Source: Takakia lepidozioides (lineage: Eukaryota; Plantae; Bryophyta). From it: 64,000 nucleotides of DNA. The DNA lies in assembly GCA_030704615.1 (NCBI GenBank), contig CM060732.1:10354001-10418000 (forward strand). Direction: 5' to 3'. The notes beneath the pieces were generated by a model. The model did not search any database. It saw only the letters and a program-made list of their open reading frames with translations, and was not told where the DNA came from. Positions 1-64,000 of this stretch are shown piece by piece (positions within the stretch are counted from its first letter, which is position 1; the number at the start of each line of letters is the position of its first letter). Position numbers and translations under genes: made by a program.

Positions 1-2
1 AA

Positions 3-3000
3 GGTCACATAGCTGCATATTGTCCTGAAGGAAGAACCCCAGCTAAGTGTGACAAATGTCACCGGTTCGGGCATTCCACGGAAATGTGTGGTGTGAGATG
101 CAACTTTTGCAAGCTACTCGGGCATACAGAGAGTGAGTGCAGTAGAAAACTCGACCAGACTATGATGGGAACTCCGGGAACTAACTTTGTAGATGTGTTC
201 TATGATGATGAGGATGATGTACTCGCAGAAATGACAAATCTGATGTCACAAAATAGTATCAATGAAGTCAGACTTCCAAGGACACGTATCCCTGTCCAGA
301 ATCCGATTGTTGAACCTACAGGGTCACCAGAAAGGAATAGTGAGAGCAGTGAACAGCCAAGCAGGACCAAGAGTGAAATCTACCCAAAGAACAATTTCAA
401 GACTGCCATAGAAGGAGGTACGAAATCCAGAATCTTGAACCACTTCTACAAAGGGAGAATCTCGTTGTCTCCCATGGATCTGATCATGACTGTGCCCGGA
501 GAGCTAGACAAGTTGAAAGGGCTGGTCAAAGTAGTAGAAAGGGCAATGGTACAACAAAGGGAGACAACTCACAGTGTAGAAGTTGTGAAGGATGTACCAA
601 AACCTTTGTACTCAGCACACGCTGAACCCACAATCTCATATGCTTATACTGGTAAGGTAAAGGCACTTCATGTGATGATTACAATGGGAGATTACCAAGT
701 ATTAGGCCAGATTGACACAGGTGCCATGCTCTCAGTAATATCCGCGAGTACTGTAAGGGATCTTGGTCTGATGGGATCTGTCATTACTAGTAAGGATGTA
801 AATTACAGAGTAGCCTCTGGTGCTCTGGAGACTGCAATGGGCAGACTTGAGGACATCAAGGTCAAAGTAGGAGAGCTGACCAATCGTTTGTCCTTTATGG
901 TGGTGAACACGGATACATATCACATGCTGTTGGGATTAGACTTTCTCAAAAAGTTTGGCGCTGTAGTTGACACCGAAGCTGAAACAATTCGTGTGCGCTA
1001 TGGACCAGGAAAGGATTTTGCTCACTTCCCTTTGCACACCATAAATTATAATGAGCCTGCAGTTACCAAAATGGCCTGCCATAGAGGGGTCGAGAGCAGA
1101 GTACGGTATGCAGGCAGTACGTCAGCAGGTAATGTCTTAACCCTGACGTCAGATGAGCAGTACCTAGGCTTGTGGGAAAAAAAAAGAAAGCCAGAGGAAG
1201 AGTATGAGGACACGGAGGAAGGATCCTCAGGTTCTGACACCTCTAAATCTGATAAGGATGAGGAGATGGGAAGTTCCGAAGAGAGTGAGGAGGTAGATAC
1301 AGTACTGAAAGATGTTGAGGAGATAATAGATGATGTCAGCCTAGGGGAGGACCTGTTCGAAGACCAAGGGATGTCTGAACTCCTTCAGGAAGAGACCCAA
1401 CGCAGCATGGCTGCCGCTATAATTCAGGAAGCTCACCAGAAGGCTTGGGATGGAGAACTAGGAAACAACAACGTAGAAATAGAGGATGATTTCCATGATT
1501 GGAATCAGGTTGTAACACAGGAGGAAAGACAGAGAGTAGCTAACTCTGTAGGCCAGGTGGAGGGAATGAGTTTAGAACCCAGTCAAGAGGAAGAAATGGA
1601 GAGTCGTTGGAGAAGTCTGAAATCCAGACTACACATCAACCCAGAGCTCGCTCCTGAACAAAGGAAAGAGCTGGAGCAAGAGCTAAAAGCAAATCAAGAA
1701 TGTTTTGCTCTTAGTAAGGCTGACTTAGGTTATTGCAGTGAGGTGGAACATACAATTGATACTCAAGGCTTTCCCCCTTGCAGAAGTCGTCCCAGCCGCC
1801 TATCAGAGTGGGAGGAAAACGAGGTCCAAGGACAAATTGAGACTTTGATCTCACAAGGCAAGATGAGAGAGAGTAGTTCAGAATGGTCGTGTCCAGTTAC
1901 CCTTCCACCAAAAAAGGATGGATCCAAGCGGTTTTGTGGTGATTTTAGGCCAGTAAACCGTTTAACCAGAAGGGACTCTTACCCTATGCCATTAATTCAG
2001 GATGTTTTAAACCAGTTGGGGAAAGCCAAGTGGTTTTCTGCGCTGGATTTACAATCTGGTTTTTGGCAGATCAAAATGGACGACCGAGATATAAGCAAAA
2101 CAGCAGTGATTACAAAGAAGGGATTGTATGAATGGCTAGTCATGCCATTCGGGCTAAAAAATGCCACTGCTACCTTTCAGAGAACAATGAATAGGGTACT
2201 CAAAGAAGAAATCAAGGATTGCGCTAAGGTTTTTGTAGATGACGTCAATATCCATAGCAAGGACTGGGGAGATCATGTGGGACATATAAAGAGAGTACTG
2301 AGAAAGGTTAGAAAGGCCAATCTTAGGCTCAATCCAGACAAATGTTACTTTGCCAACTTACAATTGGTATTCCTTGGGCATGTGGTTTCTGAAGAGGGAA
2401 CGTGGCCTGATCCAGATAAGATAGCTGCTATTGAAAGGTTTCCCTTGCCTAAAAACCACACTGCTCTCAAAAGCTACTTAGGCATGACAGGGTACTATAG
2501 GCCCTATGTCAAAGGATATGCTGGAGTAGCAGTACCCTTGTTCACTCTAACCAAGAAGGATGTGAAGTTTGAATGGAGTGCAGAGGCACAAAATGCCTTT
2601 TCTGCCTTACAGGTGAAGTTGGTAACTGCTCCCATCCTGGCAAGACCAGATTTCTCAAGACCGTTTGTCTTGGATGTTGACTGGTCCATCAAAGGAGTAG
2701 GGGCAGTCTTGTCACAAAAGGAGTATAAAAAGGAGAGGGTCATTGCATACGCCAGTAAGGTACTATCTGATGCTCAGCGCAAATATCACCCTATGGAAGG
2801 TGAATGCTATGCCCTGGTGTGGGGAGTATTACACTTTCGGCAGTACCTGTATGGAACCCCTTTTGTAATCAGGACTGATCACAAACCACTGGAGTGGTTG
2901 GCAACGGTAAGTGACGCATATGGACGCAGGGGTAGATGGATCATGATGTTACAAGATTTTGAGTTTAAAATTGTTCATAGGGCAGGTGCTAGGCATGCTA

Positions 3001-5408
3001 ACGTAGATGCGCTAAGCAGGTATCCAGTGGGACCAGCAGAGGAAACCGAGGAAATCGAGGTATACTCTACTTCTTTATACAAACAGAAAAGGGAAGGAAG
3101 GAAGAGGGATGGAGCCTATCTTCTTAAACTAGAGTGGGATAGGGGTGCCATCAAGGCTTATCTATTTCAATTTCAGGAGGGTAAGAAGGAGTTGAGAGAA
3201 GAGGCTCATCGGCAAGTGGGGTATAGCAGTGAAAGAGGGGAAATGATCTGCAAAAGAGAAGAGTACTATGCATGTGTGTGGGGTCTTTGGCATTTCAAAA
3301 AAACACTGTTGGGAAGTCATTTTTCTTTAGAAACAGATCTGGACCCATATTGGTGGCTGTACTCAGAGTACCACATAGGAATAGATTTGCTTGGTGACTT
3401 TTCATTTGAGTTCGTTCCTAGAATAGATAGCTCTTACACAGGTGGAAAGTTGACCAAGGCTCATGGTGTATTGAAAGGAGGACTGAAACCAGGTACAATG
3501 CCAAATGGGGAGGAAAAAAAGGTGACTTTTGCTGCACAGACTTTGGCTGCCAATAAACAAGGAAAGGGAATTGATCAATCAAGTCATGTCAATCTGGTCA
3601 GGAAGGGTATTTGGAAAGGCATGGGTGCAGGAAAAAGGGAGGACCCTGCAATCAACAACAAAGAAGAGGAAGATCTGATGGCCTTTTGTCCCACCATCTA
3701 TGTAATTACCCGAGGATCTTATGCTCGTGATCAGGAGCCAAGCAAGGTACAGCCAGCTGGCAAAATTGTGAAGGAACGATCAAACGATGAAGAGGGAAGC
3801 TTGCAAGAAACACCATTCCTTCAACAATCTACAAGCACAGAAACAACAAGAAAAACTCGGGGGACTTCCTCGTCAGAAGGGCCAGTTGAAGAGAACATGG
3901 GGGGTGAGTGTTCCACCAAGACATTTTATGCTTCAGACAGTAATGGGCCACATTGTTCCGAACAAGACACTTCCTCTTATGACAGGGATGATAAAGGGGA
4001 CTGGGTGCCATGGAGCACACCCACCAAGGCCACACAGATGTCACTATTGCGCGAAGCTGAAAGATGGGGGAAAAGGTCTCTCATCAGCTCTGACAGTCAT
4101 ACAGTGGCTGTTAAGGAGGAAAAGCAACCTGATGTACTTGATGATGTGGAAGTTATGCATCTCTTATGTTTTGGAGAAGTCAATGACTATCTGACGAAGG
4201 AGGAGAGCAAAAGAGCCATCAGGAGGGCAAGGCAGTACTCCTATCTCAAGGGTGAGGTCTACTTTGAGGGAAGGGTGGTTCCACCAAAAACGGACAGAGA
4301 GGCAATAATCACTGAAGTGCATAAGGCCACGGGCCATTTTGGAGTCCGAAGAACACAAGAGGAGATATGCCGACGGTATTTCTGGCATGACAGAACAAAA
4401 CTCATCAGGCAAGTACTCAAAGGCTGTGGCGAATGTCAGATGGCTAAACAGGACAGGGTGTTGCGCTCAGGTAGCTCAAAACTGCACAGTATTCCAGTAG
4501 TGGATCTGTTTTTCAGAGTTGCAATTGACACGGCAGGACCATTGCCTATAACCAGCAGGGGAAACCAATACTTTCTAGTGGCAATAGATCACTTTTCAAA
4601 ATGGATAGAGGCTGCACCAGTGGCAGATCATACAGCAGCACTTACTGCCCGCTTTCTAGTGGAAGAAGTGATTGACAGGTATAGCTGCCCACATACGTTG
4701 CTCACTGACAATGGCACGGAGTGGGGAGGTGAGTTTGAAGATGCATGCCGCGAATACGGTATAAGGAGGGAGCATAGCGCCCCCTACTGGCCTCAGTGTA
4801 ATGGTATGGTGGAAAGGGTCATTAAGTCTCTCAAACAGAGCATCACCACCTTAGGAGTTGGAAACAACACTGAGTGGGATCAGAATCTCTATAAAGCCCT
4901 GTTTGGTTACAGAATGGGTGTCCATGCTTCAACTGGATTCTCACCTTTTCAGGTACTTACTGGTAGAATTCCAAGGCTGGGAATTGACAACAGGTTGCAT
5001 TTTCTTACAGCACCAGTAAATTTTGATGGATCTGTAGCAGAGGTCACACTTATGATGCAGCAGAAAATCCAGCTTCTCACCCAGATGAGGGCAAAGCTGC
5101 TAAAGAGTGTGAAGAAAGGGCAGCGTCAACAGGCAAGAGATTATGAAAGAAGGCATCAAACAGGGCATACCTATTGCAAGTTGATGGAGAACAGCAAGGT
5201 AATGATGTTGAGACCTGGAAAGAGGTCTTCCATGACATCTCCATGGGAGGGACCCTATGACTTTTTGGGGTACAAGGATGCAGGAAGCACCACCAAAACT
5301 GGAGAAGCTGCACGAAGATGCAGGCTGAGAGATGGAGCAGACAAGGAATGGGTAAGAAGTAGGAGGGATTTAAAACCCTTCATAACACCAATAGGTGATC
5401 AGCCATGA
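3..5408 (+). CDS. Gag-Pol polyprotein: CCHC knuckles, aspartic protease, RT, RNase H, degenerate second RNase H, integrase (frame open from window start)
   Basis: CDKCHRFGHSTEMC and CNFCKLLGHTESEC; IDTGA; LDLQSGFWQI...FVDD; DVDWS...EGECYAL...TDHKPL; HKATGH...CGEC; IDTAGP...TDNG...NGMVER; PR-RT-RH-INT order. Confidence 0.95.
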   Translation, partial: GHIAAYCPEGRTPAKCDKCHRFGHSTEMCGVRCNFCKLLGHTESECSRKLDQTMMGTPGTNFVDVFYDDEDDVLAEMTNLMSQNSINEVRLPRTRIPVQNPIVEPTGSPERNSESSEQPSRTKSEIYPKNNFKTAIEGGTKSRILNHFYKGRISLSPMDLIMTVPGELDKLKGLVKVVERAMVQQRETTHSVEVVKDVPKPLYSAHAEPTISYAYTGKVKALHVMITMGDYQVLGQIDTGAMLSVISASTVRDLGLMGSVITSKDVNYRVASGALETAMGRLEDIKVKVGELTNRLSFMVVNTDTYHMLLGLDFLKKFGAVVDTEAETIRVRYGPGKDFAHFPLHTINYNEPAVTKMACHRGVESRVRYAGSTSAGNVLTLTSDEQYLGLWEKKRKPEEEYEDTEEGSSGSDTSKSDKDEEMGSSEESEEVDTVLKDVEEIIDDVSLGEDLFEDQGMSELLQEETQRSMAAAIIQEAHQKAWDGELGNNNVEIEDDFHDWNQVVTQEERQRVANSVGQVEGMSLEPSQEEEMESRWRSLKSRLHINPELAPEQRKELEQELKANQECFALSKADLGYCSEVEHTIDTQGFPPCRSRPSRLSEWEENEVQGQIETLISQGKMRESSSEWSCPVTLPPKKDGSKRFCGDFRPVNRLTRRDSYPMPLIQDVLNQLGKAKWFSALDLQSGFWQIKMDDRDISKTAVITKKGLYEWLVMPFGLKNATATFQRTMNRVLKEEIKDCAKVFVDDVNIHSKDWGDHVGHIKRVLRKVRKANLRLNPDKCYFANLQLVFLGHVVSEEGTWPDPDKIAAIERFPLPKNHTALKSYLGMTGYYRPYVKGYAGVAVPLFTLTKKDVKFEWSAEAQNAFSALQVKLVTAPILARPDFSRPFVLDVDWSIKGVGAVLSQKEYKKERVIAYASKVLSDAQRKYHPMEGECYALVWGVLHFRQYLYGTPFVIRTDHKPLEWLATVSDAYGRRGRWIMMLQDFEFKIVHRAGARHANVDALSRYPVGPAEETEEIEVYSTSLYKQKREGRKRDGAYLLKLEWDRGAIKAYLFQFQEGKKELREEAHRQVGYSSERGEMICKREEYYACVWGLWHFKKTLLGSHFSLETDLDPYWWLYSEYHIGIDLLGDFSFEFVPRIDSSYTGGKLTKAHGVLKGGLKPGTMPNGEEKKVTFAAQTLAANKQGKGIDQSSHVNLVRKGIWKGMGAGKREDPAINNKEEEDLMAFCPTIYVITRGSYARDQEPSKVQPAGKIVKERSNDEEGSLQETPFLQQSTSTETTRKTRGTSSSEGPVEENMGGECSTKTFYASDSNGPHCSEQDTSSYDRDDKGDWVPWSTPTKATQMSLLREAERWGKRSLISSDSHTVAVKEEKQPDVLDDVEVMHLLCFGEVNDYLTKEESKRAIRRARQYSYLKGEVYFEGRVVPPKTDREAIITEVHKATGHFGVRRTQEEICRRYFWHDRTKLIRQVLKGCGECQMAKQDRVLRSGSSKLHSIPVVDLFFRVAIDTAGPLPITSRGNQYFLVAIDHFSKWIEAAPVADHTAALTARFLVEEVIDRYSCPHTLLTDNGTEWGGEFEDACREYGIRREHSAPYWPQCNGMVERVIKSLKQSITTLGVGNNTEWDQNLYKALFGYRMGVHASTGFSPFQVLTGRIPRLGIDNRLHFLTAPVNFDGSVAEVTLMMQQKIQLLTQMRAKLLKSVKKGQRQQARDYERRHQTGHTYCKLMENSKVMMLRPGKRSSMTSPWEGPYDFLGYKDAGSTTKTGEAARRCRLRDGADKEWVRSRRDLKPFITPIGDQP

Positions 5409-5411
5409 AGG

Positions 5412-5446
5412 TGGTCAGTGAGGACCCTGACACTTAAAAGGGGAGA
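5412..5446 (+). promoter_or_regulatory. GAGGAC-loop hairpin and polypurine tract of element 1
   Basis: gtcag-tgaggacc-ctgac followed by aaaaggggaga, just after the pol stop and before the LTR. Confidence 0.75.
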
Positions 5447-5457
5447 CACACTACATA

Positions 5458-7607
5458 TGTAGTGTGAATGCAGGGGAGTAACATTGAAAATTTTGTTGGG
5501 AATCAAATTACGGCATTGGTGAAGAAGGGAGTGCCTGGTACTAATGTCGGGAGAGAATTACCCAGGCCTACAGGTAATTCCATGGGAACACTATGCTCTT
5601 GCTCTGCCAGGACAAAATATGGCTAAGTCATAACATGCGCATTTTCATCCTTGGAATGAATGATTTTCGTCGCGTATGTTTAACCTAGAAACTCGAGCTG
5701 AGGAAAACGAGGAGGAAGACGACGGGCAACTCTTCACAGCTGCTGCCGTAGTGTTGTCAGGCAGGCTGGCTTGGGAACTTACACCTGCACCATGTGAATC
5801 AGCTTGCCTTAAAGCGCGACGTTAAGGGATCTGCTTGGCATTTTGTGCAAGGAGAAGCGGTGCCTCTTTCTGCGTGGTGATAATCAATTTTGAAAGCTGA
5901 GCAGGTGCTAAGAGCAGTGCACTACCGCTGCCGCCATTGTCTTGAAGAGTACAGTTATGAGGAGATGGAGCGCAACAACAGCTGTTGGGGAATGAGAAGT
6001 GCAGGCTGGTGTGGATGCGACTCAGGTCATCTGTAATTAAAACTTGTAGTAGCCTTCTGTCTTAGAGCTGTAGGAGCACATCAATCCTTAGGGCAGAAGT
6101 ACACATGTAGAGGGATAGGGTAGAGGTTGGCAAGCACAAGGATGTTGCCAGCTAATGAAGCAAGCCGTCATGACATGATGAGAACTGGAATCAAGATGAG
6201 GAGAAGCGTTGAATATGGCTGCTGACAGCGATGGTGAGGTGCCAGCTTAGCAGGCAGAACCACCGCTTCACACGAGTATAAGACAGATAAGTTCTAAGAG
6301 TGTTGGTCTCTCTTTTTGGGCACTTAGGAATGACTTTGTGAAGTTTTTGGAACTGTCTCTTGTATCTGCTGAAGGGGACAGAAATGTGAGGAGTAGAAAA
6401 GGCCTTTGAAAATGGAATGAAGACACTGGAATTCAAACCAGGATAGGGTGGAGATGGATGCACCTGTTGTTACACTGTCATTAGGAAAAAGATAGAGGGG
6501 ACAAGGATAGCTCACATCAGGGTCAGAATGGTTGTTGTTGTTGTGTTCATTTTCTTTATTTTCAGTGTCTTCAGCCAGCATAAGCAAACCAGCCCTGGAT
6601 GTTAAAACAGTGGAGCCAGTGTAGAATTAGCTTGGTGGATAAAGGAGAACAGGGATGGTCAGACAGAAACGGATTTGAAGAACTGAGAGGGATGACGTGG
6701 ATGGGGAAGAAAAGTCAATACTGTTTTGGGGTTTGGATCTGATTTATAGAAGTGTTCTCAACATGTGAATGACTGAGGTTTGCAATTGAGGAGAAAAAGA
6801 GAGCTGTCAGGGTGTGTGATTTGAGATCTGTAGAAGGGTTGTGAAGCACCTTGGCCAAATAGGATCCACTTGGGGAAAGATAGTGCAAGGACCAGTCACT
6901 GGAGAGAGAGAAAAAGAGAAAGACCGACAGAGGGGCAGATCATGTCTTGTAACCAAGGTTGACTTCAATGATGGATGCACTGGATGCCTGGCTGGATGTG
7001 CATTTGCATTGCATCATAGCCATGCTGTTGTGAAAAAGTGAGGAATCCACACACCAAGGAAAAAGGATTTGAGAGAAAGAAAAAGTGAAAAGGGAGAAGG
7101 GTTGATGAGGGATGGACAAATGGAGAGGCAAGGTCAAGAAGACATGAACCCTGAATGATCAAACTAGTGGGCCTGCAGTTCATGGCAGATCTGAGCTGTC
7201 CACCCACCTAGACCGTGATCTCATTACAAAAAGGGGCTTCCGACGTGTTGCAGACCAAGGGAACTGCCCACAAGGGCAGTGTTTATCACTGACATAGGGC
7301 TGATTGCATCACTGAATACATCGTGGCAGCATAGTTGGTGCTGTACCTGCAGGTAGAGGATGTTGTGTAAAAGGTAGAACCAAGAGTGAACAACAATTTG
7401 ACTCCCCATCCATGTCTTCTCTTCCGCTGCGGCGTGGATGAGGATTGCTTGAACTCTGATCACGAAGGAGCTGAGGGAAACCCACAGCCAACTGACGACA
7501 GTAGGACAGAAAAGAAGAACCTTCTTTCTTTTGCTCCGCTTAGAATGGAAGGAAGCACAATTAGAATTATACAGAAGGGGATTCACGCCCCTTCTTTTCA
7601 CACTACA
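5458..7607 (+). repeat. 3' LTR of element 1 (~2150 bp)
   Basis: Starts TG after the PPT, ends CA, with an 11-bp perfect terminal inverted repeat; partner LTR is outside the window. Confidence 0.8.
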
Positions 7608-9118
7608 AGGCTCTGATATATCTGGTGAACAAACCTTTGATAAGTGGAAGGATAGCAAGGTGGTTAATAATCTTGCATGAGTTTGAGTTCGAAGTTGTTT
7701 ACAAGCTAGGCCGTTTGCATCTTGTGGCAGATCACTTGTCACGCCTATCAACAGGAGAGCCCGCCACAGGGGTAGATGACCAATTACCTGATGCGAGTTT
7801 ATTTGCGGTGGAGGTGTAGGGAAGTGCAGATGACTGGTTAGATTAGCAGTGGCCAATCAGATACTACCTTACTCATGGTCAGTGCCCACCTAGTTATGGA
7901 AAGGAGCAGAGGAAGAGAATCGCTATCAAGGCTTTACCTTATACTATGGTAGGGGGCAGAATGTATAAGCTAGGACCTGATGGAGTACTTAAACGATGCT
8001 TGTACCACCATGAAGTAAATAAAGTTTTGGAGGAAGTTCATAAAGGAGTGGCTGGAGGTCATTTTGGAGAAGAGACTATCAGTAGGAAGATACTACTTGC
8101 AGGTTACTGGTGGCCTACTTTGTTCAAAGATGTACACAAGTATTGTCAGAGTTGTGATGAGTGTCAGAGGCTAGGACCATTGCAGAGATCTGGGAAAATG
8201 GCTATGCATCATGCGATGCCTACTGAACCATTTCAGAAATGGGGACTAGACTTTGTTGGACCAATTAACCCACCAGCCAAGAATACACAGAACAAGTATA
8301 TAATCATAGCCACTGATTATACTACAAAGTGGGTGGAAGCTAAAGCTCTGAGGGACAACACAGCTAAGTCCACAGCAAGGTTCCTGTATGAGAACATACT
8401 CACACGATTTGGCTGTCCCCTGGAATTTATCAGTGACCAGGGAAGTCACTTCATTAATGAGACCATTGAACTCTTGACTAAAGAGTTCATGATTGTGCAT
8501 AGGAAGAGTACAACATATTACCCACAGGGTAATGGGCAGGCAGAGGCTACCAACAAAATACTATGTACTATCTTGGCTAAGATAGTCAATGCAAACAGAA
8601 CAGATTGGGATACAAAGCTGCTGACAGCTTTGTGGTCATACAAGACTTCATATAAAGTCACCACTAAGTATACACCATTCCAATTAGTTTATGGTATGGA
8701 AGCTTTACTTCCAGTGGAATTCTTGTTACCTACCATGAGAACTGAATGGGGAAGGAGAATGGAATTGGAAGATTCAATTAAGGTCAGGAAACATGAATTA
8801 TACCATGTGGAAGAAGTACGTGCTGATGCAGCTGATAACATGATCAGAATTCAGATGAAGAGGAAGGATCGGTTTGATGAAGGTAAATTAAAGACTTTTA
8901 AGACGGGAGATTTGGTTCTGTGGTTGCAAAAGAAGGGGAAGATTAAGGCTTCTAAGCTTAAATCACCATGGAAAGGACCTTATGTCATACAGAAGATGTA
9001 TGATAACAACACCGCAATGTTACAAACCATTAACAAAGAGATGCTGGGAAGAGTCAATGCCAATAAATTGAAGGGATACAGTGGTATGACTGGTCCTTGC
9101 ATCATCGGCAGTTTATGA
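7608..9118 (+). pseudogene. pol 3' part (RNase H end and integrase) of copy 2A
   Basis: [13 protein letters not shown]; HKGVAGGH...CDEC; WGLDFVGP...SDQGSHF...NGQAE; in-frame TAG stops near 7817 and 7845. Confidence 0.9.
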
Positions 9119-9119
9119 T

Positions 9120-12100
9120 TCAATTTCTTCATAACTTTGAGCCTCGGACAGGAGTTACCCAAGTGAGGGGAGTAAATATAGAAATTACTCCCCAGTGCCT
9201 GCAGCAAACTTGAGGTTACGCTTGTACCAAAGCCGAGTACCCAGGGCTCAGAGAAGTTGGCCAAATATCGAACGTTCTGTTTGCCATGAAACATAACCAA
9301 CAGTATTTGAGTAGGTCATTCACAGAGGAAATCCTGAAAGCTTTGAGGGGAGAGGATATAGCTTGGGCGGAGTTAATGTACAATGGTCTGGTGGACGAGA
9401 TGAAGAGGTTACAGGGCACTGCTGCTAAGTCTCCGATCATTGTGTCTGTTCCAGTCATTGCCCAAATCATTCTTGATTCTTGCATAGTTGATACTCGGGA
9501 ACGTAAGGAGATGAGAGTGTTTGAGGCAGGAACCATTGCAATTGAAGAGCGGGGCTCTTCACATAGTGAGGGTGGATTGGCAGGGCAACACCAGTCTAAA
9601 AGACAGAAGCGGGGTATGACTGTAATGGCGGATCCACTGGCTTCACGGAAACCGCATGATGATGTTTCCCAAGCTCTTGTGTAGGATGGGGCACAACAGC
9701 ACAGAAGGCTGTTATTATTGGAAGCACGGCCTTCGGAGAGGGAAGAAGAAGTCAATTCAATACCACAGCCACCACAGCTAGTTGACTCAGTTGTCTTAGA
9801 GGTTCCACAGTTAGAGTATGCTGTGACACAACCCCAAATTGCTTTGGACGGTGAAAGGTTGGACATTCCCATAAAGAGCAGGTCGTGGCTGAAATTGAGA
9901 AGGGTGACCTTCTCTACAAAAACTCTGGCTTGGTAAGGGAATCAGTGGTTCTAGAGGTGCAGCGGTTGTCAAGGGAAAACCCTATTGTGCATGTAATACC
10001 CACACCTGTGACGGAGGTACCAGGGGTAGAGTATCAGGACACTGTAACACTTGTGGAGGATGAGGTGGTTCAGGAAGATAATCTGGTGGGGCAATGGCCT
10101 GAATGGTTGGTGAGGCATCACATTGTGGAGGATCAGGGAGAACAGCAGCAAGTTCACCATGATGACCCTCGACATGCCATGCTTATGAGTTCCATAAGCA
10201 GGACACTTAATTTGTTGGGCACTTATGTGAAATCCCATGTTCCATCTACCCAATTGGCAGCTTTGAGGGAAGAACTCAGGAAAGAGTTTGAGGCTCGAAT
10301 TGCCACAAAGTGTGCTAACAAGGTAGATGAGGAGGTCAATCTCAAGTTACAGCAAGAGTTGGAGGACACAAAGGCTGCTTTGCAGTTGGCCAAGGGACAT
10401 TTGATTGAAGCAGGCCTCGAGAAGGACCAGTTGCATGAAGCACATGAGCAAAAGTTAAACCAAATGCAGGTGAAGCATGAGGGCAAGTTGCAAGAAGTGA
10501 ATGTACTACATACAGAGTTGGAGGCAGTATATGAGAAGATGACCATACAATGTGCTACACTCACAACTACTCTTGAGCAAACTGCATTAGAAGTTAACAG
10601 ACAAGGGGAGGGATGTATGATGGTAGAAGCTGAGATAATAAAGCAAGCAAAACTCATTGTTGATATGAAGAATACAATCTGTCGCAATGAGAATACTTTC
10701 AAACAATATAGACAGGTTGAGGCTGACCAGGAGAGGTACATCCTGGAGTTGCAACAAACAGTCATGGTCAATAGAAATGAACTCTCTGTGGCTAACAAAG
10801 CTTGGAAGGAAGCCAATAATCTGGTTGCTGCTTATGCGGGTCTGGTTGAACCTCATGCAAAGCGCATGGAGGCTTTACAGCAGCAGTTAGATGTGTACAG
10901 ACTCACGGAGGAGCAGACTCTCAGGGGTGCCACTCACGACTTGGTGGATAACCACCTTACGCAGGTCTGGTTAGCACAAGGGCCGGTAGAAGGCAAAGCA
11001 CCACGGAAACTCACCCATAACGAGATGAATGAGGTGGTAGGTGCAAAACATTGCCACAACTACTATAGACAATGTCTATAGTAGAATAACAGAGCTACAG
11101 GAGGACGTGGAAGGCCTGCAGACTCAAGTGGATGACCTGAGTTCAAATATTGACAAGAGAGTCTTTGTTCCTGAGGAGCAGCTGATGGCTACTTATTTAC
11201 ATGCCAGGACTCTAATTTTTCAATCTTCTTCGCAGGGGGTGCAGGAGATGCCGGTACAGGAGATGCCAGTGGTAGAAGGGCCAGTGGTACCAATACCACA
11301 GCAGGCGGCTGTGCAGGTAACTTACCCTGTTGTTACTACAGCCACACCACAGCCTGAGGTATGGGGGGATGCTGCTTTTAACCCACCTAAGACTCCTGCT
11401 GCACGGGAGTACAGTCGGGCTATGATTATGCCCTTCAACAAAATTCCCATTGTGTTGGATTTGGCTTGGAAGGAATTTAGTCCTCCGCAGTCGTTGGCAC
11501 ATTACTACCAGATCATACGCATTTGGTTGCCTGTGGCAACTCGGACTAAGGTTCTTCCGAACAATCGACCCATTGAGGATCATCACTTTGCCAGGTACTG
11601 GTTTGAGGCAGGTACCATGCTGAAGGAATTAATTGCCTTCCAGGTTGTACATGGGTACATCTATACCAAGACCAATGAGGTATCTAGTATTGTCCTGGGC
11701 TGTGGATTATATTATGCTGCTTGTTTTCTGGCACGCTATCACATTGAGCAGCAAAAGATGCAATCACAATTTCTGAGTTATTCCAATGGGGATCATTGGG
11801 TCTTACCTTCAGTGCCACCTCATATGTACCTATATGATGCAAAAGTTATGATGCAGAAGGATTCCCAACTTCGTTCATGGTTTAATTCGGCTTGGAACAA
11901 TTTGACAACACAGAAATTCGGCCCTGAGGATATTTTCTTTAAGGGACATGAAGCCTGGACATACTTACACTGTTCCAAAGTCATTGGCACACCTCTCACT
12001 TATACGGATAAGGAGTTCAGGGTGTTCACTAATTTTGCTTGCAAGCGCTTACAGCAAGTTGTACAGTTTAAACTTCCAGACATGGTGGGACCACATTGTA

Positions 12101-12366
12101 TGCCACACAGGATTCCACTTAAAGTTCGACCGTTAAAACACCTAAGGGGGGACGAGGATTTTGATACTACTGTTTCTTCCGAGGACTCTTTTGACATGGC
12201 AGAGGACTATGCACTTCAGATGGCAGAGAAGAAACGACGGGGATCTCCTATGCCTGAGAGGTTACCTCGTTATCAGCCAAAAGAGGGTCAGACATTTCCA
12301 GGTAGTACTCAATCATCTCCATCAGCCAATGACAGGACTCGGGCTCGCACACGGAGTCCTTTATGA
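9120..12366 (+). pseudogene. Extra 3' ORF (coiled-coil-rich, unknown function) of copy 2A, frameshifted
   Basis: ORFs 9286-9684, 9718-9936, 9885-11081 and 11041-12366 are homologous to 29754-33016 of copy B. Confidence 0.8.
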
Positions 12367-12460
12367 GACTCTCACCGTCAGAGGGTGCTCACTCACAAAG
12401 GTTTGCTAATCCCAAACAGTAAACCGTGAGGACACGGCTTTTTGAGAGGGGGAGGGGTAG

Positions 12461-13409
12461 TGTTAGAGGGTTGCTTGGGACTTAGACGCTTTTACGGGTT
12501 CTGTGGGGTACCCTTAATTTTTGCGCAGACTGAGACCAACAGGAGCCTTAGGGGTGGCAGCAGCAGGCTTTAGGGGGGTTACACAGCCCGACACAACTTT
12601 ACATAGTCCGCCACAGTTTCGCACAGCTTCACACAACTTCGCACAGCCAGTCACAGCCGCCACAGCCAGTCACAGCCCGACACAGCCCGACACAGCTTCG
12701 CACAGTCAGTCACAGTCTGACACAGCTTTACACAGCCAGTCACAGCTCGGCACAGCTTGACACAGCCTGTCACGGTACATGGGGAACAATTATCATTGAC
12801 AGGGAACGACTGTGTGGGAACGACATCTGCAGAGGGAACGTGTTACTTCAGGGGTGACGGTTAGTTAGTTAGGTGGTTAGAACAGCTTGCGGGTAGATTA
12901 GGCGGAGCGGCAACAAGAAGAAAATCACTTCAAGGGGGAGCGCTGCTGGTGAAGTGATGACAGGAGATCAGGCGGAGAGCAAGAATGAGAGCATGAAGAA
13001 GGAGGAAAGATGAACAGTAGATGCTTGTTACATGCAAAGCTGTAGTGATACTGTAGGGCAGATTAGAGTCACCATGGCATTGGCCTGATACCTGATAAAT
13101 CATAATCTGATACTTATTCGATACAATCACACTGTGTAGAGAGACATGAATGAAGCTGTGGAATGAATGCATGATTAACTGGAACTTAGTAGATACTGAA
13201 GCAATTTGATGCTTCAGTATACATGGTAAGGTAAATTGAAAACATGAAGGCAAGAATGAATACAAATAGGAAGCACAACCATGATTCACTAGCTGCAGGT
13301 CATGACTGATTGTTCTGAGCGGGCTGGGTGCTTAGAGATATCCAACTCTTCTATCTTGGAGTTTCCACCTCGGATAGCGAAGGGATGGGTGAGTAAAAGC
13401 CGTTCGACA
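12461..13409 (+). repeat. 3' LTR of copy 2A, with CACAGC micro-repeat array (~12580-12775)
   Basis: Preceded by PPT gagaggggggaggggt; homologous to 20936-21884, 33055-33988 and (reverse) 44721-45626. Confidence 0.92.
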
Positions 13410-13997
13410 AAACTATCGTTGGAGATGGGGGTTGCATGGATTGCCCGGATTGTTCCTTCAATCTATTTAGTGTTTTGCGGAGCTCACAGGCTTGTGTGCA
13501 TTGCAAAAACAAACAAACGTCTTTGGTTCGGGTAGAGCATTCTCGCATCATTTGCTCGTTGGTCTCCAAACCATTCCTGCTAGAAGAATGCTTGGTAAAT
13601 CCATCATGATAAAGTCCACGTGATCAAAGAGCGTTCAGGCATTCTCAATTCTAGTGAGCATCCATGATGCTCCCGCACATACCTGGCATGTTCGCAAGGG
13701 TGGTGAGTAAGAAAATATTTCGCAGGGGTCTGCTTTGGATAATGTGAGTGTGCACCTGCTCACAACGTAGGCACATTCCAATGCAGGGGCTTGGTATGTT
13801 GATAACGTCTAAATGGATGCAATGGATAGAAAGGATGGATACAATGGATGTAACACATCCAGTCTGCATTCCTTGGAAATGGCTGATCAACCCGCGGTAA
13901 TAGGTGACACCCGTGGAAATAGGCCCTGTATGCATGCTGACGTGGCGTGAGCTTGTGTTGGGCTCATGGTTTCTTGGGCTCACAGAATAGCACCCCC
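13410..13997. mobile_element. Terminal segment of a second MULE-family element (TIR ends at 13997), interrupted by 2A
   Basis: Reverse complement of 13978-13997, GGGGGTGCTATTCTGTGAGC, resembles the TIR GGGGGTTGCTATTCCATGAGC at 14018; catgagc-like repeats lie inside. Confidence 0.6.
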
Positions 13998-14017
13998 TTC
14001 TTGACCCAGTTCCCCAG

Positions 14018-14765
14018 GGGGGTTGCTATTCCATGAGCTCATGAGCGGTGAGCTCATGAGCTCATGAGCGGGCATGGCTCACCCATGAGCCGCAAAGTAA
14101 CACACTTCGAATTTCGACAGATTTTTTTCGGGCCAAAAACTATAAAATAATCGAAAATCGAAGATTTCCGCGCTCATGCTGGAAGCACTCCGCTCATGAG
14201 TACCAGTGTCCGCTCATGACTTGGAGCCCAGGCTCATGGACCGCCAGGCCAGGTCATAGAAAAACTGAATTCTGGGCAATAACGGCACCGAAATTATCCC
14301 AGAGGCAGAGACACAAGCGGAATTAGGATCCGGGTTTGCAGACTCCAAAAACGCAATGGCGACCTATAACCGTGGATAGTACTATTGCAGAAGTGCAGGA
14401 TGGTTGGGGTATAACGGCGCCGTTATTGGGCACCGGAAAAGAAATAGCCGGCTGAAGGCTCGTGAGTGAAGCCAACAACGGTGAAGTAATTGGGCTCCGC
14501 CAACCAAATACCCGGCTGCATCCTCCGGAGTGCAGGCGATAACGGCACCGAAATGGGCCCGGAAACCAAATACTCGGCTGAAGCCACCGGAGTGCAAGCC
14601 TATAACGGCGTCGAAATTGGGTCCGGAAACAAATACCCGGCTGAAGGCTGGGATTGCAACCAATAACGGCCCAAATTGACCTGCGGAAACAAAATTCTCG
14701 GCTGAAGCTTCCGCACTCCATCTAATAACGGCGCCGAAATTGGGCTTTGGAGAGCAAATACCCGC
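14018..14765. repeat. Left TIR, CATGAGC array and ~60-bp subterminal tandem repeats (taacggcrccgaaat...aaatacccggctgaag)
   Basis: Repeat units visible at ~14410, 14475, 14540, 14602, 14663 and 14724. Confidence 0.85.
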
Positions 14766-14862
14766 CTTACGGTGCGGGAGGCCTGGCTCTCATTTTGCTC
14801 TTCACTCTTCTCTGTTGTGCCCATCTCCTCCCTGCTTTGAGTTCGTGCTGTGTCGTGAGGCC

Positions 14863-15431
14863 ATGTCGTGCCCGAATCACATCTATCGACGCCAGACGGG
14901 AGTCATTTTCCCGAAAGCAGACGACATCATTGTCTTCCTGGATGTTTACAGGGACAATCCTCGACTTGTCCAGCTGAGAGCAATGGAGTTTCTTCCAGGA
15001 TTGCACGATTCTCCTAGACCCCGGCTGGGGGGCAGGTGGTTCCTACACATCATGGACCTGGACTTTCCGCATGTGTGGGAGCCGAACAGATCACGCACAG
15101 CGTTGCTGTATCGCTGGAATAGTTGCGAGTGGACGTATGATGAGTGCATAGGTGAAAACTTTACGTGTGGACGGACTGGCTCGGAAGTGGGGACATTCTC
15201 TTCAGTTATGAGGATGAGGAGGAGGGGAACACAGGGGCCCACTGTGAAAATGTCCTTCTACCAAGGGGCGCTATCGATAAACACGACATCCTCGTTAGTT
15301 TCAACCGGCGACATAAACCACTGACATTTTGTTCAAATATAGGCACCCGGTCACTGAGGAGGTCCTTGAGAGGCCAGTTAGAGTTCCTTCTTCTTGGGCG
15401 AGGGGACCATAGGTCTTGCATGCTAAAGTAG
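14863..15431 (+). CDS. Unknown ~190-aa MULE passenger ORF (one frameshift near 15160)
   Basis: MSCPNHIYRR... joins ...WTDWLGSGDILFSY...; coding-like composition; no recognised domain. Confidence 0.45.
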
Positions 15432-16084
15432 ACATGTTTCGACTCGCTGACACTCATGGCGCATACATTTTCATTCAGAAATCAAGCAGCTTCCCTGTGC
15501 CATATGGGGAATATACATGCTTGGATAATCTTCTGTTAATTTTTGCAATTCACTGCCAGTATGCTGGGACGTGTCCTTTGTCGTATGGATTGCTGTTCAC
15601 AAGGTGCAGTATGCAAATGCTGGAATGTGCAGTAGGACCCTTCCCACTGGGACACAAAAACTAGCAATCTTAAAACGCATCACATTGCAGAACAGTAACA
15701 ATGTATTTGTAGCAAATTGGAGTCTTCTCATAAAGGTGGACGAAAACGCCAGGATGGGCTGCAAAATCACTACAAATTGAATGAACAGCAGTAACAAGGA
15801 AGCACTATGCAGTACACAGACCATAAACGGCGCTGAAATAGGCCTCAATGCCCGTTAATCTCCACACAATGTATGCTTTACTCGGATTCATTTGAGACAA
15901 AAATAAAAAAGCATGAGCATGCCATTCATGGCCAAAAACCACATTCTCATGTATTGCGGCACCGAAATTCACCTGTAGCCATGGCGATGCGGCACCACCA
16001 AGTGTATAATTCCTCACAAAAAAATAGGGTGCAAGAAGATGAATGTAATATAATTGCCACTTTCTCCTTCCCGAATGTGGACTG

Positions 16085-19000
16085 TCAAGCAGCCAACCAG
16101 TATCCTGCCGTAGGGCCTTGTGCAGTTCGTTGAAACTCAGTGTTGGAGCATGGATGAAGACGTCCACTGCGGATATGCAACTCATGCGCTTCATAAAAAT
16201 GTAATAAAGGTGTTTGCAGGGGACGTATGCTGCATTCTTCGATTCCATAACAAGGAAGTCCTCACAGTTGCAAGCTGGTGTGGTACTGTGAAACCGTGAT
16301 TGCATACACGACACTGCGCGCAGCAGACCCGGCTGTTGACAACTGAAATATACGCCCCATCCCGGGGTGAGGAACATCCTGCAACCTTGCACTATGCAGG
16401 GCATTGCAAGAGCGTTGGCCATCTTGGTGTCGTTCGCCTTTGTTGGTGGCCGCCGTCTTTTCAGTTTCCCCCACCGATGGGTGGGCCAAGCTGCGGGGTC
16501 ACCCACCGGTATGCAGGGCGAAAGAAGTTCTCGTGGGAGGAGGATGACGATTGGGGAATTGGATTTCGTGGAACGTCTGTCCTCTCCACCAGTCGAAACC
16601 CTGCACTTCCTAGAGCGTCTGCCTCCTCCAGGGTAAGATCTATACAGTTGCCACAGGCCAGACTGTCCGGTGGTTCAGGCATGCCTTGTACACCATACTT
16701 GGGCTTGCCGAACACACACGACATGATGTCGTGCCTGCAAGAACAAAACTCCTTCAGTGTGCCTCCACAAACTTTGCGCACACAAATCTCCTGTGAAGCA
16801 AAGGGGCACAGGAACACCGCCTGCGGGCTCATCCGAATCATCTCATTGCAACATTCTGCCGTCATGTATTGCCACAAACGACGACAGGCCGCATGTTTTC
16901 CTCTTGCTAACCTGCCACTCTTCCTAACACTCTGCCACGCCATCTTGCTTCCCTGCCTGCCCCCTGCGCTGGGACCGAGCCCTTCCCCCTCCATTCCCCT
17001 CTCCTCCCCCTCCGGGCATCCCTCCTCTCTTCCCTCCCTTCTCCCGCCGCTCCAGCACCCCCGACTGTGTAACGGCGTTGACCTTATGTTTCCCGCAATG
17101 CAGCAGTCCATTTTTTGGGATCGGTCGAACGATGCGCCGCCTCATCAGCATCTCCTGCCTGTCTGGTCGATACCCCATTGCTTTCCTCCCAGAAACTGGT
17201 AGTAATGAGATTGTTGCATGATGGCCCTCACAATATCTTCTGTTGTTGCTGTCAACATGTCAACAAGATGTGCCGCAGAGGAAGCACGCCAGGAAGAGTG
17301 CACCGATTCGGCCATGTTCGTCGTCGGCATATCCGTGTCATCCTCCAAGCTCATGTCCTGTTGAAGGAAATTAGAAATGTCACTGATTGTGGAGAATGTC
17401 CAAGCACAAAACAGAACAATTATCAAGTACAGAAATGTGTTACCTGTCTCATGTAGTCTCCAAACTGGCGGAATCTATAGTGCCACCACGCAAGCCACGT
17501 TTGCAGTTCTGGCTGATCTTTCACATCCACTGCCCCTGAAGACACCCACCAGGCGCGTATGGTTGCAAACTCGGTCTCCGCCTCGTCGATGGAATTCGCA
17601 TTTTTCCACGCTAGGCACATACTGATATGATCCTGCTGGTGGCGTGACGCCACGAACCTTTTCGTGTTTTGCGTCAAACTCTGCATGAAGTGGAACCCGC
17701 AAGATCTCTCCTTTCCTTCCATTGGAGTCTTTGGGTCGTCCCCATATACCCTCCTAACTGCAGCCCAGTTTCGCCTGGGCATTGTCAGCCATGAAGCCCC
17801 TAAAATCGGGAGGGGGGCAACTTGGCTCTCGCCATTTTTCTCATTAATTCCGCGCCACATATGCAACTCCAAATCTGTGTCTTCTCCCTTCATTTCGCAG
17901 ATAGCAATGGTCATCAACTTTCTGCAATGTGGGTCGTATACATGTGCCCCCATTGTCACCCAATCGTGGTTGGTAATTTGCCGGATGTGATCGAACATGA
18001 CCCAACAATTTGAGAGGTCTCCACTGGTCATCCGCTTCACCAAATCGACGCCGCTCCCCGGTCCGCACGTTGACATCTTAAATATGAAGCACCTGTCCGT
18101 CTCCAAGCCTTGACCAGGAAAGAAGCTGCCTTGGATGAAGTCGTAGCCGCATGTGCGCTTCACTTCCAAGATGGAGTGCATGTCTGATCCTCTTCCGATT
18201 CGTTTCTTGCAGCCGACAATGTGGTTCCTGACATTGGGGCTGCACACATGGGACAGCTTCCAGTAGGTCCTTCATGTCCCCGTCGCCCAGCTTCTCTCTT
18301 GTGCTTCCGTCCTCCGACATTATTCTGCCAATTGCAATCCTATGTGCCGATGCGAGCTGTATCTGCTTTGGTTTTGCACCCGGCCTCAACCTCACCTCCT
18401 CCTTGATAATATCCTGGGCTTGTTGAAAAGTGACTCTACAATTGCCTCTGGCGAGGGGGTGCTCATGCTTTCCGATGTGAATGCATGCTCTGGTGCACGC
18501 TGGGCCGACGGTCCCGACGTAGTACTGCTTGGCGTTGCACACTGCCATGCACGTAGGGGCTGCGTTGCAATGGGCACACTTGAACGTCCCTGCAGGAACT
18601 CTACCTTGAGGCCAAAATGGGGTCGACGAATTGCCAATCTAGTCAGTCTCATTCCTGGTGCCTTTGCTAGTGTAATGGTAACATGTGCTCGAGAAACATT
18701 TAAGATGCCAGCACACAATACATATCTCACTCGAACTCCATCACCCAGGTTGGACGATGAAGTTTTGGTGACACACCAAGGGTGGCCGTCATGTTTCCTG
18801 TTCATTCCTGAGAGCATGCCGTCTGGGCCTGCGCCTGCCGGCACTGGAGGGAACTCGTAGATAGCATTCCCATCCACAACATCAGGCAAAGTTTCTACAG
18901 AATGGATTGGAGTTTTGTCGTAATCAAGCCTAAGAAGGTCACTGGAGCGGGAACCCGTTGTCTTCATCCTCCGCAATATGTCGATTACTGAGCGGACGGA

Positions 19001-19358
19001 AGTTGAGTCGGACGGTGTATGCTGAACACTCCTAGTGACGGACGACTTCGAAACATACGATGGAAGGACCATACAGTCTTCATCGTCACTGGATAAGTCG
19101 TGGACGACTGTTTCCCTGTTTTCCTGGATTTCCCTTTTCACATGTTTGGGCTTCTCTACTTGTGAAGAGGTGCCCACATCCTTCACATCTTGCACGCCAG
19201 ACCTTCTTGTGACAGTCAACTTTGGATACTCCTGCCCGGGTGCTGCGCTCACAAGGTGGAAGTGCATCGAGGCAGGCGAGTCCTCATTCAACACCTCAGA
19301 TATCGCCTCAGAAAAGCCCACCTAGAGTTCGGAAGCCGAGGAAGCAGAAGGAGCCCAT
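16085..19358 (-). pseudogene. MULE transposase: GCM/WRKY-fold-like Zn DNA-binding domain, DDE core, Cys-rich region, SWIM finger; intron 17358-17443; frameshifted
   Basis: DGHPWCVTKTS...YVLCAGIL...CAHC...C...HIGKHEHP; VMFDH, FMADNA, CGFH, PTTNMAES; CNCEDF...PCKH. Confidence 0.88.
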
Positions 19359-19424
19359 GGCTTTGCCAATAAAACCCCTAGGGAGACTGGAAGCGGAGAT
19401 ATTGGGTTTGCAGTCAATTTCGGA

Positions 19425-22400
19425 AAACACGGATGCGGTGGAGGCCGCTGGAGATGTGGGAGTCGGATCTGCAGAAGGGCGGCCCATTCAGCTGACAGAA
19501 TGAGAGGACGATAACGTGGTACGACTTGGCGACGATCAGAACCTGCTGGAGCTTGCGGAGGAGCAAAACCTCCAGGACAGTAGACAGTGAGAGGGGTGAG
19601 GGAAGTGACAGAGTGTGATAGAAGTAAGAAACTGGTGGCGGGTATGCTCATGAGCGCACGAGACATGAACATAGCAGCAAACAGGTTGCTGGCAGAGACT
19701 CATAGCAACATAGGCGGCGTTTTGGGCTCCATGGTGTATCCGGAGAACCTCAAAGTTCCTTTGTGTCGCATGGTAAGCCTTCCAGTTGTAAGGCAAGCAC
19801 TGCCAGGGGATATCGATCGACTGAAGCACAACTTCAGAGAAGGGTACAGACAGGGGTCGGCAGCATTCTACGTTTCCTTGAGAATGACCAAGGTGTCACA
19901 AGGGGCCCCACTGCAGAGGAGCTTCAGAATTGGGGCCCCCACTGGCACACTGTTAATGCCGAGTTTGAAGCCTATCTGAAGACTAATCCACATTCGCACA
20001 CATGGAAGGGAAGATGTTCTTCGTTTGGGACGGGAACCACAGGATGCTTGCCTGGACAGAGTACATTGCTGAAATGCATCCGCAAGATATCAGTTGGCAT
20101 TACATGGTGGACTGCATTGTTGTGAAGGTGGACGTCAGGGACAAAGGACTGTTGAAGGGTGCCATGGCGGATATAAATCTGTAAGTATACAATTATATCC
20201 TTGTGTACTGCCTATTGCGGCGCCGAAATAGGCAATGTTCACCACTGTCATGCACTCTATGAACTGGAAATTGGATTGTTGTGCCGAAATCATATTTTCA
20301 TGTTGTTTTTTTCTCCATGGCAGGGTAACAGAGAGGGCCTTTTGGAAACTCATCTGGCACATACGCTCTACAGAGTGCAAGAAGTGGGGACAGCTCCGCT
20401 GACGGACTTCCAAAAGTCCCTCGATCCCGAGCTGTACAGGAAGTCCCTAGCGAAAGCAGATCGCACCTGGTACCGACCAACACTGGACGCCATGGTGGAG
20501 ATCCTCTATTCGGTGAGGTTCATCTCAAATTTCAGTATCAATTTAATGCTATTTGTTGCAGGGATCCTTGGCCTGACTGTATCTGCTGGGTATGGGAATG
20601 CAGACGAACATCAGGGATGACTTGGCCTATGCCAAAAGGCAGTTCTTTGAGAATGATACCCCCAACAAGGCGGACGCGTCGATAGAGAGTCATATTGTGC
20701 AGGCATGGAGGCAATCCCGGACCAAGTACAGGTCCAAACTTGTTAAACAAGTTGCAATCGCTGACCCTGGTCTTGGTGCCGAGTTCCTGGCAGAGATAGG
20801 ACTGCATTATTCCAGACCCATGAAACCGGAAATGTCCATGGAGAAACTTCATCACATCGCAGTGTCCTGTGTTGAGCCGGCGGAGAAGGTAAGCATGTGT
20901 TTATTCTTGTTTTGTGACTTCTCGCGATTCTTATGTGTTAGAGGACTGTAGGGGACTTAGACACTTATACGGGATCTGTAGGGTACCCTTAATTTTGCAC
21001 AGACTGAGACCAACAGGAGCCTTAGGGGTGACAGCAGCGCACTGTAGAGGGGGGTTACACAGTCGTCGTCACAGTCGTCAGCCCACACAGCCAACACACA
21101 CAGTCGTCAGTCGTCACAGCCCACACAGCCACACACACAGTCACAGTCACACCGTCACACCACACAGCCACACAGCCCGTCACAGTCGTCACAGCAGACA
21201 CAGCCACACAGCCAGTCACAGCCCGACACAGCCACAGCCAGTCACCGCTTGACACAGCTGTCACGATAATAGGGAACGAAGAGTAGGACAGGGAACGACT
21301 GTGGGGAACAACACCTGTGAAGGGAACATGTTAGTTCACAGACGACGGTTAGAGAGGGAAACGGTTAGAACCGCGGATAGGAGGATAAAGGGAGAAAAGG
21401 GAATGAAGGGGATCATTATTCGGAGGAGGACTTCGGAGTCAGGCAGGAGCGGAGATCAGAGGCAAGATGGAGAGCACGATGAAGGAGAAAGAGGATTAGT
21501 AGATGCTTGTTATATGCAAAGCTGTAGTGATATTGGAGAGCAGATTAGAGACATAATGGCTTCGGCCTGATACCTGATAAATCATAATCTGATACTTATA
21601 CGATACAATCACACTGTGTAGAGAGATCTGAGTGAAGCTGTGGATTGAATGGATGAGTGAAGAAACCGATAGATTGATGAAGCAAACTGATACTTAATTA
21701 TCAATGTAAGGTAGCTAAGATGAATGCGGAAAGGGAAACAAATAGGAAACACCCCCATGATACACTAGCTGTAGGTCATGACTGATTGTTCTGCGCGGGC
21801 TGAGTACTTAGAGATTTCCAACTCTTCTATCTTGGAGTTTCCGCCTCGGATAGCGAAGGGATGGGTGAGTAAAAGCGCGCGACATTTGGCGACCATACTG
21901 GGGACCTGGGACATGAACAACCAGATGTGACAGGCATCTGGTGGGATCATGGTGGTTGGACCATTAAAGAATTTGAAGTGAATCAAATTCCCTGTGGAAC
22001 GAAGGAAGAAAGATTGTCCAAACAATTCTTTCAAAGGTTCTTGGAATTGCCAGACGGATGTAAAGAAAATATTCTTAAACGAGTGCATGATGCTGATCCC
22101 AGAATGGGGTCTGGAGAAAGGAGTGATAAAGATTTATCAGGTAGCCTGTAGAGGAAGAGCACGTTTGGTTACCAACATTAGTTTATGTGATAGCGTTGCT
22201 ATCCATTAAACGAGTAGAGTTTGAAGGCTTTGGGCATGAATGTTTATACTCATATGCATGAAGAGCTTGTACTGGTAAAGAATTGGATTCCAAAGGATAT
22301 TTTGTGGATCAACTCACACCAAGAACAGCTTTTCAGACTTGTTTGCCATATGGTTATATGGTAAGGAGAACTTCAAGTATAGCCAAGGGTGCATTGAAGC

Positions 22401-25400
22401 TTGAAAGAAACCAGGCATATACGAGAGATATTACAGAAAGAGAGTTTTGGTTATTGCCACATTAAAAGAAATGAAAGACATGGGACATGAGTGATGAAAG
22501 AGAAGCTAGACGACAGAGATATTCATCAAAAAGAGAAAGCTATCTGAAAGCTAATTATCCATATCTTTGGGAGAGAGGAATAGACATAGGGGAATCATCT
22601 GGACCTCTCACACCATCAAGATCAAAAAGTGCATCACCTATACCGGAAGAACTAGAGTTGGATGCCACTCCTTCTGTTTCTTTGCAAGAAAGATTAAGGG
22701 AATTGGTACAGGAAGAAGATCAATCACGAGGTGAAAGATCTGAGGTACATCCTTGGATAAAAGACTTGACAGAAATCTTTGATAAGAGTTGGCATGGAAC
22801 ACCAAAAAGCAGGAACTCCAGTTTCTGAAGCAGAAGATGAAGAAGGAGAAGAGGATGTGGCAGAGCCAACGGAGAGTTCAGACTCTCCAACACCATTACA
22901 GTTGAGTTACATGAGTGAAGAAGAAACCCAAGGGCAGAACTTGGAGGATGAAAACAGAGAGAAGAAATTGAAGAGAAAGAATATGAAGAAGTAGACCCAA
23001 CAGCTGAGGTTGAGACTACAACCAGGACATCCCAACCCGTTGGACCTGGATCAAGTGGAGCACTTGGATCACAGGCCAACGAAGGTGTCGGCTCAGGGGG
23101 ATCAGGCGGGCTGCCTGGATCTGGCTCTGGGGGACAGGGAGTGTGGGAAGTAGTGCAACTGAAGCTGGGAATACTGTGAATATCGTGGGCCCAGAAGCAG
23201 GAGTGCTCAAGGGCCACCACTTGGTGGAAGATCCACCACAAAAACAACAGGTCCAGAAGGACCAGCACAGCAAGGGTGCCAGCACCTGTCAGTGGGCAGA
23301 AGGTAGGGCCACAGATGGCGTTACAACCAACACGGGCAAAACCACCCTTTCCAATATATTCAGGAAAAGGGGATCCGATGTACACATTAGCCAATTTGAG
23401 CACATGTGTATAGTGAACAATGAGAATGGCGATGATGCCAAGATGAGACTGTTTCCTTGTTCACTTATCAAGAAAGCAAGTGAATGGTATGCAAGATTCC
23501 CTGATAATCATTTCCTAACCTGGAATGGCTTGAATACAGCATTTCGAAATAGGTTCAGGACAAGTAAAACTGAGGATGAAGTGTATGGAAGTTTACAACA
23601 GCTGAAGCAGAAGAAGCATGAAACTGTTGAAGAGTATATGGAGAAGATGGAATTGATGATGAAAAAGCTGGCTGCAGTACCAGCGCCCGGTTTACAGAAG
23701 ACTTGGTTTGTGAGTGGATAAGACCAGAGTTGCAAAAGAAAGTGGATATGTTACCCCATAATACAGTGGAGGAGGCATTTGAAACTGCGAACAGAATTGA
23801 GCAATTGGGAATGCTCAGGAGAGAGAAAAAGAAGATGAGGACTCTGAGGATGAGTCAGATGAAGAAGAAGAGCAAGAACTAAAAAGAAAGAGTAAGAGAA
23901 AGGAGAAAGTTGAAGAGGGATAACTATGAAAAAAATTGGAAGAAATCTTGAAGAAGTATGCCACAGAGGCTGCAACACATTGGAGGAAGGGTGTATGGTG
24001 TGCAAAGTGCCAGAATGAAGGCCATACCACCAGAATGCCACATGAAGGAGAAACACTGTACTATCTGTAAAATGGATAACCATTCTACTGAGAATTGTTA
24101 CTACAACAGAAGGACAGCTGCAAGAGAACCTAGGCAAGTAAGGGTGCATCAGGTGCAGCCCCAGCCAAGAAGAAATAATGATCAGGACCACTATGGTAGG
24201 TCTGGTGGTTATAACAATGGCATGGAAGGGAGAGGTAATTCAAGAGGGAATTACCAAGGAAATTCCAGAGGCAACTATCAGGGTAATCCAAGGGGGAATT
24301 ACCAGCCCGGGAATCAGGATTATAGAAAATAATCCAAGAACAGACCAAGGGCGAGGACCCAATGGTGAAGAGCTATGTTACTATTGTAATCAGCCAGGAC
24401 ATCGCAAGGCAGCCTGTTCATTCTGGATAAGACACCAGAATGAGATGAGAGCTCCTGTGAATGAGGGCCCAGTGGTGGCAGCTCACATGGTTAGGCCATG
24501 TGTTGTACCAGAAGTAAGTACAATGATAGTAACAAGAAGTAAAGCCAAACTAATACCTCCAGTAGAAGAGGAAGAAGATGAGACTGGAAGTGGCAATGAT
24601 ATGCCTGAAGATGAAGAGACTTGGAAAGATGAGAAGGAACTGCACAAGGAAGTGGCAGATACTATAAGGGAAATGCAAAAGAGTACTGATATTCCTGTGG
24701 CAGATTCCTCTGATTCGGATGGAGAAAAAGAGGAGTGAGGAAGAAAGGAAAAAAGAAGATGCAGACATGCAAAGTAATGAAGAGACTTTGGCTGAAGTAA
24801 TATGTCAGACCAAAGCAGAAATTACCATTGGACAGCTATTAGCTGTGGCACCTTATTGTAGCACAGGCTGTATCAGGCAATCAATCGAATTGCCCAAGAG
24901 ACAGGAAACACAGACCTGAACAGCAAGGTGACCAGTTATAATGTGAAGCCGGAAGGGCGAGAACCAGTCATGGACTTTGATGATTCTATGCCAGTAATCC
25001 AATTGAGAATTGGAAGCACAGAACTAACTGATGTACTGATAGATGGTGGTTCTGGAGTAAATATCATGACAGACCAATTAAGGAAGAAGCTTGGTCTAAG
25101 TAACATGAAACCAGCCCCATTTACAGTAACAATGGCAGATCAAAGAAGTGTACAGCCATTGGGATTAATAAGAGGAGTTAAGATACAGATACAGAAAATG
25201 ATCTTTATGATCACAGTAACTGTATTAAAAAATGGATGAAGTCATGGAGGCTTACTCCTTATTATTGGGACGTCCGTGGCTGAAACAGGCCAGGGTATTC
25301 CATGACTGGAATTCTCAGTTACTAACTGTGCATAATGGGATGCACGAGATACAAATTACCACAAAGAAATCTAGTAGATTACCTGCTACAAGAAGACCTC

Positions 25401-28400
25401 GAGGAGTCAGAGAGTATGACTGGAGAGGGAGGACTGGATGAGGAGCAGGAAGCTACCCTATTTGCTGCACACCCAGAATGGGAGCAGGTTGCGGAGATGC
25501 GGCTGGAAAGCCTAAGTTGTTTAAGAGGTATCTGCTGTGGTGTAGTGTGCAACACCAATTGAAGAGGAAACCAGCAGTTACCCACCACATTTCTATGAAG
25601 AAAAGGAGGGAGAGATAGAAATCCTAGAAGAACCAGCCACTGTGAGCTTAAAGGATGAAGTGGTGACTGGTTGGACAATCACAGCTGATGAGCAGGTGAG
25701 AGAAGTAAATGTGGGAACTCAGGAGGAACCGAGAATGGTGAAAGTAGGAGCTGATTTGGAGCCGGAATTCTTCGAAGAAGCTAAAAGCTTGTTCATCAAA
25801 TACAGAGATGTATTTGCTTGGAGCTATGAGGATCTAAAAGGGATACCACCTGAAGTCTGTCAGCATAAGATTGAACTGGAACCAGGGTCAGTAATCAAGC
25901 AGGCGAGGTAGAATGAATCCCAACTACGCACAGAAGGTTGGAGAAGAGATAAAGAAGTTGGCTGAGGCTAAGTTTATATACCCAATAGAGTATACAACTT
26001 GGTTGTCACCCATTGTTATAGTTCCAAAGAAGAATGGCAAACTAAGAGTATGTGTGAACTATAAGAAGCTGAATGCTTGTACGAAGAAAGATCCTTTCCC
26101 TTTGCCATTCACAGAAGCAGTATTAGACACTGTGGCAGGCCATGAGATGTACTCATTCATGGATGGCTTCAGTGGTTATAATCAAGTGCAAGTGGCAGAA
26201 GAAGACCAAGGGAAAACAGCTTTCATCACAGACTGGGGGCTTATGCATACAAAGTCATGCCCTTTGGACTTTGTAATGCACCAGCGACCTTTCAGAGAGT
26301 GATAAGTGAATCTTTTCATGAGTATCTGGATGATTTCATGCAGGTGTTTTTGGATGATTTCAGTGTGTACAGCTCTAAGAATGAGCACTTGCATAAATTG
26401 GAGTTATGCCTGGCCAGATGCAGGATGAGAGGTCTGGGCTTGAATCCAGAGAAGTGTACTTTCTGTGTGAACTCAGGGGTGCTTCTGGGACACATTGTGT
26501 GTAAGAAGGGACTTCTTGTGGATCCCAGGAAGACAGAGTCCATTAAAGTCTCTCCACCACCAGTGAATGTTAAGAGTTTAAGGAGATTCCTTGGGCAAAC
26601 CAGTTATTACAGAAGATTTGTCAAAAGGTATGCACAAATAGCAGCACCATTGAGCAAGCTTCTGAAGAAAGATGCAGTGTTTGCCTGGACAGCTGAATGT
26701 CAACAGGCGTTTGAGGAACTTACACTGTCAGTAACAACTACACCTGTGCTGATTAACCCTCACTGGCATGTAGTATTTCATGTTCACTGCGATGCATCAG
26801 GAGAAGCGTTGGGTGCGGTGTTAGCCCAGAATGTTACAGGGAATATAGATTCACCTGTGTACTATGCTAGCCGGTTGATGAACAGTGCTGAGAGGAACTA
26901 TAGTACAACGGAAAGAGAAGCATTGGCAATGATTTATGCAGTCAAGAAATTCAGGCATTACCTATTGGAAGAAAGTTTATGTTTTATGTGGATCACCAGG
27001 CTCTGATATATCTGGTGAACAAACCTTTGATAAGTGGAAGGATAGCGAGGTGGTTAATAATCTTGCATGAGTTTGAGTTCGAGGTTATTTACAAGCCTGG
27101 CCGTTTGCATCTTGTGGCAGATCATTTGTCACGACTAACAACAGGAGAGGCCGCCACAGGAGTGGACGATCAGTTACCTGATGCGAGTTTATTTGTAATG
27201 GAGGTGCAAGGAAGTGCAGATGAATGGTTAGATTGGCAGTGGCCAATCAGATACTACCTTGCTCATGGTCAGTGCCCACCTAGTTATGGTAAGGAGCAGA
27301 GGAAGAGAATTGCTATCAAGCTTTACCTTATACTATGGTAGGAAGCAGAATGTATAAGTTAGGACCTGATGGAGTACTAAAACGATGCTTGTACCACCAT
27401 GAAGTAAATAAAGTCTTGGAGGAAGTTCATAAAGGAGTGGCTGGAGGTCATTTTGGAGAAGAGACTACCAGTAGAAAGATACTACTCGCAGGATACTGGT
27501 GGCCTACTTTGTTCAAAGATGTACATGAGTATTGTCAGAAGTGTGATGAATGTCAGAGGCTAGGACCTTTTGCAGAGATCTGGAAGAATGGCCTTGCATC
27601 CTACAATGCCTACGGAACCATTTCAGAAATGGGGACTAGACTTTGTTGGACCAATTAATCCCACCATCCAAGAATACACGAAACAGGTACATAATTACAG
27701 CCACTGATTATACTACAAAGTGGGTGGAAGCTAAAGCTTTGAGGGACAACACAGCCAAGTCCACAGCAAGGTTCCTGTACGAGAACATACTTACACGATT
27801 TGGATGTCCCTTAGAATTTATCAGTGATCAAGGAAGTCACTTCATGAATGAGACCATTGAGTTATTGACTAAAGAGTTTATGATTGTGCATAGAAAGAGT
27901 ACAACATATTACCCACAGGGTAATGGGCAGGCAGAGGCTACCAACAAAATACTATGTACTATCTTGGCTAAGATAGTCAATGCAAACAGAACGGATTGGG
28001 ATACAAAGCTGCTGACAGCTTTGTGGTCATACAGGACTTCATATAAAGTCACCACTAAGTATACACCATTCCAATTAGTTTATGGTATGGAAGCCTTACT
28101 TCCAGTGGAATTCCTGTTACCTACCATGAGAACGGAGTGGGGAAAAAGAATGGAATTGCAAGACTCCATCAAGGTCAGGAAACATGAATTATACCATGTG
28201 GAAGAAGTACGTGCTGATGCAGCTGATAATATGACCAGAATTCAGATGAAGCGAAAGGAACAGTTTGATGAAGGCAAATTAAAGACTTTTAAGACGGGGG
28301 ATTTGGTTCTATGGTTGCAGAAGAAAGGAAAGATTCAAGCTTCTAAGCTTAAATCACCGTGGAAAGGACCTTATGTCATACAAAAGATGTATGATAACAA

Positions 28401-31400
28401 CACCGCCATGTTACAAACCATTAACAAAGAAATGCTGGGAAGAGTCAATGCAAATAAGTTGAAGGGGTACAGTGGTATCCATGACAAACCCCTGCAGCAT
28501 GATTTGCATGTTGAACCGCAAGAGCAGTCACGGGCTGCACCAGTGTTACGAACGGAGTATGGAACACTTGTCGCTAGGCCCAGCATATACGACCAGGGTG
28601 GGCAAAACAAACGTGACACAGCCTATCACAGCCTTATCACAGCCCATCACGACGTGACACAGCCTATCACAGCCCATCACGCAACACAGCCTATAACAAC
28701 ATGTCACAGCCTATCACAGCTTACCACAGTGCATCACAGCCTATCACAGGGTAACACAGTATGACACAGCCTGTCACAGCTCAACACAGCCTACTAAAGT
28801 TACACGATCCATAGAATCAGTGACAAGTGGACACATAAAACTTCAGGAAAATGGATGACGGAAGAGGAAACGGAAATTACTTTAAAAATAGACACGTGGA
28901 GGTCAGGGTGCGACACACAGCAGAGAATGAAGTGCAAGGACAGGTGTCAAAAAAAGAGGAAAAGAACGGCCGTCAAATGGGATGAAAGGCGGGCCCATTA
29001 ATGAATACGGAAAAAGGGAAACGGAACGAACGGCAAGTACAGAAAAGCTGAATTCATGTCGCATGTGTGATCCTAGTGGACTATCCAACAGGGAAAGTCC
29101 ACTAAAGAAGATAAAAGTTAAAATCCAGTCACAGCGATACAGCCAATAGAAAACCAGAGAAATGATCAAGAAAATGGAGGAAAATTGAGCGCAAGAGGCG
29201 GCGTCGTTCTGAGTAACGGGCGTCTCGACAGGACAGGCCATAAATGCTATAACTTGGAAACTATGGAGGAACTAACAGACTATACGCTCGCAATATTACT
29301 TACGCAGTGGCATAGACACGAAACGACAGAGCAGAGCTTTTCTCTTGAACAATGCTTGCAAGCCCCGCAGGCTTACAAGAGATTACCCATAGCTTTCTGC
29401 GGCAACCATACGTTTCTGCTTTGTGCACTACAGGCATTCCTGCAGTTGTTACAGCCAAAGCAGTTCTGTGAGTCTAAGATGAAGAGAGTGAGAGGAATGG
29501 AGGAAATCAGGGTGAAGAGCACCACAATTCTGCAGAAAAAACGATGGCTACCCCACAGGCGATAAAGATACTGGAGGAGCTGAGATTGGAAGGATTGCAA
29601 AGCTAGATTGGACACTACACCATAGACAGTACATGTTACAATTTTTGCAGAACTTTGAGCCAAGGACAGGAACAACAACGGTGAAGGGAGTTGAATTAAT
29701 GATTACTCCCCTATACCTCCAGCAATTGTTTCGATTGCCAGCAGGTCAGGTGCATGTGGGGAACACAGGGCAAGACTGCAAATAGGGGACTTATTCAAGA
29801 AGGGAGTTTCTTTAAAACTCAGGGTTATGCTTGTACCAAAGCTGTGTACCCAGGGTTAAAAGAGATAGGCCAGGTATTGAACGTTCTGATTGCCCTGAAA
29901 CAGAACCAACAATATTTGAGCAGATCCTTCACAGAGGAAATACTCAAAGGCCTGAAGGGACAAGAGGTACAATGGGCGGACATAATGTACAACGCACTGT
30001 AGAGGAGATGAAAAGATTACAAGGTACTACCGCAAAGTCTCCTATCATAGTGTCTGGCCCAATCATTGCTCAAATAATCCTTATTCTGGCATACTTAATG
30101 CACAAGAAAGGAAGGAAATGGGAGTGTTTGAGCCAGAAACAACTGCAATGGAAGAGCAAGGCTCTTCACACAGTGAGGGTGGACTAGCAGCACAACCCGA
30201 GACTAAGAGGCAGAGAAGGGGAAAGACTGTAGTGGCGGATCACTGGCTTCACGGATTCCGCATGATAATGTTTCCCAAGCTCATGACCAGGAAGGGGCAC
30301 AGCAGCACAAAAGAATGTTATTACTGGAAGCAGGACCTTCAGAGAGGGAGGAGGAAGTTACTTCTGCATCACAGCCAACACAGCCACTTGAACGACTTGT
30401 CACAAGGTCACAAGTTATCCATGCAGCTCAACCCGAAATAATTGATTTGGAAAGTGAAGGGATAGATATTCCAACTACAGAACAGATAGTGGCAGAAATA
30501 GAGAAAGGGGACCTTCTCTATGAATATTCTGGTCTGGTCAAGGAGACAGAAATCCCAGAGGTGCAACAGTTGCCCAAGGGAAATCCTGAGGTGCATATAA
30601 TGCACACACCTGTGTTGGAGGTACCACAGGCGGAAGGTCATGACACTGTAACACCGGTCATAGATGAAGTAGTTCAGGAAGAAAATCCGGTGGGACAATG
30701 GCCTGAATGGTTAGTGAGACATCATACTGTTGAAGATCGGGAGGAACAGCAGCAACCTCACCATGATGACCCTCAACAGGCAATGCTGATGAGTTCCATA
30801 GGCAGGACACTTAATTTGTTGGGGACTTATGTCAAATCCCATGTTCCAATTACCCAATTGACAGCCTTGAAAGAGAACTCAGGAAGGAGTTTGAGGCTCG
30901 ACTTGCCACTGAGTGTGCAAACAAGGTCGATGAAGAGGTCACTCTCAAGATGAAGCAGGACTTGGGCAATACAGAAATGGCTTTGCAATTGGCCAAGCAA
31001 CAATTGATTGAGGCAGGCCTCGCGCAAGACCAGTTGCACGAAGCACATAAGCAACAGCTATACCAAATGCAGGTGCAGCATGAAAGCAAGTTGCAAGAAC
31101 TGAATGCACTACATACGGAGTTGCAGACAGTGCATAACAGGATGGCGATACAATGTGCTACATTTACAACTATGCTTGACCAATCAACAAAAGAAATAAA
31201 CAGTCAAGCGGAAAAATGTACGAAGGCAGAAGAAGAGAATGTTGAGCAAATGAAGCTCATTGTCGATATGAAGAATACAATCTGTCGCCATGAAGATACT
31301 TTCAAGCAATACAGGCAGAGGGAAGCTGATCAAGAGAAACACATCGTGGAGTTGCAACAAACCATCGTGGCCAATAGAAATGAAATCGCGGTCAGTAACA

Positions 31401-34400
31401 AGGCTTCGAAGGAAGCCAATAATCTACTTGCTGCCTATGCGCAATTGGTTGAGCCACAGGCGAAGCGCATGGAGGCTTTACAACAGCAGTTGGAATTGTA
31501 CAAGCTAAGAGAGGAGCAAACTCTCAGGGGAACCACAAGCAGCTTGGTGGATAACAGCCTTATGCAGGTCTGGTTAGCACAAGGGCCAGTAGAGGGCAAA
31601 CCCACGGAAGCTCACCCAAAGCGAGATGAATGAGCTCAGACTGCAGGTGCAGAACATTGCCACAACTACTATAGACAATGTCTATAGTAGGATAGCAGAG
31701 TTACAAGAGGATGTAGACGGACTCCAGACTCAAGTGGAAGACCTCACTTCAAACATCGACCAAAGAGTCTATATCCCTCAGGAACAGCTAATGGCTTCTT
31801 ATTTGCAAGCCAGAACTCTGGCTTTTCAGTCTTCACAGGAGGTGCAGGAGATGCCAATGATACAGGAGCCAGTACCACCACCACCACAACAGGTCAGTGT
31901 ACCAGTAGCTGAACCTGTGGTTACTACAACCACACCACAGCCACCACAGCCGGAGGTATGGGGCAATGCCGCTTTTAACCCACCTAAAACTCCAGCTGCA
32001 GGGAGTACAGCAGGGCTATGCTTATGCCCTTCAACCAAATTCCCATCATGTTGGATTTGGCTTGGAAAGAATTTAGTCCTCCGCAGTCATTCGCACATTA
32101 CTACCAAATCATGCGTATTTGGCTGCCAGTGGCAACTAGGACTAAAGTTCTTCCAAACAATCGACATATTGAAGATCATCACTTTGCACAATACTGGCAC
32201 GAGGCAGGTACCATGTTGAGGGAATTGGTTGCTTTCCAGGTTGTACATGGACTCATTTATACCAAGACCAAGGAGATAGCAAGTATTGTCATGGGGTGCG
32301 GGCTATACTACGCTGCTTGTTTTCTGGTACGTTACCACATTGAGCAACAAAAGATGCAAACACGCTTTCAAAGTTACTCCAGTGGAGATCATTGGGTATT
32401 ACCTTCGGTGCCACCTCATATGTACCTATATGACCCAAAAGTTATGATGCAGAAGGATTCTCAAATTCGTTCATGGTTTCAAGCAGCCTGCAACCAATTT
32501 GTCAACACAGAAATTCGGACTTGATGACATTTTCTATAAGGGACATGTGGCATGGAAATACTTGCACGCTGCACCAGTAATTGGTACCCCACTCACTGGA
32601 CAGACAAGGAGCTCAGTGCCTACACCAATTTTGCTGTTCAGCGGTTACACCAAGTTGTAAAATACAAACTTCCAGACATGGTAGGACAGCATTGTATGCC
32701 CCAGATGATTCCACAAAAAGTTCGAAAATTAAAACACCTGAGAGGCGATGAGGATTCTGATACAACTGTTTCTTCACAGAATTCTTTTGACATGGGAGAA
32801 GACTATGCAATTCAGATGGAAGAGAAGAAACAAAGGGGATCCTATGCCGGAAAGATTACTCGATATCAGCCTCCAGAAGGCCTCACTTATCCAGGTAGTG
32901 ATCAACCATCTCCATCAACCAGAGACAGACCTCGGGCTCGTACACACAGCCCACCACGAAACTCTCAACGTCAACAAGGTGCTCACTCACAAAGGTTTGC
33001 TACTCGAAAACAGTAAACCGTGAGGACACGGCTTTTTGAGGGGGGAAGGGGTAATGTTAGAGGACTGTAGGGGACTTAGACACTTATACGGGATCTGTAG
33101 GGTACCCTTAATTTTTGCACAGACTGAGACCAACAGGAGCCTTAGGGGTGACAGCAGCGCACTGTAGAGGGGGGTTACATCAACAGTACAGTCGTCACAG
33201 CCCACACAGCCGCCACAGACAGCTCACAGTCACAGTCACACACAGTCACAGTCGTCACAGCAGACACAGCCCACACAGCCCGTCACAGACAGCACCACAC
33301 AGCCAGTCACAGCCCGCACAGCCACACAGCCAGTCACAGTTCACCGCTTGACACAGCTGTCACGATAATAGGGAACGAAGAGTAGGACAGGGAACGACTG
33401 TGGGGAACAACACCTGTGAAGGGAACATGTTAGTTCACAGACGACGGTTAGAGAGGGAAACGGTTAGAACCGCGGATAGGAGGATAAAGGGAGAAACGGG
33501 GAATGAAGGGTCATTATTCGGAGGAGGACTTCGGAGTCAGGCAGGAGCGGAGATCGGAGGCAAGAGATGGAGAGCACGATGAAGGAGAAAAGAGGATTAG
33601 TAGATGCTTGTTATATGCAAAGCTGTAGTGATATTGTAGAGCAGATTAGAGACATAATGGCTTCGGCCTGATACCTGATAAATCATAATCTGATACTTAT
33701 ACGATACAATCACACTGTGTAGAGAGATCTGAGTGAAGCTGTGGATTGAATGGATGAGTGAAGGAAACCGATAGATTGATGAAGCAAACTGATACTTAAT
33801 TATCAATGGTAAGGTAGCTAAGATGAATGCGGAAAGGGAAACAAATAGGAAACACCCCCATGATACACTAGCTGTAGGTCATGACTGATTGTTCTGCGCG
33901 GGCTGAGTACTTAGAGATTTCCAACTCTTCTATCTTGGAGTTTCCGCCTCGGATAGCGAAGGGATGGGTGAGTAAAAGCAGCGCGACATTATGTTGGAGT
34001 TTTTGTCTGACCGATGTGAGGTGGTTGCAGACGAGGTGGTTGCGAATCTGGAACGGCCATACAAACACGAAGCTGCTGTACACTTTCCCATCGAGCCAAC
34101 AGACGACAAAATGAACGACTGGCTCAATGTGATGAACTTGGTGCATCAGGTATAATTTTCTCCTATTCTTGTTGGACATCGTCGCAATTTCAAAATCATG
34201 AATGTTTTGGAAACCTGCCATGCTGCAGGTACTGACCCACCAGGAGCAATTGGACTGCAACACCACACTTTTCAAGTTACAGATCGACTGGACGAAGCCT
34301 GAGACAATGGAGAACTACGTGCAGTCCTGGGCGAGGGCGCTTCGCAAACCTCTTTTTCAGAGAAAATTGCAAAGGCAAGACGCAGCGTATACATCGAAGA

Positions 34401-37400
34401 GCAGGAGGGTGCCGACAAAGCGGCAATGCGTGTCCTGTTCAGGTAATCTGCTGCCAATGCATCCCCCTATTTGCAGTTTAGATGATTTGGCTAAGCAGCG
34501 ATGGATATTGCGGCGCCGAAATATACCTCTGCAAGATGTGAGTTCTGGGTAATTGGGGCACGGTCCACTACATATTTCGGTGCCGAAATACCTTGTGCAT
34601 TGACAACTTCACTTGCATGATGCATCGGTGAATGATTTTTGTTGAACTGCCTCGTGATTGCAGGGTACATAAACTTTGCACTCATTCCGTCCGGAGCCAT
34701 TCAAAGGGTTCCACCATTCTTCCTGGCGTGGAGGACACCTGGAGTCGTGGAACGATGTACACAGAAGTAATGGCGAAGGAGTGGCATGCCGAGCATTAAT
34801 TGGTAGACTGTCCCTGGTATGTGGATCTCCCAAGTGGGACCGTTGACCTCTCGGAGGTTAACTTGAAGAAGGAAGCGAATGCAAGGGCTATGAAGGCGCA
34901 ATCGGATCCCCAACCAAAGGACGCGGAAAGACTGAAAGCAGAGGAGGCAGCCAAGCAGAAAGCACTGAGAAAGTCAGCCAAGCGGCAACGTTGGCAAAGG
35001 AGCAGATGGAGAAGCAGGCAGCTGAGCAGCCCAAGGACAGGAAGAAAAGAACGCGCAAACAGGGGCAAGAGACGAAGACCCCCACACCCAAGAAGAAGAA
35101 GCAGCAACACAGTCAGCCAGATGAGGAGGATTTCGACGACGATTTCCAGCAGGAAAACACCCAAGGGGCCATACCTCGTTCAAAAATTCACAAGGGCCAG
35201 CGCTCCGGGGGGTCGGCTGCGAAGAGATCACTATACGAGGATGCACCTGGCAGACCCTACCGTGCGGTGTACATTGCGGGCAGGAAGTCCTCAAAACACC
35301 CACAATTGTGGAGTGTGTTAATGAAAATTTCCTAACTGCTCTGACCAGAAGGCTGGAGATAACGAGATTGAGGAAGGCTATCGAGGCCCACCAGGGGAAG
35401 GGGAAGAGGAAGGCCACTGGCAATGATATGGAGGACACTCCTGGCTACACAAAGATGATGGAGTATTTTGTGGCGATGAGCCATGGCAAAAAGAGCACAG
35501 TCGGGGGCAGGGCGGTGAAAGCCTCCATCGACATGATCCTTGTGGATATCCCGGATGGGCAGGAAATACTGGGGCTGGGCTCAGTACCCTGGTGGAACAA
35601 GTACGACGAAAGATACTGGAGCCACACATTCGGGTTTGTAGCCAACATGTTTGACGACGTTGGCTGTGTTGTTGTGCTAGCAGCCGATGGAGAAGTCACT
35701 GAGAATGATATCAAAGTATGGACGGGGAGAAGTGCAGCACCCATCCTGAAAAAGATCTGGTCTTGCATCAACACGCAGGGTCTTCTCAACGATGGCCAGA
35801 AGGTATGCTGTGGTTCTCCTCTGCTATGTCAATTTCTGCGCCGAAATTGCCCCTGTACGTGTAGGCTGTCGCGCACCTCACTTCGATAAGCTCCCCTTCA
35901 AGTCATAGTTACTCGCTTTGATGCGCGCGCCTGACTCCCAACCTGGCCGCCCGGGCCAACTTGGAGCTTTGGCTGCTCACCGGGACATAACGGTCCCCCT
36001 TCGCTTCCCACTAAACCCTCCACCTATTTGGGACTAGGAGAATTCCCTTTGGTAGATGGCAGTCCGGAACAGCTCCCCACTCTTTGGTCGCTTTCCGGCT
36101 CGCTCTCTTACTCACTAGTTTTGGTCACCAACGGCTTGCACCGTTCTCGGGGTCACTACTCCCCTTATATATACTTCTGTAGCTGTCCGCGGGGTTTCAC
36201 AACCAGCCATGCCATTTTATGGCGAACCACCACGAAAACCCTCGACTCCCGGTGATGAGTCGCGGTGAGTCTTGGCCCACTCACTACGGCCCCTATGGAC
36301 CGTGATGAGTCCCAAGACTCCCCACGACTCCCACACGAGGTCTCCGCCCCCATGGTGAGTCCTATGCCACCCCCACTAAGTCCCGCTAAGCTACCACCAC
36401 CCCTTGTGGAGCACCCCCACCGCAACCCGGTGTGCGGGGCTCCACCTATGAGCGCCTCCGCCTCCTGGGTGCCTTGGGCACTCAAGGGTGCTTCAGCCCC
36501 CCATACCTATCGCTGCCGCTGCCCCCACCACAGGGGCAACCCCTCATGTGTCCCGACCCCCTTGCCCTCAAGGCAAAGGCCGCGACACACACCCCTACCA
36601 ACAGGGAGTCGATGTCCTCATCGACTTGTTCATTTTGTAGAAACGAACATCCAAGTTGTGGCGTCCCACATCAAGGAGTTGTTTCCGTACCATGGCTCCC
36701 ATGGCAAAGAACCAAACCCCCACACTTGACTCTACTCTCCACTAGCTAGTTGGCCGACTTCCTCCAAGTCCCGGCCAAGGGTGGAGCCTCTCCAGCTCCT
36801 CCAGTGCACTCTTCTTGGCCTACTTCAAGGCCGGAACGATCCTCCCCGAGGATCGAATCGCCTTACCCAACAACATTGCTTGCGATCGCTCATGATGCCG
36901 CTTTTGCATCACCTTGAGCAAGGGTTCACCTGAACCCTCTTTGACTAGGAAGATAACCTTGAACCAACCGTGCGCCCCAATCACTACAATTGGGTCCGCC
37001 TTGGAATGCTGGCCTGAGGTACGGGAACACGCCGAAGCCGCACTACGACTTCGTCCCGAGGCTACACGATTATAGTACGTGAACGGAAGCACGTAGCTTC
37101 CGCGTTAGCCCGCACTACAAGGCAACCCCCTCGTAGCGCAGTTATAGTACGCGCACGCGCCAGGTGCGCACTAGCACGTGAACTCCAAAGAAGGCGCAAG
37201 TTTCCTTGCCCCTTGGATGGGAGTCACCCGATTCGGCACTGCGCAAACACACGATTAACCCAATTTACCTCTCCCGCTTTTGTAAGCTAGCATGCCTTCT
37301 ACACACTAGCCAACCATACCATGCATCGCCATTCCAAACAAAAATAGGAAGCACAACATTTGAAACATTTCTTTAAAGCAATTTGTACAATACAAGTTTT

Positions 37401-40400
37401 TTGCAATGATTCCTGAGCTAGCTAAGCCGGGCTAAGCATGCATTTCCTCCCCCACGCTCCAAGGTTGATGTCCCTATCAACGCTTCTTCCGCTTTGAGGT
37501 CGCCCTTCGAAAGCTGCAACGCCTCGGATGCGTTTCCCATTTCTGAGGCACGCACCCAAGATGCCTCCACATGATGATAGCCCTTCCATTTGACGAGATA
37601 CTCCGTTTCTTGGTTCTTGAACCCTCGACTTAAGTATTGCCTCCACCTCGTACTCAGGTTCATTTTCATGATCCAACAGCATAGTGGTGGACGCAACACT
37701 TGATGCCGATTCGGACGCGCTTCATCTTTGAAGTAAGGCTTCAAAAGGGATACATGGAATACTGGGTGCACCTTGCTGTTTGCCGGCAGCTCCAATTCAT
37801 ACACATCCTCATTCATAACCTTCGAATGCGAAAGGGTCCCGCATACGGAGGTACGAACTTCGGACTCACTTCCGGAGGTAGTCGGAAATTCTTGATGTTC
37901 AACCAGACCTCTGTGCCTGCCTCAAACTTCACTTCCTCCGCTTCCGATTCACCTGCCTTTCATACCGTTTCCTAGCTTTGGCAATATTGTACTTTGCGAG
38001 CTTCAACAAACGCTCGCGTTCTTCCAGTACCGCCGCTACTGCCGGTTCCTCAACGTCCTGGGCGGCCCAACTTGTCGGCACCAGAGGTGCTTTTCCATAG
38101 ACCAATACGAAAAGGGAAAACTCCCATTGCGGAGTGTTCTGTGTTATTATAACAGAACTCTGCCGCGTCTAAGTGTTCCACCCAGTCTGTTTGGTCTGCC
38201 GACACGTAATTCCGCAAATCTGTTTTACTACGGAATTCACCCTTTCTGTTTGGCCGTCGGTCGTAGGTCGGAAGGCGGTGCTCATCTTCAGCCTCGTCCC
38301 CATCTTCTTCCAAAGTGCCCTCCAAATTTACTCGTAAACTTTGGATCGCGGTCCGAGACAATATCCTTCGGGACTCCATGATGTTTTAAGACGTGGGAAG
38401 TAAAGTCGCCCTGTCTCCTGCGCCGTTGCCGTCTCCTTGGGGGATGAAATGGCCCATTTTACTGAACCTATCCACCACCACCATGATTGCATCGAATCCT
38501 TTTGACAGCGGCATAGCAGTCATGAAATCCATCGAGACGCTTTCCCAAGTCCCCTCTGGAATTGGCAAGGGTTGTAACAGCCCCGCTTGCTTTTTGTACT
38601 CGCTCCGGTTTTGTTGGCATGTGGTGCATGTCTTGACATACTCCTCTGCCTCCTCCCTCAGTTTGGGCCAGAAATACTCTTTCTTCAAGAGTGACGCAGT
38701 GCGCTTGGCTCCACCGTGGCCGCAAGCGGGCTATCATGGCATTCTCTCAAGAGCTATCTCTGATCCCTCCCTTGGCACGTAGAGACGTTTTTGCTTATAC
38801 CGGAGCAGTCCATTTTGCAAGTGGAATTGCGATTTACCCCCCATTCTCAAGTCCTGCATCGCGGACTTTGCCAGCTCATCCTTCCGGCAAGCCTTCCGGA
38901 TCTTCCTTTTGGAGCGCCGTCTCGCCCTTGTACACCAACAAGAGCTGCTGCTTTCTACTTAAAGCACCACGTTGTCTCGTCCCGGTTTGTACTGGATATC
39001 CACGTCGAACACCGCCAAAGTATCTTGCCACCTAAGTTGTTTTGGGGACAACTTGGGCTGCGTGGCAAAATACTTCACCGTGACATTGTCCGTGAACACT
39101 TTACTGGGTTGGAACCAACATAGTGGCGCCAAGCTCGAGGCAATGCACCACCGCCTTCATCTCTTTTTCGTGCGTCGGCCACCGTCGCTCCACTTCATTC
39201 AGTTTCTTACTTTCGTAAGCCACTGGACGTCCATCTTGCATAAGTACACCCCCAATCGCGAAGTCCGACGCATCTGTATGAATCTCAAATGGACGATCGA
39301 ACTCCGAGATTTTCAAGACTGGAGCTTCCGCCATCCGCTGCTTCAATTCAGCAAAAGCTTGGCCACAAAATGTATTCCATCCCAGACTTTGGATTTACAC
39401 AGAAGGTCCGACAACGGCCCCGCGATCTTGGCGAAATTTCTCACATACTTCCGGTAATAGGACGAGTCCTAGGAAGGATCGCACTCCCGGGACCGAAGTC
39501 AGAGGCTCCCAGTCCAAGATCGCCCTCACCTTTCTGTCATCCATTTTGATCCCATCCTGTGTAATCACATGCCCCAGAACTCCACTTTTGTGACCCCGAA
39601 TTCGCACTTTGAAGCTTTGGCATACAGCTTCCCTTCTCGCAATTTTTGGAACACCTTTTTTAGGTGCTCCAGGTGTTCTTTCTTTGTTTTCGAGTACACC
39701 AAGATGTCGTCGATGTACACGATCACAAAGTCATCCAACCACTCCTGGAAAAGGCTGTTCAACAGCGTGCTAAATGTCGCTGGTGCATTGGTGAGCCAAA
39801 AGGCATCACCAAGAACTCATATGAACCATACCTTGTCCTGCACGCGGTCTTCTCCTCATCTCCTTCCGCCTTCCGAATTTGATGATAGCCGGAGCGCAAG
39901 TCGATCCGGCTGAAATACTTTGCTCCTGCCAACCGATCGAAGAGGTCGTCGATCCTTGGCAAAGGTACCGGTTTTTGATAGTCACCTTATTCAGAGCCCT
40001 GTAATCGACACACATCCGCAGCGTCCATCCTTCTTGTCTGCAAATAGCACCGGGGCTCCGTAAGGTGACTTACTCGGCCGGATATACCCCTTTGACATTA
40101 GATCCTTGAGCTGAGTCTTCAGCTCGACCAACTTCTGGCTCAACCGGTAGGGCGCCTTGGCAGGCGGTTCCGATCCCGGTATCACCTCAATCTTGTGGTC
40201 AACTCCTCTTCGCGGTGGCAAGCCGCTTGGTAAATCCTCCGGCATCACATCCTGATATTTCTCCAAAATCCCCTTGATCCAATCTGGGCTCGGCTCCCCA
40301 TCGCCTTCTCCTTTCACTTCTCTAATGTAAAGCAAAAATTGGGCTCGTGTGCCTCCTCCACGGCCCACTCCTTTGCTGCCTGAAGGTTTATTCGCCCTCC

Positions 40401-43400
40401 CACGGATTTGGGCGTTTCCGACACTCGTAAAACCTCGCCACCATTCCCACATGGCAGCGTGACTACTCTCTTGCGACCATCTATGACCGCTCCGGATTTG
40501 CTCAAAAAGGTCATCCCCAAAATGAGATCCACTCCATCGATCTGTAGATGGTGAAGTTCTCACGTCCCTCCCAACTCCCCAGTTGAAGAGGAACATCAAA
40601 CGCCAACCTGTCGCCAACTGTGGTTCTCCTTTGGCAGAACGCACCTCAATAGAGGCCCCCACGTCACTTGTCGGGAGTCCCAACTTTCGCGCTGCCGCCG
40701 CGTCATGAAGGAGTGCGACGCTCCTGTGTCCACCAACAACGACACGTTAGTTCCGGATATTATCCCATCCACAAACAATAACTGACTCCCTTTACGCAGG
40801 GCGCCAGTTTCCTGATACAACTCACAAGAAAATTTGCCTACCTTGCAAGTCCTGGCGACCACCGCTTCCACCAAGCGACTGATGGTATCTTCCGACAGCT
40901 CCGTGGTTGCCCGAGTCATGTTCAATTGTCGAGGTTTTGTGCACTTCTTGGCCATGTGCCCGGGCTCCCCGCAATTGAAACACACTCCATCAAAGGTCGC
41001 CTTCTGTCAGCCATAAGCCGCTCCACCCGCTTTTCCTTTCGAAGCACCGGGTGCCGCCTTGACGTGTGAAGGCCCTCCCTTCGATTTCCACGTGCCATTG
41101 TCGCCGCGTGGCCTATCCCACTTCTTTTCCGGTCGGGAGGAGTCACCTTCCCGCCGGGTCTTCTTGTGGTTCAGCTCTGTACGGCCTTGTCTCTCACCCC
41201 TAGGGACATCCGAGAAACATTCAGCCCTCTCAATTGCCTCGTTCAAAGTCTTGGGTGGCTTCTCCTCCAACTTCCGCCTGGCCCATGGGGCCAGTCCCGC
41301 CACAAAGTTGAAGACCATTTCTGGTTCTGCCATGTCCGCGACTTCGAGCAACAGCACATTGAAAGCCTGGACATACCCCCGAATGTCATCTGTTTGCTTC
41401 AAATTCCTCATCTTGTCCCGGGCAAGCCAGGACGCGTTGAGGGGCACAAACTGTCTCTTCATCAATTCCTTGAACCCACTCCAGTCCAAGGTTTCCGGGC
41501 TTGGACCTCGGTCGTGAAGGCGTTTCTGCCACCATTGTTGAGCATAGCCCCTCAAATAGGTGGGAGCCACTTCCACCCGATCCTCGTCACTCAACTTGGC
41601 CGCCCGGAAGTACTGCTCTAGCTCCAGGAGCCAGGTGTTGAGTGCCTTTTGATTTCGGACGCCCTCGAAGGTGCCGGGTTCCTTAAGCTTCACCTTAAAC
41701 TTTGCCTTAGTGGAAGTGGCATTAGCCGCCTTCAACACGTCTTTCAACGTCCCGTCAAACCGCCAACAACCCTTCCCAAAAGGCTGCCGGCATGGGAGGC
41801 ATCTGTTGGTCGGTCGGAGCTCTCACGGATTCCTCGGGCTCCGACTCCTCGGATTCCTCCCGCTCTTGAGCGGCCTCGCTTTCAGAAACCTGCGTCACTT
41901 CCTCAAACGGCCGCTTCGGTGACACGTCGCCCCCATCGGGCTCACTAGGATCATCATCTTTTGGGCCGTTCCGCTTTCGCTTTTGGCTTGCCCGACCCCA
42001 TGATGAGGCCAATCCCAAGGACGATTGCGTACTGAACTCTAAGCTCTGATACCAAGTGTCGCGCACCTCACTTCGATAAGCTCCCCTTCAAGTCATAGTT
42101 ACTCGCTTTGATGCGCGCGCTGACTCCCAACCTGGCCGCCGGGCCAACTTGGAGCTTTGGCTGCTCACCGGGACATAACGGTCCCCCTTCGCTTCCCACT
42201 AAACCCTCCACCTATTTGGGACTAGGAGAATTCCCTTTGGTAGATGGCAGTCCGGAACAGCTCCCCACTCTTTGGTCGCTTTCCGGCTCGCTCTCTTACT
42301 CACTAGTTTTTGGTCACCAACGGGCTTGCACCGTTCTCGGGGTCACTACTCCCCTTTATATATACTTCTGTAGCTGTCCGCGGGGTTTCACAACAGCCAT
42401 GCCATTTTATGGCGAACCACCACGAAAACCCTCGACTCCCGGTGATGAGTCGCGGTGAGTCTTGGCCCACTCACTACGGCCCCTATGGACCGTGATGAGT
42501 CCCAAGACTCCCCACGACTCCCACCACGAGGTCTCCGCCCCCATGGTGAGTCCTATGCCACCCCCACTAAGTCCCGCTAAGCTACCACCACCCCTTGTGG
42601 AGCCACCCCCACCGCAACCCGGTGTGCGGGGCTCCACCTAGTGAGCGCCTCCGCCTCCTTGGTGCCTTGGGCACTCAAGGGTGCTTCAGCCCCCCATACC
42701 TATCGCTGCCGCTGCCCCCACCACAGGGGCAACCCCTCATGTGTCCCGACCCCCTTGCCCTCAAGGCAAAGGGCCGCGACATAGACCACCTCTGACGTTT
42801 TCATTTCCTTCTCTGCAGACTCTTATCTTTCAGGCATTTTGCTTCGTGAAGGAACATTCGAAATTCAAATTACGTGAAGCAGGAAGACTTGTTGATTCCA
42901 CAGTTGATCCACTGGAGTATAACATCCTGTTCAACCATGTGGGAGAGAAGGACATTCTTTGTGATTTGTCGGGCAAGCCATGGAGGTATGGCAGGACCAG
43001 GAGTCCTGCATTCATCCAGACGCTCATGGAAACGTGTACGGATTTGAAGGCAGGGTCCTTGACGTCACTGCAAATACAGGTGAGAACGTTAATTGAATGC
43101 GGCACCGAAATTGACACCATTTCCGTTTGTGTATGTTTGCTTGTGCGAGGAAGCGACTCATTCTTGAGTTTGGCTGTGGTTGTGTCGTATGAATTCGCAG
43201 GTGCCTGTATGTGGGCGGGAAGGATGTCAAACCGATTTGTGTTCTCATTTGAGGGGGATACGGCCTTGTACAATTACAATTTGGCGGGCCTTCAGCGTTT
43301 GCCTCCGACTGAGGATCCCAAAAACGCAGAAGAGGACGTGGAAAGAGAGGAGGAAGTCCAGGAAATTCGTTCGATGCAGGGGCGCCCGAAGCCGCTTCCC

Positions 43401-43975
43401 CCAATGCCTGTCTTCGAGTGAGTTGCACCATAGTAAGTGTATTGGTTTCGGTTGTAGGGACCATGCAACCTGCCGATGATTCCCTGTTTGAATTCTCTAA
43501 TGTACTTCAATGTTGTGCGTACACTCAGCCTTGCAGAGTCGTCCGACGAGGAGAAGCTGGGAGACTTGCCCGAATCGGACCCTGTTGCAGAGGAGGAGAC
43601 AGAATCGCATCGGCCATTCTTTGCCAGAAAATCGTTTCTCGCGAGTCCCCAGAAGCCTTTTTTTCTACCAGCACGGCTGCCAGAGAAGCCATCAGGATGG
43701 AGGATAGGCCTACTCGGTTAGAGCAATTGACATACGGGAATGAGCAGAGAATTATAATGAGGCGTGAGGCCAAACATAGAATTGTGAAAGGCAGAGTTAG
43801 GAAGTTCGTAATAGAATCCGCGTCCGAGAGCGAGGGGAATGTTGAGGACACTTCCGCACCCAGGTGGACAGTTCCGGCTGGTGAGGATGGTATTTTTGAG
43901 GGAGGGCTTCTCAGAGTAACAGCGGTAGCGGCAGTGCAGGTTCGGGGCAGGTGGAAGGCAGCCATCTTTGCATGA
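19425..43975 (+). CDS. Multi-exon MULE accessory gene: N-terminal ParB/Sulfiredoxin-like domain, basic linker, C-terminal beta-class N4C/N6A DNA-methyltransferase-like domain. Approximate exons 19425-20180, 20324-20512, 20604-20888, 34031-34149, 34229-34442, 34663-35802, 42819-43079, 43201-43417, 43537-43975; several frameshifts
   Basis: FFVWDGNHR (20017-20043); [11 protein letters not shown] (35527-35559); [14 protein letters not shown].[32 protein letters not shown] across the 43080-43200 intron; canonical GT-AG junctions. Confidence 0.72.
20936..21884 (+). repeat. 5' LTR of 2B
   Basis: TG...CA, direct repeat of 33055-33988. Confidence 0.95.
21887..21904 (+). promoter_or_regulatory. Primer-binding site, tRNA-Arg-like
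   Basis: TGGCGACCATACTGGGGA immediately after the LTR; approximates the complement of the plant tRNA-Arg(UCG) 3' end. Confidence 0.75.
22487..28480 (+). pseudogene. gag-pol of 2B (multiple frameshifts)
   Basis: Gag [14 protein letters not shown]; [14 protein letters not shown] and [14 protein letters not shown]; VLIDGGSG; MDGFSGYNQ...FLDDF; CDASG...TTEREAL; integrase HHCC and DDE. Confidence 0.93.
28612..28792 (+). repeat. Internal CACAGC(ctat) tandem micro-repeat array
   Basis: cacagcctatcacagc units between pol and the extra ORF. Confidence 0.85.
29185..33016 (+). pseudogene. Extra 3' ORF of 2B (roughly 1200 codons, coiled-coil centre), frameshifted
   Basis: Chain of overlapping ORFs homologous to 9120-12366. 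Confidence 0.8.
33055..33988 (+). repeat. 3' LTR of 2B
   Basis: Follows PPT gaggggggaaggggt; followed by TSD TTATG. Confidence 0.95.
35867..36587 (-). repeat. 3' LTR of element 3
   Basis: Direct repeat of 42057-42781, TG...CA. Confidence 0.95.
37460..42003 (-). pseudogene. gag-pol with C-terminal chromodomain (frameshifted)
   Basis: [17 protein letters not shown]; [14 protein letters not shown]; LVDTGAS; [14 protein letters not shown]; TDASD; SMDF...DRFSK; YEVEAIL...YLVKWKGY...ASW. Confidence 0.93.
42043..42054 (-). promoter_or_regulatory. PBS (tRNA-iMet)
   Basis: TGGTATCAGAGC directly inside the 5' LTR. Confidence 0.92.
42057..42781 (-). repeat. 5' LTR of element 3
   Basis: Direct repeat of 35867-36587. 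Confidence 0.95.
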
Positions 43976-44254
43976 GGCCGGGGATGCATCGGACAGTGAT
44001 AGCGGATCCTCACCATAGCAAAGTCTCATTTGGATCCTTTTGTTGTACAGTTCTGAAACACTTAATGAAAATATTGACGATTTGAAAAATCATTGTGTTC
44101 AGACTGCTTGTCGATTCCCTACATTTCTTCCGCCAACCAAAATGTATAATAAAAGCAGAAGAGACGCAAACTTCAGTGAAGAACCCTACAAGTAATTATG
44201 CACACCATCGAGCCGGAACTTGAAGCCATGAAAAACCCTGCCGTTTCTAACATT

Positions 44255-44698
44255 CCTATTGGGAAATTTGGCGCCGAAATAGCCCAGTGCGCGCCTTCGT
44301 TATATGGGCCTCAAAAATTCCACGGATGAATTACTGCACCAAAATATCGCGATGGAAGCCTTCAGCACATTCCACTTGGGTATTCGGCGCCGAAATAGCC
44401 CGTTCTGCGCCTTAATACCGCACTATATCACATTTTAAGAGGTAATTTTGGTGCCGAAATACCACGGTGGATGTCTTCAAAACACCATTTTAGCACACTG
44501 CTCTTGGGAATAACGGTGCCGAAATACCTCATTCCGCATCCTGGAAAGAGAGAAACAGACCCTATTACCGAGGTAAGAGAACATAACACCGTCAATAAAG
44601 GCAGAAAAATTCCAATTCCGCGGATGCCTGCTCATGAGCTCATAGGCTCATAGGCTCATAGGCTCATGGGCTCATGCGCTCATGAAATAGTAAACCTC
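44255..44698. repeat. Right subterminal GGYGCCGAAAT motifs, CTCATRG array and right TIR of the MULE
   Basis: Motifs at ~44270, 44385, 44450 and 44515; gctcatgaaatagtaaacctc terminus. Confidence 0.88.
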
Positions 44699-44700
44699 GT

Positions 44701-45626
44701 TCCCCAGTATGGTCGCCAAATGTCGAGCGGCTTTTACTCACCCATCCCTTTTGCTATCCGAGGTGGGAACTCCAAGATAGAAGAGTTGGATATCTCTAAG
44801 CACTTAGCCCGCTCAGAACAATTAGTCATGACCTACAACTAGTGGTCATGGTTGTGCTTCCTGTTTGTATTTCTTCTTGCCTTCATGTTAGCAAATTACC
44901 TTACTGTGTATACTTAAGCATCAGATTGCTTCAGTATCTATCAAGTTCCATTCACTCATCCATTCATTCCATAGCTTCACTCCAGTCTCTCTACACAGTG
45001 TGATTGTATCGAATAAGTATCAAATTAAGATTTATCATGTATCAGGCCGAAGCCATGGTGTCCCTAGCCTGCTCTATGGTATATCACTACAGCTTGCATC
45101 ATCAGTTCGTGACTCCTCCATCTCTCCGTTCCAGATCGTGCTCTCATTCCCAATGGCTAAGTCTTGATCTCCGGAAGTGTCCTCCCCAGAAGTGCTCCCC
45201 GAGAAGTGTCATCTCCATGTTGCTACTCTGCCTAATTTACCTGCAAGCTGTTCTAACCGCCTAACTAACTAACTGTCACCCAAGAAGTAAGCACGTTCCT
45301 TCTGCAGATGTCGTTCCCACACAGTCGTTCCCTACCAGTGATAACCGTTGCCTATGTACGCTGTGACGGACTGTGCCAAGCTGTGTCGGGCTGTGACTGT
45401 GCCAAGCTGTGACTTGCTATGTCGGACTGTGTCGGGCTGTGACTGGCTGTGTGAAACTGTGTGAAGCTGTGTCGGGTTGTGTCGTGCTGTGTCGGGCTGT
45501 GCGAAGCTTGTGTACCACCCTATAAGCCTGTGTTGGTCTAAGTCTACCATCGTAAGTCTGTGCAAAAATTAAGGGTACCCCACAGAACCCGTAAAAAGTG
45601 TCTAAGTCCCAGACAGCCCTCTAACA
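44701..45626 (-). mobile_element. 5' LTR (44721-45626) and PBS (44701-44718) of family-2 copy C; its internal sequence continues at 14008-13998
   Basis: Reverse-complement homology to the 2A/2B LTRs; TGGCGACCATACTGGGGA; ctgggtcaagaa matches 2B ctgggacatgaa. Confidence 0.92.
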
Positions 45627-46816
45627 TACACCGAATTGAAGGAAGTACCTTCTTACATTAGAAAAAAAAATGAGGCCAAAGAAAGGCTACTCCAAGGTGC
45701 ATTTGTGTCCCTATAGCTGCTCAAGGCGGGCAGATATTTTTGAAATGTACTTGAACGTCCACCGTGGCAAAATGGATGAATTCCACCGTGACGATGTTTC
45801 CACCGTGGCAAAATTATTTCCACGGAGGATGACGTTTTTGGCGGGGAGCGCCGGCTTCTCGCGCGCTTCTTCCCCGCTTCTCGCGCGCGGCTTCTTCCAT
45901 TTTCTCGCCGTTCTTCCATCTCCTCTTGCAGCGTGTACTGCTTGCGATGTGAGCAACGTGAGTATCGTGCTCAGATCATTGTGCTTAGGGGTAAGTTTTG
46001 TGAATGAGTTCCTTTATCTGGTTGTGAAGGCTTTGATTCTAGCATGTGGTAGTGTAGCGTGGGGAGCAGCTGCAGGGAGGTAGTGTGGTGGCGTAGCGTC
46101 GCGAGTGTTTGCCTGCAGTACGCGCTAACCTTGCTCTGTGCAAGTTGTGTCAAATTTAAAGTATGGTAAAGCTCTGGTCTTCTTCTGTAATTGCTTTGCC
46201 AGACTTGTCATCCTTCTCCCATTATTCGTGAGACTCACTCTCACATGGTGCATCAGTACGTGGACCCTTGTGTTGTGTGCATTGTGTCAGTGCTGATGCA
46301 ATCGCTAGGGCTTGGCGAATTCTTGAAAGTATACCAGGGCGAGCCACGGGTGCTTACAGTCATAGTCAGGTATTGTGGTGCAACGTTGTAAGTTCAATTC
46401 ACTTGTTTATCTAGACACACTGGGAGAGGTTGTATTAGGTGCCTAGTAAGTGACGAGGGATCAACGCGTCGATCCAAGAGCTTTTCGGTACAATTTCACA
46501 AGGCTGCCAGCTGATGTAGAGCCACTGATGCTTGCAAGTAGCGTATGGCTTTGAAGTTGGGCTCGAAGGCAGCTACCCAACAACCATAAGCTGCTGCTAT
46601 GAGGGAGAAGTATCCAATCTGCTCGTTTTTAATCTTCCAGGGGTATTTTCCATCTTGTTCATCTTGAGTTTTACATTAGAGAACCGCAGGTCTTTAGGTG
46701 CATAGTTAGGGATGCCCCATGCAGCTGCAAACCGCGTATTCTGGTACGGGACTAGATTTCGCTAGAACGGATTTTACCCGGCTATGTAGCTACCACTTAT
46801 TCAACGCATGCTGCAG

Positions 46817-46877
46817 GTACCCTAAGGACGCTGACAAAGTTCTGTTAGCCAAGCAAATTGGTTTGATATGAAGCCAG
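46817..46877 (+). pseudogene. Captured BEL1-like (TALE) homeobox exon
   Basis: cag|...YPKDADKVLLAKQIGLI*SQ|gtaa, 61-bp exon with both splice sites. Confidence 0.85.
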
Positions 46878-48945
46878 GTAACATTTCATCGCAGAGGGTT
46901 TCTTGCTTGCGCTTGACAATGAGGTGTATGCTTGGGTTTCTGTCTGCCAAGGCTGAATGAGTAGTTTGCTAAGCGAGCCAGCGCCCTGCTTGTGTCCGCT
47001 GGGAAGCAATCCTCGGCGCTCGTCGGTGACCTTACCGCAATGTTCGATGCACACCAACATACCTGTGATCACAACAAGGACTTCAGAGAAGATCGGAGAA
47101 CTGACCTTAAAAACAAACTGAGTTCACAGAAATGGGCCTCTTGACTGGTATGTGTAGAATAACTTTGTGGTTGAGCTTCATATTCAGAACCACGTTGTGT
47201 GGCACTAATGAATTTGACTATGGCTCTGTATGGAGACTTTGGCTCTGGATTTGACTTTGGCTTTGGCACTTGTATGCAGGAACATTTCTAGCAGCGAAGT
47301 ACAGCAATAGATCCACCACAGTTGCTGCCACCACACTGAAGCAGGTCTGTCCTTACTCACAACTCGGTCTTCTCTTCAATAGGTACTAACAGATAGGTAC
47401 TGATGGGTAGGTACTGACAGCCATAAGAAATCCCTTTGACACTCATTTTAGTCAGAATGTAGTCAGAATGGGAATTTTCTGGATCTGAAAACAGTGGATC
47501 AGTGTAAACATCGAGGGACCCTTTCTCTGTACATTTTCTCTACAAGGGGCATCTAAGACATAACCATTTCTTCAGATGCGAGAACGGAGTCTTACATGAT
47601 GAGTCGTGCATTCATGGATGCAACTCGGAGTTCCAAGAGCTGGAGGTAGTACCAACTGCAGCTATTGTGGAGGGTCCACCGGAGCCAGCTGTAGCAGTTT
47701 CCTCTCCTTTGCCGGAGGTCTCTGATGAGCCCCTCGAACTCTTTTTCACTGTAGGTCAATTTTTGACAAAGTCTCCATCTCTGCTTTTGCTTTTATCTTC
47801 CTGTACTGGAGTGTTACAAACTGGAGTTCTGGGTGATGGCTTCAAGGTGAGGTTAAGCATATTCTTGGAGGTACAGTCCCCCCTTCCCTCTTCTCTTCTC
47901 TCTGGAGATTTTGGCATTCCGTCCTTAAGCTCCCGACGAGATGAATTCAAGGTCAGATGGTGGGGTCAGCTGCAACATATGCCGAACACCAGGTATCCTA
48001 AGTTAATCGACTCTATATCTTGGAAAGAGGACCGCCCTGTCAAACAGGCTAAGTCCTGGCAACGGCAAACGGCAAACAACGTCTTATGAGTACAATCTCT
48101 GGAGATTTTCTCTACAAGTACAAGTTAGTTTGATGATGGTTGCTATGGTTGAGAAATGATTTGTGTAGTGTTTTTGTGTGGAAGCAGAATGCAGTTCGTG
48201 TGAACAACACCGAATTACCACCATCAACAGACTCACGGCCATTAGGAGGACGGTGTCTGTGATGCACTCTTCCGGCTGTTAGAGGTTACTCTTCCTTTCT
48301 GCTGCTTCTAGCTGTGTTGTAATCCTATTGAGACACCGTTAACATTGGAGTAGGGCCCTGATGCCCGCATGACATTGCTGGTGCCCTGTTTATTCTTAGT
48401 TACAGATTTAGTATGCAAATTGATTTCTTATTCCATGGATTTATGGTGTTAATCACTTTCTCGCATGCTGTTGCTCATGCGTTTATCTTTCAGCCTGGAC
48501 ATGGTTATATTATATGGACATGCTACACATCAAGATTAATTTGCCTATTTTGGTCGTGAAGCTTGTAGAGGCACGGCGAATTGAGGAAGGTGGAAAGAAG
48601 ACCTTTGCCAATGTTTTATAAAGAAGAGAGTCTGACATCCCGACTGAAATCTTTCTCTGATATCTCACCTGATCTCCAGTAGGTTTCTGCCAGGGCTGGT
48701 GTCTTACTGCCTTGGTTGAAGTTCTTGTAGATCTGTTAGCAAGTTGCCAATCGGCTCAGTTTTTAGTTATTTACTGGGGATTACCTCACAATCTGTTTTA
48801 CAATTGTAGTTTCAGTTATTTGCTGGGGATTACCTCACAATCTGCTTTACAATTGGAATTGGAATTTTAGCGGAGGTGAAGTAGGGTTATCAAATGACTA
48901 TGCTAGGGGCCTATCTTGGGTCAAATTGGTTTTGGCTTTGTACAG

Positions 48946-49030
48946 GGCCAGAGTACTTCGGATCTGCAAACCCCACCATTGTCAGGCTGATTCAGCAGTT
49001 GCCCAATGCAGAGAAGTGCACGAAGTATAG
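48946..49030 (+). pseudogene. Captured FYRC-domain exon
   Basis: ag|GPEYFGSANPTIVRLIQQLPNAEKCTKY|gt. Confidence 0.75.
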
Positions 49031-49899
49031 GTCAGCATTCTCCATATCCATCATATGAATCACACACAATCACACAGGGTTTGACAGGCGGTGCTAGCCA
49101 ATGGGGAGGTGGTCATTTGCAGTACCACCAGGCAATCATGCAAAGCACTTGAGGACATAGCCTGGTTGAGTGGTTAGCACATCCAGCTATTGCATGCAAT
49201 CCTACGCTGCTGCTGACTGCTGGCATCATCTATTCCCATGAGCAAAATTACAATGAATCTCTCAAGCATACATATGTGGGGGGGACTCTTGACTTGTGAG
49301 TAATCTATCAGAACCCAGGGTTTGTCAAATCATATCTGTTGGTGCTGTAGGGATGAGGGTTTGGGTTTTGGTACAGTGGGCCACACTTTGATGGCCAGGA
49401 TATGTTGTTCTTTATGAGGTGGGGCTGGTTGGGTTGGTTTCGCAAGATAAGGAATGCCTCTGCTTAATCACTGTTGCTATTCTTTGACAGCTGGGCATCA
49501 CAGATTCAAGCTGCGTATGGTGATGGTGAAGGCACTGGGGAGGACCTCATCTGGTACTTCGGGGCATAGAACAATGGGCCGGATGAGAGTAGATGGATAC
49601 CTGTTTCAACAAACACTTGTTTCACGTTTGATGGACACTTGTTTCAACAAACGGATAAATAAAGTCAAATAAGGTGGAAAGGTATAGGATAAATAAAGTC
49701 AAATAAGTTGAAGCCAAACAAGCTTGAATTGAAATAAGTTTAAAGTCAAACAAGTTGAATTGAGGCTAAATCAAATAAACTTCGGTACTTGTATCAGATA
49801 ACAGAAGCCACACTTTAAGAAGTGTTACTGCCGGTCACATACCATATCCAGACGTGTGATCAGCATTTGAGCTTCAAGCAATTCCTAATACCCTCACAA

Positions 49900-50099
49900 C
49901 TTTTGTAAAATTGCAGCACTCCATTAGTCAGACAATGCCAAGGAATTAATAAACAAGATACTGGCTTTTGTAAAATTGGAGCACTCCATTAGTCAGACAA
50001 TATCAAGGAATTAACAAACAGGATACTGGCTTTTGTAAAATCGGAGCACTCCATTAGTCAGACAATGCCAAGGAATTAACAAACATGATATTGGCTTTT
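49900..50099. repeat. 3 x 65-bp tandem repeat upstream of the RAG1-like gene
   Basis: cttttgtaaaatt...ccattagtcagacaat...gatactgg at 49900, 49965 and 50030. Confidence 0.92.
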
Positions 50100-50125
50100 A
50101 ACCTTCAGGCACTCAGCTTCTGAGA

Positions 50126-53100
50126 ATGGCATTGTCGGAGATTACGAATTTGCCGTTGAGGAAGTAGCCTCCTTATAAGGTGCAAGTTGCAATTGATGGA
50201 AAGCATGCACCGTTGATTTTGAGAGGTTGGTTACTAGACGAGCAGACACCGAAGTCAAACTTCCCTCAAAAATGGAGAGCGGGAGGTACAAACATAGATC
50301 TCTGGCTTGATTCATCCCTTTATCCCATTGACCCAGCTACAAGAGTACGTCCCAACATGAGTTCCATAAGAGACTTGCTTCAATTCTTGGGAGATGGAGA
50401 GGAGGGTTTTCTGGGTTATGTGAAACGCCTTCAAAGTGTTTGCTCAACCACTGTAGAGACCGCAAATTGGCGAATTCTATGCGAAGCTGTACAATAGCAA
50501 AGCGCAATAGAGATTCAAAAATTGAGGGATCAAAGTTCAGGTAGAACATTCCTCCCGTATGGAGATTGATTCATTGAGTGCTCAGATCATTACTATGGAA
50601 AACAACATAAGCAACAAGAGAGCTTCATATGAGAGTCAGTTGCATAGTCTGCAGTTACAAGTTCAAAATAAAGAGGAAGAAGTTCGTGTAATGGAGGGTG
50701 TTTGTGAAGCTCAATTGGAAGCTGTACGATCAATTCATGCGATGGAGTTAGATCAGATTGCGAGTTCCTACAAGTCCGAATTGAGATCCCTCATGTTGCA
50801 GCTCACAAGGTCTAGGGCAACATATACTCGCTTGGAGCAAAAACTGAGTAAGGTTCGCAACACCCCCTATGGACCTAGAAGCCAAATACGCCAGAGGAAA
50901 GAACAATCTTGCACCAAACGGTGGACAAGCCAAAGCGCTTAGAAGATTGGCGTGGAGTATCATTATGCCAGCTACTGCACGAAAAGTGCAACAAGAGAAC
51001 GCTGCATCAAACAGCAAGACAAGGCTTTGTGGCGATAGAAGTACCCAAGAAGAATCTGGAAAAGTCTTCGCTCAAATTCTATCAAGGACTGAGGTAGATT
51101 CGATGTTGCATGTGCCCATTTTTACTCACGTAGGTGCAAAAATGGCAAATCAATATCTCAATGAAATCGGCAAACAGGTTGGGCCCAGTGAGACTTTGGA
51201 GACCTGTGACAGAAATGGGATCACCCAAGCAGGTTACAATGCAATTTACAAGAAGTTTAAAGGTGGTGTAAAAGTTGCCTCCAAAGGGATGAGAGTAGGA
51301 TGTCTGCCCAATCCGCATCGAGTGTCGAAATTGCGCAAGGAATTGAACTCCAAGCTTCAGGATTTCGTAGGTGAATACTACCATTTGAACAACAGCCTTG
51401 AAGTTCCTAAAAAAGTCAAGAACGGTGAAAAGAATGAGGCTACTCGAGTGACACTATCCGAGCACAATTCTTTTTTCGCGGATGTGGAGCAGGTGCAGCG
51501 TACCATGGTCGAATTGTATGACATCACACTTGCCGGTAAGTCTTCTACATCGTGCACCTATAAATTATATGTTTTTAATCTTTAATTTTATATATTATTA
51601 GTATTGATTGCTTGATTTTGATTTTACAGAATTGAAGGGGAGCCCTCTACAGTTTGTCTTGAAGCTTGATGAGGCAGAAATCATTCATGCCCAAAAGCTG
51701 GAAAGAGTGAGTATTACCCTCATGAACCGTGCATTAGACCCATCCGTCACTCCGGATAGTGAAAAGTTTTTCAGTGTGCAAAGTGAGAGGGAGATTTGGC
51801 CTATAGCTTGTTTTCAAGTGGCAAAGGAGAACACATAGGTTCTAAAGTGGGTGTTCCAACAAACCAAACTTCCTTCGTTAATTCAAGCCCAAGAAGATGG
51901 GCAACGTCTTCACGTCCCGGGTTTTGGTGATTACAAGGTAGAGTGGCATATGGCAGCCGACATGAAGACAATAAAGGCCATGTTTGGTTTGAAGGGAGGT
52001 GCAAATAGTTTGCATTCTTGCATTTATTGCATGCAGGAGAGAGTCAAGTCTGTAGAGGGGTCCATGAAGGATGCCGCCGTTGCTATTAATAAGCGTTCCC
52101 ATACATGGAATGGAGGCTTATTTGCCCAAAACATTACTGCCAAACCGGTGAGTGGGAGTTAGGGAAAAGATCGTTGGAAACCAGTGTTGCCGATCCCCAT
52201 TGAGAGAGTGCATATTTGCACTTTACATGCCATGAATAGGATCATTGAGAAAATGGTCCACCTCCATTTCATGTTCGCCTGGACCATTCGCGATAAGAAA
52301 TTACAAGAGTTAGCTATTGCTGACATGGAAAAAGTGTTGTCCAGCACTGGTGCGCATGGTGGTTTGGTTAAGATCATGAAAGATGATCAACTGTCTGGCA
52401 AACTGAGTAATATCCCCAACAAACCTTCGTTCAATGGCCCACATGCTGCCAAACTCTTTAATCCGAGTACTTTAGAGGGAGGCTCCGAAAAGTTGTATAT
52501 TGATGTGGTAAAGTCCGAGCACAACCACACGAAAGATGGGGCAGGTAGGAGAAATCGATTAGCATGTTGGGTTGCATTTGATAAGTTGCGCCCCTATCTT
52601 TTTGGCCTTACACTCACCAATGGACAAAAAGCTGAATATAAGAAATGCGTGGAGGAATTCGGACAAGCTTTCATCAAAAGTTGGGGGGAGGGTCCAGTTA
52701 CACACTATATTGTGAGTATCTACAACATCCCTTGATATTGATTGGAATGCTTATAGTAAAATTTTGCATTTCAATTATAGTACTTATAGATGACAATGCT
52801 AATTGTTCAAGTTGATTGGAATGCTAATTGTTTAAGTTGATAATTTGCAGCGGGTATTGGTCAAGCACACCCCGTGGTTTGTTGAAAAGTATAGAAGCCT
52901 ATCTGTCTGGTCATGTCAACGAATGGAGAACTCGCATCACGCGGCAAAAGCGGCATATCAGCGTCATACTCAACATGCTGGAACAAAATGCAAGAAAAGT
53001 CCTTTGGTACAGACCTATCAACACTGGTTTAGGATCCAACATAGGTTCAGAAACAAAAGCCTTCAATTGAATGTTGCCATTGATAGCCTTAGAGGTGAGG

Positions 53101-53435
53101 AGGCAATTCAGGCCCGACGTGCAACATCCTTAAACTCAAGCGCAGCAGCACACAGCGCTTTGTGGCGATCAAGATGCACTCTGGTTGGCAGTAGGTGGGT
53201 ACCAAACTCTGAAGAGCAAATTGTAGAAGAGCCGATTGAGGAATCAGCGGAGGAGCCAATTCCGGATTCCCAGGTAGGAGGTTCAAAGTTTGAACGTAGT
53301 CACCACTTCATGCGTCCCTATCTTATCCCTAAACTGCAATGGAACCAAGCCCCAGTTCCTGCAGGCCTTACTCATCGGAAAGGAATTAATTCTGTGGTTG
53401 TGGCTTGCCTCCACACCAAAGGAGTTAGCAAATGA
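50126..53435 (+). pseudogene. RAG1/Transib/Chapaev-like DDE transposase; introns 51536-51629 and 52712-52850; premature stops
   Basis: VLKLDE; AADMKTIKAMFGL...HSCIYC; ICTLHAMNR; FNGP; VTHYI|RVLVKHTP...SVWSCQRMENSH, parallel to RAG1 core motifs (YDEKLVREVEGL..CTLC, DALH, ITNYFHKTLAH..WASEGNES). Confidence 0.78.
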
Positions 53436-54816
53436 GCAAGGTAGACAGGGCAGACTCAGACTGAAAGCAAGGAAATTGCTCAACTAGTTATCCCATTGAC
53501 AACATCTCCATCAGACCATAGTTTGAGATCTGCCCTGTCTATAAAAGGTAAAGAATGGTGAAAAGAAGGAGGTTACTCAATAGGGCAGACTCAGACTTGC
53601 TTTGACTTCTCAGCAGATTGATTATTGAGGGCGGGCGGAGGCGAGACCGGGCAGATCTCAGCAGATTGGTTTCAGGTCATACTTGGGGCGGGATTTCTTT
53701 GATCGATACAGTCAGGGCGCCTTGAAGAGTGCAGTCTGTTGGCACCAGTCTGTTGATGGAGGTGAAGAGTGCAGCATGTTGACAGTGGATAATCGTAGGC
53801 GACCATGCACCTCATGAAAACGAATTTGAATCGGTGATTCGAAGCACCGCCGTGAAGTCGTGTTTAGGGTCGACTGCCTCTGTTCTGCTGGGGGCTCCTG
53901 TAAGTCTGTCAGACATGCTGCCATCATACAACGTATTATTAATGGATCTTCAGTTGAAGTGGACTAGTAGGGCTAGTGTGTTTCGTTACCCTACTCTCCA
54001 TGGACTTGATGATTACAGCATCTTAAGCAAAGGTCTTTCAGCACTTGACCACATGACAATAAACTGGAGGGAGGAGAGTAATGTTACCCTGGCTCTAGAG
54101 AGACAGTTTTCTTTGATGTGACCTTTACCCACCTTTTTAATGTTCAACCATGCAACTACTCGACTCCAACCTGTCATGTCATTGGCGCATTCAAACCCAA
54201 CTTGGCCCGGCATGCTCTAGGATCCCTGCCAAGCATGATTAGGAAAACACTGCTCGAAGGACAGCACCGCTCGAAAGAACCTCCGCTCTAAAAGAACCTT
54301 TCATCTCCTGATGCGCAGAACTGAGCCTAACTAGTATGAACCTGAAGCTGCAGCCGTTGCCGCATGCGCCACATCCTCTGCCCCACAGACATACTAAGCG
54401 CCTGGACTTGCTGCTCAGGGGGGGCGGGACAACATTCTCCCTCTCTAAAAAGTCCGCACACACTCTCCCTCTCTGTATTACGGTGTAAAATGGAAGCACG
54501 GATAACTTAGAGAAGCAAGACGTGCACCCAGCCAAGACCTAAACATCCATCCATTCAATCTCATCTGGAAAGTGCAACTTGACTAAACTGGAGCTTAAAA
54601 TCGCATTAAGCATTAAGTACAAAGAAAGTTACAAGTACTTTCCAAGAGTCCATCCTCTTTCTTTTCTATGTTTTGGTTAAGTACAAATAAAATCACAATG
54701 TCATTAATGGATCATTACAGCATTCTTGGTTACCATGGCATCCCTCAACGTCATATTAAGCAGAAGATCCTGGGTTCGAATTCTAAATATTATTTGCTCA
54801 ACAAAGGTAATAATTT

Positions 54817-55330
54817 TGGTCATACCCCCTTCTCCCATGATTGTCCCACTTAGCCACAAGGTCTAGGGTTCAAAACATCACATAACAAAGGTTAAAATGT
54901 CACCTAAAATGTCACATAATGTTATCCTAATGCTCCATAGCCCTAACTCTCAACCAACAAACATCGTACTATTCACATAACAAAGCCTTAAAATATCACC
55001 TAAAATGTCACATAATGTTATCCTAATGCTCCACAGCCCTAACTCTAGCCCTAACTCTAAGACTAAATGTCACCAAATGTTGCAGATGTCACCATTATCT
55101 TGTAGCCTTTGGTCATACCCCCTTCTCCCATGATTGTCCCACTTAGCCACAAGGTCTAGGGTTCAAAACATCACATAACAAAGGTTAAAATGTCACCTAA
55201 AATGTCACATAATGTTATCCTAATGCTCCATAGCCCTAACTCTAGCCCTAACTCTAAGACTAAATGTCACCAAATGTTGCAGATGTCACCATTATCTTGT
55301 AGCCCACGGACTAACCCTAACTCTAAGGCT
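54817..55330. repeat. Complex tandem duplication with ccctaactct (telomere-like) subunits
   Basis: Block ggtcataccccc...ccctaactct repeated at ~54817 and ~55108, with a partial internal copy at ~54973. Confidence 0.85.
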
Positions 55331-55341
55331 ACACATCAGGA

Positions 55342-56732
55342 TTAATTTGCCACAAGTCGTAGTCGTTTTGGAGGCAGCACATCGGCAGCTGTGTACTTCT
55401 TCTCATTTCTGATGTTTACCTGTCAACAAGAAACATGTAATTTTGTCAGAAGCTGTCATAACATTTGAAGCTGTGAATGGATTACCATTTCACATACCAA
55501 ATTCCACATACCTTTTTGGACTTGATCCCATCTTCATCCACCAAGATCGTGAAGTCCTCAGGAATGTCTGATCCAAAAGCAATCGCAATCTCATGTCGAA
55601 TGCTTGACATTGACCACTGTCGCCCAACCTCAATTTCTTGTTGTCTTGCTTCATATTCACAACATAAGTTGACCAGCTCCACAGACTGAACCTGATCCAT
55701 CGTCTCCCATTTGTTTTTGGATATCATGCGTTGCCGATTGAATTGAAATGTGGCATATAAAACAGATCGGCCAATGTGATATCTGAATCTCAGTGTTGAA
55801 CGATCGACAACACATCTAATGACATCTGCTCCAATGGTGATTTTTGTATCCCATCCACTATCCATCAGTGATTCCAACAGCTTCTCACATGGTTCTTTGA
55901 AAGTGAACATGGTATAGCTCTTAGAGATACTGATGGCCACGGAAAATAGATCTACCATTACTCCAATTGGCATAAACCATTGTAAGTGGGTTGATTTGCT
56001 TCATGTTCTGGGTTTCATAGACGATAAGAAATCAGACCGCAACTTAAGTCTGAAAGACTCACTGGTCGCCATGTCCGGTAATGGCCAAGCTGGGTCACTA
56101 AAACCAGGAAGAGGGATTGGCTGCACTGTTCCAAACTCGGATCTACCATTGCGTGGGGTGTAAAATGCATTGTAGAAGTACACATGATCGCGCAGAAGCT
56201 CCTTGTGCGTTCGATATCCACGGCAAGCCTCACCCACTTCGGCGTGCACCACATACAAAACGTCCATTATACTCTTCAGATCAATCCAATCTTCAAACGT
56301 GGAAAGGTGTAGGTCTGCAATAAAACCCCATCCTCATCATATAGTTGTTCCACTGTGCACAATACAAGGTGAACTTGATAGCAAATAATGTAAATTTATG
56401 AGGATCTTAGACAACTTACAATTGCAAGCGCCTCTGCCAAAAGTTGCATCTGGAGGCAAATCAAGTTGCCGTTGCATGTAAGCATGTTGAACACAGATTT
56501 TGGATACCACTGTGGATCCACCTTCGAAACGAAACTTCAGCACCTTCGCCTTGTACGCCCCCTCTGTTGTAGAAGTTCCGCCGTGCTTCAATGAATCTTT
56601 AGCATGATCGCCTCTTCTACCCGGCATCAATGCTACCCAAGCATTACTCTCCACCTTCATGGGAATCCAATTATCATTCTCGTCTTTCGAATTGAACAAG
56701 ATCACAGATCCTACTTCACTTCGTGGCCGCAT
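55342..56732 (-). pseudogene. BAH-like plus C-terminal ubiquitin-like domain gene; exons 56732-56420, 56314-55512, 55419-55342; one in-frame TGA at 56001-56003
   Basis: YKAKVLKF...VQHAY...NYLHLSTFEDWIDLKSIMDVLYV...YFYNAFY; C-terminal IEVGRQWSMSSIRHEI...FTIL...EKKYTAADVL; splices in frame. Confidence 0.68.
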
Positions 56733-58089
56733 TTTGTTTCGGATTCACAATTCCCTCTGTATCCCACCAAGAAATCAACTTACGATTTGGAATGAGATTT
56801 GGAACACGAGATTTGGATTTGCAGCTTTACTGCACTTGTTTGCTTAAGCAACAATTGCTAACTAGTACCTGTCAACCTACAAGTACAGAGGTAAATTGGG
56901 AGTCCACAAGCTGGAGTCTCTTGGGCATCAAATAAACTATTTTTCCCACTAAGTGGCCATACAAGTGGCCGCCTCACCCAACCTATGCTCCTGATATGTC
57001 TCTTGGATACCATTAGTTGGATTTAGCACAGGTCAGATTGGATATACTTCAAAGTACTGTATGAAAGGTTCAGCATTTGCTTTTGCAGGGTGGGGCAACT
57101 GGGTTCCTCCAATCCCAGGCTGTTGCAAAAATGATGTTTGAGCATTTTGCTGGACAACTTTGTAGGCTGGTCTGGTTTGACTTGCATACCCAAGTAGACT
57201 CTTATCCATGATGACCTTAGTTATGCAGCAATGATTTTTCTATCAAATTGCAGTGATTGCGACCTTGGAATTGGGAAAGGGAAATCCATTTTTGGGTAAT
57301 CTAGTTGCGAACCAGACCAGCTCAGCCCAGCTCAGTTCAGCCAGCCCAGCTATCACTTGATTTGTCTGTCAATTTGCAGTGATTGCGACATTGGAATTGG
57401 GAAAGATAAGTCATGTACTCTTAAAAAGAGACCTTCCTTCCCGAGTTTTTCAATCCTTACAACATCAGTTTATTTTATTGTCTCAGTTTATCAGATCACG
57501 AGCCCGAACATTGGAATACAACATTAAGGTAGATGCTGAAAGAGGATTATCACCTTCTTTCCGCAGTTTAGTCCAAGCTGCTTCAAGACTGGTAGTGAGC
57601 TGGTCAAACACAGCAGCTCTTGTTTTCAACACCCCACCTCTGAGCCCTGTCTACCCTGCTCATTTGCTAACTCCTTTGGTGTGGAGGCAAGCCACAGCTT
57701 AGTACAGACTCAATCATCTATAGCCTGCAAGAGCTCAAAGCTTTAACTTCTGAGTCTCTGGCTCTTAGTGGCAACCCCAGCAACCCCAGATTGACTTGGT
57801 AAGCAATGTTGTAGGTTGAATCCAAGCTCAATCCATATGAGCAACCCTCTAAGGCATACAGCCACCATACTGAAACTACGACACCTACAGTCAAACCATC
57901 AACAACATAGCCAAGAAAATGAAGATAGAAGGCAACTGCATTCCTTGTTCACCTAAGAGTGGCCTTGGCATCAGCAGCTAGAGTCCACAAGCGTGATTCG
58001 AAACGTTGCACACGCACTGCAAACGCACACAAACATGATGTGGTCGAGCTTCACCCCTTCCGGCCCCGTCATTTGCTCATAGGTCTCCA

Positions 58090-58165
58090 AAGCCCCATCC
58101 CACACCCCTGCTCTGCACACCCTGCAAGCATCACGTTCCATGACACCACATCTCGTTCAGCTGTG
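58090..58165 (-). pseudogene. Captured PLS-class PPR fragment
   Basis: ERDVVSWNVMLAGCAEQG. Confidence 0.75.
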
Positions 58166-58559
58166 CATCTCGACCTTTGTGCTTGTGCTCCTGCATAGCG
58201 TCTGCAATGCTGCCCTTGCTGGACCCATCTCCTAGTGCCACTGACTTCAACAGCAGGCTCAGCAGGCTGCCCATCACCAACAATGATGTCAGCCAATCTA
58301 ATTTTCCAGTAAGCTCTCCCCAATAATCTCTCCTCTGCCACATACTCTCCATTCAAACCAAGCGTCAAAGTCTCGCACATCAAGAAAATGCAATGTCATG
58401 GAACAACATAAAACCTGGGGTAAATGAACTGCTTACCTCATGTAGCACAAGGCCAAGCTTCAGGTAATCCAGAAAACCAGTTGCCCATGCAAACCAAATA
58501 TCTGCTTCTACAATTCTCACCCAATCAGGAGGCAAATTACTTACGGAAGACTGAAAACA

Positions 58560-58680
58560 GTGAGGGTGAGGGGAAACACCTTTGTCCATAGAGAATGTTC
58601 AACAGTTCAAACAGCTCAGCATCACTGGCTAGCTCCAGTACAGAGTGTAGCTCTGGATCAAATGCAACTGCATGCACCAA
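58560..58680 (-). pseudogene. Captured fragment of a conserved plant protein (recalled as DUF3944/YaaW-like)
   Basis: AFDPELHSVLELASDAELFELLNILYG. Confidence 0.45.
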
Positions 58681-59686
58681 ATGAAATTTAGGGCAAGAAC
58701 ATAGGGACGACCTCTCCAAGGTGTGAAGGTGCCCTGGGGCTTCCACTGTTATGTGCATGTGATTCAGCCTGCTGCTTGAACTCCTCTGAGTTGGACAAGG
58801 TCTTGATATTGTGTTGTTGTGAACATTTATCTATTGGTCATGGCTGGAATTTGGAAGGATCATTATTTTAACCTTCCTGAAACCGTTGGTGTGTAACTAG
58901 GCAGTGGCAGCTGAGTGCAGGGGTGCAACAAAAGGGTTATAGTTCACTCCCTACAGAGGTGCATTTAGTGTCCTCGCCTACAGCAGACCGAGGCTACAGC
59001 AAGCAATCAGCTGAGCGTAAGTCACCATTGCTCCAGGTGACGACAACAACTACCATTGATGTGGCTCCCAAGGGCTTAGAGCTGCTCATGGACGCTGCAA
59101 AAGCTCTGATTCCAGAGACGCCATCAAAGCGGAAGGTGAAGCTTGGGCATGATCACACACTTTGGCAGGCAGCCACCACTGAAGATTGAACCACCATAGG
59201 GATCTAACAAAAGATGATCCTTCCTCCACAATTGGAGGGGGCAAGGGCGCAGGTCATAGGCCACGAACCTCCTAGCACTGACTCTTTGCCAGTAAGCAGG
59301 TATATCTCTGCTGCTTTCTTGTCATGTTGTAAACAGCTTTGGAAGGTTTCAGACCTTGAGCTGGTCCACCTGTGACTTCTCAACCTCCAACCAATAACGT
59401 GCCTCATAATAAGATGGTTTACCAGTACTTGCCAAGTGCATAGAAGCATTATTGCAGCCTAACATAATCTTGCTATCGAGACAGGGAAGACGGAAGGAAA
59501 TGAAGAAATGTCATAACCTCCAGCAAGGTAAGGAGAAGAAAGCCCGAGAACTTATAAACAGTACCAATTTCTTCGTCAATGCCCATATCCTTATACAAAG
59601 CAGAGATTGACAAAGTCTACCCTCTAGTTTTCAAGGAGAACAAACCTTGTGCATATATTACTGATGAGCGTTCTGACGTTGAACAG

Positions 59687-59830
59687 GCAAGAAGAGCTCT
59701 GCGTACCCTGAAAGGGTTGGTGCGGCTGCAAGCACTGGTGCGGGGCCACACAGTGCGAAGGCAGGCTGCCAGTACCCTGCGATGCTTGCAAGCGCTGGTG
59801 CGAGTGCAGGCTCGAGTGCGAGCACGCTGT
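59687..59830 (+). pseudogene. Captured IQD (IQ67 domain) exon fragment
   Basis: cag|[47 protein letters not shown], starting at the conserved IQ67 intron position. Confidence 0.9.
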
Positions 59831-60150
59831 TGTTCGAATGTCACAGCAGGGCCAGACCAGACAGAGGTTTGCGAGCTTGCAAGGGGCGGGAAAGCTTGCA
59901 AGGTGGACGTCGATGGCGCGGGAAAGCCCAAAGCCCACGTCAATCGCAAATCGCACTTAGGTCAGGGAAACGTAGAATGTAGGCACTCTTGTCGCTCGCG
60001 ATGAGCCGACGTGGCACTACTAGTGCCACGATGTAATATTTTTATGGGGGGCCGGGTAGGACCTTTGTAGTGCAACTACCACAAATGGGCAGATTTGAAG
60101 AAAACAAAACTCGCGGCCTTTCTAATAGCTCACTTAGCTTCTAATGCGTG

Positions 60151-62116
60151 GCAATGCATTCCATTCCCCTGATTCCGGGAGCTACCCCGAGACGACAACA
60201 AGAGAGAAGGGTGAACCCCAACTTAGCACTGCTCATTAAAGCAGAGATTGAAAAACTGCTAGCCGCAAAAATTTATCTTCCCGGTGGAAACATCAGCATG
60301 GGTGTCTCTGATGGTGATCGTCCGAAAGAAGAATGGAGGCCTAAGGGTATGCATGGACTTCCGCCCCCTTAACAAGGTACCACACAAGGATCATTTTCCC
60401 TTGCCATTCATAGATACTTGGGTGGAAGAAGTAGCAGGGAAAGAGCTCTACTCTTTCATGGATGGATTTTCAGGGTACAATCAGGTGTTGATTGACCCAA
60501 AGGACGTGTTAAAAACCACCTTCATTTCACCATGGGGAACATTTGCCTATACAGGGATGCCCTTTGGCCTGTGCAATCTCCCCTGACATTTCAGAGGGTC
60601 GTGACGTATGCCTTCTCAAACATTGTGAAAAGGAATTTGGTCATCTTCTTAGATGACTTTTGTTGCAATGGCGATGCAAAAGATCACGTTGCAGCATTAC
60701 GGGAGTGCTTCATCCGGTGCAGGGAGAATGGGATTTCTCTCAACCCGATGAAGTGCGTGTTTGCAGTCACACATGGACTGCTACTGGGGCACATAGTGTC
60801 CAAAGATGGCATGGCGACAGATCCAGCAAAGGTGAGCGCCATAGTCAAATTTCCCGCACCAGAGACATCATCTAAGGTGAAAAGGTTCCTTGGCCACACA
60901 GGGTGGTATAGGAAATTTATGGACAAGTATGCAGCAGAGGCCTTACCTCTGACTCGATTATTGAAGAAGAACCAGGTATTTTCCTGGGATACAGGGTGTC
61001 AGGAGTCTTTTGAGACACTCAAGCAGCCCATGGTGTCCGCTCTCATTTTGGCAGCTCCCGACTGGAACAGGCCTTTCCATGTTTACATTGATGCTTCGGC
61101 GGTGGCCGTAAGCTGTGCCCTGTGCAAACCAGATGCTGATGGCCATGATCATCCGATATCCTTCGCTAGTCGACAGCTGACATTCGCCAAAACGAGGTAT
61201 AGCACCACGGAGCGGGAGGCTTTGGGAATGATTTTTGCCGTAAAGAAGTATCGACACTATTTGTTGGAGACACCTTTCACATTTTTTGTTGATCACATGG
61301 CATTACGATACCTGATCAACAAGCCCAATTTGACGGGGAGAATAGCCAGGTGGGTTATTCTGCTTCAGGAATTTGACTACAAGGTAGTCTACAAGCCCGG
61401 AAGGCTTAATGCTCAGGCCGATCACATTTCCCGATTATCGGAGAAAACGGAGACGAGCCTATTGACGATGATTTTCCGCACGCATTCTTGTTCTCCATAG
61501 AGACCGTCCCTCCATGGTATGAGCATATAGCTCAGTATTTGAGCACCCTGGAATTTCCCCCAGGATTGGATCGACACATGCGACGGAGGCTTCGACTGCG
61601 CAGCATGAAGTTTGCTCTTGTGGGAGGGCAACTTTATAGAAGGGGATTGGATGGACTCTTGAGGCGATGCGTCACCCCGGAGGAGGTTCCCCAGATTTTA
61701 GAGTCAGCCCATGATAGCATGTGCGGAGGACACTTTGCAGGGCGGCTCACGGTGGGCTCACGGTGCATAAGGCTTTAAGGGCATGATACTACTGGCCCTC
61801 CATGTTCAAAGATGCGCACATGCATGTGCAAAAATGCAACTCTTGTCAGAGGTACGCCAAGGGATAACAGGCTCAGAATGTCGTTAGTTCCCACTCTCCC
61901 CTTTGCTCCGTTTGAGAAGTGGGGGATCGACTATGTAGGGGAAGTGCACCCTGCATCGAGTCGACAAAATCGCTACGTCATTATAGCCACTGAGTATCTG
62001 ACCAAGTGGGCAGAAGCCAAAGTGGTTAAGAGGGCCAACGCATAGCCTCTTTCATTTATGAATCTATCATTTCCCGATTCGGATGCCCAAAAGAAATAGT
62101 GAGTGACAGAGGATCT
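60151..62116 (+). pseudogene. Gypsy non-chromovirus pol fragment (RT, RH, part of INT), truncated by insertions on both sides
   Basis: [33 protein letters not shown]; ends at SDRGS. Confidence 0.92.
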
Positions 62117-62365
62117 TGATAACGGCTATGCTACGAGGGACAGACAACGAGGGTCACAACGGGACATACCGGGTAGTGATGGACGTACACTACCTGAGCC
62201 ACAAGCAGAGACGGCTAAGTACGCGGTACTTAGCCAATGGCGGGACAAGGGTACATTACCACGAGAGCAGTAGTGGGTAGTGTAGTAACCGTGAGCCGTG
62301 AACCACGATATCACACGGCCACCTTAGCATCGGCTTTAACCAATAGAGGGAGTAGTGGACCGTTT
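62117..62365. mobile_element. Probable start of another LTR (TGATAAC...) inserted in the integrase, itself interrupted by a MULE
   Basis: Integrase homology stops abruptly at a TG dinucleotide. Confidence 0.45.
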
Positions 62366-64000
62366 GAGGTTAGCTATTTCATGAGCATGAGTGGCATGAG
62401 CGGCATGAGCGGAGTAGCAAGACAATCGGTTTTCATGAGCAGAAGTACAAATTTTCGAAAATAAAAAACATTATAAAACATTAATTTAATGCAATGTGTC
62501 AGAAAAAACAAATATATTATTCGGCACCTTGAAGGGAAAATTGTAGTTTTGAGAGTTGTGCTCATGATATTTCGTCTTCCGCTCATGCCAATTCTCAGCG
62601 ACATGTGCAAAAATGGCGCCGAATTTCGCGGTAATAGGTCTCTCTGGCGAAAAATGCCGAATTCCGCGGCTATAGGTCCCCTCATGACAGGTGTGTAAGC
62701 CCAAAATTTGGAAATGTGGCGCCAAATTTCGGTACATGGTGCCGGGGATTGCATAGATGTTGGGCAGTTCTGGGCCATGTAACTGGAAATTCGGCGCCAT
62801 TTTTCCAGACACAGGGGTACCAGTGCATGTTGGGACTTAGCCAGTTTTCGGCCCAAAATAGAGAAATTCGGCGCCATTTTTCCAGAAATGGCCCCACAAC
62901 TGCTTCTGTTGGATCTCAGTTTGAATGGAATATTGCCTCATTCCAGGAGTTTTGGGGTGCATTTCATTACACTGCAAAAAAAGGTCTGATGCATGAAAAT
63001 ACAATTGAAAATATCCATATGGAGGATTCCCTTTGCCCCATCAATGATTTCTGGAATCCCTAAGGAGGAGTTTGTGCAGCTCGTTCACGCTCAACGCCGG
63101 TGCATGAATAAAGTCATCAATAGTCACGTTCATCCTCAACCTCTTCAGGTAAATGTAATACAGATGCTTGCACGGATAATACTTTGAACCCTTCTTTGCT
63201 TCCATCAACGAGAAGTCCGTACAATTCCAAGTCGGCTCCACTCCAATCGTAATTGTGTATACATCGTCGCGTACAGCCGAACCGGCCGTTACCATCCGAT
63301 AAACACGCCCAAGGCCGGGTGGAGGTACGTCCACGGAGCTCTGAATAGTGCAAGCCATCCCAAGAGCATTGGCAATCTGAGTCTCATTCAACTTGTTGGG
63401 AGGGTGTCATCTCTTCACTCTTCCGAATCGCATTGTGGGATGTGCAGAATTGTCCAATCCGTCTCTACTGGACCGAGCAGTCTGCAATGGTTGGGTCTGA
63501 GGAACCGGAAATGCATGGGCCGGGACGTCTATGCGTTGCACCATTCGAAATCCTACTGCAGATAGAGCATCCGCCTCATTCTGAGAGAGACTGCAACCCG
63601 GTGCAACAGGCCAGACGCCCGGAGGCTCCGGCATTCCCTGAATCCCGTACTAGGGCTTGCCAAATACACAGGTGATTATGTCGTGCCTACAGAACCAAAA
63701 CGTCTGCGTTATGGCGTGAGCAAATGTGGGAGTCAAAAATTTGCCGCTGAAACAAGGTGCATGTACAGCACCGTGTGGGTTCCTCCGAATCATCTCACCA
63801 CAGCGTGCTCTCGTATCCACCCGGATGACGCAACACTTCCCTCGAAATGCCGGCAATGTCCTTGCAATTCTCCACTGTGACTCCGACACTCTTGTCTCCA
63901 CAATGGGAATGTTGTACTGCTTTACTACAGATGGCTCGTTATGTTGCCCGGGCACGTGCCCTGTGCTCAAAGGAGATGGCGATCTTGAACGTGCAGGACT
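62366..64000 (-). mobile_element. Third MULE-family element: TIR at 62366, subterminal GGCGCCGAA motifs, 3' end of transposase
   Basis: GAGGTTAGCTATTTCATGAGC nearly identical to the 44698 TIR; CATGAGC array. Confidence 0.88.
63041..64000 (-). pseudogene. MULE transposase C-terminus with SWIM finger (paralogue of ~16085-16950)
   Basis: FCRHDIITCVFGKP; WNCTDF...YYPCKHLYYIYLKR...FIHAPALSVNELHK. Confidence 0.88.

Follow-up and report, generated by a model that had tools for sequence, protein, structure and literature searches.

The 64-kb stretch of the Takakia lepidozioides genome analysed here (hereafter the window) probably carries a decayed copy of a cut-and-paste DNA-transposon family that is widespread in mosses and in which two genes face each other, the first encoding a DDE transposase of RAG1/Transib architecture and the second a partner protein with a BAH and a ubiquitin-like domain. 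The original prediction of a transposase lying tail-to-tail with a BAH gene was confirmed as an observation: a multi-exon DDE transposase pseudogene occupies ~50168-53435 on the plus strand and a three-exon partner gene 56732-55345 on the minus strand, with a measured gap of ~1.9 kb between the gene ends for the ~2 kb proposed. Its interpretation stood in part. The RAG1/Transib-type fold, the BAH and ubiquitin-like partner, the convergent unit and the death of this copy were all recovered, but a RAG2-like partner, CAC ends and a sequence-profile match to RAG1/Transib were not. We found no description of a RAG1-like transposase paired with a BAH protein in the plant literature searched. The window is a nest of Ty3/Gypsy elements, and its 64 kb hold no further copy of the gene pair.

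The core motifs named beforehand as RAG1/Transib-type were all found on the plus strand (Table 1). The columns of the D-D-E triad are D, D and E in most members of the family alignment A3, the window reading KLDEAE, AADMK and QRMENSH, and the catalytic glutamate was positioned through the blastp pair formed by the window piece tpE and the homologue P0132. The gene model itself had to be revised: instead of three exons the transposase has at least four, with an extra conserved N-terminal exon, and the ATG proposed at 50126 is followed by a stop 13 codons later. The intron at 52712-52853 is the sole transposase intron confirmed by spliced contigs, the other exon joints being predicted. Two TAG stops lie in frame in exon 3 (51836-51838 and 52160-52162); position 51836 is T in the window versus G in other copies and RNA-like contigs. 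Exon 2 displays an apparent frameshift near 50880-50900, as judged against the single-frame continuous ORF of L009, and a TAG at the end of exon 1 (50495-50497) is possibly an additional lesion. The substitution of arginine for the first zinc-binding histidine, which had been counted among the defects, was not seen, as the window sequence R-V-H-I-C-T-L-H agrees with the family consensus. For the partner gene, both introns appear as GT..AG joints on the minus strand in RNA-like contigs, the second joint being 55416->55509 (cut +3). Both genes thus carry lesions, TAG stops in the transposase and a TGA in the partner; neither gene of the window copy is able to yield a full protein, and the copy is dead, as had been proposed.

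Table 1. Coordinates of the features of the two-gene locus, numbered from the first nucleotide of the window.
Feature	Position	Strand	Remark
Transposase exon 1, conserved N-terminal region	50168..50497	+	tblastx 45-57% identity in L009, L010, L018, L019
Transposase exon 2, coiled-coil stretch then pre-catalytic region	50559..51535 (start, end approximate)	+	ends predicted; predicted donor GT at 51536
Transposase exon 3, catalytic core	51630..52711 (start approximate)	+	donor 52711/52712 confirmed by spliced contigs
KLDEAE (catalytic D)	51662	+	exon 3
AADMK (catalytic D)	51953	+	exon 3
CIYC (CxxC)	52019	+	exon 3
VHICTLH (HxCxxH)	52208	+	exon 3
VTHY	52697	+	exon 3
Transposase exon 4 with catalytic E	52854..53435	+	conserved protein stops near 53262; ORF end 53435
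QRMENSH (catalytic E)	52917	+	exon 4
228-bp stretch missing from RNA-like paralogue contigs	53353..53580		holds left arm of 53-nt inverted repeat
53-nt inverted repeat, left arm	53399-53451		inside 228-bp stretch
Tandem and direct repeats between gene ends	54815..55350		
Partner exon 3, last strand of ubiquitin-like domain and stop codon	55345..55419	-	tblastx 64-76% identity in all loci
Partner exon 2, BAH end, middle domain and most of ubiquitin-like domain	55512..56314	-	TGA in frame at 56003-56001
Partner exon 1, first two thirds of BAH domain	56420..56732	-	joint 56314->56420 in two RNA-like runs
53-nt inverted repeat, right arm	57644..57696		0.95 kb upstream of partner ATG

Searches with the window genes used single exon or ORF references, and both folds were computed on natural homologues (P0132 for the transposase, P0189 for the partner) rather than on the broken genes of the window. 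P0132, which is intronless, is linked to the window pieces by blastp (tpB, E 8.7e-8; tpE, E 7e-8, with 41% identity over P0132 residues 449-507) and is reached by the profile of the window's exon family at E 2e-17. Its model (pLDDT 78, pTM 0.76) displays the RAG1-core architecture, i.e. a pre-RNase H region, an RNase H DDE domain, a Zn-binding insertion and a helical C-terminal domain. With this model, the best 49 Foldseek matches in the PDB were all RAG1, RAGL or Transib (E 2e-11 to 5e-5), followed by Hermes at 4e-4. VIA-align gave Z 21.8 against RAG1 (405 residues, rmsd 3.6, P0132 residues 19-516 on RAG1 480-1008), Z 20.2 over 412 residues against HzTransib and Z 19.6 against amphioxus BbRAGL, compared with Z 12.3 for the P element and Z 8 for Hermes among non-RAG folds. 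P0132 and the moss-type P0023 likewise have RAG1 families as their language-model neighbours, at 0.95-0.96. For the family, these three lines support the RAG1/Transib-type transposase that had been proposed, and the catalytic core is predicted to be built like that of RAG1/Transib throughout, including the part ahead of the RNase H fold and the C-terminal helices at its other end. Novosib membership was rejected with moderate confidence: the model is nearer to RAG1 than to P or hAT, and the Novosib superfamily was reportedly grouped with hAT, P and Kolobok by Yuan and Wessler in 2011.

Note that fold searches of the PDB are unable to separate CMC (CACTA/Mirage/Chapaev) from RAG1/Transib because the PDB holds no CMC structure, so that neither Foldseek nor VIA-align discriminates here. 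The transposase could then be a CMC member, or stand on a deep branch of its own at an equal distance from CMC and from Transib. Its likeness to RAG1 would in that case mean no more than that, of all families sharing an ancient fold, only RAG1 and Transib have solved structures, and the pairing of a transposase with a second protein would follow the common CACTA-style plan and be no parallel to RAG1-RAG2. We regard this as rather unlikely. By shape, an ESM Atlas cluster with Transposase_21 (58%) and DUF1258 (19%) comes as close to P0132 (TM 0.61 over 449 residues) as the RAG1 clusters do (TM 0.59-0.62), yet there is no Transposase_21 cluster among the top 30 language-model neighbours of P0132 or P0023, and those neighbours are RAG1 families only. 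By profile, DUF1258 matched weakly (E 0.034) the window piece with the second Asp and CxxC, whereas Transposase_21 matched no window piece, none of the ten long homologues and none of the 96 family members at E up to 10. The best weak Pfam match is to RAG1 itself (PF12940, E 0.0032, in 2 of the 96 members), which is not significant. Element ends, as defined below in Ceratodon, start with CA and lack the CAC heptamer, which favours CMC, but they are not CACTA and no 2-3-bp duplication was seen. A Pfam search of all window pieces and ten long homologues returned nothing, and no RAG1 or Transib chain came up when the PDB sequences were searched by phmmer and hmmsearch with the window pieces and profiles A1 and A3. 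The original prediction stood to fall if the transposase belonged to a known plant superfamily such as CACTA or hAT, and no such profile matched. The transposase presumably binds the terminal inverted repeats, excises the element and reinserts it elsewhere, as its family suggests.

The partner model was computed on P0189, which is 41-57% identical to the three pieces of the window gene, and reached a pLDDT of 92.7. Residues 3-170 form a BAH domain and residues 313-396 a ubiquitin-like fold, with a middle domain between them, and both of the folds proposed for the convergent three-exon gene were thus confirmed on this homologue. Foldseek placed the BAH domain next to those of BAHCC1 (9e-6) and TNRC18 (2e-5), and VIA-align gave it scores of Z 12-13 (EBS 13.2, PBRM1 and ORC1b 13.1, TNRC18 13.0). 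Residues 313-396 align to the UBX domain of PUX5 with Z 11.0 and rmsd 1.8 (beta-grasp), and match RA, FERM-F0 and ubiquitin domains at Z 9-10. The Pfam BAH profile matched neither the window partner pieces nor P0017-P0022. Conserved in alignment A5 are an aromatic residue (W/Y/F) at 59, H 80, Y 82 and W 111 (P0189 numbering), placed where the motif suggests a putative methyl-lysine cage. Because BAH domains in other proteins bind nucleosomes or methylated histone tails, the likeliest role of the partner, which we hold with somewhat less than even confidence, would be that of a chromatin-linked accessory factor that docks other proteins through its ubiquitin-like end. Such a factor would tie the transposase to a chromatin state and would guide insertion or limit activity.

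The tail-to-tail pair was found in six loci, the window and L001, L010, L019, L011 and L022, at protein identities of only 45-65%; of the five further loci, those from Ceratodon purpureus are on chromosomes U and V and the others on three metagenome contigs. The possibility that the BAH gene might prove unlinked in other copies, which would have counted against the original prediction, is contradicted by these five loci. That the two genes are chance neighbours in a transposon-rich stretch has next to no probability: the window is indeed such a nest, and the genes are separated by repeats and by a 228-bp stretch specific to this copy, but five further loci, drawn from no fewer than three additional sources, show the same pair in the same orientation, and chance neighbourhood is thereby refuted. 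The Ceratodon annotation lists the partner as a gene.

It is less easily dismissed, though still quite improbable, that the BAH/ubiquitin-like gene is a captured host passenger, or a gene now used by the host, lying merely inside or beside the element without being a transposition factor. The Ceratodon gene annotation fits this, as does the partner homologue P0205 in L020, which is intronless and has no transposase within reach (a 738-aa ORF adjoining it was considered as a transposase and rejected, being unrelated to the transposase family). In L011, L019, L010 and L022 the partner carries 0-1 in-frame stops versus 2-10 in the adjacent transposase, which suggests transposase-independent selection on the partner; the partner is nevertheless also broken in the window, L001 and L018. 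Against a passenger, all six loci preserve the orientation and proximity of the two genes despite the low protein identity, and the partner lies within the terminal repeats and is retained in a deletion derivative without the transposase core. The pairwise divergence of the two genes is moreover correlated (r 0.81, p 0.003 with L021; r 0.50, p 0.058 without L021). L021 departs from the convergent layout, its two genes sharing a strand at a distance of 7.4 kb, and, like the lone partner homologue in L020, it counts against the main reading.

We then consider the ends of the element. In Ceratodon, both genes of L010 lie within one 8.7-kb unit with terminal inverted repeats. L018 is a deletion derivative sharing the ends of L010, in which the partner is kept and the transposase core lost; the two are 92% identical and have different flanks. 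Their ends, in inverted orientation, read 5'-CATTAG.A.AGGACTCGA.CC and enclose both genes in L010; they start with CATTAG, and a CAC heptamer (CACTATG-like) start is absent from them. Around L010 and L018, two copies only and 8% diverged, direct repeats of 2-8 bp were not seen. The JGI loci L011-L017, 100% identical and hence a single locus, were unusable for defining ends. In the window, the Ceratodon terminal repeat had no match at up to 4 mismatches, and inverted repeats between 45-50.9 kb and 56.7-61 kb were of chance size only. The 53-nt inverted repeat of the window (53399/57696) was rejected as unproven as element TIRs, since no duplication was found at its outer ends and its left arm lies in the stretch missing from paralogue contigs. 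The right arm may nonetheless mark the element end, the end of the Ceratodon element being at the same distance from its partner ATG. The definition of TIRs and TSDs from multiple copies, suggested beforehand, thus succeeded for the TIRs of L010 and L018, while no TSD was seen and the ends of the window copy were not found. The two-gene transposon is likewise borne out by the convergent unit in six loci, TIR-bounded in Ceratodon, and not by ends in the window itself.

In Takakia lepidozioides the stretch is multi-copy, with 414 DNA contigs at 90-100% identity over 6 kb. The GT..AG joints are confined to RNA-like runs, and the spliced contigs derive from near-identical copies; one transcript lacks the second catalytic Asp. 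Because near-identical copies are spliced there, the family may still be active in this species.

Vertebrate V(D)J recombination has its root in transposases of the RAG1 type. The surveys consulted record these almost only in animals (10.1101/2021.09.26.461848), and a screen of 1007 plant genomes was based on Pfam profiles (PMC12973397), of a kind that the moss family escapes. A multi-copy, spliced moss family, TIR-bounded in Ceratodon, would extend the host range of the RAG1 fold to land plants, and could account for 'hypothetical' genes on the Ceratodon sex chromosomes. It is possible, if on balance doubtful, that mosses harbour a living RAG1/Transib-related transposon lineage that recruited a BAH histone-mark reader as an obligate partner, independently of animal RAG1-RAG2, and that through this partner cutting or insertion would depend on the state of the chromatin, heterochromatin being one example. 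If true, this would be a convergent replay in plants of the logic that joins RAG1 to a chromatin-reading RAG2. The constant BAH pairing offers a second, independent case in which to ask why RAG-like enzymes join chromatin readers, testable in a tractable moss system.

Among known systems, ProtoRAG (amphioxus RAG1L-RAG2L, 6b40) is alike in being a TIR-bounded element with two convergent genes and a RAG1-fold DDE transposase (BbRAGL, Z 19.6). The label 'ProtoRAG-like' holds for the layout alone, since the moss partner has a BAH and a ubiquitin-like domain in place of the RAG2-like Kelch propeller. In the Ceratodon relative, the sole one with definable ends, the ends furthermore lack a CAC heptamer and no 5-bp duplication can be seen; similarity at the sequence level was not detected, and the host is a moss. 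The moss transposase matches Transib (Helicoverpa zea HzTransib; 6pqn, 6pqx) in core architecture (Z 20.2 across 412 residues) and likewise has a D-D-E triad and a Cys/His-rich insertion. Transib elements carry a single gene, and most records of them come from animals (10.1101/2021.09.26.461848). The moss element differs by its second gene and its introns, and does not reach the Pfam RAG1 threshold. As in vertebrate RAG1-RAG2, an enzyme of RAG1-like fold (Z 21.8) is paired with a protein bearing a domain of histone-reader type, BAH in the moss element and a PHD finger in RAG2, but RAG is a domesticated recombinase whereas the moss family is a multi-copy mobile element. A functional likeness to RAG2 would be convergent, because neither the reader domain nor the remainder of the moss partner is related to RAG2. 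CACTA (En/Spm) and other CMC elements resemble the moss family as plant-type two-gene TIR transposons with a CxxC/His-bearing DDE transposase, and their predicted fold is about as near as RAG1 (TM 0.61); they differ by the lack of any Transposase_21 match in the moss family and of CACTA at its ends, and by TnpA, to which we take the moss partner to be unrelated. The chromodomain integrases of Ty3/Gypsy elements (chromoviruses), finally, also belong to mobile elements with a chromatin-reader module, which is thought to steer insertion. The likeness is in function only, as their reader is fused to a retroviral-type integrase, whereas in mosses it is encoded by a separate gene of a DNA transposon.

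The gene pair in the window is confirmed as observed: a plus-strand transposase gene stands tail to tail with a three-exon gene on the minus strand, hereafter the partner. All the RAG1/Transib-type motifs originally claimed for the plus-strand gene were found in the window itself; its N-terminal exon, conserved in four other loci, had been only half covered. The intron after VTHY occupies a position conserved across the family (transposase alignment A1), and partner intron 1 is flanked precisely by the ..CN and LY.S..DW motifs conserved in the partner alignment A4. This copy is dead, as had been stated, with at least three lesions in the transposase (two TAG stops and a frame change where the relative at locus L009 keeps an uninterrupted frame), possibly a further TAG, and one TGA in the partner. 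The statement that the first zinc His reads Arg was not borne out, the window carrying the consensus H-x-C-x-x-H. The window was queried with individual exon or ORF sequences, and folding used natural homologues returned by the searches; none of the transposase or partner pieces matched a Pfam family.

Coordinates of the two genes, their relatives and neighbouring features
Feature	Sequence	Position	Strand	Remark
Transposase gene	window	~50168-53435	+	single gene over several reading frames
N-terminal exon	window	50168-50497	+	transposase
KLDEAE	window	51662	+	transposase motif
AADMK	window	51953	+	transposase motif
CIYC	window	52019	+	transposase motif
VHICTLH	window	52208	+	transposase motif
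VTHY	window	52697	+	transposase motif
QRMENSH	window	52917	+	transposase motif
Frame change	window	near 50880-50900	+	transposase lesion
TAG	window	51836-51838	+	transposase lesion
TAG	window	52160-52162	+	transposase lesion
TAG	window	50495-50497	+	possible
Partner exon 1	window	56732-56420	-	
Partner exon 2	window	56314-55512	-	
Partner exon 3	window	55419-55345	-	
TGA	window	56003-56001	-	sole in-frame stop noted in partner
Three 65-bp tandem units	window	49900-50099		immediately upstream of transposase first exon
Direct-repeat block (136 bp and 133 bp)	window	54815-55350		adjoins partner 3' end
53-nt inverted repeat, left arm	window	53399-53451		
53-nt inverted repeat, right arm	window	57644-57696		
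Ty3/Gypsy pol ORF	window	84-5408		uninterrupted, 1774 aa; protease, RT, RNase H, integrase
Gypsy fragments	window	7946-9118, 26257-28764, 60532-61500		
Deletion derivative of L010 element	L018	8593-13427		
Partner homologue P0205	L020	10001-11230		409 aa, intronless
hAT-type ORF	L001	5808-6071		1.8 kb past partner gene start
Gene-pair locus	L011	3227-7144		single locus in ~24 metagenome contigs

In a DNA run, 414 contigs at 90-100% identity cover all of window positions 50800-56799, intergenic space included. Two runs that we guess to be RNA contain the joints 52711/52854, 56314/56420 and 55416/55509, in agreement with the predicted introns, the last two being GT..AG on the minus strand; none of the three is present in the DNA run, and close paralogues (~93-97% identical) therefore yield spliced transcripts. 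Position 51836 is G in the other copies and in the RNA-like contigs, so the TAG there is private to the window copy. One RNA-like contig, ~97% identical to the window and spliced at 52711/52854, skips 51919-51999 (81 nt, GT..AG absent at its edges), which encodes the second catalytic Asp; judging from this sequence, one of the expressed paralogues may lack catalytic activity.

For the window exon that reaches from the second Asp as far as VTHY, numerous relatives were found, 47-66% identical to it, and their profile retrieves 368 proteins, mostly exon-sized ORFs, among 1.84 billion representatives (57 below 1e-30). Among the longer matches, the intronless P0132 (585 aa) and P0111 cover D, D and E, and P0132 is matched directly by the first-Asp (8.7e-8) and Glu (7e-8) pieces of the window. 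Together with P0117, these are full-length intronless homologues that lack the CxxC pair and keep HxCxxH as well as D, D and E. No Pfam family was reached by any of the 10 long homologues or the 96 aligned members, the best weak matches being RAG1 PF12940 (0.0032) and DUF1258 (0.034), in two members each, and HMM profiles of the family reached neither RAG1 nor Transib among PDB sequences.

We then turn to the model of P0132, folded with the family alignment A3 (pLDDT 78.3, pTM 0.76). In Foldseek against the PDB, its top 49 matches are all RAG1, amphioxus RAGL or Helicoverpa zea Transib (E 2e-11 to 5e-5, ~510 columns, TM ~0.5), and match 50 is Hermes (E 4e-4, TM 0.19). VIA-align gives Z 21.8 for RAG1 (405 residues, rmsd 3.6, model 19-516 on RAG1 480-1008), 20.2 for H. 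zea Transib, 19.6 for amphioxus RAGL, 12.3 for the P element and 8 for Hermes. By both rankings of this predicted structure, the family is modelled as RAG1/Transib-like across the whole core, among solved structures and as seen on a homologue. Note that no CACTA-type structure is solved, so that fold alone does not separate Transib from CACTA/Mirage/Chapaev (CMC). In an ESM Atlas shape search, where unnamed rotifer and Mucoromycota clusters score best (TM 0.70), a cluster with Transposase_21 (a CACTA family) and DUF1258 reaches TM 0.61 against 0.59-0.62 for RAG1 clusters, as a CMC affinity would have it. We consider such an affinity the less likely alternative. The nearest named clusters of P0132 and the moss-type homologue P0023 in language-model features are RAG1 families (0.95-0.96), with no Transposase_21 cluster in the top 30; these features lean towards RAG1.

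For the partner, the exon 2 profile retrieves 120 proteins, among them intronless forms of 390-446 aa and Ceratodon purpureus proteins, encoded on chromosomes U and V, that are annotated as 'hypothetical'. Both domains proposed for it were recovered on the homologue P0189, whose model (alignment A5, pLDDT 92.7) comprises a BAH domain at residues 3-170 (Foldseek, BAHCC1 at 9e-6; VIA-align, EBS Z 13.2, PBRM1 and ORC1b 13.1, TNRC18 13.0), an intervening stretch at 171-312, and a ubiquitin-like beta-grasp at 313-396 (UBX Z 11.0; RA, FERM-F0 and ubiquitin Z 9-10). The W/Y/F, H, Y and W conserved in the BAH domain in A5 would, by motif, be the canonical BAH-reader cage positions.

The ProtoRAG-like convergent layout is borne out by five further loci with the tail-to-tail pair: L001 (JGI metagenome, 0.9 kb between gene ends), L010 and L019 (Ceratodon chromosomes U, ~0.4 kb, and V), one JGI locus found in many samples (L011-L017, 0.2 kb) and L022 (ENA contig, 0.2 kb). 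Protein identity between these loci amounts to just 54-65% for the transposase and 45-54% for the partner; on this sequence divergence, the association is judged to be old. The distance matrices of the two proteins correlate over all loci (r 0.81, p 0.003), a signal that hinges on the outlier L021 (r 0.50, p 0.058 when it is removed). There are exceptions: both genes lie on the same strand, 7.4 kb apart, in L021; L009 carries the transposase in truncated form and lacks the partner; and in L020 the partner P0205 has no transposase in the 10 kb on its upstream side or the 2.6 kb on its downstream side, and adjoins a 738-aa ORF without Pfam family and unrelated to the transposase family. CHAT-domain ORFs lie upstream of the pair in L011, and in L001 the ORF whose C-terminal dimerisation motif is of hAT type looks like an unrelated transposon fragment. 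In L011, L019, L010 and L022, the partner has 0-1 in-frame stops versus 2-10 in the adjacent transposase, which hints that the partner is maintained longer; this would fit either a trans-acting factor for the family or host use.

L010 and L018, both on Ceratodon chromosome U, share 92% identical blocks whose two outer limits coincide, the flanks beyond them being unrelated. At these limits stand inverted copies of 5'-CATTAG.A.AGGACTCGA.CC, which bound an 8.7-kb unit containing both genes. L018 keeps these terminal repeats, the partner and the first transposase exon; its transposase core is gone, and it resembles a non-autonomous derivative. Terminal repeats could thus be defined in a relative; target duplication was not seen in these two copies and their ends do not start with CAC, which together, as far as two copies can tell, count against strict Transib membership. 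The window copy's own ends were searched for and not found. A 53-nt inverted repeat there (98% identity) has its left arm inside a 228-bp stretch (53353-53580) skipped by paralogue contigs, while its right arm lies upstream of the partner, 0.95 kb from the ATG; no flanking duplication was found.

The transposase would excise the unit and then insert it elsewhere. Tentatively, and with some doubt, the BAH protein might dock the transposase to a chromatin state, the ubiquitin-like end mediating a protein contact. The window is a Ty3/Gypsy nest, and copies located there and on sex chromosomes are compatible with a preference for heterochromatin; passive accumulation leads one equally to expect them.

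Our search, which covered papers but not Repbase, found no description of this transposase/BAH family. A broad survey reports only 35 Transib transposases, mostly animal (10.1101/2021.09.26.461848), and 1007 plant genomes were screened with Pfam profiles for 17 superfamilies, Transib included (PMC12973397), profiles that miss the moss family. The original prediction was right on architecture and, through the homologue P0132, on a RAG1/Transib-type fold; the strict Transib assignment and the role ascribed to the partner stay putative. Our reading is that the family forms a deep lineage within the RAG1/Transib-like group.
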